Shown: in pieces, positions 1 through 64,000 of the stretch
Position numbering within the stretch: the first letter of the stretch is position 1
Layout: the number at the start of each line of letters is the position of its first letter
Assembly (NCBI GenBank): GCA_963668695.2
Contig: CAXXLQ010000004.1
Span: 2,272,001-2,336,000 of the forward strand
Direction of reading: 5' to 3'
Origin: Vicinamibacteria bacterium
GTDB taxonomy: Bacteria > Acidobacteriota > Vicinamibacteria > Marinacidobacterales > Marinacidobacteraceae
DNA length: 64,000 bases
Notes under the pieces: generated by a model
Seen by the model: only the letters and a program-made list of their open reading frames with translations
Database searches by the model: none
What the model was told of the DNA's origin: nothing
Position numbers and translations under genes: made by a program

Positions 1-340
1 TCAGTTCCTGAAGGAAGCCGTCGCCGGTTGTTTCGGAGCGGAACCCCTGCAGGAAAACGAGAGGGCGGGGAATCACGCGGATATCGCTGTAGGCGCTGCC
101 GAAGTAGGGGGAAAGGAGGTTGACCACCGTCCCCGGGTCCCGGTAGCGAATCGAGATCCTGCCCCGCTGCCGCCCGGTGCTCGGGTCCTCGGGACCCACC
201 AGCGAGCCGAGGACAGATGTTTCGCCGCATTCCGTCTGCGCCGCCGCCTCGCTGCTGTCCTCCATGATCGGAGGGTCTCCCCGTCCGGCGAACGAGGCGA
301 CAAGGACGATTGCGGCCGCGGCGAGGGCGTTGCGAGGCAT
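1..340 (-). CDS. Hypothetical exported protein, 3' end outside window
   Basis: ATG at 340-338 overlaps the upstream protease stop; frame open to window edge; hydrophobic N-terminus MPRNALAAAAIVLVASFAG. Confidence 0.5.
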   Translation of the reverse strand, partial: MPRNALAAAAIVLVASFAGRGDPPIMEDSSEAAAQTECGETSVLGSLVGPEDPSTGRQRGRISIRYRDPGTVVNLLSPYFGSAYSDIRVIPRPLVFLQGFRSETTGDGFLQEL

Positions 341-1404
341 CACTCGATGGTTGCCCGTCCGCGCCGGAGCGCGATGGCCGGAACCTCCGTCGTCTCACCC
401 GCGGTGACTTCCGCGAACAACCACTGATCCTGGAACCAGAACGCAAATTCGCCGACGAACTGGTGGGCGCCGGGAATGACGCTCGGGTGGAACCAGAGCA
501 TGACCGGGCCGGGCCGTAGCCCTTCGATAAGGAAACGGCCATCTTCGTCGGTGAACATTCCAGGACCGGCGCGGGGGCGCGTACTCCCGATCTCGACCGC
601 CTGTGCGTAGATGTACCGAACCGGCGCCCCGTCGTCGAACCGGACGGTGCCCGTGAGACCACCGGTGGAATCACGGAATTCGGGCGCCGGATACAGGAGC
701 GAGGCGGCCACCATGTCGTCCACGGTGAGCGACTCCCGAAAGTTCCCGTAGGACATCGCGGGGTCGGGCGAAAAGCCCGTGAGGTTCACTCCCGGCAGTT
801 CAACGTGGATCGGCATCGGCATCGGATCCGAGTGGAGCAGGGGAAGGCAGTGCCCAATTTCGTGCAGCACGAGTCCGGTCAACTTCTCCAGTCGATCCTC
901 TTCCGGGAGGGTGGCGGGGTAGGCGGGGTTCACCATCACGTCGCAGCCCACGAGCCGGTCGCCCTCGAGCACCCACGAGACCCGCCCGTTGATCCGGCCG
1001 CCTGTCGCCTCGAGGTCGGCGGAAAAGCCGATGGTGTTGATCCCGTCCCCGTCCGACCCATCCCGCTGCATGACGGGTTCCCCTTCCAGCCGGATGTCCA
1101 CTTCCGCGGTCGGGATGTCGTTCCACTGCTGGAAGGCGGCGCCGAGGAACTCGCGCCACGCGTCGTGGTCCGCGAACACATCCACGGGGAGGAGGTCGTT
1201 CTCGAGCAGCCGATAACGGAGCGGCCAGGCGTCGTCCGGCCAGCGGAAGGCCCCCGACTCCCCTCCGAGGATGGCGCCCTCCCGATCATGCATGAGCCGA
1301 TACGCCGGCGCCTCCGGCGCCGCGACCAGTGTTCCCCCGACAACAAGTCCCGCTCCCAGCCGAACCAGACGCGGGGCCACTCGATCCCTCCGAACGGAGT
1401 TCAT
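340..1404 (-). CDS. Secreted matrixin-like (metzincin) zinc metalloprotease with C-terminal beta-sandwich domain
   Basis: HEIGHCLPLLH zinc motif, Met-turn PAMSY, signal-like N-terminus; start uncertain. Confidence 0.75.
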   Translation of the reverse strand: MNSVRRDRVAPRLVRLGAGLVVGGTLVAAPEAPAYRLMHDREGAILGGESGAFRWPDDAWPLRYRLLENDLLPVDVFADHDAWREFLGAAFQQWNDIPTAEVDIRLEGEPVMQRDGSDGDGINTIGFSADLEATGGRINGRVSWVLEGDRLVGCDVMVNPAYPATLPEEDRLEKLTGLVLHEIGHCLPLLHSDPMPMPIHVELPGVNLTGFSPDPAMSYGNFRESLTVDDMVAASLLYPAPEFRDSTGGLTGTVRFDDGAPVRYIYAQAVEIGSTRPRAGPGMFTDEDGRFLIEGLRPGPVMLWFHPSVIPGAHQFVGEFAFWFQDQWLFAEVTAGETTEVPAIALRRGRATIE

Positions 1405-1496
1405 GCCTCCCGGAGCGCGCCCCTCACGACGTGCATCGTACGCAAGATGCGCGCCGCGTAGCACGGCCGGCTCCTACAATCCCGGGTTTTCCTGCC

Positions 1497-2120
1497 ATGG
1501 ATCCTCCGCTCGTTGCCGCCCTCCCCACCGGGCGGCTGCTACGGGCGGTGACGGGCTTGCTGCGCCGCGCCGGGATTCCCTTGCCCGAGGGACATACCGA
1601 CCGCCGGCTGCGTCTTCAGGGGAACGGGATGGAGGTGTTGTTCGCCAAGGATCGCGATGTCCCCATCTACGTCGAGCACGGGGTGGCTGATTTCGGTGTG
1701 GTCGGCCGGGACATCCTGGAGGAACGGCCGGTCCACATCTACGAGCCGCTCAACCTCGGAGTTGGCCGCTGCCGGATGGTTCTTGCCCGGCTCGAGGGGC
1801 GTCGGTTACCCGAGCCGCCGCTCCGCATCGCGACGAAGTACCCCGCGGTGGCGAGGCGGCATTTTGGCGCCCAGGGGATTCCCGTCGAGCTGATCCGGCT
1901 CGCCGGCGCCATCGAACTGGCGCCGACGATGGATCTCGCCGATGCCATTGTGGACCTTGTCGAGACCGGGGCGACGCTCCGGGACAACGGGCTGATCGAG
2001 GAGGAAACCCTCTTCGAGAGCTCCGCGCGGGTCGTGGTGAACCGTGCCTCTTTCCGTCTCCGTGGATCGGCCCTCCAGGCGCTGCTTCGGCGGCTGGAGA
2101 CCGCGATGGGGAAAACATGA
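1497..2120 (+). CDS. hisG: ATP phosphoribosyltransferase, short form
   Basis: ALPTGRL, ATKYP, GAIELAP, DAIVDLVETGATLRDNGL; TACAAT at 1475-1480. Confidence 0.93.
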   Translation: MDPPLVAALPTGRLLRAVTGLLRRAGIPLPEGHTDRRLRLQGNGMEVLFAKDRDVPIYVEHGVADFGVVGRDILEERPVHIYEPLNLGVGRCRMVLARLEGRRLPEPPLRIATKYPAVARRHFGAQGIPVELIRLAGAIELAPTMDLADAIVDLVETGATLRDNGLIEEETLFESSARVVVNRASFRLRGSALQALLRRLETAMGKT

Positions 2121-3496
2121 GCGGGGCGGCGCGCGGACTCCCGGGCCGCTTTGCGGTACCCATTTTCGAAGGCGCTGACGCCTATCGGGCCGACCCGCGG
2201 CGGACCAGTCTCGAAGGAACCGGTTCCGGCCAGATTGTCCGGGAGCGAACCGCGGCCATCCTGGAGCGGGTGCGACGGGAGGGGGACGACGCTCTCGTCG
2301 AGTTGGCGCGCCGGTTCGATTCCGCGGCCTTTGAATCGTCACACCTGCGGGTATTCCCGGGGGAACTCGCTCGCCTCGCTGCGGACGCCGGTCCGGAGGA
2401 GCGGGGTTTGCTCCGGCGGACCCGGGAACGCATCGCGGCGTACCACGAGCGCCAGCGCGAAACGTCGTTCCGGATGGATCTCGGGGAGGGATCGCGCCTC
2501 GAATGGCGATCCGCGCCGATCGCGTCAGTGGGGGTCTATGTGCCCGGCGGAGCGGCGGTGTACCCGTCCACCGTGCTCATGAACACGGTTCCGGCCGCGG
2601 TGGCCGGGGTTCCGCGGATTGCGCTCACGACGCCTCCGGGCGCGCTCGAACGCAGTCCGGTGCTGGCGGCGGCGATCCTCGCGGCCGGCGTCCACGAGGT
2701 CTACCGAATCGGCGGAGCCCAGGCCATCGCGGCCTTGGCCTTCGGAACGGCGACCGTTCCGCCGGTCGACAAGGTGGTGGGACCGGGGAACGCCTACGTA
2801 GCGGAGGCAAAGCGTCAACTCGGCCACCGTATCGGGACCGACGCATTCGCCGGACCCTCCGAAGTCGTGGTGCTGGCCGACGAAACGGCCCGGCCGGACT
2901 GGGTTGCCGCGGATCTCCTGGCCCAGGCCGAACATGGTTCCGGAGAGGAGCGGGCCATTCTCATCACCACCTCGCGCGACCTTGCGGAGGCAACGGTCGC
3001 CGAACTCGGGCGTCAGGCCGAAGGCCAGCCGAACGCCGAGACCATCGCCCGCGCCCTTGCCCGCCACGGAGCCGTGGTGCATGTCGAGCACCTCGAAGAC
3101 GCGGTGCGGCTTGCGGAGGAAATCGCGCCCGAACATCTCGAAGTGATGACGCGGGATCCCGAGGCCCTTGCCGACCGGTTCCCAAGTTCGGGCGCCGTGC
3201 TGCTGGGCCACCATTCGCCGGTTGCGATCGGAGACTACGGAGCGGGCCCGAACCACGTTCTCCCGACCGGCGGCACGGCCCGCTTCGCCTCGCCGCTCTC
3301 GGTCGGCGATTTTGTGAAACGGCAAAGCGTTCTCCGCTTCCGGAAAGCGACCCTCGAGTCGCTCCGGGATGACTTCGAGCGCTTTGCCCGCATCGAGGGA
3401 TTCGAGGCGCACGCCCGCTCCGTTGCGATCCGTTTCGAGGATGATCACCCGCAGGGAACCCCGGCCACCGGTAGCCCGGCGCCGAGCCGGCCTTAA
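2117..3496 (+). CDS. hisD: Histidinol dehydrogenase
   Basis: GVYVPGG, GPGNAYVAEAK, AGPSE, DLLAQAEH, GPNHVLPTGG. Confidence 0.96.
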   Translation: MSGAARGLPGRFAVPIFEGADAYRADPRRTSLEGTGSGQIVRERTAAILERVRREGDDALVELARRFDSAAFESSHLRVFPGELARLAADAGPEERGLLRRTRERIAAYHERQRETSFRMDLGEGSRLEWRSAPIASVGVYVPGGAAVYPSTVLMNTVPAAVAGVPRIALTTPPGALERSPVLAAAILAAGVHEVYRIGGAQAIAALAFGTATVPPVDKVVGPGNAYVAEAKRQLGHRIGTDAFAGPSEVVVLADETARPDWVAADLLAQAEHGSGEERAILITTSRDLAEATVAELGRQAEGQPNAETIARALARHGAVVHVEHLEDAVRLAEEIAPEHLEVMTRDPEALADRFPSSGAVLLGHHSPVAIGDYGAGPNHVLPTGGTARFASPLSVGDFVKRQSVLRFRKATLESLRDDFERFARIEGFEAHARSVAIRFEDDHPQGTPATGSPAPSRP

Positions 3497-3714
3497 CAGC
3501 CTGTGGCAAAACCCACGCGGCCCAGTTCTCCCGGTGGGGGCTCGGCCGGCGATCCATCCCGTCTGAACCACGCCGCTTTGCGCCGCTCTGCGTTGCGTTT
3601 CGGTCGAAATACACCCGGGCCAGTTCTCCCGGTGGGGGCTCCTCCCTCACGCGCCTCGTCGGACGGGCGCCTCGCCGGTCTCGGCGCTCACACCACTTTA
3701 TCCACCGGCTGCTA
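3494..3714 (+). mobile_element. MITE-like repeat family A
   Basis: TAACAGCCTGTGG...CCACCGGCTGCTA terminal inverted repeats; begins on the hisD TAA. Confidence 0.85.
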
Positions 3715-3747
3715 GGACAAACTGGCGGGTTCGCTACATTTGACGCC

Positions 3748-4875
3748 ATGAAGTCTGTTCCGCTCGACGCGATCCGTTCCGAGGTTTTCGAACTTGCCCC
3801 CGATGTGGGGTCCCGGCCGGATGTACCCATCTACCTGGACTGGAACGAGAGTCGCTGGCCGCTTCCCGAAGGCGTCCTTACCGCGATGGCGGAGGCGGTT
3901 GCGGGTACGGACGCCCGGCCGTATCCGGACCGGGGTTATCCGGAAGTCCGGGAGGCCATTGCCCGTCTCGCCGATTGGGATCCCGAGGGGGTCGCATTCG
4001 GAAACGGCGGAGACGACATGCTCGGCCTGATCGCGCTCGCCACGACAGGCGCCGGGCGTCGCGCCCTGTATCCGTCCCCGGGTTTTTCCATGTACCCCTG
4101 GGCGGTCCGGCTGGCCGGCGGGGAGCCCTCTCCGGTGGCCCTCCTCGACGACCTCTCCTACGACGTTCACGAGTTCGTCCGGCGAATCGAATCCGAGAAA
4201 CCCTCTCTCGTCTTCGTTACGAATCCGCACAACCCGACGGGGCAACTGCTTCCTCTGGATGCTCTCCGCGAGCTGGCCTCGGTGGCGCCCGGCTTCCTGT
4301 TGGTGGACGAGGCGTACCACGAGTTCAGCGGACAGACCGCCCGGCCGCTTCTCGACGAGTTCGGGAACGTCATCCTGCTGCGGACCTTCTCGAAGGCCAT
4401 GGCGATGGCGGGAGCCCGTCTCGGCTATCTGCTCGGCGCCCCCGATGCGATCTTCAATATCCGCCGGGCCCAGCCGCCGTTCCCGGTTGGGGTCTACACC
4501 TGCCGGGCGGCGTCCGCCGTCATGAGGCAGCGGGACGCCCTCCTCGAAATGACCGCCAAGATCACGGCGGAACGGGAATCGTTGGCCGACCGGCTCGCCG
4601 CGGTGCCCGGAGTCACGGTCTGGCCATCGCACACGAACTTCCTCCTCTTCAAGACCAAGGTGGAGAGCACCGTGCTGGCCCGCCGGTTCCTCGATCAGGG
4701 GGTAGCGCTGCGGGACTTCTCGCGCCATCCGCTGCTCCAGGGAACGCTCCGCGTCACCGTCGGGACTCCGGAAGAGAACGTGGTCTTCTTGGAGGCACTC
4801 GCCGACTCGCTGTCCCGGGCCGTTCTTGACTCAGAAGTTCAGGCGGCCGGGGTGCCGGAGTCCCCTGTCGCGTGA
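3748..4875 (+). CDS. hisC: Histidinol-phosphate aminotransferase
   Basis: NPHNPTG, VDEAY, RTFSKAMAMAGARLGY (PLP lysine), LRVTVG. Confidence 0.95.
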   Translation: MKSVPLDAIRSEVFELAPDVGSRPDVPIYLDWNESRWPLPEGVLTAMAEAVAGTDARPYPDRGYPEVREAIARLADWDPEGVAFGNGGDDMLGLIALATTGAGRRALYPSPGFSMYPWAVRLAGGEPSPVALLDDLSYDVHEFVRRIESEKPSLVFVTNPHNPTGQLLPLDALRELASVAPGFLLVDEAYHEFSGQTARPLLDEFGNVILLRTFSKAMAMAGARLGYLLGAPDAIFNIRRAQPPFPVGVYTCRAASAVMRQRDALLEMTAKITAERESLADRLAAVPGVTVWPSHTNFLLFKTKVESTVLARRFLDQGVALRDFSRHPLLQGTLRVTVGTPEENVVFLEALADSLSRAVLDSEVQAAGVPESPVA

Positions 4876-5495
4876 GCGTTTCCGTCCCATCCAACCTCAC
4901 CGCGCCGCGCCGGACGGCGGTCCGGCTGCGCGAGACGCGCGAGACGCGCGTCCGGATCGAGCTCGACCTCGATCCGGCCGTGCCTTCAGTCGAAATCTCC
5001 ACCGGTATCGGCTTCTTCGATCACATGCTGGAGGCGTTGGCGCGGCATTCGGGGATGGCGCTGACGGTGGAGGCCGAAGGGGACCTCCACGTGGACGCCC
5101 ACCACACCATGGAGGACGTGGGGCTGACCCTCGGCGATTGCCTGGCCGAGGCGCTCGGCGATCTGAAGGGGGTGCGCAGGTTCGGGACGGCGCACGTTCC
5201 GCTCGACGAGGCGCTCTCGCGCGTGGTGGTGGATCTGTGCGGGCGGCCATTTCTGGCGTGGCGGGTTGTTTTCCCGGCCGAACGCGTGGGCGAGACACCC
5301 ACGGAGTTGTTCGAGGATTTCTTCCGGGCCCTGACCGACCGGGGCCGGCTCACGGTGCACGTGGACGGGCTCATCGGCCGCAACAGCCACCACATCGCCG
5401 AGACGGTCTTCAAGGCGTTCGCCCGAGCCTTCGCCGAGGCGAAGGAAGTGGTCGGGGGCGCCGTTCCCTCAACCAAGGGCACGCTTTCCGACTGA
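4872..5495 (+). CDS. hisB: Imidazoleglycerol-phosphate dehydratase
   Basis: RETRET, TGIGFFDHML, DAHHTMED, NSHHIAE, PSTKG. Confidence 0.96.
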   Translation: MSVSVPSNLTAPRRTAVRLRETRETRVRIELDLDPAVPSVEISTGIGFFDHMLEALARHSGMALTVEAEGDLHVDAHHTMEDVGLTLGDCLAEALGDLKGVRRFGTAHVPLDEALSRVVVDLCGRPFLAWRVVFPAERVGETPTELFEDFFRALTDRGRLTVHVDGLIGRNSHHIAETVFKAFARAFAEAKEVVGGAVPSTKGTLSD

Positions 5496-5687
5496 CAGGC
5501 CGTGGGAAAAGCGCCCCGCATGCCCTTCGGGAAAGGAAAACGCACGGACTGTCCAGCGCTTCGGATGCGGGGCACTTTGCCCACGGGTCGGCGGGGAGAA
5601 TCGCTTGGCGATTCTCCCCGCCGTCTTTCCTGTGGGGAGGGGAAACCCCTCCCCACACCCCTCCCCCGCGGCGCTGCGCGCCGCGGG
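5493..5687 (+). repeat. Multi-hairpin intergenic element family B, copy 1
   Basis: Four successive stem-loops; homologous to the reverse complement of 12985-13176. Confidence 0.75.
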
Positions 5688-5734
5688 TCCACACGAGTCG
5701 CCTCTTGCCACTTGCTTCTGGGCTAGAGGGAGAG

Positions 5735-6430
5735 GTGCTCTCGGATTCAAGAGCCGAGGAACGGGAGGTGGCCCCCCCACCTGCCGCCTTTGCCAGCAGC
5801 CGCGCGGATACCGTGGTCTTGGACCACGGCGCCGGGAATCTGGGCAGCGTTGTCCGGGCACTCGGGCGCCAGGGGGCCGATGTGCACCTCTCGTCCGATC
5901 CCGAACGCATCGCGAACGCGAAACGGCTCGTTCTGCCGGGGGACGGGCATTTCGGTGAAGCGATGCGCGCCCTTCGCGAACGCGGCCTCGAGGCGCCGCT
6001 CCGTCAAGCCGTTGAAACCGGAGCCTGGTTGCTCGGCATTTGTGTCGGTCTCCAGATGCTCTTTCCCGACAGCGATGAAGCGCCCGGCGTTTCAGGACTC
6101 GGCCTGTTGCCGGGGCGCGTCCGCCGCTTCGCGGGCGGTCTGCCGGTACCGCACATCGGCTGGAATCAGCTCGAGGAGATCGACGGGAGCCCCCTGTTTC
6201 GGGGTATCCCCGAAGGCGGGTACGCCTACTTCCTCCATTCGTTCTACGCGGATCCCTCCGCCTCCCGGCACCACCTCGCGGCCACCGAGTACGGGGTCCG
6301 TTTCGCTTCGGCGGCCGGGGAAGGCCGGGTGTTCGGAATCCAGTTCCATCCCGAAAAGAGCGGCCGTCTCGGTGCGGCGGTGCTTGCGAACTTTCTGACG
6401 CTCGGCGAGCCGCTGACCGGCCTGGAATGA
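5735..6430 (+). CDS. hisH: Imidazole glycerol phosphate synthase glutaminase subunit
   Basis: GAGNLGSV, LGICVGLQ, VPHIGWN, QFHPEKS; GTG start after GAGGGAG. Confidence 0.93.
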   Translation: MLSDSRAEEREVAPPPAAFASSRADTVVLDHGAGNLGSVVRALGRQGADVHLSSDPERIANAKRLVLPGDGHFGEAMRALRERGLEAPLRQAVETGAWLLGICVGLQMLFPDSDEAPGVSGLGLLPGRVRRFAGGLPVPHIGWNQLEEIDGSPLFRGIPEGGYAYFLHSFYADPSASRHHLAATEYGVRFASAAGEGRVFGIQFHPEKSGRLGAAVLANFLTLGEPLTGLE

Positions 6431-7218
6431 CCGAAACCGGCATCGAACCGATCCCGGCGGTAGATCTCTCGGGAGGGCGTGTCGTCCGTCTCCTGCGCGG
6501 GATTCGCGACCGCGAGACCGTGTACGGCGACGATCCCCTTGAGGTAGCGGTGGACTTCGCCGCCGCGGGCGCCCGTTGGCTCCACGTCGTGGATCTCGAC
6601 GCCGCCTTCGGCGACGGGGGGAACCGCGAGGCCGTGCGGCGGCTGCTCAGGGAGTGTCCCCTTCAGGTCCAGGTAGCGGGAGGCGTCCGGACGGCGCGGT
6701 CCTATGCGGAACTCCGTGAGGAGGGAGCTGCTCGGGTGGTGTTTGGGACCGTCGCCGTCGAAGCTCCGGAGGTCGTGGAAGAAGCCATCCGGATGGACGG
6801 CGCCGGGGTCGCGGTGGCGCTCGACGTGCGCGGAGGCCGCTTGCAGACCCGAGGATGGGTAAAGCCGGATCCGGGAGGCACGGCTACCGGGGGAGCGGGA
6901 CCCGAGGCAGCGGCCCGCCATTGGGGAGAGGTTGGCGCGGCCGCCCTGGTCTACACGAGCGTCGAGCGGGACGGCACGATGGAAGGGCCGGATGCGGAGG
7001 CGGCGCTGCGGGTGGCTGCCGCCTCCGGACTTCCGACCATCCTGGCCGGAGGGGTGGGGGCGCTGTCGCACCTCGAGGCGGTGCGCCTGGTCACCCGGAA
7101 CGCCGGGTTGTCGCCCGGGAATGGTCCGGCCCGGGGCCGGCTGAGCGGGGTCATCCTCGGGCGTGCGCTCTACGAAAAACGGTTCACCCTCCCCGAGGCC
7201 CGATTGGCGCTCACGTAA
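6427..7218 (+). CDS. hisA: ProFAR isomerase
   Basis: IPAVDLSGGRVVRL, LHVVDLDAA, GGVR, RDGTMEGPD, GRALY. Confidence 0.93.
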   Translation: MTETGIEPIPAVDLSGGRVVRLLRGIRDRETVYGDDPLEVAVDFAAAGARWLHVVDLDAAFGDGGNREAVRRLLRECPLQVQVAGGVRTARSYAELREEGAARVVFGTVAVEAPEVVEEAIRMDGAGVAVALDVRGGRLQTRGWVKPDPGGTATGGAGPEAAARHWGEVGAAALVYTSVERDGTMEGPDAEAALRVAAASGLPTILAGGVGALSHLEAVRLVTRNAGLSPGNGPARGRLSGVILGRALYEKRFTLPEARLALT

Positions 7219-7234
7219 CAGGGTCCGCTCTTGG

Positions 7235-7875
7235 TCAGCGGTCTTGCGAGGGGAACCGGCGGGTGATTTCCGCCGCCACGTTCCGGCCGTCGATTCCGAG
7301 ATCCTCGAGCAGCACGAGCAGGTGGTAGAGAAGGTCTACCGACTCGTTCACGACTTCCGCGGTGGATCCGGCCGCGGCAGCCAGCGCCACCTCGACGCCT
7401 TCCTCCCCCACCTTCTGGGCGATGCGCCGGGTGCCGGCCTGCAGGAGGGCTGCGGTATAGGAGCCTTCCGGACGGCTCGCCGCCCGCTCCCTGACGATTT
7501 CGGTGAGCGCGCTCAGCGCGGGCCCGAGTTCCGCAGCGCGGCCATCGTCCGAAGTACTCCTACCCTCCGCGAGAGGCTCGAAGAAGCATGACGTCTGGCC
7601 CGTGTGACAGGTGGGGCCGGCGGGATCGGCATGAACCAGGAGGGCGTCGCCGTCGCAGTCAACGGTCAGCGAGCGGAGGTGGAGTTCGTTGCCCGAGGTC
7701 TCGCCCTTCTTCCACAGCGTCTGGCGGCTCCGCGACCAGAAGTGGACGCGGCCGCTCTCGATGGTCCGGGTGAGGGCCTCGTCGTTCATCCAGCCGAGCA
7801 TGAGGACCCGGCCGCCCACCGCATCCTGGATGACGGCGGGAACCAGACCGCCCTCGTTCCAGTGGATTTTCGGGG

Positions 7876-7879
<4 letters not shown>
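7235..7879 (-). CDS. hisIE: Bifunctional phosphoribosyl-AMP cyclohydrolase / phosphoribosyl-ATP pyrophosphatase
   Basis: [44 protein letters not shown]. Confidence 0.95.
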
Positions 7880-8679
<800 letters not shown>

Positions 8680-8739
8680 CGAGCGATTCTAGGCCGCTGG
8701 GACTTTGCGCTGGGCGGCGTTGGTGTGACGCCTAGAATC

Positions 8740-9047
8740 CAGCAGCCTGTGGACAAAGTCACGCGGCCCAGTTTTCCCGGTGGGGGCTCGACCGGCGATG
8801 CATCCCGGCTGAACCGCGCCACATCGTGGCGCTCTGCGTTGCGCTTCGGTCGAAACACGCTCGGGCCAGTTCTCCCGGTGGGGGCTTCTCTCTCGCGCGC
8901 CTTGTCAGCCGGGCCCCCACCGGGAGAACTGGCCCCACCGGGAGAACTGGCCCCACCGGGAGAACTGGCCCCACCGGGAGAACTGGCCCCACCGGGAGAA
9001 CTGGGCCTCACCGCTCTCGGCACTCACGCCACTTTATCCACAGGCCG
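8740..9047 (+). mobile_element. MITE-like repeat family A with five tandem 18-bp modules
   Basis: CAGCCTGTGG...CCACAGGC ends; (CCCCACCGGGAGAACTGG)x5 at 8915-9004. Confidence 0.85.
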
Positions 9048-9053
9048 CCGGGC

Positions 9054-9794
9054 ATGAGCGAGACGCTGCCGCTTCACCCGGGTGCCGGAGCGCCGCGTAA
9101 GCCGGGGTCAGGACAGGAAGTCCGCGCCCGCCGCGACCGGGTCCGGGAGCAGGTAGGGAGCGAGCGGTGGCGCGCGGGCTGCGAGGCGCTGGTGGTGGAG
9201 GCCGCTCTCGCGACGCTCCAACTGACCGGCGCCGCCCTCTCGGAGGAGGAGATTCGCGCCCTCCGCGAGGGGGCTCCTACCCCCACATTCGGGCCTTCTC
9301 TCGGAGCCCTCGGCCTTCTCGGGCGCGCTGCTCGAGATCGGGATCCGAGCGAGGAGCTGATTTCCGAGGTTCATGCGGTCGCCAGCGGGCTGACCGGAGC
9401 AAGCTCTTTTCGCACCCATCAGATCGAACCACAGTTTCAGGCGGCGAGCCTCTCCCCGCCACAGACCGTTTCGCTACGGCTCGGCGAGCTCCTTGACTGG
9501 ATTTCCGGCGCCAGCGCAAAGGATCTCGAGACCGCGCCGCGCGCGGCGCTCTTCTTTGCCCGGTTCCTGGAGATCTCGCCCTTTGAACGCGCGAACTTCC
9601 GGGTGGCGCACCTGATGCTCACCTTCTTTGCTCTCGCTGACGACCAGCCGCCCATTTGGTTCGAGGTGGAGGACGCACCGGGGATCCGGGAAGATGTCTC
9701 CCGCGCCTTCCGTTTCGATACCGGGTCGCTGACGGAACGGATCGACCGATCCCTCCACCGTTCGCTGGATCGGGTCGAAAATGCCGGCCGCTAA
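9054..9794 (+). CDS. Fic/Doc-fold protein with degenerate active-site motif
   Basis: ISEVHAVA...FR...FLEISPFERANFRVAHL aligns with Fic HPFxDGNGRxxR. Confidence 0.65.
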   Translation: MSETLPLHPGAGAPRKPGSGQEVRARRDRVREQVGSERWRAGCEALVVEAALATLQLTGAALSEEEIRALREGAPTPTFGPSLGALGLLGRAARDRDPSEELISEVHAVASGLTGASSFRTHQIEPQFQAASLSPPQTVSLRLGELLDWISGASAKDLETAPRAALFFARFLEISPFERANFRVAHLMLTFFALADDQPPIWFEVEDAPGIREDVSRAFRFDTGSLTERIDRSLHRSLDRVENAGR

Positions 9795-10287
9795 CAGCCT
9801 GTAGTGAAACCCCCGCGGCCCAGTTCTCCCGGTGGGGGCTCGGCCGGCGATCCATCCCGGCCGAACAGCCGGTGATGAAACCCCCGCGGCCCAGTTCTCC
9901 CGGTGGGGGCTCGGCCGGCGATCCATCCCGGCTGTTCACCGCGTCGCTTCGCGCCGCTCATCGTTGCGTTTCGGTCGGAATACACCCGGGCCAGTTCTCC
10001 CGGTGGGGGCTCCTCCCTCACGCGCCTTGTCAGCCGGGCGCCTCGCCCCCACCGGGAGAACTGGCCGGCCTCGGCGCTCACGCGGGTTCCACCACCGGCT
10101 GCTAACAGCCTGTGGCAAAACCCACGCGGCGTTCGACCGGCGATCCATCCCGGCTGAACCACTCCGCTTCGCTGCGTTCTGCGTTGCGTTTCGGTCGAAA
10201 TACACCCGGTATTCCTCCCTCACGCGCCTTGTCAGCCGGGCGCCTCACCGGCCTCGGCGCTCACCCGGGTTTCACCACAGGCTGTTA
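9792..10287 (+). mobile_element. Two abutting family A elements sharing TA at 10103-10104; the second (185 bp) is the minimal form
   Basis: TAACAGCCTGT at 9792 and 10103; ends GGCTGCTA 10104 and CCACAGGCTGTTA 10287. Confidence 0.88.
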
Positions 10288-10358
10288 AGGGCCCGCTACA
10301 ATCCGAAGCATCGGGTGATGCGGGGCGCCTTTTGACCGGCGCCGGCCCGGTATCCGGA

Positions 10359-10634
10359 ATGTTCCAGCGGTTCGGCCCCCTCGGCTCTCTCGTTTCGTGG
10401 GCGATGCTCCAGCAACGGCAGACGGTCGAGTTCGTGACCCTCCCGCAGACGGAACCCCCCCGCGGGATCCTGACCCTGATCCTTGAGTCCTTCGCCCTCG
10501 CCGGGACGCTGGTCCTGGCAACCGTGCTTGTCGGCCTCGGCTTCGGAATCTTCCGCATCTGGCTCATCCGCCGCTACCCGGACAACCGTTTCAACGGCAG
10601 CGGACGGGATACCCCCCGGCTCGACCTCAGTTGA
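10359..10634 (+). CDS. Small membrane protein
   Basis: One hydrophobic segment; TACAAT at 10297; stop overlaps next TTG start. Confidence 0.55.
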   Translation: MFQRFGPLGSLVSWAMLQQRQTVEFVTLPQTEPPRGILTLILESFALAGTLVLATVLVGLGFGIFRIWLIRRYPDNRFNGSGRDTPRLDLS

Positions 10635-11044
10635 CCGCGGCGGCACATACCCGGACCCCCGATCGCGTTCCGCTCGTCATCTACGACGGCGGCTGAGGCT
10701 TTTGCACCCGCGCCGCGGTCGCGGCGGCCCGATTTGCCGGCGAGCGGCCGATTCGCTTTGCTGCCTCTCAGGAGCTGACCGACGACCAATTGGTCGGGCT
10801 CGGCATCTCGCGAACTGCATGTGAAGAGCGCGTCCGCTTCAGGGACCTGAAGGGGCGGTTCCACGGTGGGGCCTTCGCGGTGAACCGGTTCCTCCTCTAT
10901 GCCGCTCCCCCGGGCCCGCGGGGACTTCCCGCGCGCATCCTGGCGGTGCTCGCCTACGCGTTTCCGCCACTCCTGCTCGCCGAACTCGCCGCCTACGAAA
11001 TCGTCGCCCGGAACCGTGGCTGTCGCCTGCTCAATCCGTCTTGA
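10631..11044 (+). CDS. DCC1-like (DUF393) thiol-disulfide oxidoreductase, probable selenoprotein (TGA at 10694-10696)
   Basis: Reads VPLVIYDGG*GFCTRAA...AYEIVARNR; matches family motifs YDGxCxxC and Y..vA.nR. Confidence 0.75.
10711..10726 (+). promoter_or_regulatory. Candidate bacterial SECIS hairpin
   Basis: CGCCGC-GGTC-GCGGCG; G-first apical loop 20 nt after the UGA. Confidence 0.55.
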
Positions 11045-11596
11045 GCAGCCCGTGGACAAGGTGAACCGGCATTCGACCGGCGATGCATCCCGGCCAAACA
11101 ACCGGTGATGAAACCCACGCGGCCCAGTTCTCCCGGTGGGGGCTCGGCCGGCGATCCATCCCGGCTGAACTGCCGGTGATGAAACCCACGCGGCCCAGTT
11201 CTCCCGGTGGGGGCTCGGCCGGCGATCCATCCCGGCCAAACAGCCGGTGATGAAACCCACGCGGCCCAGTTCTCCCGGTGGGGGCTCGGCCGGCGATCCA
11301 TCCCGGCTGAACCGCGTCGCTGCGCGCCGCTCATCGTTGCGTTTCGGTCGGAATACATCCGGGCCAGTTCTCCCGGTGGGGGCTCCTCCCTCACGCGCCT
11401 TGTCAGCCGGGCGCCTCGCCCCCACCGGGAGAACTGGCCGGCCTCGGCGCTCATGCGGGTTCCACCACCGGCTGTTCACCGCGTCGCTTCGCGCCGCTCA
11501 TCGTTGCGTTTCGGTCGGAATACATCCGGGCCAGTTCTCCCGGTGGGGGCGCCTCCCCGCTCTCGGTGCTCGCCCCACTTTGTCCAAGGACTGCTA
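11042..11596 (+). mobile_element. Composite family A repeat
   Basis: Three tandem ~70-bp left modules plus core modules; ends GACTGCTA. Confidence 0.85.
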
Positions 11597-11640
11597 AACG
11601 ACGGTATCCTGCGCTACCGGCCCATCCGAGGAGGTCTCTC

Positions 11641-12519
11641 GTGCTTCGATTCCGTTCTTCAACACTCGTCTCCACCCCGCTGCTGCTCGTTCTTGGCTGC
11701 GGAGCTCCCCCTATGGAAGAGCCGATGGAACCGGCTGCGGTCGCCGTTGATGATCAGCCGGCCGGGGAGTACGTTCGGTTCGAGAGCGATTCGGGCGCAG
11801 CGACATGGGGCCGCGTCGACGGCGACGAGATCGTGGCCCTCCACGCGGCGCCCTGGGCGGGCGGAGCCCCGACCGGGGAGCGGGTTGCCCGCTCCGGAGC
11901 GCGTCTCCTCGCCCCCGCCGATCCGGGCAAGGTAATCGCGATCGGACTCAACTATGGCTCCCACCTGGGCGACCGGGAGCCGGCTCCCTATCCGGGGGTG
12001 TTCGCCAAGCTGCCCACGAGCATTGTTGGGCCCGGTGACGCTATCGAGATGACCGAGGACGCCGGGAACGTCCATTACGAGGGCGAATTGGTCCTGATCA
12101 TCGGCAAGGAGGCCAGTGACGTTCCGGTGGACCAGGCTCAGGATTACATTTTTGGGGTGACCGCCGGCAACGACGTGAGCGAACGCGATTGGCAGGGCGC
12201 CGATCTCCAGTGGTTCCGGGCGAAGGCCTCGGATACCTATGGACCGATCGGGCCGGTGATTTCACGCGGAGTCAACTATGACGACCTCGAACTCACGACC
12301 CGGCTGAACGGCGAAATCGTCCAGCAGCAGCGGACCAGCGACCTGATCTTCGACTCGAGCGACATCGTGAGCTACGTGAGCCGCTACGTGACCCTGATGC
12401 CTGGCGATGTCATCTTTACCGGGACCCCGGGGAGCACCCAGGCGATGAACGAGGGCGACACGGTCTCCGTCGAGGTCGAAACGGTCGGCGTCCTCGAAAA
12501 CCCGGTCGCTCGCCGTTAG
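11641..12519 (+). CDS. Fumarylacetoacetate hydrolase family protein with lipoprotein-like signal
   Basis: KVIAIGLNY, HYEGEL, NDVSERD, DVIFTGTPG; GAGGAGG before GTG; LLLVLGC. Confidence 0.88.
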   Translation: MLRFRSSTLVSTPLLLVLGCGAPPMEEPMEPAAVAVDDQPAGEYVRFESDSGAATWGRVDGDEIVALHAAPWAGGAPTGERVARSGARLLAPADPGKVIAIGLNYGSHLGDREPAPYPGVFAKLPTSIVGPGDAIEMTEDAGNVHYEGELVLIIGKEASDVPVDQAQDYIFGVTAGNDVSERDWQGADLQWFRAKASDTYGPIGPVISRGVNYDDLELTTRLNGEIVQQQRTSDLIFDSSDIVSYVSRYVTLMPGDVIFTGTPGSTQAMNEGDTVSVEVETVGVLENPVARR

Positions 12520-12613
12520 CCCGGATATCGTCAGGAATTCGCCCGCGGACGCTTCCGTGCCCGCGGGCGCCCGCGGACGGCGGGACTAGCCGGCTGCGTA
12601 ACCGCAGACGCCT

Positions 12614-12916
12614 TCAGATAGCGGCGGCGGCTTTCTGCAGCCTCCGTCCGAGGTGGTCCCCAATCGCGGAGCAGGGGACGAACATGGGCTTTTCGTCCAC
12701 GCTGATCCGGAAGGCGCACCCGCCGGTGGCGTTATCGGTCACCTCGAAGGTTCCCGAAAAGTTCCCGAGCGGCGTCGGGAGCGAAAACTCGCCGAACCCC
12801 GCAGGACCCTCGCCCCCGCTGACCGCGCCACCGAAGCGGGCAAAATCGGTCCGGAGGGATTCGAGGAGTTTTGCAGCCTCGACCGACAGGCTGAAATCAA
12901 ACTGACAGGCAGACAT
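12614..12916 (-). CDS. Hypothetical protein
   Basis: Compact ORF MSACQFDF...KPMFVPCSAI between two genes; no family recognised. Confidence 0.55.
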   Translation of the reverse strand: MSACQFDFSLSVEAAKLLESLRTDFARFGGAVSGGEGPAGFGEFSLPTPLGNFSGTFEVTDNATGGCAFRISVDEKPMFVPCSAIGDHLGRRLQKAAAAI

Positions 12917-12984
12917 AGAGGCTACCGGCTGGGAGTTGAGCGTTCGTTGGTCTGAGTGGTGATCAAACTCTGAAGGAATCCATT

Positions 12985-13176
12985 CGCGGCGCGCAGCGCC
13001 GCGGGGGTGGGGTGTGGGGAGGGGTTGCCCCTCCCCACGAAAGACGGTGGTGCGAATCGCGGAGCGATTCGCACCACCAACCCGTGGGGAAAGCGCCCCG
13101 CATGCGTACAACCCGCCAGATTCGGCGCGCGGGACGCCTTGGGGCTCGTGCGGGGTGCTTTCTCCATGGGGTGTCA
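12985..13176 (-). repeat. Multi-hairpin intergenic element family B, copy 2
   Basis: Same hairpin order as 5493-5687, starting at the M20 peptidase TGA. Confidence 0.75.
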
Positions 13177-14484
13177 GTTGGCGGCTGCGAGGCCGGCCTC
13201 GGCCAGTACGAGCAGCAGCGCCTTCTGGATGCCCAAATGGCCGTCACGGTTGGCCCACCACTCGTGGAGGGAGTGAGCGCCGAAGCCCTCCCCGCCGCTG
13301 CCGATCGTGGTGGCCGGGATTCCGCGGGCGATGGGGACGTTCGAGTCCGTGGAACCCATGCTGAGTTCCGGCTCCGCCCCAACGGCCCGGGTTGCGGCGA
13401 GAGCCCGCTGAATGAGCGGGGTGTCGATCGCAACCATCCCGGACGGGCGATCTCCGATCAACTCGATGTCCACCGTCAGCTCCTCGCCGTCCCGCCGCAT
13501 TTTGTTCTGCCCGGCGAGCGCGTCGGTCATCGCCGCCTGGAAGATGGCGTCGATCTCCTCGAGCCGTCCGGGTTCCATGGACCGCATGTCCACTTCCATC
13601 CAATTCTCGAACGGGATCGAATTGATGGAGGTGCCGCCTCCGATCCGGCCGATGTTGTAGGTGGTCTTGGCCCCTGCCGTGACGTACTCGCCCGCCCGGT
13701 CGTCGAACAGTTTGATGGCCCGGGCCATGGCGTGGGCCGGGTTCCCGAGGCCAAAGGCGCCCCACGAGTGCCCGCCGGGTCCAAGGAAACGGACCCGATA
13801 GCGATGGGAGCCGATCGCGTGGTTCAGCACCCGGGTGTTACTCGTGCCGTCAATGGCGATGAACGCGTCGATCTCCGGTCCCCCGTCCCGGAAGAGGTGC
13901 TTGACTCCCCGCAGGTCTCCGATCCCCTCTTCGCCGACCGATCCGACGAACAGCACGTCGTCGCGCATGTCGAGCCCGTGGCGATCCATGAGTTTGACGA
14001 TGGTCAGCATGGTCACCAGCCCGCGGGTGTCGTCGGCGATCCCGGGAGCCATCAACTTGTCCCCGTCTTTCCGGACGGTGACGTCGGTTCCTGCGGGAAA
14101 CACGGTGTCGAGGTGGGCCACCACCGCGATGGTCCGGCCTCCGGTTCGGCCCTTCCGGCGCGCGACGACGTTCCCGATCTCATCGAGTTCGGCTTCGAGC
14201 CCCGCTTCGCGCACGAGTCCCTGGTAGTGGGCAGCGCGCACTTCCTCCGTGAAGGGTGGCGCCGGGATCTCGGTCAACTCGATGAGCAGGCGCTCGTTTT
14301 CCTCATCCATCGTGAGGACTTCCTCGAGCGCCGCCGAAACCCGGCCGTCGGCCGTGATACCTGCCAACTCGGCCTCGTACTCGGGGAGCACCTCGAGTTC
14401 CTGGGCCCGAACTCCGAGCGCCGGAAGGAGCAGGCCCACGGTCAGGGCGGCAAGCAATTGCGATCTGGAATGCGATAGCGGCAT
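13174..14484 (-). CDS. Secreted M20/M25/M40 family metallohydrolase
   Basis: Signal peptide, AHLDTVF, PGIADD, GEEG, GGHSW, AHSLHEW. Confidence 0.9.
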   Translation of the reverse strand: MPLSHSRSQLLAALTVGLLLPALGVRAQELEVLPEYEAELAGITADGRVSAALEEVLTMDEENERLLIELTEIPAPPFTEEVRAAHYQGLVREAGLEAELDEIGNVVARRKGRTGGRTIAVVAHLDTVFPAGTDVTVRKDGDKLMAPGIADDTRGLVTMLTIVKLMDRHGLDMRDDVLFVGSVGEEGIGDLRGVKHLFRDGGPEIDAFIAIDGTSNTRVLNHAIGSHRYRVRFLGPGGHSWGAFGLGNPAHAMARAIKLFDDRAGEYVTAGAKTTYNIGRIGGGTSINSIPFENWMEVDMRSMEPGRLEEIDAIFQAAMTDALAGQNKMRRDGEELTVDIELIGDRPSGMVAIDTPLIQRALAATRAVGAEPELSMGSTDSNVPIARGIPATTIGSGGEGFGAHSLHEWWANRDGHLGIQKALLLVLAEAGLAAAN

Positions 14485-14590
14485 AACCGCCCAATCCTAC
14501 CGGACTCAGAACCCCGAACGGCCGTCGCTGTTGTGAGGAGGCGGTGCCCCGCGAAACCGCCGCTTCGCCGCTGTAACCTCTCGACGCCCC

Positions 14591-16783
14591 ATGTCGTTTC
14601 GCACCTTCCCGACTCGGTGGAGGCCCGGCCTCGGGTGTCTCGGCTCGCGCCGCGCAGCCTTTGTCGCCGCTGCCTGTCTGCTCCCGGTCGGGGGAGCGGC
14701 AACTCACGCGCAGCCGCCCGAACGCGTCCCCGAAAGAGTGGTGGTCCTTGGATTCGATGGAGCGGACCCGGACACCATCGCAGCGATGATCGCGGAGGGC
14801 GACCTTCCGAATCTTGCGAGTCTGGCCCGGCAGGGGACCTTCGCTCCGCTGGCCACTACCAAGCCCGCGGAGTCTCCGGTGGCTTGGGCAACCTTCGCCA
14901 CCGGAATGAATCCGGGGCGCACCCGGATCTTCGACTTTCTCGAGAAGCGGGAGGACACCTACGTCCCGCAGATCGCGCTGGTGCGGCAGGCATCGACCCA
15001 ACTGCCCGGAGTGCCGATGCGGGTAGGTCTCGTGCTGCTGGTGGCGCTCGGTGCGGGAATCGCGGCGAGCTGGCTGCTTCAACGCACTTCGGCAGGTCCC
15101 CGGATTCGCTGGATGTTCGTGGTGGTGTTGACGACCGTGCCCGGGGTGGCGGTGGCCCTCGTGGCGGTGTGGCTGCCCGCCGCAGTTCCGCGGGCGATCC
15201 GGGCCCGGCACGGAGACGCCTTCTGGAAGATCGCGGGTGGCGCCGGGGTTCCCACGGTCGCGCTTCAGGCCCCCATGGAGTTCCCGGTCGAGGAGTCACC
15301 CGGCACCCGCATCCTCGCCGGTTTTGGAGTTCCGGACGTTCGGAAGTCGTTCGGCCTCTGGTCGGTGTACACGACCGATCTCATCGAGGAGGAATCGACC
15401 GAAACCGGGGGCACCCGTTTCCCGCTCCGTTTCGATGCCGGGGTGGCGCGGAGCGTGATCCGCGGGCCCCGTGATTTCACGGCGGCGGTGCGAGAGGTGG
15501 ATCAGCCCGAGGTCGAGATTCCCGTCACGTTCCGGCGAAGCGAAGATGGGCTCGAGATCGAGACGTCCGGCACCGCGGTCAGCCTCGCTGCCGGGGAGTG
15601 GTCCGATTTCGTTTCGGTGCGTTTTCCGCTGAACCCGCTGATCCGGCTGGCAGGGTTGGTGCGTTTTCGAGTGCTGTCGCTCGAGCCGAATGTCTCGGTC
15701 TACATGGAGCCGATCAACTTCGACCCGGAGCGTCTGCCGCCGATCGTCGACCTTTCCTTCCCCCGGGACTTCGCCGGGGACCTGGCCCGGCGCGTCGGTC
15801 CCTACGAGACCATTGGCTGGAAGATCATCACGAACCCATTGCGCGACGAGGCGGTGGACTTCGACGCCCTGCTCGAGGATGCCCGGTTTGCTCGGGAGTC
15901 GAACGAGCGGCTGCTGATGGAGACGCTCCGCGAGGACTCCTGGCGGCTGCTGACGGCCGTCTTCCTGTTCCCGGACCGTATTCAACACATGCTCTACCGC
16001 TTCGCCGATCCCGATCATCCGAACCACGATCCGGAGTTGGGCCGGCGCTATGGCGGGGGGATCGCCCAGACCTATCGGGACCTCGACCGAATTGTCGGGG
16101 ACGCCGTGGCGGCGGCGCCTCCCGGCACCCGGTTCCTGGTGGTCTCCGACCACGGCTTCCATTCCTTCCGGAAGCAGTTCAACGTGAACACCTGGCTCGG
16201 TGAGAATGGCTACTTGCGGGCGGTTGGGGATTCGGGAGAGCGTCGACTGGAGGACCTGTTCGATCCCGAGGCGCTGTTCTTCCCGGGGGTGGACTGGAGC
16301 CGGACGAGTGCGTTCGCCCTGGGCCTTTCAGGGATCTATCTGAATCAGCAGGGCCGAGAGCCCGAAGGCACCGTCGCACCGGGAGCGGAGCGCGAGCAGC
16401 TCCTCGAGCGGCTCATCAGCGACCTCAAGGCGTTTCGCGATCCGGAGACCGGAGACCCCGTGGTCCGTGCGGTGCACCGGCGCGACGAGATCTACCAGGG
16501 CCCATTTGTGGAGGAGGCGCCCGATCTGATCCTCGGCCTGGAGCCCGGCTACCGAATCGGGTGGCAGAGCACCCTCGGCGGAATGCCGCCGTCTTCCATC
16601 ACACCGAATCTGGACAACTGGAGCGGTGACCACTGTTCCATGGAGGACACCGCCGGAGTGCTGCTGTCCAGCGTGTCGCTGCGGAAGCCGGCATCGCTCC
16701 GGGATGTCGCCCCCACGGTCCTCGACCTGCTGGGAGTCAGCGCGCCGGAGGACATGGACGGAACCTCGCTGCTGCCGCGCTGA
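14591..16783 (+). CDS. Alkaline phosphatase superfamily / type I phosphodiesterase protein
   Basis: VLGFDGAD, ESPVAWATFATG, DRIQH, VSDHGF, WSGDH. Confidence 0.85.
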   Translation: MSFRTFPTRWRPGLGCLGSRRAAFVAAACLLPVGGAATHAQPPERVPERVVVLGFDGADPDTIAAMIAEGDLPNLASLARQGTFAPLATTKPAESPVAWATFATGMNPGRTRIFDFLEKREDTYVPQIALVRQASTQLPGVPMRVGLVLLVALGAGIAASWLLQRTSAGPRIRWMFVVVLTTVPGVAVALVAVWLPAAVPRAIRARHGDAFWKIAGGAGVPTVALQAPMEFPVEESPGTRILAGFGVPDVRKSFGLWSVYTTDLIEEESTETGGTRFPLRFDAGVARSVIRGPRDFTAAVREVDQPEVEIPVTFRRSEDGLEIETSGTAVSLAAGEWSDFVSVRFPLNPLIRLAGLVRFRVLSLEPNVSVYMEPINFDPERLPPIVDLSFPRDFAGDLARRVGPYETIGWKIITNPLRDEAVDFDALLEDARFARESNERLLMETLREDSWRLLTAVFLFPDRIQHMLYRFADPDHPNHDPELGRRYGGGIAQTYRDLDRIVGDAVAAAPPGTRFLVVSDHGFHSFRKQFNVNTWLGENGYLRAVGDSGERRLEDLFDPEALFFPGVDWSRTSAFALGLSGIYLNQQGREPEGTVAPGAEREQLLERLISDLKAFRDPETGDPVVRAVHRRDEIYQGPFVEEAPDLILGLEPGYRIGWQSTLGGMPPSSITPNLDNWSGDHCSMEDTAGVLLSSVSLRKPASLRDVAPTVLDLLGVSAPEDMDGTSLLPR

Positions 16784-16814
16784 GCCCGGCGCCGGAGTCG
16801 GGTCCCGGGGTGTT

Positions 16815-17328
16815 TAACAGCCTGTGGTGAAACCCACGTGAGCGCCGAGACCGGCCAGTTCTCCCGGTGGGGGCGAGGCCCAGTTCTCCCGGTGGGGCCA
16901 GTCCTCCCGGTGGGGGCCCGGCTGACAAGGCGCGTGAGGGAGGAATACCTGGTGTATTTCGACCGAAACGCAACGATGAGCGGCGCGAAGCGACGCGGTG
17001 AACAGCCTGTGGTGGAACCCGCGCGAGTGCCGAGGCCGGCCAGTTCTCCCGGTGGGGGCGAGGCCCAGTTCTCCCGGTGGGGCCAGTCCTCCCGGTGGGG
17101 GCCCGGCTGACAAGGCGCGTGAGAGAGGAGCCCCCACCGGGAGAACTGGCCCGGGCGTATTTCGACCGAAACGCAACGATGAGCGGCGCGAAGCGACGCG
17201 GTTCGGCCGGGATGGATCGCCGGCCGAGCCCCCACCGGGAGAACTGGGCCGCGCGGGTTTCATCACCGGCTGTTTGGCCGGGAGGGATCGCCGGTCGAAC
17301 GCCGTGTGGGTTTTGCCACGGGTTGTCA
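16815..17328 (-). mobile_element. Composite family A repeat, reverse orientation
   Basis: TAACAGCCTGTGG at 16815; degenerate other end overlaps the lactate permease stop. Confidence 0.85.
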
Positions 17329-19095
17329 GTTGGCGCGGTTGCGGAAGATCCACACCGCGGCCGCGACCGCGATACCGGCAACGACCAGGGAACCGGCATT
17401 GACCGGTCCCAGCGTGCCCGACCACAGGATCGCATAACCGAGGGCTCCCGGGAGCAGGGCGTAGTAGACGAACGGAACCAGCGTGCGCCGGATCACGGCG
17501 CCTTCACGGCCGACCAGTCCGACGACCGCCGAGGCGGCCACCACGTTGTGGACGCAGATCATGTTCCCGGCCGCTCCCCCGACCGCCTGGAGCGCGACCA
17601 CCCATCCGGGATCCACCGAGAGACGCTCGCCGACTCCGAACTGGAACAAGGAGAACATCATGTTGCTCACGGTGTTGCTGCCGGCGACGAAGGCCCCGAG
17701 GCCGCCGATGAAGGGTGCGAAGAACGGCCAAGCCGACCCCGCGATCTGTGCGGCGCCCTCGGCGAGGGCGATGGGCATCGAGGCGAGCCCTGCCGCACCG
17801 CCGCCGGTATTCAGGAACACCTGCACCATGGGCACGGTGAACACCAGCGCCACCGAAGCGAGAGCGGTGCTCCGGAGCGAGGCAGAAACCGCGCGTCCGA
17901 TCTGATCCCGGTCCATCCGGTGGATCAGGACCGCAAACAGCGAGGCGGCGATGAAGACGGCGCCCGGAAGGAACAATGGTGCGGCGCTCGCGCTGATGTC
18001 GCTGCCGAAGATCTCCGGCCAGCGAATCACCACCCCCGAGAGGAACTCCTTGAAGGGTAGCCACGGCAGGCGGGTGAGCACCAGGAGGCCGCCGACAACC
18101 GCGTAGGGAGCCCACGCGGACACGGCTCCGATCGTCCGGCCCTTTGCAGGTTGGATATCGGAGATCAGCTTCCCGCCGACCCAGTCTGCGTCCCAGGCGG
18201 AGCGCGCCGGGAACTCGAAGTGCTGCCCGACGGGGGGCATGAAGAGGCCCCGCCGGGCGGCGGTAACGACGATCCCGAGCCCGACCAGGCCGCCGAGCAG
18301 CGCCGGGAATTCCGGGCCGAGCAGCCAAGCGGTCAGCAGGTAGGGGACGATCATCGCCACCGCGGCGAAGAGGGCGAATTTCCAGACCGCGAGTCCCTCC
18401 CGGAAACTCCGGCGCTCGCCGAAGAACCGGGTCATGGTGGCGACCACGATGAGCGGGACCAGGGTGCCGGCGACGGCATGCAGGATCGCAACCCGAAGTC
18501 CGATGAAGGCCAGGAACTCGGTCCATTCCGGGAATCCGAGCCCGGCGGCGTAGGCGGCGACCGCTTCCGATCCCGAGAGACCGGTGGAGACCCCGACCAG
18601 GATCGGGGTTCCCGCGGCGCCAAAGGAGACGGGAGTGCTCTGGATGATCATTCCCGCCACCACGGCGGCGAGCGGCGGGAACCCGAGGCCCACCAGCAAC
18701 GGCACGGCAACCGCCGCCGGAGTCCCAAATCCGGCAGACCCCTCGATGAACGACCCGAACAGCCAGGCGATCAGGATGACCTGGATGCGCCGGTCGGGAG
18801 TGATGCCGACGAATCCCCGCCGGATTACCGAGAGAGCCCCGCTCTCCTGCATGGTGTGCAGGAGCAGAAGCGCGCCGAAGATGATGTACAGCAGCGTCCC
18901 TGCGACCACCAGGCCGTTGACCGAGGCGGCGGCGATCCGGACGCCGGAAATGCCCCAGACACCCCAAGCGAGTCCCGCCGCAGCGAGCCAGCTCAGCGGC
19001 ATGGCGCGCGACGCCGGCCAGCGCAAGCCGACCAGAAAGAGTGCGACCACCCCGATCGGGATGAGCGCGATCGCGGCAAGACCAAGAGTTCCCAT
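17326..19095 (-). CDS. lctP: L-lactate permease
   Basis: [47 protein letters not shown]. Confidence 0.92.
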
Positions 19096-19161
19096 GAGAG
19101 TTATCGGCTAACCGCCTTCCTGGCCCCCGCGGCCTGCGGAGGGCTGACTAGAATCCCGGCC

Positions 19162-20469
19162 GTGCCACGGGCATCGTTTACGTCGCTGGGCTGTCGTCTC
19201 AACCACACAGAGGCAGCGAACTGGGCGGGGCAGTTCGCGGGCAAAGGCTACACGATCGTTCCCTGGGGGGAGCCGACCGACCTCGTGGTCATCAACACCT
19301 GTTCGGTGACCCATCGAGCGGAGGCGCACTGCCGCAACACCGTGCGGCGGACGCTTCGTCACTCACCCGAGGCCTTCGTGGTGGTGGCGGGGTGCTATGC
19401 GCAATCCGGCCTCGACGCCCTTCGGGAAATCGCCGGAGTGGACATGATCGTCGGGACCGAATTCAAGGAGAGCTTCCCGGACTACCTGGATCGGCCCCGA
19501 AAACTACCCGAACCGGTCGTTCTCCACTCGGCGCGGATTTCACGCCATGAATTCGAGGTTCCGTCGACTGGGCGCTACGACACCACCCGCGCCAATCTCA
19601 AGGTGCAGGACGGCTGCGACTTCTTTTGTTCGTTCTGCATCATCCCCTACACGCGGGGCCGGGAGCGCAGCCGGCGATTTGACGACCTGGTCCGGGAGGC
19701 CCGGGAACTCGCCGAAGCCGGGTATCAGGAACTCGTGCTCACGGGGGTGAACATCGGGCGCTACCAAAGCGGAGGCCGCACACTGACTGATGTCGCGGAC
19801 CGGCTCGAGGAGGTCCCTGGCGTACGGAGAATCCGCATCACTTCGATCGAGCCCACTACCGTGGAAGAACGCTTGCTCGAGCGAATGGCCGAGCGCGGGG
19901 CGCTCTGCCGCTATCTGCATCTCCCGGTACAGAGCGGAGACGATGAAGTGCTGGCCCGGATGGGCCGCCGCTACCGCATGCGCGATTACCGCGAGTTTGC
20001 GGATCGGGCCGTCGAAATGGTGCCCGGTCTCGGTCTCGGAACCGACGTAATTGTCGGATTTCCGGGCGAAACGGATGACGCGTTTCGGCGCACCTGCGAC
20101 AACCTGCAAGAAATGCCGTTCGCCTACTACCACGTATTCAGCTACTCGTCCCGCGCCGGAACCCGGGCCGCGGGCCTTGCCGGGCACCTCCCGCCCGATT
20201 TGGTCGCGGAGCGCAGCCGCACCCTCAGGGAACTCTCGGACCAGCGCCGGGACGCGTTCGCTAGGCGCCACCTGGGCCAGCGCGTGGAAGTTCTGTTCGA
20301 ACAGCGGGATCGTACCGGCCGCTGGACCGGTTTGACCGATTCCTACCTTCGAGTCGGGGTGGTCTCGGCGGAGCCGCTCGAAAACTGCATCCGCGAGGTG
20401 CGGATCACCCGGATCGCGAGTGAAACCCCCGGTCTTGCCGTTGGAACCCTGGTTCCAGCAGCCGGTTAG
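19162..20469 (+). CDS. mtaB: tRNA t6A37 methylthiotransferase (radical SAM)
   Basis: LGCRLNHTE, NTCSVT, KVQDGCDFFCSFC, LTGVNIG, TRAM-like C-terminus. Confidence 0.88.
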   Translation: MPRASFTSLGCRLNHTEAANWAGQFAGKGYTIVPWGEPTDLVVINTCSVTHRAEAHCRNTVRRTLRHSPEAFVVVAGCYAQSGLDALREIAGVDMIVGTEFKESFPDYLDRPRKLPEPVVLHSARISRHEFEVPSTGRYDTTRANLKVQDGCDFFCSFCIIPYTRGRERSRRFDDLVREARELAEAGYQELVLTGVNIGRYQSGGRTLTDVADRLEEVPGVRRIRITSIEPTTVEERLLERMAERGALCRYLHLPVQSGDDEVLARMGRRYRMRDYREFADRAVEMVPGLGLGTDVIVGFPGETDDAFRRTCDNLQEMPFAYYHVFSYSSRAGTRAAGLAGHLPPDLVAERSRTLRELSDQRRDAFARRHLGQRVEVLFEQRDRTGRWTGLTDSYLRVGVVSAEPLENCIREVRITRIASETPGLAVGTLVPAAG

Positions 20470-20543
20470 GACAAGGAGCGCCGGTAATCACACCGGCATC
20501 GCGGCCAAGGGAGAAGGAACACACCTAGGAGCGCCGGTCTGAA

Positions 20544-20991
20544 CCCGACTTCGCCAAGACGGTATGTCGTGGGTCTGTAACTCGTTGACAATACGTGCCT
20601 TGGAAAATCGGGTGCCGGCAGCTTGGCACTACGTTTGTGTATTTGGGTCCGGTTTCCGGCGGGTGCGCCGGCGGTGATGGTGGGGCTCGACGCCTGCTGC
20701 CCGCGCGATCTGGGCCACCTGCGCCGGGGGGCGGACGTCCTGCCGATTCACGATCAGCCGTCCGTTCGTCTCCCGGATCGTGGTGGTCATCCGCACCCAC
20801 GGCCGCAGCCGGGTACGGATCGAGTCCCACGACAGGCGGATGCCTCGAGCCTTCAGCCGGGTGCGGATCAGGTGCACCGCGTGATAGGCGAGCACCGCCA
20901 GGAAGAGGTGCGCCGCGATCCGGCTGTGCTTCACATGCCAGATCGGCCGCAGCCCCAGCTCCGTCTTCAGCGCCCGGAACGTCGCCTCTCT
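20544..20991 (-). pseudogene. Right end and C-terminal transposase fragment of an IS1634-like element
   Basis: EATFRALKTELGLRPIWH...RIAAHLFLAVLAY (20629-20991); putative end CCCGACTTCG at 20544; 5' part absent. Confidence 0.75.
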
Positions 20992-20992
20992 T

Positions 20993-21658
20993 GAGCAGCC
21001 GGTGGACAAAGTCACGCGGCGTTCGGCTGGCGATGCATCCCGGCCAGACAGCCTGTGATGAAACCCACGCGGCCCAGTTCTCCCGGTGGGGGCTCGGCCG
21101 GCGATCCATCCCGGCCAAACAACCGGTGATGAAACCCACGCGGCCCAGTTCTCCCGGTGGGGGCTCGGCCGGCGATCCATCCCGGCTGAACCGCGTCGCT
21201 GCGCGCCGCTCATCGTTGCGTTTCGGTCGAAATACACCCGGGCCAGTTCTCCCGGTGGGGGCTCCTCCCTCACGCGCCTTGTCAGCCGGACCCACCGGGA
21301 GAACTGGGCCTCGCCGGCCTCGGCGCTCACGTGGGTTCCACCACCGGCTGTTCACCGCGCCGCTGCGCGCCGCTCATCGTTGCGTTTCGGTCGAAATACA
21401 CCCGGGCCAGTTCTCCCGGTGGGGGCTCCTCCCTCACGCGCCTTGTCAGACCCCCACCGGGAGCGCCTCACCGGCCTCGGCGCTCACGTGGGTTCCACCA
21501 CCGGCTGTTCACCGCGCCGCTGCGAGGCGCTCATCGTTGCGCTTCGGTCGAAATACACTTGGGCCAGTTCTCCCGGTGAGGGCTCCTCCCTTGCGCGCCT
21601 TGTCAGCCGGGCACCTCGCCAGCCTCGGCGCTCCCGCCACTTTGTCCACCGGCTACTA
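20993..21658 (+). mobile_element. Composite family A repeat
   Basis: Repeated left and core modules; end overlaps nrdJ TAG. Confidence 0.85.
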
Positions 21659-24397
21659 GGAGCAGCCCGAGGTGGCGCCGCAGTTCAGGCACTTGAAGCA
21701 GGTGCCGCTCCTCACCATCAAGGCTCCGCAGGTGGAACAGGGAGGGGCATCGGCGAAGACGGCCACCGGTTCCAGCACCGTGCCACGACGGGGGTGACGA
21801 CGGGCTTTCGCCCGGGACGCCGTGGGTCGGCGTGACGCGCTGTCTTCGACGCCCATTTCGTCGGGAACCGTCAGAAAACGGTGTCCCAGCCAGCGGAAGA
21901 TGTAGTCGGTGATCGAGTCGGCGTGCGGAATGTCCGGATTGCCGGTGTATCCCGATGGTTCGAAACGGGTGTGGGAGAACTTGTCCACCAGAACCTTGAG
22001 CGGAACCCGGTACTGGAGGTTGTAGGAGACCGCCCGCGCGAAGGCGTCCATCAGTCCGGAGACGAAGGAGCCTTCCTTGGCCATTCGCAGGAAGATCTCG
22101 CACGGGGAGCCGTCCTCACGGAGCCCGACGGTGAGGTAGCCCTTGTGCCCCCCGATATCGAACTTGTGGATGATGGCGTCGCGCTCCGGCGGCAAGTGCT
22201 CCTTTTCGGCTGTGTTGGCGGCGGTCGGCCCCTCGGTCGTGGATTCGCCACGATTCAAAGGCTGAGATTTCTTGCTGCCGTCCCGATAGATGGCAACCGC
22301 CTTCAGGCCGAGCTTCCAGGAGGCGAGATAGGTCTCCTCGATGTCCTCAACCGTGCTTTCCTCGGGCATGTTGACCGTCTTGGAAATGGCGCCCGACAGG
22401 AAGGGCTGGACCGCGTGCATCATCTTGACGTGGCCCATGTAGTGGATGGAGCGCTTGCCGCCGAACGGCTCGAGGGCGCAATCGAATACCGGGAGGTGTT
22501 CCTCCTTCAAGTCGAGCGCCCCCTCGACATGGCCGTGCTCGTCCACGTAGTCCAAGATCCGCTGAATGGCCGCGTCGTCGTAGCCCAGGCGCTCCAGAGC
22601 CGAGCGCACGGTCTGATTGACGATGCGGATGATGCCGCCGCCGCTGAGCTTCTTGTGCTTGATGAGAGAAAGATCAGGCTCCACGCCGGTCGTGTCGCAA
22701 TCCATCATGAGTCCGATGGTGCCGGTGGGAGCGAGCACCGAAGCCTGGCCGTTCCGGTAGCCGTGTTCCTCTCCGAGCCCGATGGCCTCGTTCCAGACCT
22801 GGTGAGCCCGGGAGAGGATTTCCGTCGGGACTCCCGCCGTATCAATCTCCCGCGCCGCATCCCGATGCATACCCATCACCCTGAGGAACGGCGCTTCGTT
22901 CTCCGGATAGCCCTGGAACGGTCCCGTGACCTCGGCGATGCGAGCCGACTGGCGGTAGGCCCGTCCGGTCATCAGTGACGTCAGCGAAGCGGCGATCGAT
23001 CGACCGAGGTCACTGTCGTACGGGACGCCCCGGTGCATCAGGAGCGCCCCGAGGTTCGCGTAGCCGAGCCCGAGGGGCCGGAATGCGTGCGAGTTCTTCT
23101 CGATCCGCGCCGTTGGATAGCTCGCATTCCCGACGATGATTTCCATGCCGGTCAAGACCACGTCCACCGCGTGCTCAAAGCCCCCGGTGTCGAAGTCGCG
23201 TTCCTCGCTGACGAACTTCATGAGGTTCAGGGATGCGAGGTTGCAGGCGCTGTCGTCGAGGTACATGTACTCGGAACACGGATTCGAGGCGTTGATCCGC
23301 GCGGTGTTCTTGGAGGTGTGCCAGCGGTTGATGGTGTCGTCGAACTGCATGCCCGGATCGCCGCAACGGTGTGCCGATTCCGCGATCTGCCGGAACAGTT
23401 CCCGGGCTCGCATGGTGTCCATCGGCTCACCCGTGGTAATCGCGCGAGTGGACCAGTATTCGTCGTTTTCGACGGCGCGCATGAACGCATCACTCACCCG
23501 AACGCTGTGGTTGGCGTTTTGGTACTGGATGGACGCATAGGCCTCGCCGTTCAGGGAGCCGTCATAGCCCGCGTCGATGAGTGCGTGGGCCTTTTGCTCC
23601 TCGCGAGACTTGCAGTCAATGAAGTCGAGGATGTCCGGGTGATCCACGTTGAGGATCACCATCTTGGCGGCTCGGCGGGTCTTGCCGCCGCTTCGGATGA
23701 CGCCGGCGAAAGAGTCGTACCCCTTCATGAAGGAAACCGGCCCGGACGCTGTCCCGCCGCTGGACAACGGTTCCCGTGAGCTGCGGATTGTGGAAAGGTT
23801 GGTCCCGGTGCCGGACCCCCACTTGAAGAGCATCCCCTCGGTCTTGGCGAGCGTCAGGATGGAATCCATGGTGTCCTCGACCGAGTTGATGAAACAGGCC
23901 GAGCACTGGGGATGCTTCTCGACCCCGCAGTTGAACCAGACGGGTGAGTTGAACGCCGCGTACTGGTTGAGCAGCAGGAAGGTGAGTTCCTCGCGGAACG
24001 TATCCGCGGCCTCCTGGTCGGCGAAGTACCGATCCTTCACACCCCAGGCAGCGATCTGGTCGACGACCCGTCCAACGAGTTGCCGGACGCTCGATTCGCG
24101 CTCTCCCTTCTCCTGCGATCCGTGGAAGTACTTCGACGCCACGATGGTGGTGGCCATCATGGACCATGACTTCGGGAACTCCACGCCGTGCTGGGCGAAG
24201 ATCGTCTCGCCGTGCTCGTCGGTGATGATGGCGTCGCGATTTTCCCACTCCACCTGGTCATAGGGTGAGACGCCAGGTTCCGTATGGCGGCGCCGGAATT
24301 CGAGCCCGCCGGCGCGACGGGTTTTTCGCTCCTGCCGGGTTTCTTGATCCTTCCTGGAGCGAGGCGCAACGGTGGTGGGTTCTACGGCTACGTGCAT
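21656..24397 (-). CDS. nrdJ: Adenosylcobalamin-dependent class II ribonucleotide reductase
   Basis: FNSPVWFN, QCSACFI, SNPCSE, APTGT, ISKTVN, C-terminal CxxC...CxxC...GCS. Confidence 0.95.
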   Translation of the reverse strand: MHVAVEPTTVAPRSRKDQETRQERKTRRAGGLEFRRRHTEPGVSPYDQVEWENRDAIITDEHGETIFAQHGVEFPKSWSMMATTIVASKYFHGSQEKGERESSVRQLVGRVVDQIAAWGVKDRYFADQEAADTFREELTFLLLNQYAAFNSPVWFNCGVEKHPQCSACFINSVEDTMDSILTLAKTEGMLFKWGSGTGTNLSTIRSSREPLSSGGTASGPVSFMKGYDSFAGVIRSGGKTRRAAKMVILNVDHPDILDFIDCKSREEQKAHALIDAGYDGSLNGEAYASIQYQNANHSVRVSDAFMRAVENDEYWSTRAITTGEPMDTMRARELFRQIAESAHRCGDPGMQFDDTINRWHTSKNTARINASNPCSEYMYLDDSACNLASLNLMKFVSEERDFDTGGFEHAVDVVLTGMEIIVGNASYPTARIEKNSHAFRPLGLGYANLGALLMHRGVPYDSDLGRSIAASLTSLMTGRAYRQSARIAEVTGPFQGYPENEAPFLRVMGMHRDAAREIDTAGVPTEILSRAHQVWNEAIGLGEEHGYRNGQASVLAPTGTIGLMMDCDTTGVEPDLSLIKHKKLSGGGIIRIVNQTVRSALERLGYDDAAIQRILDYVDEHGHVEGALDLKEEHLPVFDCALEPFGGKRSIHYMGHVKMMHAVQPFLSGAISKTVNMPEESTVEDIEETYLASWKLGLKAVAIYRDGSKKSQPLNRGESTTEGPTAANTAEKEHLPPERDAIIHKFDIGGHKGYLTVGLREDGSPCEIFLRMAKEGSFVSGLMDAFARAVSYNLQYRVPLKVLVDKFSHTRFEPSGYTGNPDIPHADSITDYIFRWLGHRFLTVPDEMGVEDSASRRPTASRAKARRHPRRGTVLEPVAVFADAPPCSTCGALMVRSGTCFKCLNCGATSGCS

Positions 24398-24485
24398 GTC
24401 GAACAGATGTCCCTCTGGAGGAGGCGGGGGAGTGGCGTGAAGACACTCCTCCGAGCGTGACAAAAGAGCATTGGATGGAACTAAA

Positions 24486-24533
24486 CCACAACATGTTGCG
24501 GTATGCAACCTCCGGCACCACAACCGGTTGTGG
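24486..24533. promoter_or_regulatory. Tandem NrdR boxes
   Basis: CCACAACATGTTGCGG (24486) and CCACAACCGGTTGTGG (24518), 32 bp apart, upstream of nrdJ. Confidence 0.8.
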
Positions 24534-24646
24534 GTAAGGCGCCTGCCGAGGAAAAGGGGAGTTCAGCCGGAACCGGGTCTCCGCCGGCCCTGTGCGGCCG
24601 TCAGTGCCGGGAGAACGCGGCGTCCGGGCAGTTCCTCTCCGCCACC

Positions 24647-24679
24647 AAAAAATCCCCCGGCGGCGCGGCCGCCGGGGGA
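24647..24679 (-). terminator. Intrinsic terminator
   Basis: 12-bp stem TCCCCCGGCGGC/GCCGCCGGGGGA followed by T6 on the minus strand. Confidence 0.75.
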
Positions 24680-24706
24680 CTCTTCCTGGTAAGACGGGAA
24701 GAACCT

Positions 24707-27013
24707 TCAGTTGTTGTTCGGGCGCCGGCGGCCGCTTGAACTGCTGCCACCCCGGCTCACCGCGGTGCTGCCACCGCCGCCGCCTGCGGCGCTGCTGCCG
24801 CCACCGCTGGCGCTGCTGCTGCCGCCACCGCTGGTGCTGCCGCCACCGCCGCCACCCCGGCTCGCGCCGCTCTGTCCGCTCCCCGCGAAGCGGGAGAATC
24901 CACCGGGACGACCCCGCGAGGCGCTGCTTGGCCGGCTACGCGAAGCCGCGCTCGGGCGGCTGCGCGAAGCTCCGCTCGGACGACTCCTCACGGCTCCGCT
25001 GCTCGGGCGGCTGCGGCTGGCCCCACTGCTGGGCTGGCTGCGGGAAGCTCCACTCGGGCGGCTCCGGCTGGCCCCACTGCTGGGTTGGCTGCGGGAGGCG
25101 CCACTTGGGCGGCTGCGGCTGGCCCCACTGCTGGGTTGGCTACGAGAGGCTCCGCTCGGACGATTCCGGACGGCCCCGCTGTTTGGGCGGCTACGGGGAG
25201 TGCCCGACGAGCCGGCGGAAGCAGCGCCGCTTCGCGGAGATGCGGGCCGGACCGCTGACGGTCTTCTCGTTCCTGTCTCACCCGTCCGTCCGGCCGCGCG
25301 CGGCCTGGGAGATGTCGCCGGCCGGTTACCGGCGGAGCCTTCCCGGCCGCGGGCAGCCTCTGGGCGCCCCGTCCGGCGTCCGGCTGTCGAGGGGCCGGCT
25401 GTCCCCCGGCCTTGAGCAGTGGCCCGGGACCGGTTCGCCTCGGCGCCGCGAGCGCTCCCGCTCCGTCCTGCCGCTTCGCGGGCCAGGGTGGCGCGGTCCC
25501 TTTCCGCTGCGTACGTCGACCGTGCGCTGCGCGCCCGCGCTGCGCTTGAGGGGATCGCCACGCGCTGCCCGCGCAGGGTGCTGCGATCGGCTCCCACCGC
25601 GGCGCGACCGGCGGCGGCCGCTGCTCGGGTGGTGGCGCCCCGCGAATTCGAGAGCCTGCGGTTCGTGGACTTGGCGGAGCGGATCATCGCAGTGACCCCC
25701 ACCGCGCGCTGCCGGAAACCCCTGTCCAGGATGGCTCCCCGGGACAGAACCTGAGCGTCTTCCAGGTTCCGCAGACTGGAGGCGGACAACCGGTTGCGGG
25801 AGGCCGGCTGGCCGATCACCTCCCGAGCGGTGAAACTCCAGGAACCCCGATCGGCGACGGACCCGCGGGGCACCGCCTTCCCAAGGATCGTTCCCCGCCG
25901 GACCCCGCGGCCGCCGTATTCCCGCTCGGGCCCTTCGTATCCAGAGTAGCCATACCCGGAGTAGCCATACCCGGAGTAGCCATACCCGTAGTAGTCGTAC
26001 ACGGGGTAGCCGTAGTAGTTCAGCGGAGACCAGCCGACCCAGTTGTAGCCATAGCTCCAGGAAACCCAGCCCGGACCCCATACCGAGCCCGGCAGCCAGT
26101 ACCAGCCGAGGGGACCGTGCCCCCACCTGCCGTAGTGATAAGGAGCCCATCCCCAGGGGTCGTAGGAGACCCAGGTCAGGCCGAACGGCGTGTGCGCCCA
26201 GCGTCCCTGCCGGTAGGGGGCCCAACCGGCGGAAACGGTCGGATACCAGAGCCATCCCAGATGGCCATCCTGCTGCCAGCGGCCGTGCCCGTCGAGGTCG
26301 TGGGCGTATTCCCGTACTTCCTCGGGAAGTTCGTCATAGTGAGTTTCCGCGGTGGTGACGAACCGCCGCTGGCGGTCCTCGGTCCAGGCGAAGAAGTTGT
26401 CGTTGCCCAGGTATTCCTCCGGGGAAGCCGGCGCGGCGCCTTCGAAAGCGATGGTCCGCTGACCGGCTCCGACCAGCACGGAGCCCCATTCGGTGGACAC
26501 TGTCGCAATGCCCGAGTACACGACGAACTGGACCGTCCGGCCATCTTCAAGCAGGTCCGTCCGGTACTCCCCCTCTCCCTGGGGGGAGAAGGTGCCGCCG
26601 GGGGTTTCCACAACGACCTCGGTGTCGCTGGCCATCCACACGATGAGGCTTCCGGTCCAGAATCCGAGCCGGTGCGGACTATCTCCTTCCACGTAGTCCA
26701 GCTTGGTTCCCTCGTCCATCCAGGCAGTGACCCCGCCCGCGAAGCGCAGTTCGACCTGGCCGGGTTCGCGCGTCCAGATGCGGTCTCCGGGAAGGAAGGG
26801 ACTGCCCCGCTCGGCCTCGTGAGCGCCGAAGTCGTCAGCCCGCTGATGCCAGACGTCGCCGTCGACGACGCTGAGATTCCCGTAGGCGTAGGAACGTCCG
26901 GTTTCCTCGTTGGCCTGCGCGAGCGCCGCCGAGGGCTGGCCCAGAGCAAGCAGCAGGCTCAGGGCGCCTGCGTGCCGGAGGATCTTGTTGCGCCTGTTCG
27001 CTCTTTCGTGCAT
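24707..27013 (-). CDS. Exported FecR-like / DUF6600 protein with low-complexity tail
   Basis: Signal peptide, PGDRIWT, WAPYRQGRW...WVSYDPWGWAPYHYGRW; GGAGG RBS. Confidence 0.8.
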   Translation of the reverse strand: MHERANRRNKILRHAGALSLLLALGQPSAALAQANEETGRSYAYGNLSVVDGDVWHQRADDFGAHEAERGSPFLPGDRIWTREPGQVELRFAGGVTAWMDEGTKLDYVEGDSPHRLGFWTGSLIVWMASDTEVVVETPGGTFSPQGEGEYRTDLLEDGRTVQFVVYSGIATVSTEWGSVLVGAGQRTIAFEGAAPASPEEYLGNDNFFAWTEDRQRRFVTTAETHYDELPEEVREYAHDLDGHGRWQQDGHLGWLWYPTVSAGWAPYRQGRWAHTPFGLTWVSYDPWGWAPYHYGRWGHGPLGWYWLPGSVWGPGWVSWSYGYNWVGWSPLNYYGYPVYDYYGYGYSGYGYSGYGYSGYEGPEREYGGRGVRRGTILGKAVPRGSVADRGSWSFTAREVIGQPASRNRLSASSLRNLEDAQVLSRGAILDRGFRQRAVGVTAMIRSAKSTNRRLSNSRGATTRAAAAAGRAAVGADRSTLRGQRVAIPSSAARARSARSTYAAERDRATLAREAAGRSGSARGAEANRSRATAQGRGTAGPSTAGRRTGRPEAARGREGSAGNRPATSPRPRAAGRTGETGTRRPSAVRPASPRSGAASAGSSGTPRSRPNSGAVRNRPSGASRSQPSSGASRSRPSGASRSQPSSGASRSRPSGASRSQPSSGASRSRPSSGAVRSRPSGASRSRPSAASRSRPSSASRGRPGGFSRFAGSGQSGASRGGGGGGSTSGGGSSSASGGGSSAAGGGGGSTAVSRGGSSSSGRRRPNNN

Positions 27014-27157
27014 GGGCCACCTCCTGGAAGGCTGGCGTCTCAGGTGTCGCAATCCCTATGCCAGACGACGGCCGAGTCAACGCCTGAACCGGTCGGAACC
27101 CCATTTCGGCTCATCAGGACCGGCCTGACGGTGTGTCGTGACACCGGCGCCGGCCCA

Positions 27158-27574
27158 TCAACCGAGGCGGTTCAGGAATTCCGACGCCTGGATGCGTGCC
27201 CGGGCCGCCCGGAACTTGCGCCAGGCCGGCCGGACATCGCGGTCGCGGTTCACGAGTTGCGCGAGCTTGCTCCCGTCGGAGTCAATCTCGAGAAGGGCTT
27301 CGAGACGCGCCCGCATCTCGCCTGCCGGAAGTGATTCGACGAACGCGTCCTGTTCATTCAGGGTGTCTTCAAGCCGGGGTTTCGGAACGGCGACGAAGCG
27401 ACCCCGAATATCTGATTCCAACTGCCAGACGATCTCCTGAGTGGAAGGATCCTCGTGGTCTTCCGCCACGCTCACCATGCGGGCGGTATCCCGGTCGTAG
27501 TAGTAGGTGCGTTCCAAGCCGTCGTCCACGAAAGCGGCGACCAGCGCCTCAAGCAGAGAAGGATCGGTCTCCAC
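27158..27574 (-). CDS. UPF0158 family protein
   Basis: L..AF.D....YYYDRDT, FVESL, W.KFR pattern. Confidence 0.6.
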   Translation of the reverse strand: METDPSLLEALVAAFVDDGLERTYYYDRDTARMVSVAEDHEDPSTQEIVWQLESDIRGRFVAVPKPRLEDTLNEQDAFVESLPAGEMRARLEALLEIDSDGSKLAQLVNRDRDVRPAWRKFRAARARIQASEFLNRLG

Positions 27575-27693
27575 GGACTCGCCACCGTTGCAATCGGGAA
27601 CTAGGGGAGGCGGAAGGCCCCCGCGAGAGAGACTAATCGAGAGACCCCGGTCACGCCAATTGCTTGTTCGCGGTAGCGGGACGGCCGCATCCT

Positions 27694-27878
27694 TAACAGC
27701 CTGTGGTGGAACCCGGGTGAGCGCCGAGAGCGGTGAGGCGCCCGGCTGACAAGGCGCGTGAGGGAGGAATACCAGGTGTATCGCGACCGAAACGCAACGC
27801 AGAACGGAGCGAAGCGGAGTGGTTCAGCCGGGATGCATCGCCGCTCGAACGCCGCCTGGGTTCCACCACAGGCTGTTT
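27694..27878 (-). mobile_element. Minimal family A element without 18-bp module
   Basis: TAACAGCCTGTGG...CCACAGGCTGTT; reverse-complement homolog of 10103-10287. Confidence 0.85.
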
Positions 27879-27880
27879 AC

Positions 27881-28864
27881 TCAGGCGCGCCGGCGCCGCG
27901 TGATCCTGGACAACTCGGGAGGGTCATTCGTGATCTGCAGCGTCTGGGTTTCGATTCCGTCCGCGTCAAGCCGGACGCCCGCGACCAGGGGGCCGTCGGT
28001 GACCCCGGCGGCGCAAAAGATCAGGCTCCTGCCAGGCGCCAGTTCCGTGGTGGTGAGTACGCGGCCCGGTTCCTCGACTCCCGTTTCTCGAAGTCGCTGC
28101 CTCTCGGCTTCGTTTCTGACGAGCAGCCTCCCCAGCATCCCGCCGCCGAGGCAGCGCAGGGCGGCGGCCGCGATCACCCCCTCCGGAGCGCCTCCGGACC
28201 CCATGGCCGCCTGGATTCCTGAACCCGGCGTCGCGCTCAGGATGCCGGCTGAGAGATCGCCGTCCCCGATGAGGCGGACACGGGCGCCGCTACGCCGCAG
28301 TCCGGCGATCAGGCCTTCGTGCCGGGACCGGTCGAGGACAACGACCGTGATCTCGCTCGCTGAACAGCCCTCGGCTTCGGCGATCGCCTGGACGTTCCGC
28401 TCTGGCGGGTGTTCGAGCCGGATCTCGCTGCCGAGCAGGTTCCGACTGGCCGCGCCCACCATGATCTTCTCCATGTAGATGTCGGGCGCGGTAAGCAGTC
28501 CGCCGCGCTCGGACCCGGCCAGCACCGAAATTGCCCCAGGCCCCCCGGTGGCGCACAGGTTCGTGCCCTCGAGCGGATCCACCGCAATGTCCAACTGCGG
28601 GGTGTCCTCGTCGCCGGCGCCGAACTCCTCTCCGCTCCACAGCATGGGAGCCTTGTCGCGTTCCCCTTCGCCGATGACCACCCGTCCGCGCACCGGGGCG
28701 GTATCCAGAATCCGGCGCATGGCGGAAACTGCCACCTGGTCCGAGTGGTGACGGTCTCCCTGTCCGATCGTGCGTGCGCAGGCGATGGCCGCCTCCTCGA
28801 CGGTGCGGATGAGGTAGGGGGCTACACCCCGGATTGGGATCTCGCCCGCTGCCTTCGTGCTCAA
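27881..28864 (-). CDS. glpX: Class II fructose-1,6-bisphosphatase
   Basis: VIGEGERDKAPML, DIAVDPLEGT, YMEK, DGD, GGAPEGV. Confidence 0.93.
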   Translation of the reverse strand: MSTKAAGEIPIRGVAPYLIRTVEEAAIACARTIGQGDRHHSDQVAVSAMRRILDTAPVRGRVVIGEGERDKAPMLWSGEEFGAGDEDTPQLDIAVDPLEGTNLCATGGPGAISVLAGSERGGLLTAPDIYMEKIMVGAASRNLLGSEIRLEHPPERNVQAIAEAEGCSASEITVVVLDRSRHEGLIAGLRRSGARVRLIGDGDLSAGILSATPGSGIQAAMGSGGAPEGVIAAAALRCLGGGMLGRLLVRNEAERQRLRETGVEEPGRVLTTTELAPGRSLIFCAAGVTDGPLVAGVRLDADGIETQTLQITNDPPELSRITRRRRA

Positions 28865-30105
28865 CGCTCGTCGGGTGCCGGGAGGGTGACCCGGATGGGA
28901 CGATCCCGCCGGTATCCCAGCGCGTAGTCGGCCTGCATCAGGGTGTGGATTTCCCGGGTTCCCTCGTAGATCACGGCGCCCTTGGAGTTCCGCCAGAAGC
29001 GCCCCACGGGGTACTCGTCCGAATAGCCGTAGGCACCGTGGATCTGAATGGCGTCCGATGCCGCCCTTTCGGAGGCGACGGTGGACACCCACTTGGCAAG
29101 TGAGGTCTCGCGGGTGTTTCGGCGTGCCCGGTTCTTCAGCTCTCCAGCGCGAAACCACAGTAGCCGGCTGACCTCGTAGTCGCGTTCCATGTTGGCGATC
29201 ATCTGCTTGACGAGCTGATATCGGCCGATCTCCTGACCGAAGGTTGTGCGGGAACGAGCCCACCGAACGCTCTCATCCCTGCAGGCCCGGATGAGTCCCG
29301 TCGCGCCGGCCGCCACGGTATAGCGACCCTGATCCAGAGCGAACATGGCGATCTTGAAACCCTCGCCCTCTTCGCCGAGCCGGTTCGCTGCCGGCACCCG
29401 GACATCATGCATGCGGAACCAGCCCGTGTTTCCTGCCCGAATCCCCCACTTGTGAGTCATGTTGCCCGACTCGAATCCGGGAAAGGAGCGCTGCACGATG
29501 AAAGCTGACAGGCCCGAGTGATCCCGCCGGGCCCTCTTGTCGGGATCCGTCCAGGCGATCACGAGGAAGTTGTCGGCGACCTCGGCCAGGGAGATCCAGT
29601 GCTTTTCGCCCGACAGCACGTAGTCTGACCCGTCGCGTCGGGCCGTCGCGCGGATGCCCACCGCGTCGCTCCCGGCGTCGGGTTCGGTCAGTCCGTAGGT
29701 TGCGATCTCGGTCCCTTCGGCTTGTGGCCGCAGGTAGCGCTCCTTCTGTGCCTCGCTGCCCCAGGCCAACAGCGACAGGGAGTTCAGTCCGGCGTGCACC
29801 GACATGATGACGCGCACCGAGGTGTCCACATATTCGAGTTCTTCGCAGGCCAGCCCGAGCGAGATGTAGTCCAGTCCCGCTCCCCCGTAGCGCTCGGGAA
29901 CCGAGATTCCCAGGATGCCGAGCTCTCCCAGTCCCTTGAGGATGCCGCGATCGAAGACCTTCGCGGCATCGTTTTCGCGGATGTGCGGCGCCACCTCGCG
30001 GGCAGCGAACTCGCGAACCAGAGACTCCGTCGCGCGGTGTTCTTCACTCAGATCGAAGTTCAGACGCTCAGCCAAATTCCTCTCGCCTTTCCCGGTTCTT
30101 TCCAT
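28861..30105 (-). CDS. Acyl-CoA dehydrogenase
   Basis: YGLTEPDAGSD, GEKHWIS, IQIHGAYGY, IYEGTREI. Confidence 0.93.
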   Translation of the reverse strand: MERTGKGERNLAERLNFDLSEEHRATESLVREFAAREVAPHIRENDAAKVFDRGILKGLGELGILGISVPERYGGAGLDYISLGLACEELEYVDTSVRVIMSVHAGLNSLSLLAWGSEAQKERYLRPQAEGTEIATYGLTEPDAGSDAVGIRATARRDGSDYVLSGEKHWISLAEVADNFLVIAWTDPDKRARRDHSGLSAFIVQRSFPGFESGNMTHKWGIRAGNTGWFRMHDVRVPAANRLGEEGEGFKIAMFALDQGRYTVAAGATGLIRACRDESVRWARSRTTFGQEIGRYQLVKQMIANMERDYEVSRLLWFRAGELKNRARRNTRETSLAKWVSTVASERAASDAIQIHGAYGYSDEYPVGRFWRNSKGAVIYEGTREIHTLMQADYALGYRRDRPIRVTLPAPDER

Positions 30106-30186
30106 CCCGCCCGCATCGCGCGGGCGGCGCGGAGCGCGGAGTATACGGGGATGTTCCAGGCTCGTCGTGCAGCTAGAGATGGGCGA

Positions 30187-31812
30187 TCAGATCCCGTTGG
30201 CGAGGGCGGCGGTCGCCGCTTCCGCCTCCGCCTTGCGTTTGCTGCCGCCGACTCCTCTGCCCAGCGCGCGCTGGCCGGCCAGGACTTCCATCACGTACGT
30301 CTTGTCGTGCTCCGGGCCACTCTCAGAGATGAGCCGGTAGACGGGTAGGCGTCCCTCCCTCTTCACGAGTGCCTCCTGGAGTGCCCCCTTCGGGTTGTCC
30401 GACGAGGCGGAGATCGGGGCTGCCTGTTTCTCGCTGATTTCGCGCTCGGAGCCGGAAGCCGATCCACTCCTCGTTCGGCTGCGCCTTCGATTGGCCTGCG
30501 TTTCGAGGTGTGCGAGCACCAGGCGCGCCGCATCCTTTTCGGCCTCCTTGAGACCGCTGCCGACTCCGGTTTCGACCAGTCCGTCGGCCAGCCGCAGGGT
30601 CACCGAGACCCTCCCGTCGCCCCCCGCGCTCCTGGGCCCGCGTTTCACTTCGTACCGAGGAGCTTCCTTGCCGGCCTGCGCGAGACGATTCTGGAGAAGC
30701 GTCTTCGGGTCCAGCAGTTCCAGGTCGGGGTTCTGAAGCTCTTCCAGGGCCTCTGCGAATGGCCGGCCGAGGGCTCGCCGGGCCGCTTTCAGGCTGCCGT
30801 CCACATAGAGCGCCCCCATGACCGCTTCTGCGGTCGCGACGGCTTCATCGCCGCCTCCGAGCGACCAGTGCCGACTCAATGTCCGGGTGAAGTCGGGGCT
30901 TTGGAACCTCATTCTGGCGAGGGTCATACGCCCTTCGTCCCACTCGGGGAAGTCGCTGTGGAGGACTTCCGCGAGCACCAGATGCATGACGTCGCGCCCC
31001 AGAAAGCGCAGCGCCTGCCGATTCGGAGTTCCGGCGGCAACCCCTCGGCCGCGTGAGCGCGGGGCCGGGCTGCGGCGTCTTCTCATTCGCCGCCTCTTGC
31101 CACGGCGACCCGCGGATTCGATGGCCCGGTTCGGGCCGTCTGCGTCGAGCGCCGCCAGCAGGATTCCGGGACGGGAAAAGGTGTACCCGAGCGCGCGCTC
31201 GACTCCCGTGCGAAGAAAGGCAGTGCGGCGGACGATCCGGACGCTGATCCGCCCCAGGGAGCGGAACGCTCCAGCCCCTCGACGCATCCATCCCGGAACA
31301 CCTTCCGGAGGCCTCAGCCGAAGCCTCTCCAGCTTTGTCCTGAACGCGGCGGCCAAGACACCTCGGGCGGCGGGCATGCCGCCGTCGAGATAAGCAGCCC
31401 CCAAAACGGCTTCAAAGACATTCGCCAGGATGCGATCCGAAGATCGCACCTCCTCGCCGGCGCTCCGCCCGCGGCCGACGCGAATTCCCTCGTCCAGCGA
31501 GAGGGTTCGGGCCGCCGAGGCGAGCGAGTGGTTGCTCACCAGCTCGGATTTGGTCTCCTGACGCCGTTGCCCGTCCCAATTCGGGCGCTGAAAGTGCATC
31601 GCCTCCGTGACGACGAGTCCAAGCGCGGCGTCTCCGACGAACTCCAGCCGTTCGTAGTCGGGCACCTCGTGATCATTTCGGTAGGAGCCGTGGGTCAGGG
31701 CCTCCTCCAGAAGGTCGATGTTCCGGAAGCGGTACCCGAGACCCCGGGCGAACTCCAGCACCGGACGATGGTCTGATGCCGGAGAGCGTCTTCGTCGTCT
31801 GCTTCGGGCCAT
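30187..31812 (-). CDS. rnc: Ribonuclease III with two RNase III domains and two dsRBDs
   Basis: ALTHGS, YERLEFVGD, NVFEAVLGAAYLDGG; second QALRFLGRD...AEAVMGALYVDG; DPKTLLQ and NPKGALQE dsRBDs. Confidence 0.85.
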   Translation of the reverse strand: MARSRRRRRSPASDHRPVLEFARGLGYRFRNIDLLEEALTHGSYRNDHEVPDYERLEFVGDAALGLVVTEAMHFQRPNWDGQRRQETKSELVSNHSLASAARTLSLDEGIRVGRGRSAGEEVRSSDRILANVFEAVLGAAYLDGGMPAARGVLAAAFRTKLERLRLRPPEGVPGWMRRGAGAFRSLGRISVRIVRRTAFLRTGVERALGYTFSRPGILLAALDADGPNRAIESAGRRGKRRRMRRRRSPAPRSRGRGVAAGTPNRQALRFLGRDVMHLVLAEVLHSDFPEWDEGRMTLARMRFQSPDFTRTLSRHWSLGGGDEAVATAEAVMGALYVDGSLKAARRALGRPFAEALEELQNPDLELLDPKTLLQNRLAQAGKEAPRYEVKRGPRSAGGDGRVSVTLRLADGLVETGVGSGLKEAEKDAARLVLAHLETQANRRRSRTRSGSASGSEREISEKQAAPISASSDNPKGALQEALVKREGRLPVYRLISESGPEHDKTYVMEVLAGQRALGRGVGGSKRKAEAEAATAALANGI

Positions 31813-31813
31813 C

Positions 31814-33754
31814 TCAGTCCACCCGTATGAGAACCATCGTCAGATCGTCCGTGTGGGCCTCGGCCCCGGTGAAGTGCTGGACCGCGTCTTCCACGTTCCG
31901 TTGCAGGGCCGCCGGTGGCAGTGCTGCACCGTCTTCCAGGAGCCGCATGAGCCTTTCCTCCCCAAACATGTCGGATTCGGCGTTCATCGCTTCGGAGACG
32001 CCGTCCGTGAAGAAGAGCCAGGTCTCTCCCGCACAAAGCGGTTGCGATCGCTCCTCGATGATTGCATCGAAGACCGGTCCCGGATCCAGCGCCAATCCGA
32101 GGCCCGGAGGTTCGAGCGCCTCGGAGCGGGGCCATTCGCCGTCTTGTCGAATCAGATGGAGGAGGGGACTGTGACCGGCTCGGGCAAACGTGACCCGGCT
32201 GGCGGCAGAGTCGAAAACTGCGTAGGTGATGGTGATGAAGGTGCGCGAATCGAGTTCGTTGTACAGAACCCGGTTCGCTTCGATCAGCACCGTGCGCGGC
32301 GACTCGTGGATTCGACTCAAGGCGAGCATCAGACCCTTGAGTTCGGCCATGATGAAAGCAGCCCGAGTTCCGGTCCCGGATACGTCGGCGATCACCACTC
32401 CGAGCTGATTCGGTCCGAGCGGGTACAGGTCGTAGTAGTCGCCGCCCACCTCGGTTGCGGGCCGGCAGACGGCCGCCATCGCAAATCCCGGTACTGAGAC
32501 CGATCCTTCGGGAGGCAGTAGCCGTGCCTGGGACTGGCGCGCGGTCTCCATTTCCTGTTCGAGAACGGCCGCGCGCCGGAGACGGCCCATGTCGTCGGCG
32601 ATCTTGGCGGTCATGATGTTGAAGGAACTCGCGAGTTCTCCCAGCTGGTCAGGAGATGCGGCGCGAACCTGATGCCCGAAGTTCCCGCTCCGGACAAAAT
32701 CGGTCCCCTGACTCAGAGCTTCGACGGATCGGGTGATCGAGCGAGCAAGCCGCAGCCCGGCGGAGAAAGCCACGCACTCGATGAGCACGAAGACGATGCC
32801 GAGGCCGCCGAGTACCAGGAGCAGGCCGCTGCGCCAGTCCTGATTGCTGATCGCCACGGGCTCGGAGAGTCCACTTGTTGTTCCCTGGATCAGATGAATC
32901 GGGGCGAACCCGATGGCCACCAGGATGGTGCCCCCTTCCATGTCCGGACCCCAGGGAACGGCATCGAGCAACAGCGGCTCGTCCCAGCCGATCGTGAATC
33001 GATCGTCGCCCGATCCTGAGAAGTGCAGCGGGGCAGGCGGATCCTCGTTTTGATCTCCCAGATAGAGCGTCCACACCGTACGGACGCTCAGGTCCTCCTC
33101 CCGGGCGCTTTGCTCGAGCAACGGCGCCAGCGGAGCCAGGACGACTGCCAGGCGATCCCCGCGTGGGCTGGGAAACACCGCGCCGAACCACTCGGTGTCT
33201 TCCATCTGCACTACGCCCTCGTACGCGGTGCGAGCCCATTCAGGCACCGCATCGGACTCGCGAATGGGCCCTTCGCTACCGGAATGCACCAATCGGACGA
33301 TGCGTCCATCCTCGACCTCGAGATACCAGGCCGCCGCTCCGGGAGCGAAGGGTGTGATCCTCGCAATCGCTCTCTCCAGGCCCAGAGCGATTTCCGGCGC
33401 ACCCGATCCCGGGGAGACCTCCAGCAGCGTCTGTTGAGCCGCCGAGGCGAACGCTGTCCCGCGGGCTGCCAGGTTCGCCTGGAAGGCATAGGAGCCGAAC
33501 AGCCCCAGAACTACGTAGAAGGCGAGCAGAAAGAAAGAGGTGAGCAGCAGGACCGGCAACAGCCCCACGAACAGGTAGGAGACGGCCAGTTTCCGGCGCA
33601 CGGGATAGAGCACCCAGTGGAGCAGATCGCGCCCGAAGTACACGAGCACCGCCCCCAGCGTGATGACGAAGACCGTCCAGGCGTCCGCCGTCCACGAGCG
33701 GGGAAGGGCCCCTGCCGAGGAAAGTGTGGCGATCGCTCCGACCCCGAGCAGCAA
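31814..33754 (-). CDS. Membrane HAMP + PP2C/SpoIIE Ser/Thr phosphatase
   Basis: TM helices, DQLGELASSFN, VGGDYYD, IADVSG, FTDG, DDLT; true start may lie further upstream. Confidence 0.9.
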   Translation of the reverse strand: MLLGVGAIATLSSAGALPRSWTADAWTVFVITLGAVLVYFGRDLLHWVLYPVRRKLAVSYLFVGLLPVLLLTSFFLLAFYVVLGLFGSYAFQANLAARGTAFASAAQQTLLEVSPGSGAPEIALGLERAIARITPFAPGAAAWYLEVEDGRIVRLVHSGSEGPIRESDAVPEWARTAYEGVVQMEDTEWFGAVFPSPRGDRLAVVLAPLAPLLEQSAREEDLSVRTVWTLYLGDQNEDPPAPLHFSGSGDDRFTIGWDEPLLLDAVPWGPDMEGGTILVAIGFAPIHLIQGTTSGLSEPVAISNQDWRSGLLLVLGGLGIVFVLIECVAFSAGLRLARSITRSVEALSQGTDFVRSGNFGHQVRAASPDQLGELASSFNIMTAKIADDMGRLRRAAVLEQEMETARQSQARLLPPEGSVSVPGFAMAAVCRPATEVGGDYYDLYPLGPNQLGVVIADVSGTGTRAAFIMAELKGLMLALSRIHESPRTVLIEANRVLYNELDSRTFITITYAVFDSAASRVTFARAGHSPLLHLIRQDGEWPRSEALEPPGLGLALDPGPVFDAIIEERSQPLCAGETWLFFTDGVSEAMNAESDMFGEERLMRLLEDGAALPPAALQRNVEDAVQHFTGAEAHTDDLTMVLIRVD

Positions 33755-34249
33755 ACGACCGGGCCAGGAGCGGGCGAGAGCCTTCGCCGCACGTCCCAGA
33801 CCTTTGGCCAGGGATCCGGGATAGGCAGGCGTCGCGGGAGGCGGAACTGATGCGGAGGCTGGCCCGGCCGGTCGCCCCGCGTGCTGCGGTGGGTCTTGGG
33901 TGGAAATGTGTTGGCGTGCGGGTGTTTGAGAAACGGCAGTTGGCCGGATTGCTGGATCCGGGGCGTTCCCGATGAGGTCCGGTTCGACCCCTCTGGGGGA
34001 CGCGCGCTCGCACTCGAAACCCGAAGGCTCGGCGCCGCCCGCAGAGCGGACGATCCGTCAGAGCGCGGTGCGCCGCCGAGACACCGGGTCCAGAGGCGGT
34101 TCCGAAACAGAACGTGCGGCCGGCCGGCCAGTTCCGCCAGGCAAGGCCCCGCTTGGAATGGTCCGGTTACCGCGACACGGGTCGGAAGCGCCGGTGAGCA
34201 CCGGGCCGGCAAGAGCACGGGCCGGCGCCCCGAGTACTCGATTCAAGTG

Positions 34250-34285
34250 TAGCAGCCTATGAACGAAGTTACGTGGCCCAGTTGC
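34250..34285 (+). repeat. Short remnant of a family A terminus
   Basis: TAGCAGCCTATGAACGAAGTTACGTGGCCCAGTT resembles the left end. Confidence 0.5.
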
Positions 34286-34567
34286 CGTGAAAATGGTTTG
34301 GAGCGCCCGTGTTCACACCGGCATCGCGGCCGCAGGCCGCGAAACTCCCGCCGATCCCTTCGCCCATCGCCTGGACCATCCGGGGACGGCGAAACGCCGC
34401 CTGGACGGGTAGGTTGCGTCGCGCCATCCCCGTTGCCCGTCGCGACATGCGGGGATGGCCTGGGGGAGTTTCGTCCCCCTGTGGGGGACGATGCCGGTCT
34501 GAAGACCGGCGCTCCAGGCGCGTCTCGTGCGCCTCCGCTGGGCGGCACCGTACACTCCCGAAAGCCC

Positions 34568-35341
34568 ATGCCCATGCGTCTTCCGGACCGCTGTCTCACC
34601 GCTGTCATCGTCCTTATGGTGGGTCTCGGAGTTGGGGAACCTGCGGTGGGCAACCAGATCGCGACCGAAGCCGCGCCCGCCATTCGGCTCTACGGAGTCG
34701 TGAGGCAGCGGGACGGCGGGGTGGCACTCCTGCGGTTTGGTGCTGGAAGGCCCGTGGCGCTCCAGGTTGGCGAATCCCATCGCGGTTTCACGGTTCGCGA
34801 GGTGCTCGCCGACGGCGTGCAACTTGAAGCTCCTGACGGCCAGACTTTGGCCGTGGCTCTCCCGGACACATGGACCCTCGCGGAAAGCGGGGAGCTGCCT
34901 CCCGTTCCGGAGCCGCCCCTGGAATCCGGGGCACTTGCCGAGGTCCCATCTCTCTCCGAGCTGACGCCGTTTGAGCCTCCTCCCGCCATCCCGCAACCGA
35001 GTCCGGCGTCCCCGGAACGGGGTGAACGGCGCTTTTCTCGAGATGACGTGCGGCTCCGGCTGCAGTCCGAACTCCCGCGAATCCTCGCGGGTGCCGTTGT
35101 GGCGCCTCGGGTACTCGGAAACGAGGTGGTGGGGTTGGAGTTGGTCGCATTCCCCACCGACACCGTGCTCGGAGAGGTCGGACTTATCCCCGGCGATGTT
35201 CTGCTGGCGGTAAACGGCAGGGAAGTGCGGGGGGCGGAATCGCTGGCGGTGCTCGTTCAGCGGTTTCAGACGGCAAGCGAGATCGAGATCACGGTGGATC
35301 GCGACGGCGAGATCTTCCCGTTGCGCTACCGGATCGAATAG
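34568..35341 (+). CDS. GspC-like protein with C-terminal PDZ domain
   Basis: N-terminal TM, RLYGVV beta domain, GLIPGDVLLAVNG PDZ. Confidence 0.65.
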   Translation: MPMRLPDRCLTAVIVLMVGLGVGEPAVGNQIATEAAPAIRLYGVVRQRDGGVALLRFGAGRPVALQVGESHRGFTVREVLADGVQLEAPDGQTLAVALPDTWTLAESGELPPVPEPPLESGALAEVPSLSELTPFEPPPAIPQPSPASPERGERRFSRDDVRLRLQSELPRILAGAVVAPRVLGNEVVGLELVAFPTDTVLGEVGLIPGDVLLAVNGREVRGAESLAVLVQRFQTASEIEITVDRDGEIFPLRYRIE

Positions 35342-35424
35342 CCGACCCTTCCGTTCCGCGATTCTCCGGAACTCCCCACGCCCAGGGACAGAGGCGCGCT
35401 GGCGGGTCGCGCCGGATCCCTGGT

Positions 35425-35561
35425 TAGCAGCCGGTGGATAAAGTCACGCGGCCCAGTTCTCCCGGTGGGGGCTCGAGCGGCGATGCATCCCGGCTGAGCC
35501 GCCCCCCACCGGGAGGACCGGCCGCTCTCGACGCTCACGCCACCTTGTCCACCGGCTGCTA
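35425..35561 (+). mobile_element. Short family A element
   Basis: TAGCAGCCGGTGG...CCACCGGCTGCTA; end overlaps the ftsB-like stop. Confidence 0.8.
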
Positions 35562-35972
35562 CCGCGGTGTTGCGACGCTGCGCTCGGACGGACGGAGCAG
35601 CACCACAACCTCGCCGGGTTCTACCAGCTGATGGTGAGTCTTCGCGTGGACTTCGAAGGCGGCCGCGTCCTCGCGCAGCGACGCAATCGAATCCTGGAGT
35701 CCCTTTGCTTCCTGTCCGAGGCGCGCGACCTCAGCAGCCAACTGGTCCTGCAACCGCCCCTGTTCATTCAGCGATTCGAGTCCGCTGACACCAACGGCGG
35801 CGGCGGAGATTCCGATCAAGACCGTGACGATCACCGGCGCTGTCCGCTCGGGTCGCTCGACCAGGACGCGTCCCCATCCTGCGCTCCTCCGGAGGATGCG
35901 TTTCCCCAGGGTTCCAAATCTGCGGTGCAAGCCGCTTAGCGCGGAAGCTGCCGCTTCATTCGAGGATGTCAT
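35559..35972 (-). CDS. Septum formation initiator (FtsB/DivIC family)
   Basis: Single TM, coiled coil, E..AK....LVEPGE. Confidence 0.7.
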   Translation of the reverse strand: MTSSNEAAASALSGLHRRFGTLGKRILRRSAGWGRVLVERPERTAPVIVTVLIGISAAAVGVSGLESLNEQGRLQDQLAAEVARLGQEAKGLQDSIASLREDAAAFEVHAKTHHQLVEPGEVVVLLRPSERSVATPR

Positions 35973-36057
35973 GGCTCCGACGGGGACTCTCCCGAGCTGG
36001 GGTCTCCGTTCCCATTCTATTCGGAAGCGGGGACGGGGCCGGCCGAGAGCCGGCTCC

Positions 36058-36569
36058 TAGCAGCCTGTGGTGAAACCCACGTGAGCGCCGAGGCCCCCAC
36101 CGGGAGAACTGGCCGGCGAGGCGCCCGGCTGACAAGGCGCGTGAGGGAGGAGCCCCCACCGGGAGAACTGGCCCGGGTGTATTTCGACCGAAACGCAACG
36201 ATGAGCGGCGCGCAGCGACGCGGTGAACAGCCGGTGGTGGAACCCACGTGAGCGCCGAGGCCGGTGAGGCGCCCGGCTGACAAGGCGCGTGAGGGAGGAG
36301 CCCCCACCGGGAGAACTGGCCCGGGTGTATTCCGACCGAAACGCAACGATGAGCGGCGCGCAGCGACGCGGTTCAGCCGGGATGGATCGCCGGCCGAACG
36401 CCGCGTGGGTTTCATCACCGGTTGTTTGGCCGGGATGGATCGCCGGCCGAGCCCCCACCGGGAGAACTGGGCCGCGTGGGTTTCATCACCGGTTGTTTGG
36501 CCGGGATGGATCGCCGGTCGAGCCCCCACCGGGAGAACTGGGCCGTGTGGGTTTTGCCACAGGCTGCTA
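36058..36569 (-). mobile_element. Composite family A repeat
   Basis: TAGCAGCCTGTGG...CCACAGGCTGCTA; end overlaps valS TAG. Confidence 0.87.
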
Positions 36570-39473
36570 GCCGCCGAGTTGCCCCGCGAGTTCCGTCAGC
36601 CGCTCGGTCTGATCGTTCAGTGAGGCGAGTCGTTCGCGCACCTTGTCCACCACGGCCGGATCGGCGCCCTTAAGGAAACCGGGATTCGCCAGACGTTTCC
36701 GAGTGCTCTCGCGCTCCTTGGTGAGACGCTGCAGCTGTCCTTCAACGCGGCGACGTACCGCGTCGAGATCAACCGCTTGTCCGAGGGCGGTTTGCGCTTC
36801 GAAAGCCGGGTCCACGATGGAGACCCGGCCTGCCGCATCGACCCCGCTCGTACTGGTCGTCGGTGAGGGCCAGCTCGCATCTGGCAACGCGACCGAAATG
36901 GACGAGAGGCGGGCGAGAGAAGCGACGGGGCCGCGGCATTCGGAGAGCAGAGCGCCGAATCCGGCGAGTCCACGCGATTCTCTTACCGAGACAGCAAGTC
37001 GCAGATCCGGAGGCAGGCCCGCGTCGGCGCGCAGTTTGCGGATAGCGCTCACCAACCTCTGGAGAGCCTCGAACCGCTCCTCGAGGCGCTGGTCGCGCGT
37101 TCCTCCCGTCGCCGGAAACGTGGAGCGGGCAAGCAGATCCGCTTCCGGCCGCTGACCGCTCCAGAGGTTCTTCCGGTCCATGGCGATCCGGAGACGCGAG
37201 AAGAGGTGCTCGGTCACGAAGGGAGTCACGGGATGGAGCAGATGCAGGGTGTCGCTCAGGACGCCGCCAAGCGTGGCGGCAGTGCGCCGCGCCGCTCTCG
37301 GTCCGGAACGTAGGCGCACCTTGGCCAACTCGACGTACCAATCGCAGAAGTCGTTCCAGACAAATCGATAGAGAACGGCTCCCACGGCGGCGAAATCGAA
37401 GCAGTCGAGGGCCGTTCGCACTTCGCTTACGCAGGCGCTTGCCCGGGAAACGATCCATCGATCCTCGGCCTGTGGTTCCCCCAGGGGGCCCTCATCCGCT
37501 ACTTCATCAAGGGCAAGGAGTGCGAAGCGGGAGGCATTCCAGAGCTTTGTCAGAAAACGGCGGCCGATCTCGTGGAACTTCGAAAGCGAAAGGCGCATTT
37601 CCTGCCCTTCGGAACAAAGCCGCACCAGGGTGAACCGCAAGGCATCGGCCCCTACTCCCTCGAAGCCTTCAGGGAAACTCCGCTCGACACGATGGAGGAG
37701 TTCCTTCATGTTGGTGGGACGGGCCTCATGCACTGGCCTCTTGAGTTCCGCCAGGGTGGCCCCGTCGATCACCGCGAGCGGGTCCACTCCGTTCCCCTTG
37801 CTCTTGCTCATGACCGCGCCGCGTTCGTCGAGCACGGTGGGGTGGATGTAGACGTCGCGGTACGGAAGCTGGCCCGTCATCTCGATGCCGGCAAAGTTCA
37901 TCCGCGCCACCCAGAAGAAGAGGATTCCCTTGTCGGTGGACAGCACCGAGGTCGGGAAGTAGCGAGCGAGGTCGGGTGTCTTGTCCGGCCAGCCGAGCGT
38001 GCTCATCGGCCAGAGCCAGGAACTGAACCAGGTGTCCAGTACGTCTTCGTCCTGACGCCACGCTTCCGGGTCTGCGAGTACCTCGGGGGGTGTATCGACA
38101 CCCACCGCGACACTGCCGCTTTTCCGGTGGTGCCAGGCCGGGATGCGGTGCCCCCACCAGATCTGGCGGCTGATCGTCCAGTCCCGAATCTCGATGAGCC
38201 ACCGCGCGTAGACCTGCTCCCAGCGGGCTGGGTAAAAGCGAAGTTCGCCCTCGCGCACCTTTTCCCATCCCATCTCCCCTTTCTCGAATCCGCTTCGCCG
38301 AAGCGCCCGGTCCGCAAGCGGGCGCATCCTGACGAACCATTGGTCGGAGAGGCGGTACTCGATCGGGGCTCCGGAACGCTGTGCCCGACCCAGTGGCACC
38401 TGGTGCGGGGTTACCGCCTCGAGGAGTCCCGCAGCTTCAAGCGCGGCGACTGCCTCCCGGCGCGCCTCATATCGGTCGAGGCCACGGAAGGCCTCGGGCA
38501 CTTCGTTGTTCAGGGTCGCGTCCTCGTGCATCACATTCCGGGGTTCGAGGTGATGGCGTTCCCCAATCTCGAAGTCGTGCGGATCGTGCGCCGGAGTGAT
38601 CTTGAGACAACCGGTCCCGAAGTCCCGTTCCACCCCGGAGTCGGCGATGACCGGAATCACATGGCCCGTAAGCGGAAGATGGACCTGCCGGCCGATGAAC
38701 TCACGGTAGCGGGGATCCTCGGGATGCACCGCGACGGCGACATCCCCGAACAGCGTCTCCGGCCGGGTAGTCGCTACCGTGAGGTGCCGCTGGGAGTTGT
38801 CTGCGAGCGGATAGTTGATGCTCCACAGGTGGCCTGGCTCTCCGCCGGGAGCCGTTTCGACTTCGTCGTCGGAGAGCGCCGTTCGGTCCACGGGGCACCA
38901 GTTGACCACCCGTTTGCCGCGATAGATCAGTCCGCGGTCGTAGAGCGCCTTGAAGACCGTGCGCACGGCTCGGGAAAGCCCCTCGTCCATCGTGAACCGG
39001 GTGCGGCGGAAGTCGCACGAACATCCCAACTTGCGAAGCTGTTCCAGGATGATGCCCCCGAACTCCTCCCGCCATTCCCAGACCCGTTCGATGAAGGCCT
39101 CGCGTCCCAAGGCCCGGTAATCCACGCCCTGAGCGTCGAGGTGCTTTCGGACGACAGTCTGGGTGGAGATGCCGGCATGGTCGGTTCCCGGGACCCAGAG
39201 GGCGTCCCGCCCTTCCATTCGCCGGTACCGAATCAGTACGTCCTGAATCGTGTTGTTGAGGGCGTGGCCCATGTGGAGCCGGCCGGTGATGTTGGGAGGC
39301 GGGATGACGATCGTGAACGGCTCCCGCCCCGGATCGCCCTCCGGCCGTGTCCGGCCGCCGGAATCCACCTCCGTTTCGAAGGCCGCCGCCTCCGCCCAGC
39401 GCTCCCACCCTTCGGCCTCGACGGCCGCCGAGTCGAAGCGGGTGGCCAGGGCGCTTCCTCGCCCGGTACTCAC
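36567..39473 (-). CDS. valS: Valine--tRNA ligase
   Basis: PPPNITGRLHMGH, DWTISRQIWWGH, MSKSKGN, C-terminal coiled coil. Confidence 0.97.
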   Translation of the reverse strand: MSTGRGSALATRFDSAAVEAEGWERWAEAAAFETEVDSGGRTRPEGDPGREPFTIVIPPPNITGRLHMGHALNNTIQDVLIRYRRMEGRDALWVPGTDHAGISTQTVVRKHLDAQGVDYRALGREAFIERVWEWREEFGGIILEQLRKLGCSCDFRRTRFTMDEGLSRAVRTVFKALYDRGLIYRGKRVVNWCPVDRTALSDDEVETAPGGEPGHLWSINYPLADNSQRHLTVATTRPETLFGDVAVAVHPEDPRYREFIGRQVHLPLTGHVIPVIADSGVERDFGTGCLKITPAHDPHDFEIGERHHLEPRNVMHEDATLNNEVPEAFRGLDRYEARREAVAALEAAGLLEAVTPHQVPLGRAQRSGAPIEYRLSDQWFVRMRPLADRALRRSGFEKGEMGWEKVREGELRFYPARWEQVYARWLIEIRDWTISRQIWWGHRIPAWHHRKSGSVAVGVDTPPEVLADPEAWRQDEDVLDTWFSSWLWPMSTLGWPDKTPDLARYFPTSVLSTDKGILFFWVARMNFAGIEMTGQLPYRDVYIHPTVLDERGAVMSKSKGNGVDPLAVIDGATLAELKRPVHEARPTNMKELLHRVERSFPEGFEGVGADALRFTLVRLCSEGQEMRLSLSKFHEIGRRFLTKLWNASRFALLALDEVADEGPLGEPQAEDRWIVSRASACVSEVRTALDCFDFAAVGAVLYRFVWNDFCDWYVELAKVRLRSGPRAARRTAATLGGVLSDTLHLLHPVTPFVTEHLFSRLRIAMDRKNLWSGQRPEADLLARSTFPATGGTRDQRLEERFEALQRLVSAIRKLRADAGLPPDLRLAVSVRESRGLAGFGALLSECRGPVASLARLSSISVALPDASWPSPTTSTSGVDAAGRVSIVDPAFEAQTALGQAVDLDAVRRRVEGQLQRLTKERESTRKRLANPGFLKGADPAVVDKVRERLASLNDQTERLTELAGQLGG

Positions 39474-39730
39474 TGGCAGCCTGTGGATGAAGTGGCGTGA
39501 GCGCCGAGAGCGGCCAGTCTCCCGGTGGGGGCGAGGCGCCCGGCTGACGAGGCGCGCGAGGGAGGAGCCCCCACCGGGAGAACTGGCCCGGGTGTATTTC
39601 GACCGAAGCGCAACGATGAGCAGTGCGAAGCGCCAGTTCTCCCGGTGGGGGGGCGGTTCAGCCGGGATGCATCGCCGCTCGAGCCCCCACCGGGAGAACT
39701 GGGCCGCGTCACTTCGTTCACAGGCTGCTA
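39474..39730 (-). mobile_element. Family A element
   Basis: CAGCCTGTGG...CACAGGCTGCTA filling the metK-valS gap. Confidence 0.85.
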
Positions 39731-39731
39731 T

Positions 39732-40892
39732 TTAGCAGACGGCGGCGGCCAGGGTGGCTGCGCGATCGGTGCTTTCCCAGGGGAAACCAGCGCTCTCGTG
39801 TCCGAAGTGGCCACCCTTTGCGGTGTTCTCGTAGATGGGGCGGCGCAGGTCGAAGTGGTCGATGATTTCCTTGGGAGTCAGCCCGAAGATATCGCGGACG
39901 GCGCCTTCGATGACCGCGTCGTCCGCGGTTCCGGTACCAAAGGTATCCACCCGGACCGAAACCGGCTCCGCACGGCCGATTGCGTAGGCGATCTGCACCT
40001 CGGCCCTTCGCGCGAGTTCCCCCGCCACCACGTTCTTGGCGATGTAGCGAGCCATGTAGGCGGCCGAGCGGTCCACCTTGGTCGGGTCCTTGCCCGAAAA
40101 AGCACCGCCGCCGTGGCGGGCCATCCCGCCATAGGTGTCGACGATAATCTTCCGGCCCGTGAGTCCGCAGTCGGCCGCCGGGCCGCCCTCTACGAATTTC
40201 CCGGTTGGATTGACGAGGATCGAGAGTGAGCCGGCTCGAAACTTCTCTGGAAGCACCGGGAGCACGATCTGTTCCTCGATGTCGCGAACCACGCGATCGA
40301 GAGCATCTTCCGCGTGTTGGGTGGACGCGACGACGGTCGGAACGGAGACGGGGTTTCCGGCTCTGTCATAGGCCACAGTGACCTGCGCCTTCCCGTCCGG
40401 ACCCAGATACGGAACTTCTCCGCTCCTCCGCGCTTCAGTCAGCCGCCGTGTGATCCGGTGCGCCAGCATGATGGGGAGCGGCATGAGTTCCGGCGTCTCG
40501 TCGCAGGCGAAACCGAACATCATCCCCTGGTCCCCCGCGCCGCCGGTGTCCACACCCAGGGCGATGTCCGCGGTCTGCCGGCCCATATGGACGTGGACCT
40601 CCACGGCGTCGGCGTCGAAGTCGTCGTTCCTTCCCGTGTACCCGATTCGCCGGATCGTTCGGCGGACCACGGCCTCGAGTTCCGCCGGTGAGGGGCCACC
40701 CCGGGCGGTGGCTTCCCCGGCAATCACCGCGCGACCCGCAGTAACGAGGGTTTCGCAGGCGACCCGGGCCAGTGGATCCCGCGTCAGGAAGGCATCCAGA
40801 ATGGCATCAGAAATCTGGTCCGCGACCTTGTCCGGGTGGCCTTCGGTCACGGACTCCGACGTAAAGAGCCGCAGGTCGCGGTGGTGTTGCAC
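39732..40892 (-). CDS. metK: S-adenosylmethionine synthetase
   Basis: [28 protein letters not shown]. Confidence 0.97.
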
Positions 40893-41066
40893 GCTTACAG
40901 AACGCCTTCCTCTTTCTGGGGTCTTGACCGGATGGGAGAGGCAACCTTCATGGGTCGCCTCGGGAGCCGTCGTCGATGAGCGGCGCGCGATGATAGCAGC
41001 CCGGATTCGACCCGGATTCGCGGCGCCGAGCTGGATCCCGACGCTCGAAACGGGGGCGAATTGGTG

Positions 41067-42197
41067 ATGGCGGGCACTCCCCGGCCCACCGCGGTCATCC
41101 TCCTCGCAGGCAAGTCCGAGCGAACCTGGCCGCTGACCGCCGACTTCCCGAAGCCGCTCCTGCCGCTCTGGGGCCGGCCGCTCACCGAGCGCGTGCTTGA
41201 CCAGTTGGACGGGCTCGTGGACACCGCGGTCCTGGTGGTCGGCCATCAGAAGGAGCGGATCCTCGCCCATTTCGGTAGGAAGTACCGGGGTATCCGCCTG
41301 GTGCCCGTCGAGCAGGAGCGCGCCCGCGGCACCGCCGATGCGCTTCGGGTCGCTCGGGCCGTTGTCGGGGGTCCGGTCCTCGTCCTGAACGGGGACGACT
41401 TCTACCACCACGACGACCTGGCCCGGGTGACGCAGCACCCTCAGGCGATCCTGTGCAAGGAGGCCAGCGACCCCTGGAACCGGGCGACGGTCACCGTGAC
41501 CGACGACGACTGGCTGGTGGATGTCGAGGAAAAGCCTCCGGAGGCCAAGCCCTGGCAGTTGAGCAGCGTGGGCGCCTATTCACTGGCGCGCGAGGACCTG
41601 GATCACCTGGGGGAAGTGCGGGAGAGCGCGCGCGGTGAACTCGAACTGCCGGATCTCATCCGGATCCTGGCTCGTTCTCCCGGGGTGCGGGCCGTGCGCG
41701 CCCAGCGCCCCTGGATTCCGCTCACTTATCCGTGGGACGTCATCGGCCGCATCGTTCCGCTGTTCGGGGGCGACCCTCCGGGGGCCGGGGCCCGGGCGCT
41801 CGGGTTCGAGACGAGCACCGGACGAATGGGGGAGGGCGCCATCTTTCTCGGGGAGGGCGCATCGGTGCACCCGGACGCCCGCCTGCGGGGGCCGGTGGAA
41901 CTTGGTGCCGGGGCCCGGATTGGCGCGGGCGCGGCCGTGGAGCGTGCGGTACTGATGGAGGGGGCGCGCATTGGAGCTGGAGCGATCGTCCGGGACAGCG
42001 TGCTTGGGCGCGGCGCCTCGGTCGGAGCAGGGGCGCGTCTCCTCTCGGGCCCAGTCGAGCGAATCCAGGTGCTCCGGCACACGGCGCGGGTTGGGGTGCC
42101 CGTCGTGGGGGCCTGCCTGGGAGCGAATGCGAGTGTCGCGAGCGGTTCGGAGACGCCTCCCGGCATCCTGCTGGGCCCGGGTCAGTCTTTCGGGTAG
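41067..42197 (+). CDS. Sugar-phosphate nucleotidyltransferase with hexapeptide repeats
   Basis: [32 protein letters not shown], left-handed beta-helix repeats. Confidence 0.8.
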
Positions 42198-42929
42198 CAG
42201 CCGGTGGTGGACCCGGGTGAGCGCCGAGGCCGGCCAGTTCTCCCGGTGGGGGCGAGGCCCAGTTCTCCCGGTGGGGCCAGTCCTCCCGGTGGGGGCCCGG
42301 CTGACAAGGCGCGTGAGGGAGGAGCCCCCACCGGGAGAACTGGCCCGGGTGTATTTCGACCGAAACGCAACGATGAGCGGCGCGCCGCGACGCGGGTAAC
42401 AGCCTGTGGTGGAACCCGCGTGAGCGCCGAGGCTGGCGAGGCGCCCGGCTGACAAGGCGCGTGAGGAAGGAGCCCCCACCGGGAGAACTGGCCCGGGTGT
42501 ATTTCGACCGAAACGCAACGACGAGCGGCGCGAAGCGACGCGGGTAACAGCCTGTGGTGGAACGCCGCGTGAGCGCCGAGGCTGGCGAGGCAGTTCTCCC
42601 GGTGGGGGTCCGGCTGACAAGGCGCGTGAGGAAGGAGCCCCCACCGGGAGAACTGGCCCGGGTGTATTTCGACCGAAACGCAACGATGAGCGACGCGAAG
42701 CGACGCGGTTCAGCCGGGATGGATCGCCGGCCGAGCCCCCACCGGGAGAACTGGGCCGCGTGGGTTTCATCACCGGCTGTTTGGCCGGGATGGATCTGAT
42801 CGCCGGCCGAGCCCCCACCGGGAGAACTGGGCCGCGCGGGTTTCATTGCAGGCTGTTTGGCCGGGATGGATCGCCGGCCGAGCCCCCACCGGGAGAACTG
42901 GGCCGCGTGGGTTTCACCACAGGCTGTTA
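42195..42929 (-). mobile_element. Composite family A repeat between convergent genes
   Basis: Both terminal TA dinucleotides coincide with stop codons (TAG 42195-42197; TAA 42929-42927). Confidence 0.88.
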
Positions 42930-45197
42930 ACGCCGTTGCAGCAGCAAAAAGACCGAAGCAAGGCCGAAAAACAGGTTCGGAGACCAGGCTGCGAGGACCG
43001 GATCAAGTAGCTCCGCGTCCCCGATGGAACGGAAGAACTGGGTGGCGACCAGATAAACGATCGCGATGGCGAACGCGATTGTGGCGCTGGCCCACGCGCT
43101 CTGATTCGTCCTCCGGAATGCGAACGGCAGGCCGATGAGCACCGTGACCAGCGATGCGAAGGGCAGGGAGGTCTTGGTCTCGAGAGCCACATGGAGCGAA
43201 GGATCGTGATGGCCTGCGGCCTCGATCGTTTCGATGCGGCGCTGCAGATCGCCGTAGGGGAGCTGGTCCGTGGCCAGATCCTGCGCAAGAAGGGCGTCGG
43301 GTATCGAGACGTCCGGAATCTCGCGGATAGCGAAGGGCTCGGCAGCCCGACCGCGATGGAAGTTGCGCTCCCAGCCTCCGATACCCGTCCAGCTCCGCTC
43401 TGCCTCGGACCAATGGGCGGAAGCCGCATAGCTGCGGGCGGCAAGCGACGCTCCGTCGGGGTTCAACCGGAAGATGGACAGCCCGCTCAAGACCGCGTTG
43501 TCCGCGTCGAAATCGTCGTAGTGGTAGATCTGGCCCGCGGGGCCCATGCCCCAGTGGCGCTCCAGCGGATTCACGGTGCGCCGCGTCTCGCCCCGGATGC
43601 GAGCGCCGGTGTCTTCGGTTTCGGACGCCGTCAGAGGAATCAGCCGTTCCTGAAGTCCGAAGCCCGCGCCACTCGCAAGGATTCCCACGGCAAGAGCCGG
43701 GACGACGAGGCGCGTGCGACTGATTCCCCCGCTGAGAAACGCCGTCACCTCGTTTTGGCGGCTCAGAATCCCGAAGGTCACGAGTGTCGCCGTGAGGGTC
43801 GCGAGCGGCAGCATCTGCGCCGTGTAGGCGGGGATCGAGAGGCCGAGGTAGCGAAGCACGGTAAAGGCCGGGATGTCCCGCTCGAAGGCGCCACGGATCA
43901 CCCCGTTCAACAGGCCGATCAGTTGCCATGAGAGGAGCGCGGCAAGTGAGATAAAGAGAAAAATGCAGAATTGGGTGACGACGTACCGGTCGAGGATGGT
44001 GGGCAGCCCGGGCGGACGCCAGCGACGTACGGCTGAGCGGCGGCGGGGCACCCGAAGCCGCAGGCGACGGAGAACGCGGAGCATTGCGGCCAGCGGGTCC
44101 AGTTCCCGCGAGGCCACCGCCAGGAGGGCAATTCCGGCGGCGACCGTCAGGATGTTGGCCCCCCACATGGCGAGCCATGGCGACAGTTCCCCGGCGGCGG
44201 CGAGCTGTTCGCCGAACATGATCGGGACATACCAGGCGAAGACCACGAGGATTGCCATGGCGAAAGCTCCGGCGCGCGCCGGTCCCGGGGACGGTCGGAT
44301 CCCGAGTCCCAGGCCGAGCACCCCGAAGGCAAGGCAGGCGAAGGGAAAGGCGAATTTCTTGTGGATCTCGACCAGATAGATGGGGTGCTCGGTGCCTTCA
44401 TAGGCGGCCACCAGCTCCGGGAGGAACATGGCCCGGGCGCTGTGGCTGGGGCTCAGGGTTTCCGGGCCGAACACTTCCTCGGCGTCGAGGGGCAGGCGAA
44501 TCTCTTCGGCGCGTTGAATGCGGTACTGCCCCGGATCGTCGAGGTCCGCGTTGTGGACCTCCACACCGCTGAGTTCGAGGAAAGCAAGGCGCTCTTCGGG
44601 GACCGTTACCAGCCGTCCGCGGTCCGCCACAAAGATCGTCGGCTCGCCGACACGTGCGGTGTCGGCGAGGAAGACCCGCCTCCAGCCCTCCTCACCCGGT
44701 GGCGCCTCCCCCACCAGCAGGACCCGACCGTCGAGGAGCTCGTCATAGAAGATGCGGGGCTCGATTTCCGTGCGCAGCCGGGAGCTCAGGAGTTCGTCCC
44801 TCAGTTCCACGAACCGCTGGTTCGACGGCGGGACGATTTCCAGCATCAACAGCAGACACAAACCGAATGCGGCGCCTGCCGCAGTGGCGACCGGCAGGAG
44901 GAGACGCCACGGAGAGATTCCGCCGGCCCGCATGGCGATGAGTTCGTGGCCGCTCGAGAGCCGGTTGAGCGCCATCAGCACGCCGAGCAGAAGCGCGCTT
45001 GGAACCGCGACCGCCAGGAGCGCGGGGATCAGTTGGGCAAAGGCCAGGCCCACCGTGGCCGGGTTCGCTCCCTGGGTGACGATTAGCCGGATGTGGACGA
45101 TGAGTTCGTTCAGCAGCAGCGCGAACAGGAAAACCGCAGTCCCGAGAAATACGCCAGGGGCGATGAGCCGGAGAATGTAGCGATTGAGAAGGCCCAC
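42927..45197 (-). CDS. Fused LptF/LptG LPS export permease
   Basis: Two tandem YjgP/YjgQ modules: NRYI...ELIAMRAGGIS and LDRYV...NEVTAFLSGGIS. Confidence 0.9.
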   Translation of the reverse strand: MGLLNRYILRLIAPGVFLGTAVFLFALLLNELIVHIRLIVTQGANPATVGLAFAQLIPALLAVAVPSALLLGVLMALNRLSSGHELIAMRAGGISPWRLLLPVATAAGAAFGLCLLLMLEIVPPSNQRFVELRDELLSSRLRTEIEPRIFYDELLDGRVLLVGEAPPGEEGWRRVFLADTARVGEPTIFVADRGRLVTVPEERLAFLELSGVEVHNADLDDPGQYRIQRAEEIRLPLDAEEVFGPETLSPSHSARAMFLPELVAAYEGTEHPIYLVEIHKKFAFPFACLAFGVLGLGLGIRPSPGPARAGAFAMAILVVFAWYVPIMFGEQLAAAGELSPWLAMWGANILTVAAGIALLAVASRELDPLAAMLRVLRRLRLRVPRRRSAVRRWRPPGLPTILDRYVVTQFCIFLFISLAALLSWQLIGLLNGVIRGAFERDIPAFTVLRYLGLSIPAYTAQMLPLATLTATLVTFGILSRQNEVTAFLSGGISRTRLVVPALAVGILASGAGFGLQERLIPLTASETEDTGARIRGETRRTVNPLERHWGMGPAGQIYHYDDFDADNAVLSGLSIFRLNPDGASLAARSYAASAHWSEAERSWTGIGGWERNFHRGRAAEPFAIREIPDVSIPDALLAQDLATDQLPYGDLQRRIETIEAAGHHDPSLHVALETKTSLPFASLVTVLIGLPFAFRRTNQSAWASATIAFAIAIVYLVATQFFRSIGDAELLDPVLAAWSPNLFFGLASVFLLLQRR

Positions 45198-45215
45198 TGC
45201 GGAGTTCCCGGATTG

Positions 45216-46098
45216 TAGGAGCCGGCGGTTGAAGTGACGCGGCGTTCAAGCGGCGATCCATCCCGGCCAAACAGCCTGTGATGAAACCCACGCGGCCCAG
45301 TTCTCCCGGTGGGGGCTCGGCCGACGATCCATCCCGGCCAAACAGCATGTGATGAAACCCGCGCGGCCCAGTTCTCCCGGTGGGGGCTCGGCCGACGATC
45401 CATCCCGGCTGACCGCGTCGCTGCGCGCCGCTCATCGTTGCGTTTCGGTCGAAATACACGCGGGCCAGTTCTCCCGGTGGGGGCTCCTCCCTCACGCGCC
45501 TTGTCAGCCGGGCCCCCACCGGGAGGACTGGCCCCACCGGGAGAACTGGGCCTCGCCCCCACCGGGAGAACTGGCCAGCCTCGGCGCTCACGCGGGTTCC
45601 ATCACCGGCTGTTCACCGCGTCGCTGCGCGCCGCTCATCGTTGCGTTTCGGTCGAAATACACAGGGTATTCCTCCCTCACGCGCCTTGTCAGCCGGGCCC
45701 CCACCGGGAGGACTGGCCCCACCGGGAGAACTGGGCCTCGCCCCCACCGGGAGAACTGGCCGGCCTCGGCGCTCATGCGGGTTCCACCACCGGCTGTTCA
45801 CCGCGTCGCTGCGCGCCGCTCATCGTTGCGTTTCGGTCGAAATACACAGGGTATTCCTCCCTCGCGCGCCTTGTCAGCCGGGCGCCTCGCCGCTCTCGGC
45901 GCTCACGTCACTTCAACCACCGGCCCCTCGGAGCCTGTGGACAAAGTCCCGCGGCGTTCGGCGCGCGATCCATCCTGGCTGAACCGCGTCGCTGCGCGCC
46001 GCTCATCGTTGCGTTTCGGTCGAAATACACAGGGTATTCCTCCCTCGCGCGCCTTGTCAGCCGTGCGCCTCGAGGCTCCCACCGGGAGAAATCCCCAT
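45216..46098 (+). mobile_element. Large composite family A repeat
   Basis: Two left modules and four core modules. Confidence 0.83.
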
Positions 46099-46382
46099 GA
46101 TCGGGTCGCCCTGCACACCCCGCCCGTCAAGGAAGAGCCGGGCGGCTCGCTCGGCGGTGGGGGCTCCCTCGCCGGCGCGCCATTCGAGGTGGGGAGAGGT
46201 GTGGCACTCACGTTGCCATGGCGCAGCGTCATCGGCGCTGGTTTCGCGCTCCCGCGCCGTGCCGGTGTGGAGCCCCCACCGGGAGGACTGGCCGGCGTTC
46301 CCTGTCCGGCGCCGCTTGATTTCAGCCCCGGTCTGCCAGCGCGCCGGGAACGGATTGTCGATCTCTTTCCGATCTCCCATAC

Positions 46383-46430
46383 CCACCGTATCTTGGGGGT
46401 GACGGTATCCCCAGACACAATATGTTGTGG
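46383..46430. promoter_or_regulatory. Candidate tandem NrdR boxes upstream of smc
   Basis: CCACCGTATCTTGGGG (46383) and ACACAATATGTTGTGG (46415), 32 bp apart. Confidence 0.6.
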
Positions 46431-46504
46431 GTTCCGCCTGTGACCGCGTAAGATACGGGTGGCGCTGGGCAGCGCCGTAGCCACAATCTTCAGGTGAAAT
46501 TCGA

Positions 46505-49500
46505 GTGAGGATCGAGCGCCTCGAAATCGCCGGATTCAAGAGCTTCGCCGAGCCGGTAACGCTTGAGTTCGGGCAGGGAGCCACCGCTGTCGTGGGACCG
46601 AACGGCTGCGGCAAGAGCAACATCGCGGATGCGGTCTTCTGGGTGCTCGGTGAGTTGGGCGCCGGCACGATCCGGGCGCGCGGCAAGGAACTCATCTTCA
46701 GTGGGAGCGCCCTGCGCGAGCCACTCGGAGTCGCCGAAGTGCGGCTCCATGTCAGCGGTGTCCTGCTGCCCCACCCTCGAGCCCTGGCGAATGGTTCCAC
46801 CGGCAACGTATCCGGGAACTCCATGCCCGCGAACGGTGCGTCCCAGACCCGCGGTTCTCTCCACGGCATGCCGGGGAACGGCGCGGCCGCTCGAGACCCA
46901 TCCGATGCCGTTTTCTCCGCCGTTGGTCTGCAACGGGAAGTGGTCGTCAGCCGCCGGGTGGACGCCAGTGGACAGTCGGTCTACGAGATGGATGGCCGAC
47001 GTTGCACCCGGCGGGACATCCGACGGTTGTTCGCCGGCACCGGGCTCGGTCCCGGGTCGTACGCGCTCATCGAACAGGGACGCGCCAACGAAGTGCTCAG
47101 CCGGAAACCGGCTGACCTTCGGCTCTTGGTCGAGGAGGCTGTCGGGCTGGGTGCGTATCGTCTGAATCGCCGGGAAAGCGAGGCGAACCTGCGGGCGGCC
47201 GAGAAGGCGCTCGAGCGGGTGCGCGAACGGCTTGCCGAACTCGACCGCTACATCCGGGTCGCTCGTCGGGACTCCCGGACCGCCAGCCGGGTTCGGGAAG
47301 CCTCTGATCGGGTCCGGTTACTCGGCGTCGCCGAACAAGCTGCCCGGCGGGAAGGGCTCCTCGCGCGTCTCCGGCAGAACGAAGTCCCGGAAGAGACCCT
47401 GAGTGCCGAGCGCGCCCGGCGGTCCTTGAGCCTCGCGGCCTTCGAACGATTCGTGGAAACGATCCGTGACCAAGCCGCCCGGACGGAGTCCGAACTCCGC
47501 GAGGCGACGCGGGAAATCGGGAATTCGGGTGCGCGGCGGGCGAGCGCGATCGCAGTCCTCGACGAGGGTGCGCGGGCCGCGGCAATCCGCGCGTCGCGCG
47601 TATCACGCCTCGATACGGAAGCTGATACGCTCGGTGCTCGCCTCGACGATCTCGAGGACACGCGACGGGAGAGCGCCCGGAGGGCCGGGGAGTTTCCTTC
47701 CCGGCTCGCGGAACTGACCGGCGCTGCGAAGGAGCGGGCGGCGGCCAGGGACCGCGCACTGGCCGAAGAGCGCGAAGCCCAGTCCGCCGTGTGGGAGCTT
47801 CGACGGGAGGCGGATCGCCTGCGGGGGAGCCTCTCCGCGTCCCGAATGTCACGGGAGCAATATGCGGGGAGGCGAGAGCGACTCGCGGCGGCCGGACTCG
47901 GACTCTCCGGAAACCGGAGGGAACTCGAAGCTCGGATGGAACACGCAACCCGAGGGCTTTCCGAAGCAGCTTCAAGAGTCCGGGCGCAACAGGAAGAAAC
48001 CACCCGGATGCGCCGGCAACTCGAGATTGCCGAAGAGGCGTGGCGATCCGCGGCTTCCGACGCCGAGACCGCGCGGGAGCTGGAGGCGCGGGCCGAGAGG
48101 GACCTGGCGGCGCTCTCGGGCCGACTTCGCTCGCTGAAGGCGCTCGTTGTTTCGCGGGAACAGCTTGGAGAAGGTGTCTCGAAACTCATTGAGGCAGCTC
48201 ATCGCCGCGGAATTGCGCTTGGCGGTGCGGTGGGAGAGTTGGTTGAGGTGGATGCGGGTTACGAGCTGGCAGCGGAGCGGGTCCTCGGCGTCCACCGGAT
48301 CCGGCTCGATCGGGTCTCCGACGTGTCGGAACTGATTGAGGAACTTGGAGGCGACGAAGCCGGACCTTCGGAGGTAGTGGTGTCCGAGTTGCTCGAGGCT
48401 TGCGGGCCGCCCGAGCGGCCGGCATCCGCTGGCGACGACCGTTTGAGCGACCACTTGACGCCGGTGGATCCGGGGCTCGATTCCGTCATTCCGAACGCGG
48501 TGGTCACGGGGAGCCTCGAGGAGGCGCTGGCCGCCTTCGTGCGGAAGCCGGGGGTCTATGTGACTCGGGACGGCGCCAGCGTGGCGCTACCCGGAATCGT
48601 GCGCTTTGGGCGTGGCGGGCCCGGGGAAGGCTTCCTGAGCACTCGCCGCGAAGTGGCCGAACTCGAAGCGGGAGAGGAAGAAGGAACCCGCCGACTTGCC
48701 CGGCTCGCGCGGTCGCGTACCGCCGCCGTACAAACCGCGGACGAGGCTGGAAGGGCGGTCGAAGAACTTCGCGGGGCAGCGGGACGTGCGGAAAACCTCG
48801 TCGTGCGCCTCCGGCTCGAGTCGGCCCATCATCAGGAGACAGTCGAGAACGTCCGAAAGAGGATCGAAGAACTGAGCGCCGAGGTTTCGCGCCATTCCGA
48901 GGAACTGGAGCGCAACGAGAAAGACGACTCGCGAGCGGCGAAGAATCTGGCCCGTGACGAGATCCGGCTCGAGCAGGCGTCCCGCGAGCTGGTTGAGCGC
49001 GAGGCGGCACACGCGGCTCTCCGGCGCGAGCTCGAGCAGCGCGAGCAGCGGTGGCGCGACGCGGACCGTGAGCTAACCCGTCAGAACGCGGTGGCCGACG
49101 AGGTCGCGGGTCGGGCCCGGGCCCTCGAACGGCAGGTACAAGAGGACCGGCACCGGCTCGCGCGGATCCACTCGGAGTGCGCCGCTGCGCGCCGTGAGGA
49201 AGAAGAATGGCTGGCGCGACGGGAGTCGGCGCTTCGCGAACGAAGCTCCGCTGATTCGACGATTGCGGAACGGGAGACTCGGGAGCAGGTGCTGACCTCG
49301 ACCGCCGCGGGCCTGCGATCTCGACTGGAGCACGCCGTGGAGGCGGCGCGTCGGCGTGGCCTCGAACTCCGGGATGTAGAGGAACGGCTGCACCAGCTTC
49401 AGTCGGCAACCCAGGAGGCCCGAGGCCTCCTGAGGGAGTTGGAGAACGAGTTCCGGCGGGCGCATGGACGTGAGTTCGCTGAGCAAGCCGCGTCGCTCCC

Positions 49501-50404
49501 TGCTGCGCTCCGCGGTCGGTCGCGGGAAGCGATCGCCGAGGAAATACGGCAGGTGCAGGAACGGATCGAAAAACTGGGCCCGGTGAACGAAATCGCCGAG
49601 GCACGACTCCGCGAGTTGGAGGCGGAACGGAGTGAGCCCGAATCACACCTCCGGGATGTGGAACAGGGAATTGCCGACGGACTCAGCGCGATCCGACGCC
49701 AGGACCGCGAGGCGCGTCGAATCTTTCGCGAGGGCTTTGAAGCCGTGAGTTCCGGGTTTGATGCGGCCTTTCGGCAGCTCTTCGGTGGTGGTCGCGCCGC
49801 ACTGCGGTTGGTCGAGATAAAGGATTCGGCGAACGAGGAGAACCTGGGAGAGGATTCCTCGAAGGAAGCGAAGTCGGCAGTGTCCGGTGATTCCGGTGAT
49901 CAGATGGACGCGGCGGGGACCGGGGAGCTGGCGGCAGAGGTCGAAACCTGGAACGGCAACGGAGCCTCCCTCGCGCCGGAAATGCCGGTCGATGCCCATT
50001 TCGGAGTCGAGATTGCGGCGCAGCCGCCGGGGAAAAAGCTGCAAAGCGTCCGCCTCCTCTCCGGTGGAGAGAAGGCCATGACCGCCATCGCTTTCCTGAT
50101 CGCCCTGTTCCGCTACCGCCCGGCGCCCTTCTGCCTGCTCGACGAGGTGGACGCTCCCCTGGACGACGCGAACGTGCAGCGGTTCGCGTCCATGTTGGGT
50201 GAACTCAAGCGGGATACGCAACTCGTGGTCATCACCCATAACCGGTTGACCATGGAGGCTTGTGAGCATCTCTATGGAGTCACGATGGAGGAGCCGGGCG
50301 TTTCCAGACTGATCTCGGTTCAGATCGGCGACGACGTGGACAGCTGGATCGCCGGCGCCGCCGATGCGGACGCCGCCGGTGACGCCGCCACGATGCATAT
50401 CTGA
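46505..50404 (+). CDS. smc: Chromosome segregation protein SMC
   Basis: GFKSF, GPNGCGKSN, coiled coils and hinge, LSGGEK, LLDEVDAPLD, ITH. Confidence 0.93.
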   Translation: MRIERLEIAGFKSFAEPVTLEFGQGATAVVGPNGCGKSNIADAVFWVLGELGAGTIRARGKELIFSGSALREPLGVAEVRLHVSGVLLPHPRALANGSTGNVSGNSMPANGASQTRGSLHGMPGNGAAARDPSDAVFSAVGLQREVVVSRRVDASGQSVYEMDGRRCTRRDIRRLFAGTGLGPGSYALIEQGRANEVLSRKPADLRLLVEEAVGLGAYRLNRRESEANLRAAEKALERVRERLAELDRYIRVARRDSRTASRVREASDRVRLLGVAEQAARREGLLARLRQNEVPEETLSAERARRSLSLAAFERFVETIRDQAARTESELREATREIGNSGARRASAIAVLDEGARAAAIRASRVSRLDTEADTLGARLDDLEDTRRESARRAGEFPSRLAELTGAAKERAAARDRALAEEREAQSAVWELRREADRLRGSLSASRMSREQYAGRRERLAAAGLGLSGNRRELEARMEHATRGLSEAASRVRAQQEETTRMRRQLEIAEEAWRSAASDAETARELEARAERDLAALSGRLRSLKALVVSREQLGEGVSKLIEAAHRRGIALGGAVGELVEVDAGYELAAERVLGVHRIRLDRVSDVSELIEELGGDEAGPSEVVVSELLEACGPPERPASAGDDRLSDHLTPVDPGLDSVIPNAVVTGSLEEALAAFVRKPGVYVTRDGASVALPGIVRFGRGGPGEGFLSTRREVAELEAGEEEGTRRLARLARSRTAAVQTADEAGRAVEELRGAAGRAENLVVRLRLESAHHQETVENVRKRIEELSAEVSRHSEELERNEKDDSRAAKNLARDEIRLEQASRELVEREAAHAALRRELEQREQRWRDADRELTRQNAVADEVAGRARALERQVQEDRHRLARIHSECAAARREEEEWLARRESALRERSSADSTIAERETREQVLTSTAAGLRSRLEHAVEAARRRGLELRDVEERLHQLQSATQEARGLLRELENEFRRAHGREFAEQAASLPAALRGRSREAIAEEIRQVQERIEKLGPVNEIAEARLRELEAERSEPESHLRDVEQGIADGLSAIRRQDREARRIFREGFEAVSSGFDAAFRQLFGGGRAALRLVEIKDSANEENLGEDSSKEAKSAVSGDSGDQMDAAGTGELAAEVETWNGNGASLAPEMPVDAHFGVEIAAQPPGKKLQSVRLLSGGEKAMTAIAFLIALFRYRPAPFCLLDEVDAPLDDANVQRFASMLGELKRDTQLVVITHNRLTMEACEHLYGVTMEEPGVSRLISVQIGDDVDSWIAGAADADAAGDAATMHI

Positions 50405-50619
50405 TAACTCGTGACTGGCGTGGGGCAGGGCGGCCGATTGGTCGCGCTACGTCGCTCCGGGAGGCGGCCTGCCGCACCCCAGCTCGCGGCCGGGGCGAGG
50501 GGATTCCCGCTGGGTGGCGAGCGCGGGATTCGTTGGCCACGGGCCGAACGCCGGACCGCGCCGCCTCCGGCCTGCTCGCGTTGATTGCCGCGCCGGTGCC
50601 AGGTCTCCCCCGCCGGGCC

Positions 50620-51591
50620 ATGGTGTTTGCCGCCGGTCGGGGGGAGCGCATGGGGCCCCTCACCGCGCGCCGGGCCAAGCCGTCGCTGCCGCTCGGCGGA
50701 GTCCCGTTGCTGAGTCGGCTACTCCGGTGGCTCGCCGGCGCGGGGGTCGGGGAAGCGGTTGTCAATCTCCACCACCGGCCCGAGACTCTGGAGCCCATTC
50801 TGGAGGCCGCCGAGCGGACGTTGCCGGGGTTCCGGGTCCTCCGGTCGCCCGAACCGCAGTTGCTCGGCACTTCGGGTGGTCTGTCCTGTGCCGCGGCGCG
50901 CTTCGGACTAGGGCGCGCCGGCAAGGGGCCGCTGCTGGTGATGAACGGCGACACGCTCCCCACTTTCGATCTCGGGGAGATGGTCGCCTTCCACGGCGCG
51001 CGGAGCGAAGAAGCCACATTGCTCTCCGATCCGGAACCCGGACCGGAGTTCTCCGGCGAGCGCCGGCTGGAGACCGATCCGACCGGGACGATCACGGGGC
51101 TCAGCGGGCCGGGGGGACCCGGTCTCGGCTTCGCCGGGGTCTGGTTGCTCGAGCCGCCGGCCTTCGGCTACTTGAGCGGGGGCCCGGGAGGGCTTTCGCA
51201 AGACCTCCTGCCCGGACTCATCGCGGCGGGCTCGGCCCGAGCCTTTCCGAGTCGTGCCCCCTGGTTTGAGATAGGGACTCCGCGCCGCTATCTGGAAGCT
51301 TCGCTGCGCGCCCTCGAACACGAAACGCTTCCCGAGGTCCCGCACCGGTCGGAGAGCACCGGGAGAGTTCGCTTCGAAGCGGGAGCACACGGGAAGCCGG
51401 CCGAGCTGATCGGTGCCGGGAGTGTTCTTGAGGCGGAGGCACGCGTCGAAGGGTCGGTGCTTCTCGAAGATGTGCGCGTCGGAGCGCGGGCCGTCGTTCG
51501 AGGCTCGGTGGTGGCGGCCGGGGAAAGGGTTCCGCCGGGTGCGCGGATCGAAGATGCGCTCTTTGCGGGTGGCGTCGCTGTGCCCCTGTGA
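50620..51591 (+). CDS. Nucleotidyltransferase, MurU-like
   Basis: AMVFAAGRGERMGPLT..AKP, NLHH, LGTSGG, WFEIGTP; next to an AmgK-like kinase; start uncertain and may be upstream. Confidence 0.75.
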   Translation: MVFAAGRGERMGPLTARRAKPSLPLGGVPLLSRLLRWLAGAGVGEAVVNLHHRPETLEPILEAAERTLPGFRVLRSPEPQLLGTSGGLSCAAARFGLGRAGKGPLLVMNGDTLPTFDLGEMVAFHGARSEEATLLSDPEPGPEFSGERRLETDPTGTITGLSGPGGPGLGFAGVWLLEPPAFGYLSGGPGGLSQDLLPGLIAAGSARAFPSRAPWFEIGTPRRYLEASLRALEHETLPEVPHRSESTGRVRFEAGAHGKPAELIGAGSVLEAEARVEGSVLLEDVRVGARAVVRGSVVAAGERVPPGARIEDALFAGGVAVPL

Positions 51592-51592
51592 A

Positions 51593-52750
51593 ATGGTCCC
51601 GCCGTCCATGAGGAGTGCAGCGTCGCTCGGCGCTTTGACCCCGAAGGCTCCAACCTCGGACGCGAGGAGCCGCCTCGAACTCTTTCTCCGGCGGTCGGAC
51701 GGACCCCTGGCGAGATCGCCGGACGGGGCACGCGTGGAGCCGCTCGTCAAGGAGGCGGGTGAACGGGTCTATTTCCGGATTGGCCCTCGAAGTCCAGTTG
51801 ACCGAGAGGCCGACACGGGAGGCAGGACCCTGGTCCTCTGCGTCATGGCGGAACCCTACGAGCCCGGGACTCTGCCGTTCGCGAATTCCACGCTGTTGTA
51901 CCGCGAACTCGGCGTTCGAGCGCCGCGGATTCTGGAAGAAGTCCCGGAACTCGGAGTGATTGCGCTCGAAGACCTCGGGGACGATCTCCTCCAGATGGTT
52001 GCACTCGACGGTGCGGCCGAGGTTCCCTCCTTGTACGACGAGGCAACGGAGATCATTGCCCGAATTCAGCGCGAAGGGGCTCGTCTCGATGGGACGCCTG
52101 GCGCGAGCCGGTTCCAGGCCTTTTCCCATCGGCTCGACACCGGGCTCTTTTTCCAGGAACTGCTGTTTTTTTCTCAGCACTTCCTCACGGACTACGCCGG
52201 GCTCCGGATGGCCGGCACGGCCGGACAGGAACTGGAGTCACTGTTGAGAGCGCTCGCGGAGGAGGCGGCCGGCGGTCCGTCGGCGCTCGCCCATCGGGAT
52301 TTCCACTCGCGCAATCTGATCGCGGGTGGCGAATCCCCTGATTCTTCTGGCTCACTCCCGGGGCGCCTGCGTGTGATCGACCATCAGGACTCTCGCATCG
52401 GTCCCCGCGCCTACGACCTGATGTCGCTGATACGTGATCCGTACGTGGCCAGGGAAGGGGATTCGGCCATGCCGTTTCGGGAACGCGACCTGATCCTTCG
52501 GTTCCAGGATGCCGCCGGGGTGCGCGGGAGTGCGGAAGAGTTGCTCTCCGAGTTCGATGCGGTCGCGCTCCAGCGCAACCTGAAGGCCCTCGGCACCTAT
52601 GGATTCCAGGTTTCCCGGCGAGGGAACGACGTCTACCGTCGCTATATCGGTCCGACCCTGCAAATGGTCAGTCAAAACCTGGAGCGCCACCACGATCGCG
52701 CCGATCGGCGGAGTCTCGGGAGTCTTCTCGCGGACCTTCCGGACGCCTGA
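51593..52750 (+). CDS. Aminoglycoside-phosphotransferase-fold kinase, AmgK-like
   Basis: RVYFR, LEDLGD, HRDFHSRNL, IDHQD, YDLMSL, QRNLKALGTYG. Confidence 0.8.
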   Translation: MVPPSMRSAASLGALTPKAPTSDARSRLELFLRRSDGPLARSPDGARVEPLVKEAGERVYFRIGPRSPVDREADTGGRTLVLCVMAEPYEPGTLPFANSTLLYRELGVRAPRILEEVPELGVIALEDLGDDLLQMVALDGAAEVPSLYDEATEIIARIQREGARLDGTPGASRFQAFSHRLDTGLFFQELLFFSQHFLTDYAGLRMAGTAGQELESLLRALAEEAAGGPSALAHRDFHSRNLIAGGESPDSSGSLPGRLRVIDHQDSRIGPRAYDLMSLIRDPYVAREGDSAMPFRERDLILRFQDAAGVRGSAEELLSEFDAVALQRNLKALGTYGFQVSRRGNDVYRRYIGPTLQMVSQNLERHHDRADRRSLGSLLADLPDA

Positions 52751-52793
52751 CACGTAAACTCCCGCGCCGGCGCTGTCAACAACCGCGCATCCC

Positions 52794-54155
52794 ATGCCCC
52801 AACCGTCGAAAGACCCCGCGTCACCTGGATCCTGGAAGGATCGTCGCCTCCCGACGATCGCATCCCTGTGCCGGACGCTCGCGCAGGACGCCGCCCCGGA
52901 GGGGGTGCCGGCAACCCTCCGCGGATGGCTGGCCGGACGGCGTTCGAGTGGCAAGCTGCTATTTCTCAGCTTCAGGGATGGCTCCGGCTTTGCCCAGGTG
53001 GTTGTCGCGAAGGCGGCGGTTCCGGCCGATACCTTCGAAAAGGCCCGGCACTGTCCTTTGGAGAGTGCGGTCGAGATCGTCGGGGCAGCGTTTTCCGAGC
53101 CCCGCGCACCCGGCGGAATGGAGATCCGGGCCTCGGGTTTTGCGGTCCTGCACGCCGCCGATCCCTATCCCATCACTCCGAAGGAACACGGGACTTCCTT
53201 CCTGCTCGACCACCGGCATCTGTGGCTGAGATCCAGGAAACAACACGCGCTGCTCCGGATTCGGGACGAGGTTCTTCACGCGTTCCGGGAATACCTGCGG
53301 GAACAGGATTTCGTGAACGCCGACACGCCGATCTTCACCCCGAACGCCTGCGAAGGGACAACCACCCTCTTCGAGACCCGCTATTTCGATCGCCGGGCCT
53401 ATTTGAGCCAAAGCGGCCAGTTGTATAACGAGGCCATCGCCATGTCAGTGGGACGGACGTACTGCCTCGGGCCCACTTTCCGGGCCGAAAAGTCGAAGAC
53501 ACGCCGCCATCTCATCGAGTTCTGGATGCTGGAGCCCGAGGTGGCCTTCGCGGAACTCGGGGACATCATCGACCTTGCGGAGGGCCTCATCTGCCACGCC
53601 GTTTCACGCGTTCTCGAGAACCGGGCGACCGAACTCGAGATCCTGGGACGGGAAACGGCTCCGCTTGAACGAATCCGGGCACCGTTCCCCCGCGTGACCT
53701 ACGACGAGGCGGCCGAGATCCTGGCCCGCAAGGGAACCGGCTTTACACTGGGGGACGACTTCGGGGCACAGGACGAGACGGCTCTCACCGAGGACCTGGA
53801 CCGTCCTCTTTGCATCACGCACTTCCCGGCCGCGATCAAGGCCTTCTACATGGAACCCGATCCCCAGCGCCCGGATCGGGTCCTCTGCCTCGACATCATT
53901 GCCCCGGAGGGTTACGGCGAGGTTGTCGGCGGGGGCCAGCGCATCCACGACTACGAACTGCTACGCCGGCGCGTGCGCGAACATGACCTGCCGGAAGACG
54001 CCTTCGAGTGGTATCTCGATCTCCGCCGGTACGGGACGACCCCGCACTCCGGTTTCGGGCTCGGAATCGAGCGCTTCGTCGCCTGGATGTCGGGACTCTC
54101 CCATCTCAGGGAGGCGATTGCCTTCCCCCGCACCTTGTACCGGCTGGCCCCGTGA
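52794..54155 (+). CDS. asnS: Asparagine--tRNA ligase
   Basis: YLSQSGQLY, FRAEKSKTRRHL.EFWM, PHSGFGLGIER. Confidence 0.93.
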   Translation: MPQPSKDPASPGSWKDRRLPTIASLCRTLAQDAAPEGVPATLRGWLAGRRSSGKLLFLSFRDGSGFAQVVVAKAAVPADTFEKARHCPLESAVEIVGAAFSEPRAPGGMEIRASGFAVLHAADPYPITPKEHGTSFLLDHRHLWLRSRKQHALLRIRDEVLHAFREYLREQDFVNADTPIFTPNACEGTTTLFETRYFDRRAYLSQSGQLYNEAIAMSVGRTYCLGPTFRAEKSKTRRHLIEFWMLEPEVAFAELGDIIDLAEGLICHAVSRVLENRATELEILGRETAPLERIRAPFPRVTYDEAAEILARKGTGFTLGDDFGAQDETALTEDLDRPLCITHFPAAIKAFYMEPDPQRPDRVLCLDIIAPEGYGEVVGGGQRIHDYELLRRRVREHDLPEDAFEWYLDLRRYGTTPHSGFGLGIERFVAWMSGLSHLREAIAFPRTLYRLAP

Positions 54156-54162
54156 AGCCCAC

Positions 54163-54373
54163 CAGGAGTCTGTTCCGGTAATGGCGCGAGCACCGCGGCC
54201 GGTGAGGCCCAGTTCTCCCGGTGGGGCCAGTCCTCCCGGTGGGGGCCCGGCTGACAAGGCGCGAACGGGAGGAATACCGGGTGTATTGCGACCGATTCGC
54301 AACGCAGAGCGAAGCGGTTCAGCAGGGATGCATCGCGGGTCGAATGCCGTGCGATTACCGGGACAGGCTCCTA
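54163..54373 (-). mobile_element. Degenerate family A element overlapping the rimO 5' end
   Basis: 18-bp modules, core sequence and end CAGGCTCCTA directly before the KVGLVSLGC codons. Confidence 0.75.
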
Positions 54374-55749
54374 AGGTGGGGCTGGTGAGCCTCGGATGCG
54401 CGAAGAACCTGCTCGACAGCGAGGTCATGGCAGGCGTCCTCACCAGCCGCGGATTCGAGATGACATCCGATCTGGCGGAGGCGGAGGCGCTCGTGGTGAA
54501 CACCTGCGGGTTCATTGGTCCGGCGAAGGAGGAGGGGGTGAACGCCATCCTCGAGTTGGCGCAGTTCAAGAACCGCGGCCGGTGCCGGCGATTGGTGGTG
54601 GCCGGATGCCTGGCGCAGCGGTATGCGAGCGAGCTCGCGCGTGAGATCCCCGAGATCGACGCGGTCCTCGGGCTCGACGAGGTCGAACGCATTGCGGATG
54701 TCCTGATCGCTCCCGAGCGGCGGACCCCGCCGCTACGCGCCGACCAATCGGTCACCTGGCTCTACGACCACACTACCCCCCGGATTCGTTCCACCCCGCC
54801 GCACATCGCCTACATCAAGGTGGCCGAGGGCTGCGACTATCCCTGCACGTTCTGTGTGATCCCGCAGATTCGTGGACATTTCCGCAGTCGTGATCCGGAT
54901 TCGGTGCTCGCCGAGGCGGAGTCGCTGGCCCGGACGGGTACCCGGGAACTCATTCTGGTGGCGCAGGATACGACCGCCTACGGCAAGGATCTCGGGATCC
55001 GGCACGGGCTCGCGAAACTCCTGCGCCAGCTCGCCGAAGTGAGCGGCATCGCCTGGGTGCGTTTCCTCTACGCCTATCCGACAACGCTCGATGACGAGGT
55101 ACTCGGGGCGATGGCGGAGGTCCCGGAAGTCTGTCGTTACGTGGACATCCCGCTGCAGCACGCGAGCCGCCGAGTCCTGCGGGACATGCGTCGTCCCGGG
55201 AATCGGGACAGCAACGAGCGGCTCCTCGCGCGGATCCGCGAGGCAGTGCCCGGGGTCGCCATCCGAAGCACCTTCATCGTCGGGTTTCCCGGGGAAACCG
55301 AAGAAGAGTTCCGGGAGCTCCACGACTTCGTGGAAGGAGCCCGGTTCGACGCGATGGGAGCGTTTGTCTATTCGAACGAAGAGTCCGCCGCTTCGTTCGT
55401 GGAGCGCGAAGTGGTTTCGGAAGCCGAGAAGGAAGAACGCCGGGCACGCCTCATGGAGCTGCAACGGGGTATCGCTCTCGCCCGCCACCGCGAAATGGTC
55501 GGGAGCGTTGTTCCGGTGCTGGTGGACGGCGACGCTGAAGAGAGCGAGTTGCTCACGGCCGGGCGGACCGAAAAACAGGCGCCGGACGTGGACGCCCGCG
55601 TCCTCATCGTGGATGGGGAGGCGCCGGCAGGCCGGTTTGTGGACGTGAAGATCACCGAGGCGCATCCGGAGGATCTGGTGGGCGAAGCTCTCGGAGGGAC
55701 CGATTTCCGGAGCCCCGACAGATCCGCGAGCTGTCCCCTATCCAGATAG
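54349..55749 (+). CDS. rimO: Ribosomal protein S12 methylthiotransferase (start uncertain)
   Basis: SLGCAKNLLDSE, NTCGFI, KVAEGCDYPCTFC, DIPLQH, APDVD. Confidence 0.93.
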   Translation: MRLPGQAPKVGLVSLGCAKNLLDSEVMAGVLTSRGFEMTSDLAEAEALVVNTCGFIGPAKEEGVNAILELAQFKNRGRCRRLVVAGCLAQRYASELAREIPEIDAVLGLDEVERIADVLIAPERRTPPLRADQSVTWLYDHTTPRIRSTPPHIAYIKVAEGCDYPCTFCVIPQIRGHFRSRDPDSVLAEAESLARTGTRELILVAQDTTAYGKDLGIRHGLAKLLRQLAEVSGIAWVRFLYAYPTTLDDEVLGAMAEVPEVCRYVDIPLQHASRRVLRDMRRPGNRDSNERLLARIREAVPGVAIRSTFIVGFPGETEEEFRELHDFVEGARFDAMGAFVYSNEESAASFVEREVVSEAEKEERRARLMELQRGIALARHREMVGSVVPVLVDGDAEESELLTAGRTEKQAPDVDARVLIVDGEAPAGRFVDVKITEAHPEDLVGEALGGTDFRSPDRSASCPLSR

Positions 55750-55971
55750 AGACGGCCAGTCCACCTCTCGGGAGAGGGGCGGGACATCCGCGCCGCGGGC
55801 TTTCCCGACTGAGATTCGCGTCTGCTTCAGCGATCTCGGAGTGGGGTATACTCAGTCGTTCGGGTGCGGCCGGGGTGGGCCGGGGTGGGGTCGCTCCCGT
55901 TTGTTCCTTGACCCGTCGCGCTCCGGTGCGGCGGGTTTTCTCCGATCCCCCAATTTCGAGAGGCTGTACGC

Positions 55972-56520
55972 ATTTCGCAAGAAGAACCGGACCCGCAGCG
56001 CCTTCACCAAGCGGGCGACGATCTCGCCGCGCACATCGAGAGACTGGCGCGGCGAGCGGCGGCGAGTGCTCAGGTTGAGTTGGCATGGATCGAGATCAAG
56101 GGACCGCGCAGCGGACGGCGGGTACGGGTTTTCATCGAGCGAACCGACGATGCGGTAGGGCTGAGAGATTGCGAACGGGTGAACGAAAAGCTGTCCGCAC
56201 TCCTCGATCTGGAGGATCCGATTCCCGGGACCTACACCCTCGAGGTGAGCACGCCGGGTCTCGATCGTCCGCTGCGTTCGGTCGAGGAGTGCCGGCGATT
56301 CCTCGGGCGGCGGGTTCGGATACGCCACCGGATGGAGAATCGACAGGACACCGTGACCGCAACGCTGCGGGCGGTGAAGGAGGACGGCGTCCTCTGCCTG
56401 AATGGGCCCAACGCAGAGCGGCAAATCGCCTGGAGCGAGGTTCTCGCGGCCCGTCTCGCTCCGGACTTCGAGGCCCTGCTCGGAAGGGGTCCCGGCGAGC
56501 GGAGGAGCCAGTCGAGCTGA
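55972..56520 (+). CDS. rimP: Ribosome maturation factor RimP, probable ATT start
   Basis: VRVFIE, DCERV, YTLEVSTPGLDRPL; GAGAGG 8 nt before in-frame ATT. Confidence 0.85.
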   Translation: MSQEEPDPQRLHQAGDDLAAHIERLARRAAASAQVELAWIEIKGPRSGRRVRVFIERTDDAVGLRDCERVNEKLSALLDLEDPIPGTYTLEVSTPGLDRPLRSVEECRRFLGRRVRIRHRMENRQDTVTATLRAVKEDGVLCLNGPNAERQIAWSEVLAARLAPDFEALLGRGPGERRSQSS

Positions 56521-58829
56521 TGGCTGCCATCGAGGAACTCGCCGCGGAAGTGGATCGGGCCGAGATCATCGCGAGCGTGGAACAGGCAGCAGCGCTGGCC
56601 GCTTCGCGCAGTAGCGGCCTCTCGTTGCGCGCCCGCCTCGATGCCGAAAAAGGACATCTCGTGTGCTACGTGGTGAAGCGCGTGGCCAAGGAGGTGCAGG
56701 ATCCCGAAACTGAGGTCGGAGTGGAGGCAGCTCCCGATGGTTTTTCCCCGGGAGATCTGGTGGAGGTTGAGGTTCCCTTCGGGACGGCGGCCCGCAGCGC
56801 GGCACGGGCGGCCGGCGCGGTACTCGAGGCGCGCCTCCGAGCCGCGCGGATGCTCTCCCGCGCCGAACCGTACCGCGACCGTGTCGGCAAGCTGGAAACG
56901 GCGATCGTCGCCCGTCGCGAAGGGCAGGACCTCATCGTCAACCTCGGTCCGGTAGAGGGACGGCTGCCTGCCGAAGAACAGAGCCGACACGAGGTCTTCA
57001 ATCCGGAAGAAACCATCCGGGTGGCGGTGCACTCCATCGAGCCCGACGATCCTCCCGTCATCCTGTCCCGGATTGCCCCGGCAGTGCTCGCGGGCCTCAT
57101 CGAACGCGAGACCCCGGAGGTTCGCCGCGGAGTGGTCGAGGTTCGAGCGGTGGCACGCCATCCCGGCATCCGGGCGAAGGTGGCGGTATCGAGCGCCGTG
57201 CCCGGAGTGGACCCCGTAGCCGCCTGCCTCGGGCCGGGAGGCTCTCGCATACGTGCTGTAAGCCTCGAGCTCCGCGGTGAACGAGTGGATGTGGTTCTCT
57301 GGGACAAAACGATGGAGAAGTTTGCGCGCAATGCGCTTCGCCCAGCGGAAGTGCTCGACATCTGTACGGTGGACGAGGAATCTCAAGACGGGGGGTCGCG
57401 GAGGCTCCGCGAAAAGGGCGGGTTGCTGGTGACCGTTTCCGAAGCCGAGCTCCCGCGGACCCTCGGCAAGCGTGGTCAGAACGTTCGCCTGGCGTCCGAA
57501 CTGCTCGGAGTTGACATCGAAGTGGTGGCCGAGGGCGATGCACAGGAAGCAGACGAACGGAGCTCTCGCCGGGAGGACGCCCTCGACACCGGCTCTCCCG
57601 GGCGTGGTCCCCGCGATACGGAGTATCCCCGGCGCGGTCCCCGCGATACGGAGTATCCCGGGCGTGGTCCCCGCGATACGGAGTATCCCCGGCGTGGTCC
57701 CCGCGATACGGAGTATCCCCGGCGTGGTCCCCGCGATACGGAGTATCCCCGGCGTGGTCCCCGCGATACGGAGTATCCCCGGCGCGGTCCCCGCGATACG
57801 GAGTATCCCCGGCGTGGTCCCCGCGATACGGAGTATCCCCGGCGCGGTCCCCGCGATGCGGAGTATCCCCGGCGTGGTCCCCGCGATGCGGAGTCTCCCC
57901 GGCGCGGTCCCCGCGATGCGGAGTATCCCCGGCGCGGTCCCCGCGATGCGGAGTATCCCCGGCGTGGTCCCCGCGATGCGGAGTCTCCCCCCCGGCGTGG
58001 TCCCCGCGATGCGGAGTCTCCCCCCCGGCGTGGTCCCCGCGATACGGAGTATCCCCGGCGTGGTCCCCGCGATACGGAGTATCCCCGGCGTGGTCCCCGC
58101 GATACGGAGTATCCCCGGCGTGGTCCCCGCGATGCGGAGTCTCCCCGGCGTGGTCCCCGCGATACGGAGTATCCCCGGCGTGGTCCCCGCGATACGGAGT
58201 ATCCCCGGCGCGGTCCCCGCGATACGGAGTATCCCCGGCGCGGTCCCCGCGATACGGAGTATCCCCGGCGCGGTCCCCGCGATACGGAGTATCCCCGGCG
58301 TGGTCCCCGCGATGCGGAGTATCCCCGGCGCGGTCCCCGTGATACGGAGTATCCCCGGCGCGGTCCCCGTGATACGGAGTATCCCCGGCGCGGTCCCCGC
58401 GATGCGGAGTATCCCCGGCGTGGTCCCCGCGATACGGAGTATCCCCGGCGCGGTCCCCGCGATGCGGAGTATCCCCGGCGTGGTCCCCGCGATGCGGAGT
58501 ATCCCCCCCGGCGTGGTCCCCGCGATGCGGAGTCTCCCCGGCGTGGTCCCCGCGATGCGGAGTCTCCCCGGCGTGGTCCCCGCGATGCGGAGTCTCCCCG
58601 GCGTGGTCCCCGCGATGCGGAGTCTCCCCGGCGTGGTCCCCGCGATGCGGAGTATCCCCGGCGTGGTCCCCGCGATACGGGGTCTTCCCGGCGGAATCCC
58701 GACCAGCGGCGGGGAGGACCTGGCGCGCCCTCGCGGGACCACGGACCCCGGAATCAGAAACCACGTCCCCGGCGGGACGATCGGCCGGATCGGGTGAGGG
58801 AATCCGCGCCGGAGTCGCGGGAGCAGTAG
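56520..58829 (+). CDS. nusA: Transcription factor NusA with repetitive C-terminal extension
   Basis: S1 and KH motifs VILSR, PGIRAKVAV, DPVAACLG, GKRGQNVRLAS; operon position. Confidence 0.92.
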   Translation: MAAIEELAAEVDRAEIIASVEQAAALAASRSSGLSLRARLDAEKGHLVCYVVKRVAKEVQDPETEVGVEAAPDGFSPGDLVEVEVPFGTAARSAARAAGAVLEARLRAARMLSRAEPYRDRVGKLETAIVARREGQDLIVNLGPVEGRLPAEEQSRHEVFNPEETIRVAVHSIEPDDPPVILSRIAPAVLAGLIERETPEVRRGVVEVRAVARHPGIRAKVAVSSAVPGVDPVAACLGPGGSRIRAVSLELRGERVDVVLWDKTMEKFARNALRPAEVLDICTVDEESQDGGSRRLREKGGLLVTVSEAELPRTLGKRGQNVRLASELLGVDIEVVAEGDAQEADERSSRREDALDTGSPGRGPRDTEYPRRGPRDTEYPGRGPRDTEYPRRGPRDTEYPRRGPRDTEYPRRGPRDTEYPRRGPRDTEYPRRGPRDTEYPRRGPRDAEYPRRGPRDAESPRRGPRDAEYPRRGPRDAEYPRRGPRDAESPPRRGPRDAESPPRRGPRDTEYPRRGPRDTEYPRRGPRDTEYPRRGPRDAESPRRGPRDTEYPRRGPRDTEYPRRGPRDTEYPRRGPRDTEYPRRGPRDTEYPRRGPRDAEYPRRGPRDTEYPRRGPRDTEYPRRGPRDAEYPRRGPRDTEYPRRGPRDAEYPRRGPRDAEYPPRRGPRDAESPRRGPRDAESPRRGPRDAESPRRGPRDAESPRRGPRDAEYPRRGPRDTGSSRRNPDQRRGGPGAPSRDHGPRNQKPRPRRDDRPDRVRESAPESREQ
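57597..58680 (+). repeat. Coding tandem repeat, 36 x 30 bp (three 33-bp variants)
   Basis: CCCCGGCGTGGTCCCCGCGATACGGAGTAT units encoding PRRGPRD[TA]E[YS]. Confidence 0.97.
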
Positions 58830-58835
58830 CTATTT

Positions 58836-61568
58836 ATGCCGTCCACGGTCAGGGTCAGCGACCTCGCCAAAGAGGTTGGGTTGGAGCCCGGAGAACTCCT
58901 CCGGGTTCTTCAGGCGGATTTCGGCGTGCGCGCCCGGACGGTCTCCTCGTCCATCCCGGACGGTGACGCACGAAAGGTAAGGAACCGGCTGCGATTGCAG
59001 CAGCGGCGTGCTTCGCGCCCCGATCGCCGTCTGCAGGCCGCGGAGAACATCCGCCGCGCTGCCGAACAGCGCCTCCTCCGCGATGCCGCAGAAGTGAAGG
59101 CCCGCGGCGAGGCCGAGCGCAGGGCGCGGGAAAGGGCGCGGGAAGAAGCGGAGAAGAAGGCTCAGGAAGAGGCGGAAGCGAGGGCGCAGGCCGAGGAAGC
59201 GGAGGCGCAAAGGCAAGAGCTCGAACGCGCCGCCGCCGAGCGAAAGGCCGAAGAAGAGCGCCAGGCTGCCGAGGCCGCTGCCCGGGGAGCGGCTGAGGCC
59301 CGCAAGCCTGAGACGGCCCGCAAGCTCGAGGAGCAGGCGCAGGAGAAGAGGACAGTCCGCCCGACCGTCCCGGAAACCCCCGCTGGTGAGCGCGATGGTC
59401 GCCGCGGGCGGGTTCGGGATCTTGAGCCGTCCGCCCGTCTGGCTGCGGCCTCCGCGAAGCCCGCCGAACCGGCCCCGGCCAAGCCGCCCTCGCGCCGGAT
59501 CGAGACGCGCAGCATCGCTTCCTCTGCAAGGCCCAGCGAATTCCGACCTGGAGCCACGGACCGCAAGATCGTTCCCACTGTGATCCGACCTGTCCGTCGG
59601 GCCACACCTCCACGAATCCGGGCTACCCCGCCGCCAATGCGTCGAACGCCCGCAGCCCCGCCCAAGCTGCAACGTCCGGGTATGGGCCGCCGATCAAAGG
59701 GGAGACGGCGCCAGGGGCCGGCGGAGACCCCCGAGGTTCTCGATGGATTCGACAGCCAGCTGCCTCCCGGGTTACGGCAGGCGGTGAACCGGGAATCCCG
59801 TACCAACGCGAAGATTGCACTCAGTGAGGCCATTACCGTGAAGGGACTCGCGGAGGCCATGAGCATCCCGACCGTCGAGGTGATCAAGGCGTTGTTGCTT
59901 CATCACGGGCTGGCGGTGTCCATCAATCAGCCGCTCGATGCGGAAACCGCCTCGAAACTGGTTCGCCGGTTCGGAGGTTCGATCATCGAGGCTTCGGCAT
60001 CGAAGGACGAACTGGAGTCTGGCGCCGCGGAACTGTCCGACGAACAGAAAGAGGGGTTGGTCGAGCGCGCCCCGGTGGTCACCGTGATGGGTCATGTGGA
60101 CCACGGCAAGACGAGCCTTCTCGATGCCATCCGTAGCGCGCGGGTCGTGGACACGGAGGCGGGTGGCATTACCCAGCACATGAGCGCCTATTCGGTGGAA
60201 ACGAACGGCCACCGCCTTGTCTTCCTCGACACCCCCGGACACGAAGCGTTTACCAAGATGCGAGCGCGCGGCGCCGGGGTTACCGATGTGGTCGTCCTGG
60301 TGGTGGCGGCCGACGACGGGGTAAAAGAGCAGACGATCGAAGCCCTCAACCACGCCCGCGCCGCCGGGGTTCCCATGGTGGTTGCCGTCAACAAGATGGA
60401 TAAGCCATCAGCCGATCCGGAGCTGGTGATGCGGCAGCTCGCCGAACGCGAGGTGACCCCGGAGGACTGGGGCGGCGACGCCATCTTCTGTCGGGTTTCC
60501 GCCAAGACCCACGAGGGGCTTTCGGATCTGCTGCAATCAGTACTCGACGTGGCCGAACTCGAGGAGCCCACCGCGAATCCGATCGGCCCCGCGCAGGGAG
60601 TCGTCCTTGAGGCCCGCATGGACAAGGGCCGTGGCCCGGTGGCCCAGTTCCTGGTCCAGGGGGGCACGTTGTCCGTCGGTGACACGGTTAGCGCCGGCGC
60701 GGCGTGGGGCAAGGTTCGGGCGATTCTGGACGAATCGGGGCGCCGCCTGAAGACGGCGCCTCCCTCGACGCCCTGCGAGGTGCTCGGACTCACTGAAGTC
60801 CCGGTGGTTGGCGACCGCTTCTCGGCAAGCCAGACGCCTTCCGAAGCGCGCCGGGTGGCGGAAGAGAAGAAGGGCGAAGCACGGCTGCGGTTGATCGAGG
60901 GACGCCAGCGGCTGAACCTCCAGAACCTTCACTCCCAGATGAGCGGCGGGTTGAAGGAGCTCTCGATCGTGGTGAAGGCGGACGTTGGCGGGACCGTGGA
61001 AGCGGTCAGGGACTCTTTGGAGCGTCTCTCCACGGACGAAGTAAAGGTCCGGGTGATCCATGCCGCCGCGGGGGCTGTTTCGGAGAGCGACGTGAACCTG
61101 GCATCGGCTACCGACTCCATCATCGTGGCTTTTGGAGTCCGCCCGGACCCCCAGGCGCAGCGTCTCGCGGAGCAGGAGAGGGTGGAGATTCGCGGCCATA
61201 CGGTCATCTACCACTTGGTCGAGGAGATGCAGAAAGCGCTGGAGGGCCTCCTCGAACCCGAGACCGAGGTCGTCGAGCTCGGCAAGATCGAAGTACGGCA
61301 AACTTTCCAGGTGCCGCGGGTGGGCGTGGTGGCCGGCTCTTACGTCCTCGCCGGCAGTGTTCCCAGAAGCGCCCACGTGCGGTTGGTGCGCGACGGCAGA
61401 CTGGTATATACCGGCCGCATCGGCAGCCTTCGGCGGTTCAAGGAGGATGTGGCCCAGGTTCGCGAGGGCTTCGAATGCGGCGTCGGCATCGCCGGCTACA
61501 ACGACGTGAAGATCGGCGACATCATCGAGGCGTTCCGCGAGGAACAAGTCAGTCCCGTCGCCGGCTAA
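58836..61568 (+). CDS. infB: Translation initiation factor IF-2
   Basis: MGHVDHGKT, GGITQH, DTPGH, NKMD, LRRFKEDV. Confidence 0.97.
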   Translation: MPSTVRVSDLAKEVGLEPGELLRVLQADFGVRARTVSSSIPDGDARKVRNRLRLQQRRASRPDRRLQAAENIRRAAEQRLLRDAAEVKARGEAERRARERAREEAEKKAQEEAEARAQAEEAEAQRQELERAAAERKAEEERQAAEAAARGAAEARKPETARKLEEQAQEKRTVRPTVPETPAGERDGRRGRVRDLEPSARLAAASAKPAEPAPAKPPSRRIETRSIASSARPSEFRPGATDRKIVPTVIRPVRRATPPRIRATPPPMRRTPAAPPKLQRPGMGRRSKGRRRQGPAETPEVLDGFDSQLPPGLRQAVNRESRTNAKIALSEAITVKGLAEAMSIPTVEVIKALLLHHGLAVSINQPLDAETASKLVRRFGGSIIEASASKDELESGAAELSDEQKEGLVERAPVVTVMGHVDHGKTSLLDAIRSARVVDTEAGGITQHMSAYSVETNGHRLVFLDTPGHEAFTKMRARGAGVTDVVVLVVAADDGVKEQTIEALNHARAAGVPMVVAVNKMDKPSADPELVMRQLAEREVTPEDWGGDAIFCRVSAKTHEGLSDLLQSVLDVAELEEPTANPIGPAQGVVLEARMDKGRGPVAQFLVQGGTLSVGDTVSAGAAWGKVRAILDESGRRLKTAPPSTPCEVLGLTEVPVVGDRFSASQTPSEARRVAEEKKGEARLRLIEGRQRLNLQNLHSQMSGGLKELSIVVKADVGGTVEAVRDSLERLSTDEVKVRVIHAAAGAVSESDVNLASATDSIIVAFGVRPDPQAQRLAEQERVEIRGHTVIYHLVEEMQKALEGLLEPETEVVELGKIEVRQTFQVPRVGVVAGSYVLAGSVPRSAHVRLVRDGRLVYTGRIGSLRRFKEDVAQVREGFECGVGIAGYNDVKIGDIIEAFREEQVSPVAG

Positions 61569-61598
61569 CAGCGCCGCTCCTTCCCACGGGTTCGCAGA

Positions 61599-61931
61599 GT
61601 GGCCGGCCCCAAGACGCGGGTGGGGCTGCTTCGCATCACCCTGCGTTTGCCGTACGCCCGTTCGCGGAAAGATCGGCGCAGCGTGGTGCGGTCGCTATCG
61701 GATCGGCTGCGCGCCCGCTGCCTCGTTGCGGTTGCCGAAACCGGGGATCCGGAAACGCTCCGTGAGGCCGAGGTTTCGGTGGTTGCCGTCGGCCTCGGCG
61801 AAGAGGTAGTGAGCGCCCGATTGGAAACTGCGAGAAACATCGCCGTTCGCGCGTACCCTTCGGAGGTTGCGGACGCCGCGATCGAGTGGCTGACCGTTGA
61901 GGATTGGCAGCCTGTGGATCAAGTGACGTGA
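61599..61931 (+). CDS. DUF503 (YlxP-like) protein
   Basis: VGLLRITL.LP..RS.KDRRSVV, VAET; position between infB and rbfA. Confidence 0.8.
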   Translation: MAGPKTRVGLLRITLRLPYARSRKDRRSVVRSLSDRLRARCLVAVAETGDPETLREAEVSVVAVGLGEEVVSARLETARNIAVRAYPSEVADAAIEWLTVEDWQPVDQVT

Positions 61932-61995
61932 GCACCGAGGCCCAGCGGGATGCATCGCCGGTCAAACGCCGCGCGACTTTGTCCACCGGCTGCTA
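61905..61995. mobile_element. Internally deleted family A element
   Basis: CAGCCTGTGG...CCACCGGCTGCTA; encodes the last residues and stop of DUF503. Confidence 0.7.
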
Positions 61996-61999
61996 AGAG

Positions 62000-62428
62000 A
62001 TGAGGACCGGAGGAAGACGCGAGCGGGTGGCGGAAGCCATCCGACGGGAAGTTGCCGGAATCTTGCGATTCGAGTTGGCTGACCCCCGGGTCCGGCGCGC
62101 GACCGTGACCCGGGTTGCGTTGACCGGAGATCTCGGCGCGGCTCGAGTCTACGTGTCGATCTACGGCAGCGACGCCGAACAGAAGGAAACGCTTGCCGTT
62201 CTCGACCGGGCTCGGGGTCGGGTGCGTACCTTGCTGGGTTCACGGGTCCGGCTGCGCGCCACTCCGGAGATTCGGTTTGTCTTCGACCCGTCGGTTGAGT
62301 TCTCGATTCGTCTGGAGCAGATCCTGGACCGGGAGCGCGCTACCCGCCCGGCGGCGCCCGGGAGCAGCGAGTCCGCCGAGGGGGCGGGGGAGGAGGCAAC
62401 CGGCGGAGCCGATGAGGAGGAACCCTGA
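62000..62428 (+). CDS. rbfA: Ribosome-binding factor A
   Basis: RRERVAEAI, DPR, DLGAARVY, LRATPEIRF..D. Confidence 0.93.
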   Translation: MRTGGRRERVAEAIRREVAGILRFELADPRVRRATVTRVALTGDLGAARVYVSIYGSDAEQKETLAVLDRARGRVRTLLGSRVRLRATPEIRFVFDPSVEFSIRLEQILDRERATRPAAPGSSESAEGAGEEATGGADEEEP

Positions 62429-63381
62429 CTTCCGGTCTGCTCCTCGTTGACAAGGACGAGGGACTGACCTCGTTTGCCGTCGTTCGGCGCCTTCGAAGTT
62501 TGCTCGGCGGGGTTCGGGCGGGGCACGCTGGTTCCCTCGACCCCTTTGCCACCGGCCTGCTTCCCGTCTGCGTCGGCAGGGCTACCCGGCTCGTGCGATT
62601 CGTCTCCTCGGGCGCAAAGCGATATTCGGCTCGGGTGCGTTTCGGGCAGGCCACCGATACCGACGATCCGACCGGCGAGCCGGTCGGACCTCCGGCGGCT
62701 TGTCCGGACGCGTCCGCGATCCGGCGGGCGCTCCCCGGATTCCTCGGCGCCATCGAACAGCGCCCTCCTAACTTCTCGGCCAAACACGTTGGCGGCCGGC
62801 GGGCGTACCGGCTGGCCCGTGCGGGCGAACCGGTCGAATTGGCCCCAGCCCGCGTGCGGGTGGACGAGCTGCACCTTCTCAGCTACGACGGAGAGATTGC
62901 GGAGATTGCCTGTCAGGTTGGGCCCGGTACCTACATTCGGGCGCTCGCCCGGGATCTCGGCGAGCGCCTCGGAGGAGCCGCGCATCTGGTCGGTTTGCGG
63001 CGTACCGGAGTTGGGCCTTTTCGGGTGTCGGACGCGGTGCGGCTCGAAGACTTGTTGGATCGCGGTGATGTTCTGGAGCGCCTGCTCGATCCGCTGGCCG
63101 CACTGGAAGGGATGCCGCGGCTGCTGGTATCGGAAGACGAGTGCGCGCTGTTGGGTCACGGCCGCCTGCTCCCCTACCGCGCTCGCGACCCGCTGGACGA
63201 GGGAACCGAGGAAATGCCGCTGGCGGACGGCTTCCGTTGCGCCGTGGCGCAAACGGGGGCTCCTGGCGGACCTGGATTGGGCAAGGACGCTGGCCTTGCC
63301 CTGATTGCGGTCGTTTCGGCGACCGCTCTCGGCTGGCAGCCGGTCGTGGTATGGAATCCCGGCCCGACACTTCCTGAATGA
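62425..63381 (+). CDS. truB: tRNA pseudouridine(55) synthase, probable CTG start
   Basis: SGLLLVDKDEGLTS upstream of the track ORF, GHAGSLDPFATGLL, GTYIRALARDLG. Confidence 0.9.
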   Translation: MTSGLLLVDKDEGLTSFAVVRRLRSLLGGVRAGHAGSLDPFATGLLPVCVGRATRLVRFVSSGAKRYSARVRFGQATDTDDPTGEPVGPPAACPDASAIRRALPGFLGAIEQRPPNFSAKHVGGRRAYRLARAGEPVELAPARVRVDELHLLSYDGEIAEIACQVGPGTYIRALARDLGERLGGAAHLVGLRRTGVGPFRVSDAVRLEDLLDRGDVLERLLDPLAALEGMPRLLVSEDECALLGHGRLLPYRARDPLDEGTEEMPLADGFRCAVAQTGAPGGPGLGKDAGLALIAVVSATALGWQPVVVWNPGPTLPE

Positions 63382-63462
63382 GGTTCCTGGCCCGGCGGCA
63401 TCCGAGAATCCCGGTGCGGTGTGAACCCGCGATCAAGCCGCACGAGAGGTCGCTGCTGCCCC

Positions 63463-63702
63463 TCACAGTCTGGAGACGAAGTCACGCGCGGCCCAGTTCT
63501 CCCGGTGGGGGCTCTGCCGGCGCTGCATCCCGGTCGAACCGCGTCTCGGTGCGGCGCTCATCGTTGCGCTTCGGTCGAATACGCCTGGAATTCCTCCTCG
63601 CGGGCCTTGTCAGCCGGGCCCCCACCGGGAGGACTGGCCCCACCGGGAGAACTGGGCCTCGCCAGCCTCGGCGCTCACGTCACTTCGTCCCACGGGCTGC
63701 TC
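63463..63702 (+). mobile_element. Family A element, degenerate
   Basis: Core and 18-bp modules, end CCACGGGCTGCT. Confidence 0.78.
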
Positions 63703-63875
63703 GGTGTGGTAAGGTCCGGCCCGTAAAACCAGCCGACCGGGAATTGTGATCGCAAAGACCGAGCGTCTCGGCCTCCGGGCAACGAGTCAGGCAGACGGAA
63801 GCATTCATCAGGCGGCAGAAAGATAATTTTGACAGCGCTGGTCCCGGCTGGGGCGGCGAATCAGGAATAAGGGAA

Positions 63876-64000
63876 TTGGCACTCACACAGACATCACGAC
63901 GTGGGATCGTCGAGAAGTACCGGCGCCACGAAACGGACGCGGGTTCACCTGAGGTTCAGGTGGCGCTTCTCACTGCGCGGATCACGGGGCTGGCTGGCCA
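63876..64000 (+). CDS. rpsO: 30S ribosomal protein S15, partial
   Basis: TTG start; ...YRRHETDAGSPEVQVALLTARI. Confidence 0.9.
   Translation, partial: MALTQTSRRGIVEKYRRHETDAGSPEVQVALLTARITGLAG

What the first reader, a model, noticed from the sequence alone, without database searches (positions are those of the whole stretch)
10631..11044. Hidden probable selenoprotein: DCC-family oxidoreductase with UxxC and SECIS-like hairpin
Seen: from TTG 10631 the frame reads VIYDGG-TGA-GFC and continues to YEIVARNR. The single TGA falls exactly on the first Cys of the DCC1/DUF393 DxxCxxC motif. The hairpin CGCCGC-GGTC-GCGGCG follows, with a G-first loop 20 nt downstream. Known: bacterial Sec insertion uses such a downstream hairpin, and Sec often replaces the first Cys of CxxC. 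The ORF track shows only the 3' part. I cannot say whether Sec forms of this family are already catalogued.
Basis: partly seen in the sequence, partly recalled or inferred. Interest (0 to 1): 0.8.

Follow-up and report, generated by a model that had tools for sequence, protein, structure and literature searches.

The report
Selenocysteine form of DCC-family redox protein
A small redox-protein gene that gene callers cut short at an internal "stop" codon is almost certainly read through as the rare amino acid selenocysteine, giving a selenium form of a poorly studied enzyme family that I did not find in the selenoprotein catalogues I searched.

Summary
TTG 10631 to TGA 11044 (+) encodes a 137-aa DCC1-like (PF04134) protein. 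Its only in-frame TGA (10694-10696) sits on the first Cys of DxxCxxC. The same TGA is present in 16 of 16 species-level genomes of this genus (76-96% protein identity). Ten of 10 orthologues from other genera have TGC there. Codons on both sides are under purifying selection (dN/dS about 0.08 and 0.11). The hairpin CGCCGC-GGUC-GCGGCG starts its loop 20 nt after the UGA and meets all four published bacterial SECIS criteria. It lies in a 23-nt run with no substitutions at all (dS 0, against about 0.9 in the rest of the gene), and no Cys form has it. selA, selB, selD and tRNA-Sec(UCA) lie on the same contig, and at least two catalogued selenoprotein genes occur in the genome. Public protein sets hold only the 83-90-aa 3' fragment. 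I found no DCC/DUF393/PF04134 entry in a 2026 catalogue table, and NCBIfam gave no match. This scan has noted Sec forms of this family before on other DNA, and I confirmed one further case in another class. Selenium insertion itself is not shown. It is a new member of a known kind.

The parts
10631..11044 (+). Complete gene for a 137-aa DCC1-like thiol-disulfide oxidoreductase with selenocysteine at residue 22. It starts at TTG 10631 and stops at TGA 11042-11044.
   Evidence: Translation. PF04134 scores 37.3 bits (cut-off 27.8) over residues 16-129. Orthologues were found in 24 of 24 genomes of the family.
10631..10633 (+). TTG start codon. It overlaps the TGA stop of the upstream gene (TTGA), which suggests translational coupling.
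   Evidence: A TTG in the same TTGA context lies 21-27 codons before the Sec codon in 15 of 15 Sec-form orthologues.
10694..10696 (+). Sec-UGA codon, at the first position of the D-x-x-U-x-x-C redox motif.
   Evidence: TGA sits at this column in 16 of 16 genomes of the genus and TGC in 10 of 10 other orthologues. The gene's true stop codon varies among TGA, TAG and TAA.
10703..10705 (+). TGC codon for Cys25, the presumed resolving cysteine of UxxC.
   Evidence: Invariant in all 25 aligned orthologues.
10709..10731 (+). 23-nt run with no substitutions, covering codons +5 to +12 after Sec (R-A-A-V-A-A-A-R). This is the nucleotide footprint of the SECIS.
   Evidence: No nucleotide varies in 15 of 15 full-length Sec forms. 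Seven consecutive 4- to 6-fold degenerate codons each use a single codon. Elsewhere, 8 of 71 such codons lack synonymous variation. dS is 0 here against 0.91 in the rest of the gene.
10711..10726 (+). SECIS upper stem-loop: a 6-bp G-C stem (10711-10716 pairs with 10721-10726) and apical loop GGUC (10717-10720), 20 nt after the UGA.
   Evidence: It is the minimum-energy fold of 10706-10731, at -12.2 kcal/mol. It meets all four bSECIS criteria quoted in PMC13188914. It is present in 16 of 16 TGA forms and 0 of 10 TGC forms. The loop has the same four letters as the E. coli fdhF SECIS, whose spacing is 18 nt.
10820..10822 (+). TGT codon for Cys64, a third invariant cysteine of this subfamily.
   Evidence: Invariant in 25 of 25 aligned orthologues.
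10790..11044 (+). The 84-aa 3' ORF that standard gene calling reports in place of the full gene.
   Evidence: ORF list. Sixteen of 24 public protein clusters are 83-90 aa, 73-98% identical, cover only 51-64% of the query, and carry no Pfam domain or name.
10332..10634 (+). Conserved upstream partner gene: a 100-aa protein of no known family with a hydrophobic C-terminal stretch. Its stop overlaps the start of the selenoprotein gene.
   Evidence: It lies immediately upstream in 24 of 24 orthologous loci of the family. No Pfam hit. Only unnamed Acidobacteriota clusters were found in the ESM Atlas. RNA-library contigs bridge the junction.

Best explanation
This is a genuine bacterial selenoprotein gene. 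It encodes a DCC1-like, thioredoxin-type thiol-disulfide oxidoreductase in which the first, attacking cysteine of the DxxCxxC motif is selenocysteine (D19-G-G-U22-G-F-C25).

Inferred mechanism: when the ribosome reaches UGA 10694-10696, SelB carrying GTP and Sec-tRNA(Sec) is held in place by the mRNA hairpin 14 nt downstream (6-bp stem, GGUC apical loop), and Sec is inserted instead of termination. The mature 137-aa protein would carry a selenenylsulfide/selenol-thiol redox centre at the N-terminus of helix 1.

The Sec form arose once, at the base of this genus of uncultured marine Vicinamibacteria (Acidobacteriota). It came from a Cys ancestor in a family that already had the Sec machinery. 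The SECIS was built inside the alanine-rich (GCN) coding sequence of helix 1.

Shown here: the codon, its conservation, the Sec/Cys pattern, the frozen hairpin, the machinery, and selection on both sides of the codon. Inferred: actual Sec insertion, the redox chemistry, and the substrate.
For: 1. The family match spans the TGA: PF04134 scores 37.3 bits against a cut-off of 27.8, over residues 16-129.
2. TGA is at the same column in G000 and in 15 of 15 other species-level genomes of the genus (76-96% identity). TGC is there in 9 of 9 orthologues from six other genera of the family and in 1 from another family.
3. Selection acts in frame on both sides. dN/dS is 0.076 over the 9 codons before the TGA and 0.11 after it, over 105 pairs. 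The real stop codon varies among TGA, TAG and TAA, but the internal TGA never changes.
4. The hairpin meets all four published bSECIS rules: a 4-nt loop, a 6-bp stem, GG at the start of the loop, 20-nt spacing, and -12.2 kcal/mol.
5. The 23 nt at 10709-10731 are invariant in 15 of 15 Sec forms, with dS 0 against 0.91 elsewhere. Seven consecutive degenerate codons are frozen, where the background is 8 of 71.
6. The hairpin is present in 16 of 16 TGA forms and 0 of 10 TGC forms. This counts as one evolutionary event.
7. All the machinery is on contig C4: selD 252.7 bits, selA 499.2 bits, selB 306 + 20 bits, tRNA-Sec 69.7 bits with anticodon UCA. selA is in 28 of 28 genomes of the family.
8. The organism uses Sec elsewhere. 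An ArsC-family (seleno)protein (NF041106, 104.8 bits, cut-off 85) and a CYCXC (seleno)protein (NF041379, 102.3 bits, cut-off 90) both carry an in-frame TGA followed by a hairpin.
9. The Sec forms are one clade (support 94/93), nested among Cys forms.
10. Contigs from RNA libraries of two studies span the upstream gene, the start, the TGA and the hairpin, with the TGA unchanged.
11. The model places U22 at the N-terminus of helix 23-36, directly after strand 15-18, as in thioredoxin-fold CxxC proteins.
Against: No experiment shows selenium in the protein.

The hairpin shows no covariation because it never varies, so the pairing itself is untested. Its energy is no better than that of shuffled sequence (z about 0). 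A similar hairpin follows 1.3-4.7% of random sites in this GC-rich genome. The minimum-energy fold of a longer stretch pairs the stem differently. Rfam has no matching model.

The frozen stretch also encodes a conserved peptide, but amino-acid conservation alone cannot explain frozen synonymous sites.

The fold evidence is weak: pLDDT 69.3, and no Foldseek match at E <= 0.001.

The RNA-library contigs may derive from contaminating DNA.

The tree is rooted on a single very long branch (5.18), so the Cys-to-Sec direction is likely but not proven.
Confidence: 0.9

Rival explanations
1. The TGA is a true stop. The functional product is the 84-aa C-terminal ORF (10790-11044), as annotated in public databases, or a 21-aa leader peptide plus that ORF. 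The conserved hairpin would serve another role, for example as a regulatory element.
For: Public gene calls give only the 83-90-aa product. A TTG exists at 10790. Nothing shows the full-length protein.
Against: Both the region between the TGA and 10790 and the 9 codons before the TGA are under strong in-frame purifying selection (dN/dS 0.076 and 0.11). The Pfam domain needs both parts. The TGA aligns exactly with the catalytic Cys of 10 of 10 Cys orthologues. An 84-aa fragment would lack the whole redox motif.
Confidence: 0.04
2. The UGA is read through, but by a near-cognate or suppressor tRNA that inserts Cys or Trp, or by Cys-tRNA(Sec) when selenium is scarce, rather than by Sec.
For: Sequence alone cannot tell which residue is inserted. 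From my own recall, Cys insertion at Sec codons is known under selenium limitation in other systems.
Against: The full Sec machinery is on the same contig. The hairpin fits the SECIS rules and is frozen. Few TGA codons in the genome have coding-like sequence on both sides: 23 sites at a 40-codon window. TGA also serves as the ordinary stop for this gene and its neighbour.
Confidence: 0.04
3. The gene is a pseudogene, or the TGA is a sequencing or assembly error: a lone nonsense change in a Cys-type DCC gene.
For: A single TGC-to-TGA change would produce it. The genome bin has 9.3% estimated contamination.
Against: The same TGA is found in 16 of 16 independent species-level assemblies, and in contigs of four further public runs (three from RNA libraries, one probably DNA) with no difference at 10694-10696. 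Selection is intact on both sides. The start codon and gene order are conserved.
Confidence: 0.01

Closest known systems
Cys-type DCC1-like / DUF393 thiol-disulfide oxidoreductases (Pfam PF04134). Arabidopsis DCC1 is described as a functional thioredoxin that affects complex I and mitochondrial ROS (passages of PMC6603150). B. subtilis YuxK is a member by my own recall.
   Same: The domain is the same (37.3 bits), as are the D-x-x-C-x-x-C register, the length, and the hydrophobic C-terminal helices. Direct orthologues with Cys exist in sister genera in the same gene neighbourhood. A Cys-type paralogue lies in the same genome at G000:C4:1575696-1575935.
   Different: The first cysteine is encoded by UGA and is followed by a SECIS hairpin. 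The Cys forms have no such hairpin (0 of 10).
Catalogued UxxC thioredoxin-fold selenoproteins: Sec-containing Trx, Grx, DsbA-like, Prx-like, redoxin, SaoT and others in Table 1 of PMC13188914.
   Same: Sec takes the N-terminal position of a CxxC-type motif at the start of helix 1. Cys homologues are common. The SECIS sits in the coding sequence just downstream.
   Different: The Pfam family is different. The strings PF04134, DCC, DCC1, DUF393 and YuxK do not occur in that table or paper. No NCBIfam model, including NCBI's selenoprotein models, matches this protein.
E. coli fdhF SECIS, the experimentally characterised bacterial SECIS.
   Same: It is a hairpin in the coding sequence right after the UGA. 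The apical loop has the same four letters, GGUC. The spacing is 18 nt against 20 nt here. Neither hairpin stands out from shuffled sequence by folding energy.
   Different: The upper stem here is a perfect 6-bp G-C helix. I could not establish a counterpart of the bulged U that I recall in fdhF. Binding to SelB was not tested.
Sec forms of DCC-family genes noted earlier by this scan on other DNA (e1-3923221, e1-1361110, e1-1085831, e1-5294752 as UxxC; e1-1512842, e1-4860522, e1-3574109 as UxxU; e1-2464955 as CxxU). These are unchecked AI notes.
   Same: Same Pfam family and same redox motif. They reach the same conclusion that gene callers truncate the gene and that catalogues omit it.
   Different: The lineages differ: actinobacteria, Rokubacteria, SAR324 and others according to those notes. 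No sequence word is shared with this protein. Here the Sec form is confined to one genus and has Cys orthologues in sister genera.

Membership tests
Bacterial selenoprotein gene (Sec-UGA with SECIS) | The in-frame UGA aligns with Cys in homologues. | tested here: met
   U22 aligns with Cys in 10 of 10 Cys-type orthologues.
Bacterial selenoprotein gene (Sec-UGA with SECIS) | The UGA is conserved in orthologues of other species, with purifying selection on both sides. | tested here: met
   16 of 16 genomes of the genus keep it. dN/dS is 0.076 upstream and 0.11 downstream.
Bacterial selenoprotein gene (Sec-UGA with SECIS) | bSECIS model as quoted in PMC13188914: a 3-9-nt apical loop, a 4-16-bp upper stem, G in the first two loop positions, 16-37 nt between UGA and loop, and MFE <= -7.5 kcal/mol. 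| tested here: met
   The loop is GGUC (4 nt), the stem is 6 bp, the spacing is 20 nt, and the energy is -12.2 kcal/mol. I did not run the bSECISearch program itself.
Bacterial selenoprotein gene (Sec-UGA with SECIS) | A nucleotide-level constraint on the SECIS beyond what the protein requires. | tested here: met
   23 invariant nt. dS is 0 over 7 degenerate codons, against 0.91 in the rest of the gene. No compensatory changes are available, so the pairing itself is untested.
Bacterial selenoprotein gene (Sec-UGA with SECIS) | selA, selB, selC (tRNA-Sec, anticodon UCA) and selD are present in the genome. | tested here: met
   All score above their curated cut-offs and all lie on contig C4.
Bacterial selenoprotein gene (Sec-UGA with SECIS) | Selenium is incorporated at the UGA position. 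| not testable with these tools
   This needs 75Se labelling, mass spectrometry or a read-through reporter.
DCC1-like thiol-disulfide oxidoreductase (PF04134) | A score above Pfam's gathering threshold. | tested here: met
   37.3 bits against 27.8 with Cys at the TGA. With the stop left unread, the six-frame search gives 26.2 bits, just below the threshold.
DCC1-like thiol-disulfide oxidoreductase (PF04134) | The D-x-x-C-x-x-C motif near the N-terminus. | tested here: met
   D19-G-G-U22-G-F-C25. D19 and C25 are invariant in 25 of 25 sequences. Position 22 is U in 15 and C in 10.
DCC1-like thiol-disulfide oxidoreductase (PF04134) | A thioredoxin-like fold with the motif at the N-terminus of helix 1. 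| tested here: inconclusive
   The AF2 model (pLDDT 69.3) has strand 15-18 followed by helix 23-36. Foldseek finds no PDB match at E <= 0.001. The best rows are nearly all glutaredoxins, thioredoxins and PDI domains, at E 0.01-0.25 and TM 0.3-0.4.
DCC1-like thiol-disulfide oxidoreductase (PF04134) | Thiol-disulfide oxidoreductase activity. | not testable with these tools
   This needs a biochemical assay.
NCBIfam selenoprotein families (NF04xxxx models, release 20.0) | A match to any curated model. | tested here: not met
   No family matched at E <= 0.1. In the same search, two other genes of this genome matched NF041106 and NF041379 above their cut-offs.

The most novel reading that the evidence does not exclude
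DCC1-like/DUF393 proteins are a selenoprotein family missing from published catalogues, one that has switched from Cys to Sec repeatedly in unrelated bacteria. This locus captures one such switch almost in the act. Sister genera with identical gene order and full Sec machinery keep Cys. One genus has UGA, plus a SECIS built from a few substitutions in the GCN-rich alanine codons of helix 1. The selenoprotein is translationally coupled to a conserved small membrane protein, which may be its partner or substrate.
Probability: 0.5. Interest if true: 0.55.

Novelty: new member of a known kind. Interest (0 to 1): 0.5.

Why it matters
Genome annotation systematically truncates this gene. In the public protein collection I searched, all 16 clusters that were at least 73% identical were unnamed 83-90-aa fragments.

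The locus adds a well-supported family to the bacterial selenoproteome. It also gives a clean natural pair, Sec genus against Cys sister genera in the same gene neighbourhood with the same machinery. That pair can be used to ask what a Cys-to-Sec switch buys and how a SECIS is born inside a coding sequence.

It also adds to the evidence that these uncultured marine Acidobacteria use selenium: besides two catalogued selenoprotein genes, their genomes carry this uncatalogued one and a MerB candidate.

The mechanism is standard Sec decoding, and new UxxC selenoprotein families are reported regularly, so the surprise for a specialist is moderate.

Tried and rejected
- **Folding energy as evidence.** The hairpin and longer stretches fold no better than shuffled sequence (z 0.57, 1.08, 0.26 and 0.00). 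I dropped this as a criterion after the genuine E. coli fdhF SECIS behaved the same way (z 0.10).
- **Rfam scan of 10600-10800.** Only chance-level hits, E >= 2.
- **Phylum-wide PF04134 search.** 221 of 401 Acidobacteriota genomes have the family. Only the 150 best of 263 matches were printed, none with a TGA. The 113 weaker matches, where TGA forms would rank, were not shown, so this search says nothing about Sec forms elsewhere in the phylum.
- **PDB by sequence profile.** Nothing relevant, best E 0.33.
- **Foldseek against PDB.** No match at E <= 0.001.
- **ESM Atlas for the upstream 100-aa protein.** Only unnamed Acidobacteriota clusters.
- **First genome-wide TGA scan, with 40-codon flanks and GC3 filters.** It missed this gene itself, because the N-terminal part is short and GC3 is 0.71. 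The lists are therefore not a complete selenoproteome.
- **One broad literature query.** It returned only generic selenocysteine papers.
- **Parts of the stretch without cover in RNA-library contigs.** These carry no weight.

Full report
**Observation.** TTG 10631 opens a frame that gives ...VPLVIYDGG-TGA-GFCTRAAVAAARF... and ends at TGA 11042-11044, 137 codons in all. The internal TGA is at 10694-10696. With Cys in its place, the product matches Pfam PF04134 (DCC1-like thiol-disulfide oxidoreductase) at 37.3 bits against a cut-off of 27.8. The match covers residues 16-129, so it spans both sides of the TGA. The motif is D19-G-G-U22-G-F-C25, so the TGA falls on the first Cys of DxxCxxC. Standard ORF finding reports only 10790-11044, 84 aa. 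The hairpin is C10711-C10716 / GGUC 10717-10720 / G10721-G10726, with 20 nt between the UGA and the loop.

**Sec machinery.** The window lies on contig C4 of a 4.1-Mb bin (91.7% complete, 9.3% contamination). The same contig carries:
- selD, 252.7 bits against a cut-off of 125;
- selA, 499.2 against 267.9;
- selB, 306.1 + 20 bits in one frame, 327.9 against 242;
- tRNA-Sec, Rfam 69.7 against 47, with anticodon UCA by ARAGORN.

selA is above its cut-off in 28 of 28 genomes of the taxonomic family, across 7 genera. My own scan for TGA codons with coding sequence on both sides found two genes that match NCBI's curated (seleno)protein models above their cut-offs. One is ArsC-related (NF041106, 104.8 against 85). 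The other is CYCXC (NF041379, 102.3 against 90). Both have UxxC and a hairpin 18-22 nt after the TGA. The organism therefore decodes Sec.

**Comparative test.** I searched 41 genomes (G000, 15 of the same genus, 9 of the same family, 16 of the same order) with the protein. This gave an orthologue in 24 of 24 other genomes of the family and 1 of 16 genomes of the other two families. Extracting and aligning the hits showed the following:
- TGA is at the same column in G000 and in all 15 other genomes of the genus, at 76-96% protein identity. One of these is split over two contigs and was left out of the alignment and the later counts.
- TGC is at that column in all 9 orthologues from the six other genera, and in the single orthologue from another family.

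Each genome represents a different species, so the TGA is neither an error nor a recent nonsense mutation.

Selection acts in this frame on both sides of the TGA. Mean pairwise dN/dS over 105 pairs is 0.076 for the nine codons before it (dS 0.65) and 0.11 after it (dS 0.91). The true stop codon drifts among TGA (6), TAG (4) and TAA (5), while the internal TGA never changes. A TTG start embedded in TTGA, where it overlaps the stop of the upstream gene, is present in 15 of 15 Sec forms.

**The SECIS.** The hairpin fulfils the four criteria of the consensus bacterial SECIS model as quoted in the figure legend of PMC13188914 (I read passages only). Those criteria are a loop of 3-9 nt, an upper stem of 4-16 bp, G in the first two loop positions, spacing of 16-37 nt, and MFE <= -7.5 kcal/mol. 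Here the values are GGUC, 6 bp, 20 nt and -12.2 kcal/mol.

On its own this is weak evidence. In this genome, 4.4-4.7% of random sites or TGA triplets are followed by a hairpin that passes the same test, or 1.3-1.5% if a G[G/U] loop start is required. The energy does not beat shuffled sequence.

The strong evidence is evolutionary. Across the 15 full-length Sec forms, the 23 nt at 10709-10731 do not vary at all. The seven codons R-A-A-V-A-A-A, all 4- or 6-fold degenerate, each use a single codon. Among the other 71 codons with an invariant degenerate amino acid, only 8 lack synonymous variation, and only 2 of those 8 are 4- or 6-fold. dS is 0 here against 0.91 elsewhere.

The identical hairpin is present in 16 of 16 TGA forms. 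No hairpin passing the same test is present in any of the 10 TGC forms. This is one evolutionary event, not 26 independent observations. Because the stem never varies there is no covariation, so the pairing itself is not demonstrated.

The E. coli fdhF SECIS, fetched from the K-12 record, has the same four-letter loop, GGUC, 18 nt after its UGA. It is likewise indistinguishable from shuffled sequence by energy.

**Evolution and setting.** In a maximum-likelihood tree of the 25 orthologues, built with the Sec/Cys column removed, the Sec forms are one clade (support 94/93) nested among Cys forms. One change of state suffices. The root rests on one very long outgroup branch (5.18), so the Cys-to-Sec direction is likely rather than proven.

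Record titles of the related public MAGs read Candidatus Marinacidobacterium sp., Vicinamibacteria bacterium or Acidobacteria bacterium. A run labelled sponge metagenome holds the gene on an 831-nt contig.

The gene order Fic-domain gene, 100-aa unknown gene, DCC gene, FAA-hydrolase gene is kept in 24 of 24 loci of the family, for Sec and Cys forms alike. The 100-aa upstream protein has a hydrophobic C-terminal stretch and no known family.

Contigs from RNA libraries of two studies bridge the upstream gene, the start, the TGA and the hairpin without a difference at the TGA. Contaminating DNA in these libraries cannot be excluded.

**Fold.** An AlphaFold2 model built from the 25-sequence alignment has moderate confidence (pLDDT 69.3). 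It places U22 at the N-terminus of helix 23-36, after strand 15-18, within a beta-alpha-beta ... beta-beta-alpha order followed by two C-terminal helices. Foldseek against the PDB gives no hit at E <= 0.001. The best weak rows are almost all glutaredoxins, thioredoxins and PDI domains. This agrees with the family's description but is not proof.

**Comparison with what is known.**
- *Public protein sets.* Of 24 clusters at E <= 1e-10, the 16 that are 73-98% identical are all 83-90 aa, cover 51-64% of the query, and have no Pfam domain or name. Full-length relatives (118-154 aa, mostly with PF04134) are 59-71% identical, that is, Cys forms.
- *NCBIfam.* Release 20.0 gives no match for this protein.
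- *Full-text searches.* 'DUF393' with 'selenoprotein' found 0 papers. 'DCC family' with 'selenoprotein' found 0. 'DCC', 'thiol-disulfide oxidoreductase' and 'selenocysteine' together found 1 unrelated paper. 'DUF393' alone found 7 papers; none of the 5 listed titles concerns selenoproteins.
- *Catalogue papers.* String searches found no PF04134, DCC, DCC1, DUF393 or YuxK in the 2026 catalogue review PMC13188914, including its Table 1. They found no DCC or DUF393 in the main texts of BSepDB (PMC13326102) or deep-Sep (PMC12013277).
- *Supplements.* The one BSepDB supplement held was cut when stored. Its 4.0 million characters contained only strain names with 'DCC'. I did not read the supplements of the other papers, nor the BSepDB web tables, and these could list the family.

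This scan has noted Sec forms of the DCC family on other DNA at least eight times. Those are unchecked AI notes. None shares sequence words with this protein. As a partial check, I searched 111 genomes of an unrelated class. Of the 101 PF04134 matches, all of them printed, one has an in-frame TGA. It reads LLWDGG-U-GFC at the same column and is followed by a 7-bp hairpin with a GGGUC loop. That genome has selA at 575 bits. Genomes flagged as unpublished (G192, G064, G535) enter only the tallies.

**Verdict.** This is a bona fide, mis-annotated selenoprotein gene (confidence about 0.9) that works by ordinary SelB/SECIS decoding. It is a new member of a known kind: a UxxC thioredoxin-type selenoprotein in a family that I did not find catalogued as Sec-containing. 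The insertion of selenium, the substrate, and any link to the upstream membrane protein remain inferred.

Noticed in passing
window 9722-10293 and 11026-11557: The gene pair 10332-11044 is bracketed by two blocks of the same modular repeat family: 71-nt tandem units, 3.3 copies at 11073-11307, plus shared modules of 37-172 nt. The 167-aa 'ORF' at 9832-10335 is made of these repeats and is probably not a gene. In most sister genomes the FAA-hydrolase gene follows the DCC gene directly. Contigs of other strains diverge right at the stop codon (loose ends at 11044/11046). Earlier notes of this scan describe MITE families in this genome.
   Followed up: partly
L059 (G000:C4:3732499-3733200), TGA at C4:3732955: A MerB-family gene (PF03243, 97.3 bits) has an in-frame TGA in the context ...DIVFT-U-ANMLFF..., with coding-like sequence on both sides. 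It scores below the cut-offs of the MerB and SaoL NCBIfam models. It is a possible further selenoprotein. I did not check its conservation in relatives.
   Followed up: partly
L057 (G000:C4:1986165-1986725) and L058 (G000:C4:3419943-3420542): Two catalogued selenoprotein genes of the same genome: an ArsC-family (seleno)protein (NF041106, U-T-S-C) and a CYCXC (seleno)protein (NF041379, U-S-T-C). Their hairpins have loops starting 22 and 18 nt after the TGA.
   Followed up: partly
window 10332-10634: A 100-aa protein of no known family, with a hydrophobic C-terminal stretch. It sits immediately upstream of the DCC gene in 24 of 24 family loci, and its stop overlaps the next start (TTGA). It may be a functional partner.
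   Followed up: partly
G000:C4:1575696-1575935 (-): A second DCC1-like gene, of the Cys type (41.8 bits, no stop inside), about 32-36% identical to the Sec form. Weak matches to it appear in most genomes of the genus.
   Followed up: no
L164 (G491:C2:193379-193899): In an unrelated class, another DCC1-like gene reads LLWDGG-TGA-GFC and is followed by the hairpin GUCGCUU-GGGUC-AAGCGAC. That genome has selA.
   Followed up: partly
window 8826-9794: A Fic/DOC-domain gene (PF02661, 31.3 bits) whose N-terminal part weakly resembles collagen-like repeats. It is conserved upstream of the locus across the family.
   Followed up: no

Follow-up and report, generated by a model that had tools for sequence, protein, structure and literature searches.

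Every member examined of an uncultured Acidobacteria family has, as judged by sequence comparison, replaced the ordinary rnc gene with one that encodes two RNase III nuclease domains in a single, half-dead chain. In the window analysed here (the whole 64-kb stretch of DNA) this gene lies on the reverse strand at 30187..31812, begins with an ATG and ends in a TGA stop codon at 30187-30189. Its 541-aa product contains a presumed active nuclease domain (RIIID-a), a nuclease-like domain that appears catalytically dead from its residue pattern (RIIID-b), and two dsRNA-binding domains (dsRBD1 and dsRBD2). On residue pattern and predicted fold, we lean towards the view that the single chain folds into a pseudo-dimer that has one catalytic centre and would nick dsRNA once per binding event.

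Domain organization of the tandem RNase III

The original prediction described the 541-aa ORF as two RNase III domains followed by two dsRBDs, and all four of these score in profile searches, which were made with the whole protein and with four separate pieces corresponding to RIIID-a, RIIID-b, dsRBD1 and dsRBD2. With the Pfam models the second region scores as an RNase III domain and the dsRBDs match dsrm. Against TIGR02191 the whole protein scores 238.1 bits, summed over three stretches, and so passes the equivalog cut-off (166.25), which no single piece passes alone (118.7 bits for domain a, 43.6 for the b piece, and 26 and 59 for the dsRBD pieces). The motifs quoted in that prediction are all present (ERLEFVGD at residues 54-61, NVFE at 131-134, ALRFLGRD at 267-274 and ATAE at 326-329), as is the Arg-rich insert that it placed in the second domain. 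At E values up to 10, Pfam returned no match in the 541-aa protein to PAZ, helicase, platform or P-rich/RS domains.

All of the segments are encoded on the reverse strand. The protein starts with an Arg-rich tail (residues 1-16; 31765..31812) that has seven Arg residues and a net charge of +6 and is predicted to be disordered; of 20 aligned family members, 18 have this tail and two are N-terminally shorter. RIIID-a (residues 17-166; 31315..31764), which is recognized by profile matches, motifs and a structural match, is joined to RIIID-b (residues 198-366; 30715..31221) by a basic connector (residues 167-197; 31222..31314; eight Arg, net +7) with a long helix predicted at about residues 175-197. 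The insert within RIIID-b (residues 225-262; 31027..31140) is Arg-rich and disordered, with 13 Arg and one Lys among its 38 residues (net +12) and an AlphaFold2 pLDDT of 34-38, and family members differ in its length, which lies between 16 and 69 residues.

The two dsRBDs differ in quality. The first (residues 367-440; 30493..30714; dsrm 34.8 bits, about residues 369-436) is degenerate, lacking the GPxH loop of dsRBDs and having LKEAEK in place of the KKxAE-type motif, and the second (residues 471-541; 30190..30402; dsrm 55.6 bits, residues 474-539) is canonical, with a GPEH loop and SKRKAE. The basic, disordered linker between them (residues 441-470; 30403..30492) hosts a third dsRBD in one genus of the family. 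There are four Arg-rich disordered segments in the protein, and these tails give it a pI of 10.9, compared to 5-7 for rnc.

An intact and a dismantled active site

RIIID-a scores 99 bits with PF14622 and 67 bits with PF00636 over residues 32-154, and these matches, together with a signature of the ERLEFLGD type (ERLEFVGD; 31630-31653), place it in the RNase III superfamily. The signature holds E54, E57 and D61, and NVFE (31411-31422) holds N131 and E134. In E. coli numbering the canonical metal ligands are E41, D45, D114 and E117, and domain a has E57, D61, N131 and E134 at these positions, that is, three of the four plus an Asn. Residues E54, E57, D61 and E134 are invariant in an alignment of 20 diverse family members (20/20), ERLEF[LV]GD occurs in all 72 family proteins that include the region, and the Asn in all 73 that include the D114 position.

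It had been predicted that the first domain keeps ERLEFVGD and the E117 equivalent and has N at the D114 position. These assignments stand, but the Asn is not a peculiarity of this protein, as all 14 single-domain rnc genes read from two sister families share it; on these alignments it is an order-wide trait. In E. coli, D114 is the one active-site position that tolerates mutation, and a D114G enzyme cleaves 48% compared to 69% for the wild type in the data given in PMC10037077. Because the Asn is order-wide and changes at D114 are tolerated in E. coli, we do not regard Asn131 as a sign of a weakened first domain, and domain a is presumably catalytically active. An order-wide Asn in place of a D114-type metal ligand also bears on what a minimal RNase III site is.

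RIIID-b scores 29.2 bits with PF00636 (cut-off 27), in a match confined to profile positions 1-53 of 102, and matches TIGR02191 with an E value of 2.4e-11 over model positions 31-158; the second region thus both scores and, in the models described below, folds as an RNase III domain. Its counterpart of the signature is ALRFLGRD (30991-31014), in which R269 occupies the E41 position and R273 the D45 position. The four ligand positions read R269, R273, A326 and E329, the last of which keeps the E117 position. The loss of the E38, E41 and D45 equivalents originally read from QALRFLGRD therefore holds, and it extends to the whole family: RFLGRD is found in 74 of 74 family proteins, so that the E41 and D45 positions are invariant Arg, and all 72 proteins matched at the D114 position have A, G, P or S there. 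At E41 and D45 of the E. coli enzyme no mutation is tolerated (PMC10037077).

Several other parts of domain b are held constant. F270 (the E. coli F42 position) and the adjacent LG are invariant, and the segment FPEWDEGRMTLARMR (30907-30951) is conserved; the loop before the last catalytic helix is shorter by about 11-15 residues. In seven within-genus pairs dN/dS is 0.08-0.21 for domain b, compared to 0.05-0.28 for domain a, and for the a-b connector it runs from ~0 to 0.80 and is 0.30-0.80 in six of the pairs; values for dsRBD2 are 0.03-0.19. By these ratios domain b is kept under purifying selection despite its dismantled site.

In RNase III, residues E38 and E65 meet across subunits. The two domains described here show complementary losses at these positions: domain a keeps the E38 position (E54) and has a variable residue, G81, at the E65 position, and domain b has lost the E38 position and has an invariant E293 at that of E65. 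We considered this complementarity as a proof of a:b pairing and have demoted it to a side remark, because it depends on the presumed contact of the two residues across subunits.

A predicted single-chain pseudo-dimer

In an AlphaFold2 core model (pTM 0.79; a single chain modelled from shallow alignments of 18-20 sequences, by a program that knows Drosha/Dicer and homodimers and was offered no other partner) domains a and b are packed against each other, and a full-length model gives the same a:b picture. Across both of its domains the core model superposes on Drosha (5b16_A; Z 27.1, rmsd 5.0 over 320 residues), human Dicer (21cb_A; Z 25.0, rmsd 3.8 over 287), Dicer-1 (8dgj_A; Z 23.9, rmsd 3.2 over 273 residues) and Giardia Dicer (2ffl_A; Z 20.8, rmsd 4.8 over 297). 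The intramolecular dimer that had been proposed from the sequence is thus recovered by structure prediction, which places a and b as a pseudo-dimer of the Drosha/Dicer type, and on these models the two domains most likely pair within one polypeptide as they do in Drosha and Dicer.

Such pairing would create one dsRNA-binding valley. At its domain a end there would be a metal-binding catalytic centre formed by E57, D61, N131 and E134, and at its domain b end R269 and R273 would have a phosphate-holding role, gripping the backbone of the other strand and leaving it uncut. The intact dsRBD2, the degenerate dsRBD1 and the four Arg-rich disordered segments would add RNA affinity. With one active and one dead end, one strand of the duplex would be cut per binding event; for a staggered double cut the enzyme would have to bind again the other way round, and strand-selective cleavage could arise from features that domain b and the dsRBDs recognize. 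As no other RNase III was found in the genome, its work would presumably be housekeeping, acting in this modified fashion on rRNA precursor stems and on mRNA and antisense duplexes.

The role as a nickase or asymmetric processor put forward in the original prediction is therefore one that we also infer, from the residue pattern and the predicted fold. There are precedents for it: dsRNA is nicked by heterodimers of E. coli RNase III in which a single site works (PMC3867540, citing Meng & Nicholson 2008; Conrad et al. 2002), and KREN/KREPB pairs are thought to nick one strand likewise, as set out in the corresponding part of the same review (PMC3867540).

An arrangement to which we give a modest chance is that two chains join through their a domains (a:a'), forming a symmetric valley with two sites that makes ordinary double-strand cuts, and that domain b is an extra non-catalytic RNA-binding or scaffold module, either alone or as b:b'. 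The elements that canonical homodimers use, namely the signature helix, F58 and G60, are retained in domain a, which matches bacterial nuclease domains at rmsd 1.8-2.1 Å (with that of Campylobacter jejuni rnc, 3o2r_A, Z is 20.5 and rmsd 1.8 over 142 residues); moreover, rRNA housekeeping is normally done by double cuts, an activity that the sole RNase III found might keep. However, both AlphaFold2 models put b, and not solvent, on the dimer face of a, and a tethered partner enjoys a large concentration advantage. All of the solved tandem RIIID proteins matched here pair intramolecularly (PMC3867540 and the structural matches above). Domain a has also diverged strongly from the order's rnc (with a stem length of 0.88 in the domain tree) and has lost the E65 position that b keeps, and both of these fit adaptation to a non-identical partner.

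We regard it as improbable that the protein has lost RNA cleavage and serves, in the manner of chloroplast RNC1, as a chaperone or scaffold that binds dsRNA, leaving rRNA processing to other RNases. That one of the four canonical metal ligands in domain a is Asn, and that the protein is unusually basic and rich in disordered Arg segments, would suit such a role, and RNC1 illustrates that a structural role is possible for tandem silent RIIIDs (PMC3867540, in its treatment of this protein). Nonetheless, E57, D61 and E134 are invariant in domain a, and the Asn is shared by the 14 ordinary rnc genes of the sister families, which in the searches made appear to be the sole RNase III of their genomes, and lies at a position that tolerates mutation in E. 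coli (PMC10037077, for the residues it reports). Were neither site in use, one would not expect to see that of a so intact and that of b dismantled.

The tandem gene as the family's rnc

The reading that two rnc-like genes were joined into the long ORF by a fault of assembly or gene calling, to which a metagenome-type assembly with 9.3% estimated contamination lends some colour, is refuted: all 28 family genomes have the tandem architecture in an uninterrupted frame, with several single-contig assemblies among them and identity down to 52%, as do 73 further protein clusters from several sources, the order a-b-dsRBD-dsRBD is not expected from joining two genes, and contigs from RNA libraries match parts of the gene, one of them bridging its start. 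The predicted fusion is thus real and conserved across the family. The RNA-library contigs come from four runs of one study and match at 95-100% identity and low depth, with the bridging contig (521 bases) spanning the junction with the upstream gene; because DNA is possible in such libraries and the contigs are without transcript ends, they are at most a weak hint of expression, and no meaning attaches to the stretches that they leave uncovered.

In the sister families rnc is roughly 250 aa long and of the single-RIIID form. No canonical rnc was found elsewhere in the source genome (91.7% complete, 9.3% contamination), where TIGR02191 and PF00636 match this gene only, and in 24 of 24 other family genomes the 541-aa query matches a single locus; given these completeness and contamination values, a second rnc could have been missed in the source genome. 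Immediately upstream, on the same strand, is a gene for a membrane protein with HAMP and SpoIIE/PP2C-type phosphatase domains (31814..33754), whose stop codon is separated by 1 nt from the RNase III ATG. This gene is directly upstream in the source genome, at all 12 loci from the same genus and at all eight from five other genera, and it is also directly upstream of the ordinary rnc in four of five sister-family genomes. The downstream neighbour, likewise on the reverse strand (28861..30105), encodes an acyl-CoA dehydrogenase and is conserved within the family. From its gene neighbourhood, the tandem gene is the family's rnc, remodelled in place at the ancestral locus. A search with Rfam gave no match in the 64-kb window.

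In a domain tree built without eukaryotic sequences, the a clade, the b clade and the sister-family rnc clade are each strongly supported, with their mutual order undecided and subject to a long-branch warning, and the a and b subtrees are congruent across the family. The trees gave no answer as to whether b arose from a within the lineage, and they yielded no evidence of common descent with Drosha or Dicer. All of the tandem-protein domains group weakly (SH-aLRT 82), and we give this grouping no weight. TIGR02191 matches b and dsRBD1 in one stretch (model positions 31-217); the idea that the two make up a complete rnc unit, inserted between a and dsRBD2, was set aside as inseparable from stepwise domain duplications, and the recent extra dsRBD in one genus indicates that dsRBDs do duplicate on their own.

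Relationship to known RNase III proteins

Domain a and dsRBD2 are ordinary parts of a bacterial class 1 RNase III (Rnc, as in E. coli, Aquifex aeolicus and Mycobacterium tuberculosis), with best sequence matches to 2a11 and 7r97, and the protein shares with Rnc both the locus used in the sister families and a TIGR02191 score above the cut-off. Rnc is about 220 aa long, with one RIIID and one dsRBD, and forms a symmetric homodimer with two sites (PMC3867540, in its description of the bacterial enzyme), whereas the family protein combines two RIIIDs with two dsRBDs in a single 541-aa chain with one site dismantled, and neither of its nuclease domains has all four acidic ligands.

The likeness to Drosha and Dicer lies in the two RIIIDs of one chain followed by one or more dsRBDs, and the predicted pseudo-dimer superposes on these enzymes at 3.2-5.0 Å over 273-320 residues. 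Drosha and Dicer differ in having two working sites, together with PAZ, helicase, platform or other domains that are lacking here. Like the family protein, KREN1-3 with KREPB4/5 combine one active and one inactive RNase III domain, which are proposed to pair and to make a single-strand cut (PMC3867540, in the part on these nucleases), but they are separate polypeptides of a large complex, are eukaryotic and mitochondrial, and have zinc-finger and PUF domains instead of dsRBDs. The artificial E. coli heterodimers share the one functional site per dimer (PMC3867540, as outlined there), but these are two-chain laboratory constructs, unlike the natural, family-wide single chain. Among plant proteins, RNC1 has tandem RIIIDs with mutated catalytic residues; both of its domains are silent, and this eukaryotic protein serves intron splicing (PMC3867540, again in the part concerned). 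RTL3, which is also eukaryotic and has no function assigned to it, has two RNase III domains and three dsRBDs (PMC4687873), like the three-dsRBD members of the family.

Metagenomic proteins provide further comparisons. P0080, P0084 and P0111 (437-439 aa) have an intact RIIID, then a degenerate RIIID, then one dsRBD, and P0078 and P0107 are arranged RIIID-dsRBD-RIIID-dsRBD; all five are 30-32% identical to the family protein and differ from it in the order or number of their domains. The two domains of P0078 and of P0107 are most closely related to one another, which points to separate duplications. A search of genome contigs with P0111 found no relative, and one with a three-family alignment gave 80 loci; as the patterns used are general RNase III motifs, the match was in almost every case as long as expected for an ordinary single-domain rnc.

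Implications

Our literature search, which had subscription journals and domain-architecture databases outside its range, found no paper that deals with a bacterial protein carrying two RNase III domains, and neither 'prokaryotic Dicer' nor 'bacterial Drosha' was seen among the matches listed. Reviews present bacterial RNase III as a symmetric homodimer and treat tandem nuclease domains as eukaryotic (PMC3867540). A fuller and more tentative picture, drawn from the conserved residues and the predicted fold, is that this family may have turned its housekeeping RNase III into a natural Drosha-like dsRNA nickase, in which arginines would stand in for a second Mg2+ site and keep hold of the strand left uncut. 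Duplexes of rRNA and mRNA would then be processed strand-selectively, instead of by the symmetric double cut that is taken to be universal for bacterial RNase III; this would be an independent bacterial step from a homodimer to a tandem enzyme. If the protein does nick, it would be a compact natural dsRNA nickase for RNA work and a natural model for the rise of asymmetric RNase III enzymes (Drosha, Dicer and the editosome nucleases) from a homodimer, and it would raise the question of how rRNA maturation works in this family with one cut per binding event.

Domain organisation of the tandem RNase III

The tandem RNase III gene (30187–31812, minus strand) is an unbroken frame of 541 codons with an ATG start and a TGA stop. 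Pfam and NCBIfam scans of the whole product and of four separate pieces score all four of the domains originally predicted, two RNase III domains followed by two dsRBDs; each of the motifs quoted with that prediction is located at the position given, and the four-domain architecture is virtually certain. The first nuclease domain (RIIID-a, residues 32–154) matches PF14622 (99 bits), PF00636 (67 bits) and TIGR02191 (model positions 3–143), and the second (RIIID-b, residues ~263–320) matches the first half only of PF00636 (29.2 bits, cut-off 27) and positions 31–158 of TIGR02191 (E 2.4e-11). dsRBD1 (residues ~369–436) and dsRBD2 (residues 474–539) match dsrm with 34.8 and 55.6 bits. In an alignment of 20 family members dsRBD2 is canonical and dsRBD1 is degenerate, without the GPxH loop and with LKEAEK where a basic motif is expected; judged by sequence, the chain combines a conservative rnc set, a with dsRBD2, and a degenerate one, b with dsRBD1.

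The protein is strongly basic (net charge +28), with a pI of 10.9 as against 5–7 in ordinary rnc proteins. The folded domains are near neutral; the charge comes from disordered segments at four places, namely the N-terminal tail (+6), the connector between a and b (+7), an insert within b (+12) and the linker between the dsRBDs (+4). These segments differ in length across the family and retain their character. In one family genus (genomes G022 and G017, loci L116 and L115, proteins P0053–P0055) the insert is much longer (50–69 residues) and Arg/Gly-rich, and a third dsRBD, a recent and close copy of dsRBD2, lies between dsRBD1 and dsRBD2.

A probable working and a dismantled nuclease site

In domain a, residues E54, E57, D61 and E134, equivalent to E. 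coli E38, E41, D45 and E117, are invariant in the 20 diverse members aligned, and N131 occupies the D114 position as Asn in every one. Among 74 family proteins, ERLEF[LV]GD is present in all 72 that cover the region, and Asn in 73 of 73; in the tandem RNase III this Asn opens the NVFE motif encoded at 31411–31422 of the window. The motif and the Asn noted originally both stand, although the Asn is not peculiar to the tandem protein: ordinary rnc genes of the two sister families of the order (L096–L109) have it in 14 of the 14 read, as xNALEAV. The position is Asp in 14 of 16 rnc genes from other phyla and Gly in two, both from Chloroflexi-labelled records. Deep mutational scanning of rnc in E. 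coli showed that E41, D45 and E117 tolerate no change and that D114 is tolerant, with D114G cleaving 48% compared to 69% for wild type (PMC10037077). Since the Asn is common to the rnc genes of the order and D114 is tolerant in E. coli, domain a looks like a working site of a type normal for the order, and it is quite likely to be active.

The loss of the E38, E41 and D45 equivalents proposed for domain b is borne out across the family. Its motif is A-x-R-F-L-G-R-D, with RFLGRD in all 74 proteins and thus invariant Arg in place of both E41 and D45. The residue equivalent to E38 varies, the one equivalent to D114 is A, G, P or S in all 72 proteins matched there, and E329 (the E117 equivalent) is the only ligand position retained. 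The loop before the last catalytic helix is also shorter by ~11–15 residues in the 20-member alignment. On these residues domain b is dismantled as a metal-dependent site, and it is very probably dead.

Ratios of dN/dS in seven within-genus pairs are 0.08–0.21 for b (with the insert left out), 0.05–0.28 for a and 0.03–0.19 for dsRBD2; those for the insert and linkers are mostly 0.3–1.0, with three pair values lower. By this measure selection has kept domain b despite the loss of its site. In a domain tree the subtrees for a and b have identical internal groupings, and therefore both domains have travelled together since the origin of the family. Conservation within b is highest in the signature helix (F270, L271, G272) and in FPEWDEGRMTLARMR, regions that in ordinary RNase III form the dimer interface and touch the RNA. 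F42 of the E. coli enzyme is among the residues listed as important (PMC8708148).

Predicted structure and mechanism

A full-length AlphaFold2 model (mean pLDDT 77, pTM 0.61) is disordered in the N-terminal tail and at residues 225–260 and 445–471, and in Foldseek it matches Drosha and Dicers best, rather than RNase III with a single nuclease domain. An AlphaFold2 model of the core (residues 1–367), built from an 18-sequence alignment, has a pTM of 0.79 despite 63 residues below pLDDT 50. Both of its nuclease domains superpose on Drosha (5b16_A; Z 27.1, rmsd 5.0 Å, 320 aligned residues), human Dicer (21cb_A; Z 25.0, 3.8 Å, 287 residues), fly Dicer-1 (8dgj_A; Z 23.9, 3.2 Å, 273 residues) and Giardia Dicer (2ffl_A; Z 20.8, 4.8 Å, 297 residues), and bacterial nuclease domains superpose on domain a only (140–152 residues, 1.8–2.9 Å). 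The model thus arranges a and b like known intramolecular pseudo-dimers, which is good support but not proof for the intramolecular dimer of the original prediction, as the pairing comes from modelling one chain with a program whose training included those same structures. We consider it probable that a and b pair within one chain.

Such pairing would create one valley for dsRNA, and its only working centre would be that of domain a. The vestigial centre of b would be occupied by R269 and R273, which probably bind the backbone of the uncut strand. Each binding event would then yield one nick, and for a double cut the enzyme would have to bind again the other way round. If b and the two unequal dsRBDs read any asymmetry, cleavage could become strand-selective. 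As precedents, heterodimers of E. coli RNase III engineered to have a single working subunit nick dsRNA, and the KREN/KREPB pairs of editosomes are proposed to do likewise (PMC3867540). The full chain of an intramolecular a:b pair, one live site and one nick per binding is slightly favoured. Two chains could instead pair through a:a', each contributing the domain on which bacterial nuclease domains superpose, and make ordinary double cuts; with the core model placing a against b, we think this unlikely. A role in RNA binding without catalysis, like that of RNC1 in plants, sits poorly with the invariant carboxylates of a and is more doubtful still.

Conservation and genome position

A whole-protein query against 41 related genomes finds the full-length tandem form in all 24 other family genomes, at a single locus in each, across seven genera and with identity from 93% down to 52%; matches in G017 and G022 are split inside one open frame because of their longer inserts. 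In the two sister families the same query finds a ~255-aa frame aligned to domain a and dsRBD2 only. With the b region alone as query against all 55 genomes of the order, E is below 1e-36 in all 28 family genomes, the window's own included; in the sister families there are weak matches only (E 2e-9 to 5e-4, 26–33% identity) in 25 of 27 genomes, each to the single ordinary rnc, and no match in two that are 73% and 84% complete. The architecture search suggested originally thus places the tandem form throughout the family and ordinary rnc in its sisters. These tallies take in one genome flagged unpublished (G033), on which no statement rests. In a large protein collection the tandem form accounts for 73 more clusters, called 'hypothetical protein' of Acidobacteria where named. 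Among 30,628 RNase III-like matches from 1.84 billion cluster representatives, those of the family amount to just two full-length clusters at 50% and some fragments. The tandem RNase III is real and conserved; an assembly or gene-calling artefact is rejected as having a negligible chance given the full-length form throughout the family at identities down to 52% and the 73 further clusters.

A canonical rnc elsewhere was also looked for: TIGR02191 and PF00636 match the tandem gene and no other in the 4.1-Mb genome to which the window belongs (completeness 91.7%, contamination 9.3%). Directly upstream is a HAMP-SpoIIE/PP2C phosphatase gene (31814–33754, minus strand), its stop codon separated by one base from the ATG of the RNase III, and an acyl-CoA dehydrogenase gene lies downstream. 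The phosphatase gene is upstream in 12/12 loci of the genus and the dehydrogenase gene downstream in 11/12, and both are present at 8/8 loci from five other family genera. In four of five sister-family genomes (G026, G031, G036, G040) the best homologue of the phosphatase is directly upstream of the ordinary rnc, so that the order as a whole keeps this gene next to rnc. By position, then, the tandem gene is the orthologue of rnc and was remodelled without leaving its locus. A regulatory link between the membrane phosphatase and the RNase III is possible.

Four metatranscriptome-type libraries from a single study contain contigs that match, at 95–100% identity, parts of the RNase III gene and of the genes beside it (28800–33800), and one contig of 521 bases spans the phosphatase/RNase III junction; their depth is low and DNA carry-over is possible. 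No Rfam family reaches its gathering score in the whole window (1–64000). The 781-aa product of 24707–27052 (minus strand) matches FecR and DUF6600; it also includes a stretch rich in Tyr and Gly, and its long C-terminal tail consists of near-perfect repeats of Ser, Arg, Pro and Gly of the SGASRSRPS type (51-base period, 3.8 copies at 25002–25197).

Relationship to other tandem RNase III proteins

The tandem RNase III is proposed to work like the pseudo-dimers of Drosha and Dicer with one site switched off, but the accessory domains of those enzymes (PAZ, helicase and others) are absent in a Pfam scan and, unlike them, it appears to have only one live site. It would act as KREN/KREPB pairs do, yet is no member of that family, and no sign of common descent with either group was obtained. 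By descent it belongs with bacterial rnc, but it fails the architecture that defines rnc.

Ten long multi-stretch metagenomic proteins were scanned out of the 150 best matches, and eight have at least two RNase III domains, one being PAZ-bearing and Dicer-like. P0078 (480 aa) and P0107 (544 aa) are whole-rnc tandems (RIIID-dsRBD-RIIID-dsRBD) in which both signature motifs are mostly preserved; in a tree, the first nuclease domain of each protein is most closely related to its own second, which points to independent internal duplications. P0080, P0084 and P0111 (437–439 aa), GC-rich and bacterial-looking, have an intact RNase III domain, a degenerate one (K or A at the E41 position, with the E117 position lost to K in two of three) and a single dsRBD, and form a separate group with 30–32% identity to the window's protein. 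Tandem RNase III has thus apparently had more than one origin beyond the familiar eukaryotic enzymes.

No account of a tandem RNase III from bacteria came up in the literature covered, which took in neither subscription journals nor domain-architecture databases; on that coverage the protein is a variant of RNase III not described before, and the one-site mechanism predicted for it can be put to a direct test. Natural RNase III sites with three carboxylates only may be commoner than reviews imply.

What the first reader, a model, noticed from the sequence alone, without database searches (positions are those of the whole stretch)
57597..58680. NusA with a 36-copy decapeptide tail (PRRGPRD[T/A]E[Y/S])
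Seen: after KH2, NusA continues in frame through 36 30-bp units (about 360 aa). The only length variants are three +CCC (Pro) insertions, so frame is always kept, and the ORF ends 6 nt before infB. Known: NusA binds RNAP and nascent RNA and has been reported to form condensates in E. coli; Pol II uses a phosphorylatable repeat CTD. Inference: a disordered Arg/Pro/Tyr tail with Thr/Ser/Tyr sites could be a tunable RNA-binding or condensate module whose length varies like a VNTR.
Basis: partly seen in the sequence, partly recalled or inferred. Interest (0 to 1): 0.8.

Follow-up and report, generated by a model that had tools for sequence, protein, structure and literature searches.

The report
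NusA with long arginine-rich repeat tail
The transcription factor NusA of an uncultured marine Acidobacterium has swapped its usual acidic end domain for a floppy, positively charged tail that a few related species have stretched to about 36 near-identical ten-residue repeats; it probably acts as an extra RNA-gripping or clustering arm, but this is untested.

Summary
nusA (window 56520-58829, 769 aa) runs in frame from KH2 through 36 units of PRRGPRD(T/A)E(Y/S) (TRF: 57596-58693, period 30, 36.3 copies). It stops 6 nt before infB.

The array is unlikely to be an assembly artefact. Independent few-contig genomes of three sister species carry 34-36 thirty-base units or 31 twenty-four-base units. 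A fourth congener outside that clade expanded a different Arg/Asp repeat.

All 23 NusA tails examined in this family are Arg-rich and basic. All 7 examined from two sister families, and all 11 from other Acidobacteriota families, are acidic; all 3 sister-family proteins scanned with Pfam carry a helix-hairpin-helix domain. So the family reversed the charge of the NusA C-terminus, and one clade then amplified the tail about six-fold.

RRGPRD and the following Pro are nearly invariant, with wobble-position variation. The Thr/Ser/Tyr positions are the variable ones, which argues against a CTD-like phospho-code. AlphaFold models the core confidently and the tail as disordered.

The function (Arg-driven multivalent binding of RNA or ribosome, or condensate formation) is inferred, not shown. 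A tolerated neutral minisatellite remains a serious rival. I found no published description of such a NusA tail.

The parts
56080..56520 (+). rimP, upstream gene of the operon; its stop overlaps the nusA start by 1 nt
   Evidence: ORF. Pfam RimP_N scores 62.2 bits, E 6.3e-17.
56520..58829 (+). nusA, whole gene (769 aa plus stop)
   Evidence: Open frame. TIGR01953 NusA E 6.6e-71, covering residues 6-337. The N-terminus MAAIEEL... is shared by the genus. rimP-nusA-infB gene order.
56520..57554 (+). NusA core: N-terminal domain, S1, KH1, KH2 (residues 1 to about 345)
   Evidence: Pfam NusA_N 39.6 bits, KH_5 79.5 bits, S1 19.7 bits (below its cut-off of 22). PDB NusA 1hh2 E 2.9e-48 over residues 10-335. 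AlphaFold block pLDDT 84-96 up to residue 340.
57555..57595 (+). short, mostly acidic linker between KH2 and the array
   Evidence: Translation. pLDDT falls to 52-56 here.
57596..58693 (+). tandem array of 36 units of 30 bp (3 of them 33 bp) encoding PRRGPRD(T/A)E(Y/S)
   Evidence: TRF. Unit and codon table. pLDDT below 50 with no secondary structure.
58694..58829 (+). non-repetitive basic C-terminal segment (about 45 aa) and stop codon; partly conserved in the genus (...APE.R.. end)
   Evidence: Tails printed; alignment consensus. The last codons lie just upstream of infB, where its ribosome-binding site would be expected (inference), so part of this conservation may come from infB.
58836..61568 (+). 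infB (IF2), 6 nt downstream
   Evidence: ORF. Pfam IF-2, GTP_EFTU and IF2_N.
57472..58797 (+). alternative open frame across the array (PGVVPAIRSI repeats); not proposed as a gene
   Evidence: Listed. 7 of 8 fetched database NusA proteins slip into this frame inside the array. The wobble changes of the NusA frame cause radical P/R/L changes in this frame.

Best explanation
This is the single NusA of a Candidatus Marinacidobacterium-like Acidobacterium. In its family the ancestral acidic helix-hairpin-helix C-terminal module has been replaced by an intrinsically disordered, net-positive tail rich in Arg, Pro, Gly and Asp, built on the motif RGPRD. In one clade of the genus the 30-bp unit grew from about 5-7 to about 34-36 copies, presumably by replication slippage or unequal recombination. 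The result is a tail of about 420 residues with roughly 120 Arg, no Lys, about 80 Asp+Glu and 27 aromatic residues. Shown: the tail is present, stays in the NusA frame, is conserved at the peptide level, is family-wide and is predicted disordered. Inferred: it works as a sequence-nonspecific, multivalent Arg (and Tyr) arm. Such an arm would add avidity for nascent RNA, and possibly for rRNA or the ribosome, to the S1-KH RNA-binding core. Its capacity to hold NusA-RNAP-RNA assemblies together, as a condensate or hub, would grow with length. Copy number would then be an evolvable setting for that capacity.
For: Reality of the array:
- G000 is a 4-contig, 4.1-Mb assembly.
- Few-contig genomes of sister species carry 35.7 (G001) and 34.1 (G004) copies of the 30-bp unit and 31.0 copies of a 24-bp derivative (G008). 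G009 carries 9.1 copies of a 75-bp Arg/Asp unit. All are in frame up to the conserved C-terminal segment before infB; in G004 and G008 the frame then reads on through an inserted element.
- In two DNA runs from two studies, words of the repeat have summed depths of 4951-17423 and 946-3617. The unique flank has 210.6 and 83.5.
- Contigs of two metatranscriptome runs cover 56900-57630, into the first unit, with no differences.

Frame and selection:
- All periods are multiples of 3: 30, 24, 75, 18 and 15.
- In 102 ten-residue units from three species, the seven codons for RRGPRD and Pro show 47 synonymous and 12 non-synonymous variant cells. Positions 6-8 vary freely (tallied by hand from the table).
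- The RGPRD core persists across different periods and in a second genus, G019.
- A search of 5.8 billion proteins with the tail returned 19 hits, 16 of them NusA.

Family-wide charge reversal:
- 23 of 23 family tails have 23-39% Arg, net charge +3 to +50 and pI at least 11.1.
- 7 of 7 sister-family tails have net charge -8 to -27, and 3 of 3 tested carry HHH_5.
- 11 of 11 tails from other Acidobacteriota families are acidic.

Physics:
- pLDDT is below 50 for residues 357-389 and 391-769.
- Fraction of charged residues 0.49, net charge per residue +0.09, kappa about 0.16 (my own script).

Precedent:
- Arg-enriched mixed-charge domains condense in a length-dependent way, and more so with added positive charge (abstract of 10.1101/771592).
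- E. coli NusA phase-separates in vitro (PMC7414142, passages).
- The expanded arrays gained aromatic residues (6-27, against 0-1 in 8 of the 10 short-tail congeners).
Against: - No experiment or proteomic evidence bears on translation or function.
- The RNA evidence is contigs from RNA libraries of one study, and such libraries can contain DNA.
- Ten congeners manage with 77-167-residue tails, so the extra length is not needed for NusA function in the genus.
- Units are homogenised within each species with no position-by-position orthology (my reading of the unit strings). Much of the conservation between units could therefore be concerted evolution rather than selection.
- By distinct variant types, the synonymous excess in the core codons is only 9 against 7 (hand tally).
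- A whole-unit count of variant types in three frames favours the NusA frame only mildly: 13 of 37 synonymous, against 8 and 7 of 37.
- GC3 of the unit is lower in the NusA frame (6 of 10 codons) than in the alternative frame (8 of 10), by my count.
- The genome is generally rich in tandem arrays (495 TRF rows).
- Charges in the tail are well mixed, which on general polyampholyte theory (recalled, not read here) favours an expanded coil over self-association.
Confidence: 0.5

Rival explanations
1. Tolerated neutral expansion. The basic tail has some function at 5-7 units, but the growth to about 36 units is a minisatellite that slippage produces and selection merely tolerates, provided the frame is kept. 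On this view length itself does nothing.
For: The genome has many tandem arrays (495 TRF rows). Ten congeners have 77-167-residue tails. Copy number differs between assemblies whose core is at least 99.1% identical: 28, 33, 34 and 36 units. Units are homogenised within each species.
Against: All four species of the long-array clade keep 31-36 units although their unit sequences have diverged. G009 made an independent expansion of similar total length (350 aa) with a different unit. No out-of-frame indel occurs in 33-36 units in each of G000, G001 and G004. The expanded arrays gained aromatic residues.
Confidence: 0.3
2. Coupling tether. The tail reaches from RNAP-bound NusA to the 30S subunit or to the charged N-terminal region of IF2, encoded 6 nt downstream. 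It would link transcription to translation initiation, as proposed for the Pro-rich NusA tail of Mycoplasma pneumoniae.
For: The M. pneumoniae NusA C-terminal extension is Pro-rich, predicted disordered, and crosslinks to several 30S proteins (10.1101/2020.02.28.970111, passages). An IF2-NusA contact through KH2/AR1 is reported second-hand in 10.64898/2026.02.08.704698. The tail here is 20% Pro and basic, so it is suited to binding rRNA. IF2 here has a Glu/Arg/Ala-rich N-terminal stretch.
Against: No test was done. AR1, the reported IF2 contact, is absent here. A tether does not obviously need 36 identical units.
Confidence: 0.15
3. CTD-like phospho-platform. The Thr/Ser/Tyr of each unit are phosphorylated to recruit factors or to switch the tail's charge.
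For: There is one Thr or Ser and often one Tyr per unit. The genome has one Hanks-type kinase. RS domains are described as phosphorylation-regulated mixed-charge domains (section title in 10.1101/771592).
Against: The acceptor positions are the least conserved: T/A/S/G at position 6 and Y/S/H at position 8. In G000, 13 of 33 ten-residue units have Ala at position 6. Tyr/Trp/Phe are absent or nearly absent from most short-tail congeners (0-1 in 8 of 10).
Confidence: 0.07
4. Assembly artefact, or a different reading. Either the copy number is inflated or the frame is wrong, or the array acts as DNA or RNA, or it switches frame to give alternative tails.
For: 7 of 8 fetched database NusA proteins change frame inside the array. 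All six frames are open. Logan contigs break at the array, so copy number was not measured directly.
Against: Five species representatives and P0002 are in frame throughout. The frame breaks fall at different units in different assemblies of one species, as random errors would. No indel reached the 10% reporting threshold in the first four units in four runs. No Rfam match at E up to 1. The repeat RNA folds worse than its shuffles (z +2.22; 197 of 200 shuffles fold at least as well). The alternative frame takes radical P/R/L changes where the NusA frame is synonymous.
Confidence: 0.05

Closest known systems
Bacterial NusA (TIGR01953; solved structures 1hh2 and 1l2f from Thermotoga maritima, 6flq from E. 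coli, 1k0r from M. tuberculosis)
   Same: It has the N-terminal domain, S1, KH1 and KH2 in the same order, and the same operon (rimP-nusA-infB). PDB matches reach E 2.9e-48 over residues 10-335.
   Different: It is divergent: 239.1 bits against a curated cut-off of 253.4. It has no acidic AR/helix-hairpin-helix domain; a 424-residue basic repeat tail follows the core instead.
Proline-rich disordered C-terminal extension of Mycoplasma pneumoniae NusA (expressome study, 10.1101/2020.02.28.970111)
   Same: It is a lineage-specific, Pro-rich, disordered extension after the KH domains of NusA.
   Different: The paper does not report it as a tandem array or as Arg-rich, in the passages I read. No sequence comparison was made here. 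Ribosome contact is shown there and is untested here.
Arg-enriched mixed-charge domains of eukaryotic nuclear-speckle proteins (Greig et al., 10.1101/771592)
   Same: It is disordered and highly charged (fraction of charged residues 0.49). Arg is the only base, Asp and Glu are interspersed, and the net charge is positive. G009's RRDSD repeats come especially close to RD repeats.
   Different: It is bacterial, fused to a transcription elongation factor, rich in Pro/Gly/Tyr, and made of near-perfect tandem units. Condensation has not been tested.
Disordered Arg-rich tails on other bacterial RNA-handling proteins
   Same: The design is the same: a folded RNA-binding or RNA-processing core plus a long charged, repeat-built disordered tail that varies in length between relatives.
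   Different: The host protein, the motif (RGPRD) and the scale (36 near-identical units) differ. The earlier scan notes are unchecked AI notes.
RNA polymerase II CTD heptad repeats
   Same: Both are tandem short-peptide repeats on a core transcription protein, with Pro, Ser/Thr and Tyr in each unit.
   Different: In the CTD the phospho-acceptor positions are the conserved ones (recalled). Here they are the variable ones, and the charged core is what is conserved.

Membership tests
NusA (TIGR01953 equivalog domain) | N-terminal RNAP-binding domain | tested here: met
   Pfam NusA_N scores 39.6 bits against a cut-off of 23.8. The region is a confident helix/strand fold with pLDDT 88-94.
NusA (TIGR01953 equivalog domain) | S1 domain followed by two KH domains | tested here: met
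   KH_5 scores 79.5 bits. S1 scores 19.7 bits, just under its cut-off of 22. TIGR01953 aligns positions 8-337 of 340, and PDB NusA chains align to residues 335-342.
NusA (TIGR01953 equivalog domain) | Whole-protein score above the curated cut-off | tested here: not met
   It scores 239.1 bits against a cut-off of 253.4, with E 6.6e-71. I read it as a divergent orthologue: no second NusA-core locus was found in G000 with this query, and the gene sits in the rimP-nusA-infB context.
E. coli-type NusA C-terminal AR1/AR2 (helix-hairpin-helix) module | HhH domain(s) after KH2, with acidic net charge | tested here: not met
   No HHH_5 hit in the window protein or in 4 of 4 other family members tested. 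HHH_5 is present in 3 of 3 sister-family NusA proteins. The tail here has pI 11.1 and net charge +40.
Arg-enriched mixed-charge domain | Disordered, high fraction of charged residues, Arg rather than Lys, charges interspersed | tested here: met
   pLDDT below 50. Arg 29%, Lys 0%, Asp+Glu 19%. Fraction of charged residues 0.49 and kappa about 0.16, from my own script.
Arg-enriched mixed-charge domain | Length-dependent condensation | not testable with these tools
   This needs purified protein or imaging.
Pol II CTD-like phospho-repeat platform | Conserved Ser/Thr/Tyr acceptor positions in each unit | tested here: not met
   Position 6 is T/A/S/G and position 8 is Y/S/H. The invariant residues are RRGPRD and Pro.
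Pol II CTD-like phospho-repeat platform | Dedicated kinases or phosphatases acting on the repeat | not testable with these tools
   One Hanks-type kinase gene is present in the genome. Nothing links it to NusA.
Mycoplasma-type NusA ribosome-contacting extension | Disordered Pro-rich extension after KH2 | tested here: met
   The tail is 20% Pro and predicted disordered.
Mycoplasma-type NusA ribosome-contacting extension | Contact with 30S proteins; sequence relatedness | not tested
   No Mycoplasma sequence was fetched, and binding cannot be tested here.

The most novel reading that the evidence does not exclude
The genus offers a natural length series of an Arg/Tyr sticker-and-spacer tail on NusA: about 5-7 units in ten species, 28-36 in one clade, and an independent RD-type expansion in another species. 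On this reading, copy number sets how strongly NusA gathers RNAP, nascent RNA and perhaps ribosomes into transcription hubs. That would make it a bacterial counterpart of the repeat-number dependence seen in eukaryotic mixed-charge and CTD-type domains, acquired after the ancestral acidic regulatory domain was lost.
Probability: 0.2. Interest if true: 0.75.

Novelty: new variant of a known kind. Interest (0 to 1): 0.5.

Why it matters
NusA is a universal, essential-class transcription factor. Its C-terminal acidic domains are thought to regulate its RNA binding and partner contacts. Here a whole bacterial family has reversed the charge of that end, and one clade has then amplified it about six-fold.

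This supplies ready-made natural variants (0, 6 and 36 units, and 8-, 10- and 25-residue periods). They could be used to test two open questions: whether disordered Arg-rich tails give bacterial transcription factors length-dependent RNA binding or condensate behaviour, and whether NusA tails couple RNAP to ribosomes outside Mycoplasma.

It is also a caution for annotation. Many database copies of this gene are frame-broken inside the array, and short-read assemblies could in principle collapse such an array.

Tried and rejected
Only 56900-57720 was laid, and only as Logan contigs, so copy number, transcript ends and expression level could not be measured.
I draw no habitat or strain conclusion from them.
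- ESM Atlas look-up of the tail: unavailable.
- Rfam scan of 55700-59200 at E up to 1: no match.
- RNA fold of six units: less stable than shuffles, so an RNA-structure role was dropped.
- Loss of Rho as a correlate of the basic tail: rejected. TIGR00767 matches are found in 41 of 41 genomes, over the cut-off in 38.
- A crude GC3-filtered genome scan for other Arg-rich proteins was too noisy to use, and it filtered out nusA itself.
- The whole-unit synonymous/non-synonymous count by frame was only mildly informative.
- Phylum screen: in 120 other Acidobacteriota genomes, 118 had a NusA match. No uninterrupted match ran past query residue 404. Five longer alignments contained 3-13 stop codons and were treated as spurious. 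This screen only detects tails that resemble the query.
- Literature searches found no description of an Arg-rich repeat tail on NusA. 'Marinacidobacterium' occurs in 0 held papers.
- Supplements of the cited preprints were not read and could hold relevant NusA tail data. These include the expressome paper's supplementary figure S18 and its supplementary text on the NusA extension, and the IF2 preprint's Extended Data 2.
Full report
**Observation**

The ORF list and Tandem Repeats Finder show one array at 57596-58693: period 30, 36.3 copies, 95% matches, score 1814. It lies inside a long plus-strand frame.

Pfam places RimP in 56080-56520, and NusA_N, S1 and KH_5 in the next frame. IF2 follows at 58836-61568. 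The NusA start that fits the family is the ATG at 56520, which gives 769 aa. All family relatives begin with the same MAAIEEL-type N-terminus.

Anchoring on the RGPRD core gives 36 units, 33 of ten residues and 3 of eleven. Each extra residue is a Pro from an added CCC. The stop is at 58827-58829 and infB starts 6 nt later.

**Identity of the gene**

- TIGR01953 (NusA) aligns to residues 6-337 with E 6.6e-71. At 239.1 bits it is just under the curated cut-off of 253.4.
- Solved NusA structures match residues 10-342, the best being 1hh2 at E 2.9e-48.
- No second NusA-core locus was found in the genome with this query; apart from one weak low-complexity hit elsewhere (E 2e-4), the extra matches are the repeat hitting itself.
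- An AlphaFold2 model, built on a 22-sequence alignment, has block pLDDT of 84-96 up to residue 340. pLDDT is below 50, with no secondary structure, for residues 357-389 and 391-769.

So this is a divergent but ordinary NusA core followed by a predicted disordered tail.

**Organism**

The window is G000:C4:2272001-2336000, in a 4.1-Mb, 4-contig genome that is 91.7% complete with 9.3% contamination. Its two closest named relatives are MAGs titled Candidatus Marinacidobacterium sp.. That genus belongs to Acidobacteriota, class Vicinamibacteria.

**Is the array real?**

I could not lay reads across it. The tool refuses long repeats, and the runs available are k-mer contigs, which break at the array. 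The indirect evidence is good.

- Sister species assembled independently into 1-20 contigs carry arrays of the same kind and size: G001 has 35.7 copies, G004 has 34.1 copies, and G008 has 31.0 copies of a 24-bp derivative. All are in frame up to the conserved C-terminal segment before infB; in G004 and G008 the frame then reads on through an inserted MITE-like element (see 'Seen in passing').
- In two DNA runs from two studies, the unique flank has word depths of 210.6 and 83.5. Bins inside the first units have summed depths of 4951-17423 and 946-3617. No indel was reported at the 10% threshold. The tool warns that these sums are not copy numbers, and one of these runs may be the source sample. 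The sums are simply consistent with tens of copies.
- Two metatranscriptome runs, both from one study, have contigs covering 56900-57630, from the KH region into the first unit, and contain repeat words. RNA libraries can contain DNA, so this is weak evidence of transcription.

**Which frame?**

All six frames are open across the array. By my count, the alternative plus frame (PGVVPAIRSI) even has higher GC3 than the NusA frame: 8 of 10 codons against 6 of 10.

A tail-only search of 5.8 billion proteins gave 19 hits, 16 of them NusA. I fetched 8 of these. One (P0002) is in frame through 28 units. The other seven slip into the alternative frame inside the array, and one of them returns to the NusA frame later.

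I read the slips as assembly errors, for three reasons:

- They fall at different units in assemblies whose cores are identical to one another (99.7% to G001).
- Five species representatives are in frame throughout.
- Third-position changes that are silent in the NusA frame (CGT/CGC, CCC/CCG/CCT, GGT/GGC) become radical P/R/L or V/A changes in the other frame.

In 102 ten-residue units of G000, G001 and G004, the codons for RRGPRD and Pro show 47 synonymous and 12 non-synonymous variant cells, by my hand tally. By distinct variant types this is 9 against 7, which is weak because units are copies of each other.

The RGPRD core also survives changes of period: 10, 8 and roughly 5-6 residues. It appears in a second genus, G019, whose tail has a one-base frame break. 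All periods are multiples of three.

A real frame-switching polymorphism is not excluded, but I rate it unlikely.

**Comparative picture**

NusA was found in 40 of 41 genomes of the relatives set (G000 included). The exception, G002, is 66% complete. I analysed the 30 loci the tool returned: 23 from the window's family, including G000, and 7 from two sister families.

| Group | Tails examined | Arg content | Net charge | pI |
|---|---|---|---|---|
| Window's family | 23 | 23-39% | +3 to +50 | 11.1-12.0 |
| Two sister families | 7 | 2-6% | -8 to -27 | 4.1-4.7 |
| Other Acidobacteriota families | 11 | 0-6% | -5 to -59 | not computed |

The first two rows come and the third.

- HHH_5 was found in 3 of 3 sister-family proteins tested and in 0 of 4 further family members tested.
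- In an even sample of 120 other Acidobacteriota genomes, 118 had NusA. No uninterrupted match reached past query residue 404.
- The tallies include three genomes flagged as unpublished (G033, G064, G089). No sequence-level statement here rests on them.

On a maximum-likelihood tree of the core, G000, G001, G004 and G008 form one clade (support 99/97). This clade is sister to ten species with short tails of 77-167 aa (support 100/98). Two of those short-tail species, G010 and G014, are 1-2-contig assemblies, so their short tails are not collapsed repeats.

G009 has a 350-aa tail of RRDSD-type units (75-bp period, 9.1 copies) and falls outside both clades. There were therefore at least two independent large expansions in one genus. 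Smaller 15- and 18-bp arrays occur in other genera.

The short-tail clade already has the 30-bp unit, at 4.7-6.8 copies in the two species analysed (G010, G012), so the unit predates the expansion. Units are homogenised within species: position 6 is mostly T/A in G000, S/T in G001 and T/G in G004.

**Properties of the tail**

- The 424 residues after the core are 29% Arg, 0% Lys, 20% Pro, 10% Gly and 19% Asp+Glu. They include 27 aromatic residues, almost all the unit Tyr, and carry a net charge of +40.
- My script gives a fraction of charged residues of 0.49, a net charge per residue of +0.09 and a kappa of about 0.16, which indicates well-mixed charges.
- Expanded arrays carry 6-27 aromatic residues. 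Eight of the ten short-tail congeners carry 0-1. G005 (5) and G014 (2) are exceptions, and their tails include a read-through insertion.

**Mechanism**

Shown: the tail's presence, frame, family-wide charge reversal, repeated expansion and predicted disorder.

Inferred: the tail is an Arg-driven, sequence-nonspecific, multivalent arm. It would add avidity for nascent RNA, and possibly for rRNA or ribosomes, to the S1-KH core. It may also promote clustering of transcription complexes.

The precedents are these:

- E. coli NusA phase-separates in vitro, and its acidic AR2 domain can mask KH1 (PMC7414142, passages).
- Arg-enriched mixed-charge domains condense in a length-dependent way, and more strongly with added positive charge. 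Lys cannot replace Arg in them (abstract of 10.1101/771592).
- The Pro-rich disordered NusA extension of M. pneumoniae crosslinks to 30S proteins (10.1101/2020.02.28.970111, passages).
- An IF2-NusA contact through KH2/AR1 is cited in 10.64898/2026.02.08.704698 (passages).
- That Tyr and Arg act together as stickers in phase-separating proteins is recalled from the literature, not read here.

**Against the phospho-CTD idea**

The Thr/Ser/Tyr positions are the variable ones. The genome does have one Hanks-type kinase.

**Against an RNA-level role**

There is no Rfam match, and the repeat RNA folds worse than its shuffles (z +2.22).

**The main rival**

The strongest alternative is that the extra length is a tolerated minisatellite. 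The genome has 495 TRF rows. Short-tail species do well without the extra length. Copy number ranges from 28 to 36 among assemblies with cores at least 99.1% identical to G001.

Against this, four diverged species retain 31-36 units, and an independent expansion reached a similar total length.

**Novelty**

I found no paper describing an Arg-rich repeat tail on NusA.

Disordered lineage-specific NusA extensions are known from Mycoplasma. Arg-rich tails on RNA-handling proteins are a known kind. Earlier unchecked notes of this scan report a Lys-rich repeat tail on a Patescibacteria NusA, and Arg-rich tails on RNase III, RlmD and RsmI.

I therefore class this as a new variant of a known kind, of moderate interest. 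Its main value is as a natural length series for experiments.

**Seen in passing**

- In G004, and judging by the same C-terminal peptide also in G005, G008 and G014, the nusA frame reads on for about 60 more residues. In G004 this extension is a roughly 190-bp element with 880 blastn matches in G000, the best at 92-95% identity over 183-190 bp.
- This fits earlier scan notes of a MITE that inserts at TA sites, often in stop codons.

Noticed in passing
L004 (G004) 3' end of nusA; by the same peptide also L005 (G008), L016 (G014) and L006 (G005): The nusA frame reads on for about 60 extra residues through a roughly 190-bp element where the stop should be. The G004 element has 880 blastn matches in G000, the best at 92-95% identity over 183-190 bp. 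It is a high-copy MITE-like element, apparently inserted at or in the stop codon.
   Followed up: partly
Database proteins P0003-P0008 and P0013: 7 of 8 fetched NusA proteins with long arrays change into the PGVVPAIRSI frame inside the array, at different units. One returns to the NusA frame later. These are probably assembly errors, but a real frame-switching polymorphism was not excluded.
   Followed up: partly
L017 (G019, another genus of the family): The NusA tail is built of RGPRD-type units with a roughly 15-18-bp period. It is interrupted by a one-base frame break at a G5/C4 run, and the array continues in the +1 frame for about 100 more residues.
   Followed up: partly
G000 contig C4, outside the window (e.g. 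2804007-2826733, 3762099-3769062, 976158-979026): The genome is very rich in tandem arrays (495 TRF rows). One array has 64.5 copies of a 351-bp unit over 22.7 kb, and there are many 32/64-bp and 53-bp satellite arrays.
   Followed up: no
window 58836-59400 (IF2 N-terminal region; 24-bp repeat at 59133-59190): IF2 begins with a long Glu/Arg/Ala/Lys-rich charged stretch containing a short 24-bp repeat of 2.4 copies. Its relation to the basic NusA tail encoded just upstream is unknown.
   Followed up: no
G000:C4:521062-522177 and the equivalent place in every relative: Besides Rho proper, each genome of the order has a second Rho-like gene. It scores 424-472 bits, below the TIGR00767 cut-off, and lacks roughly the first 32-50 profile positions. 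Rho proper of this family also scores lower (557-596 bits) than in 15 of 16 sister-family genomes (662-729 bits).
   Followed up: no
window 57686-57865: The repeat mRNA is predicted to be less structured than composition-matched shuffles (z +2.22; 197 of 200 shuffles fold at least as well).
   Followed up: no
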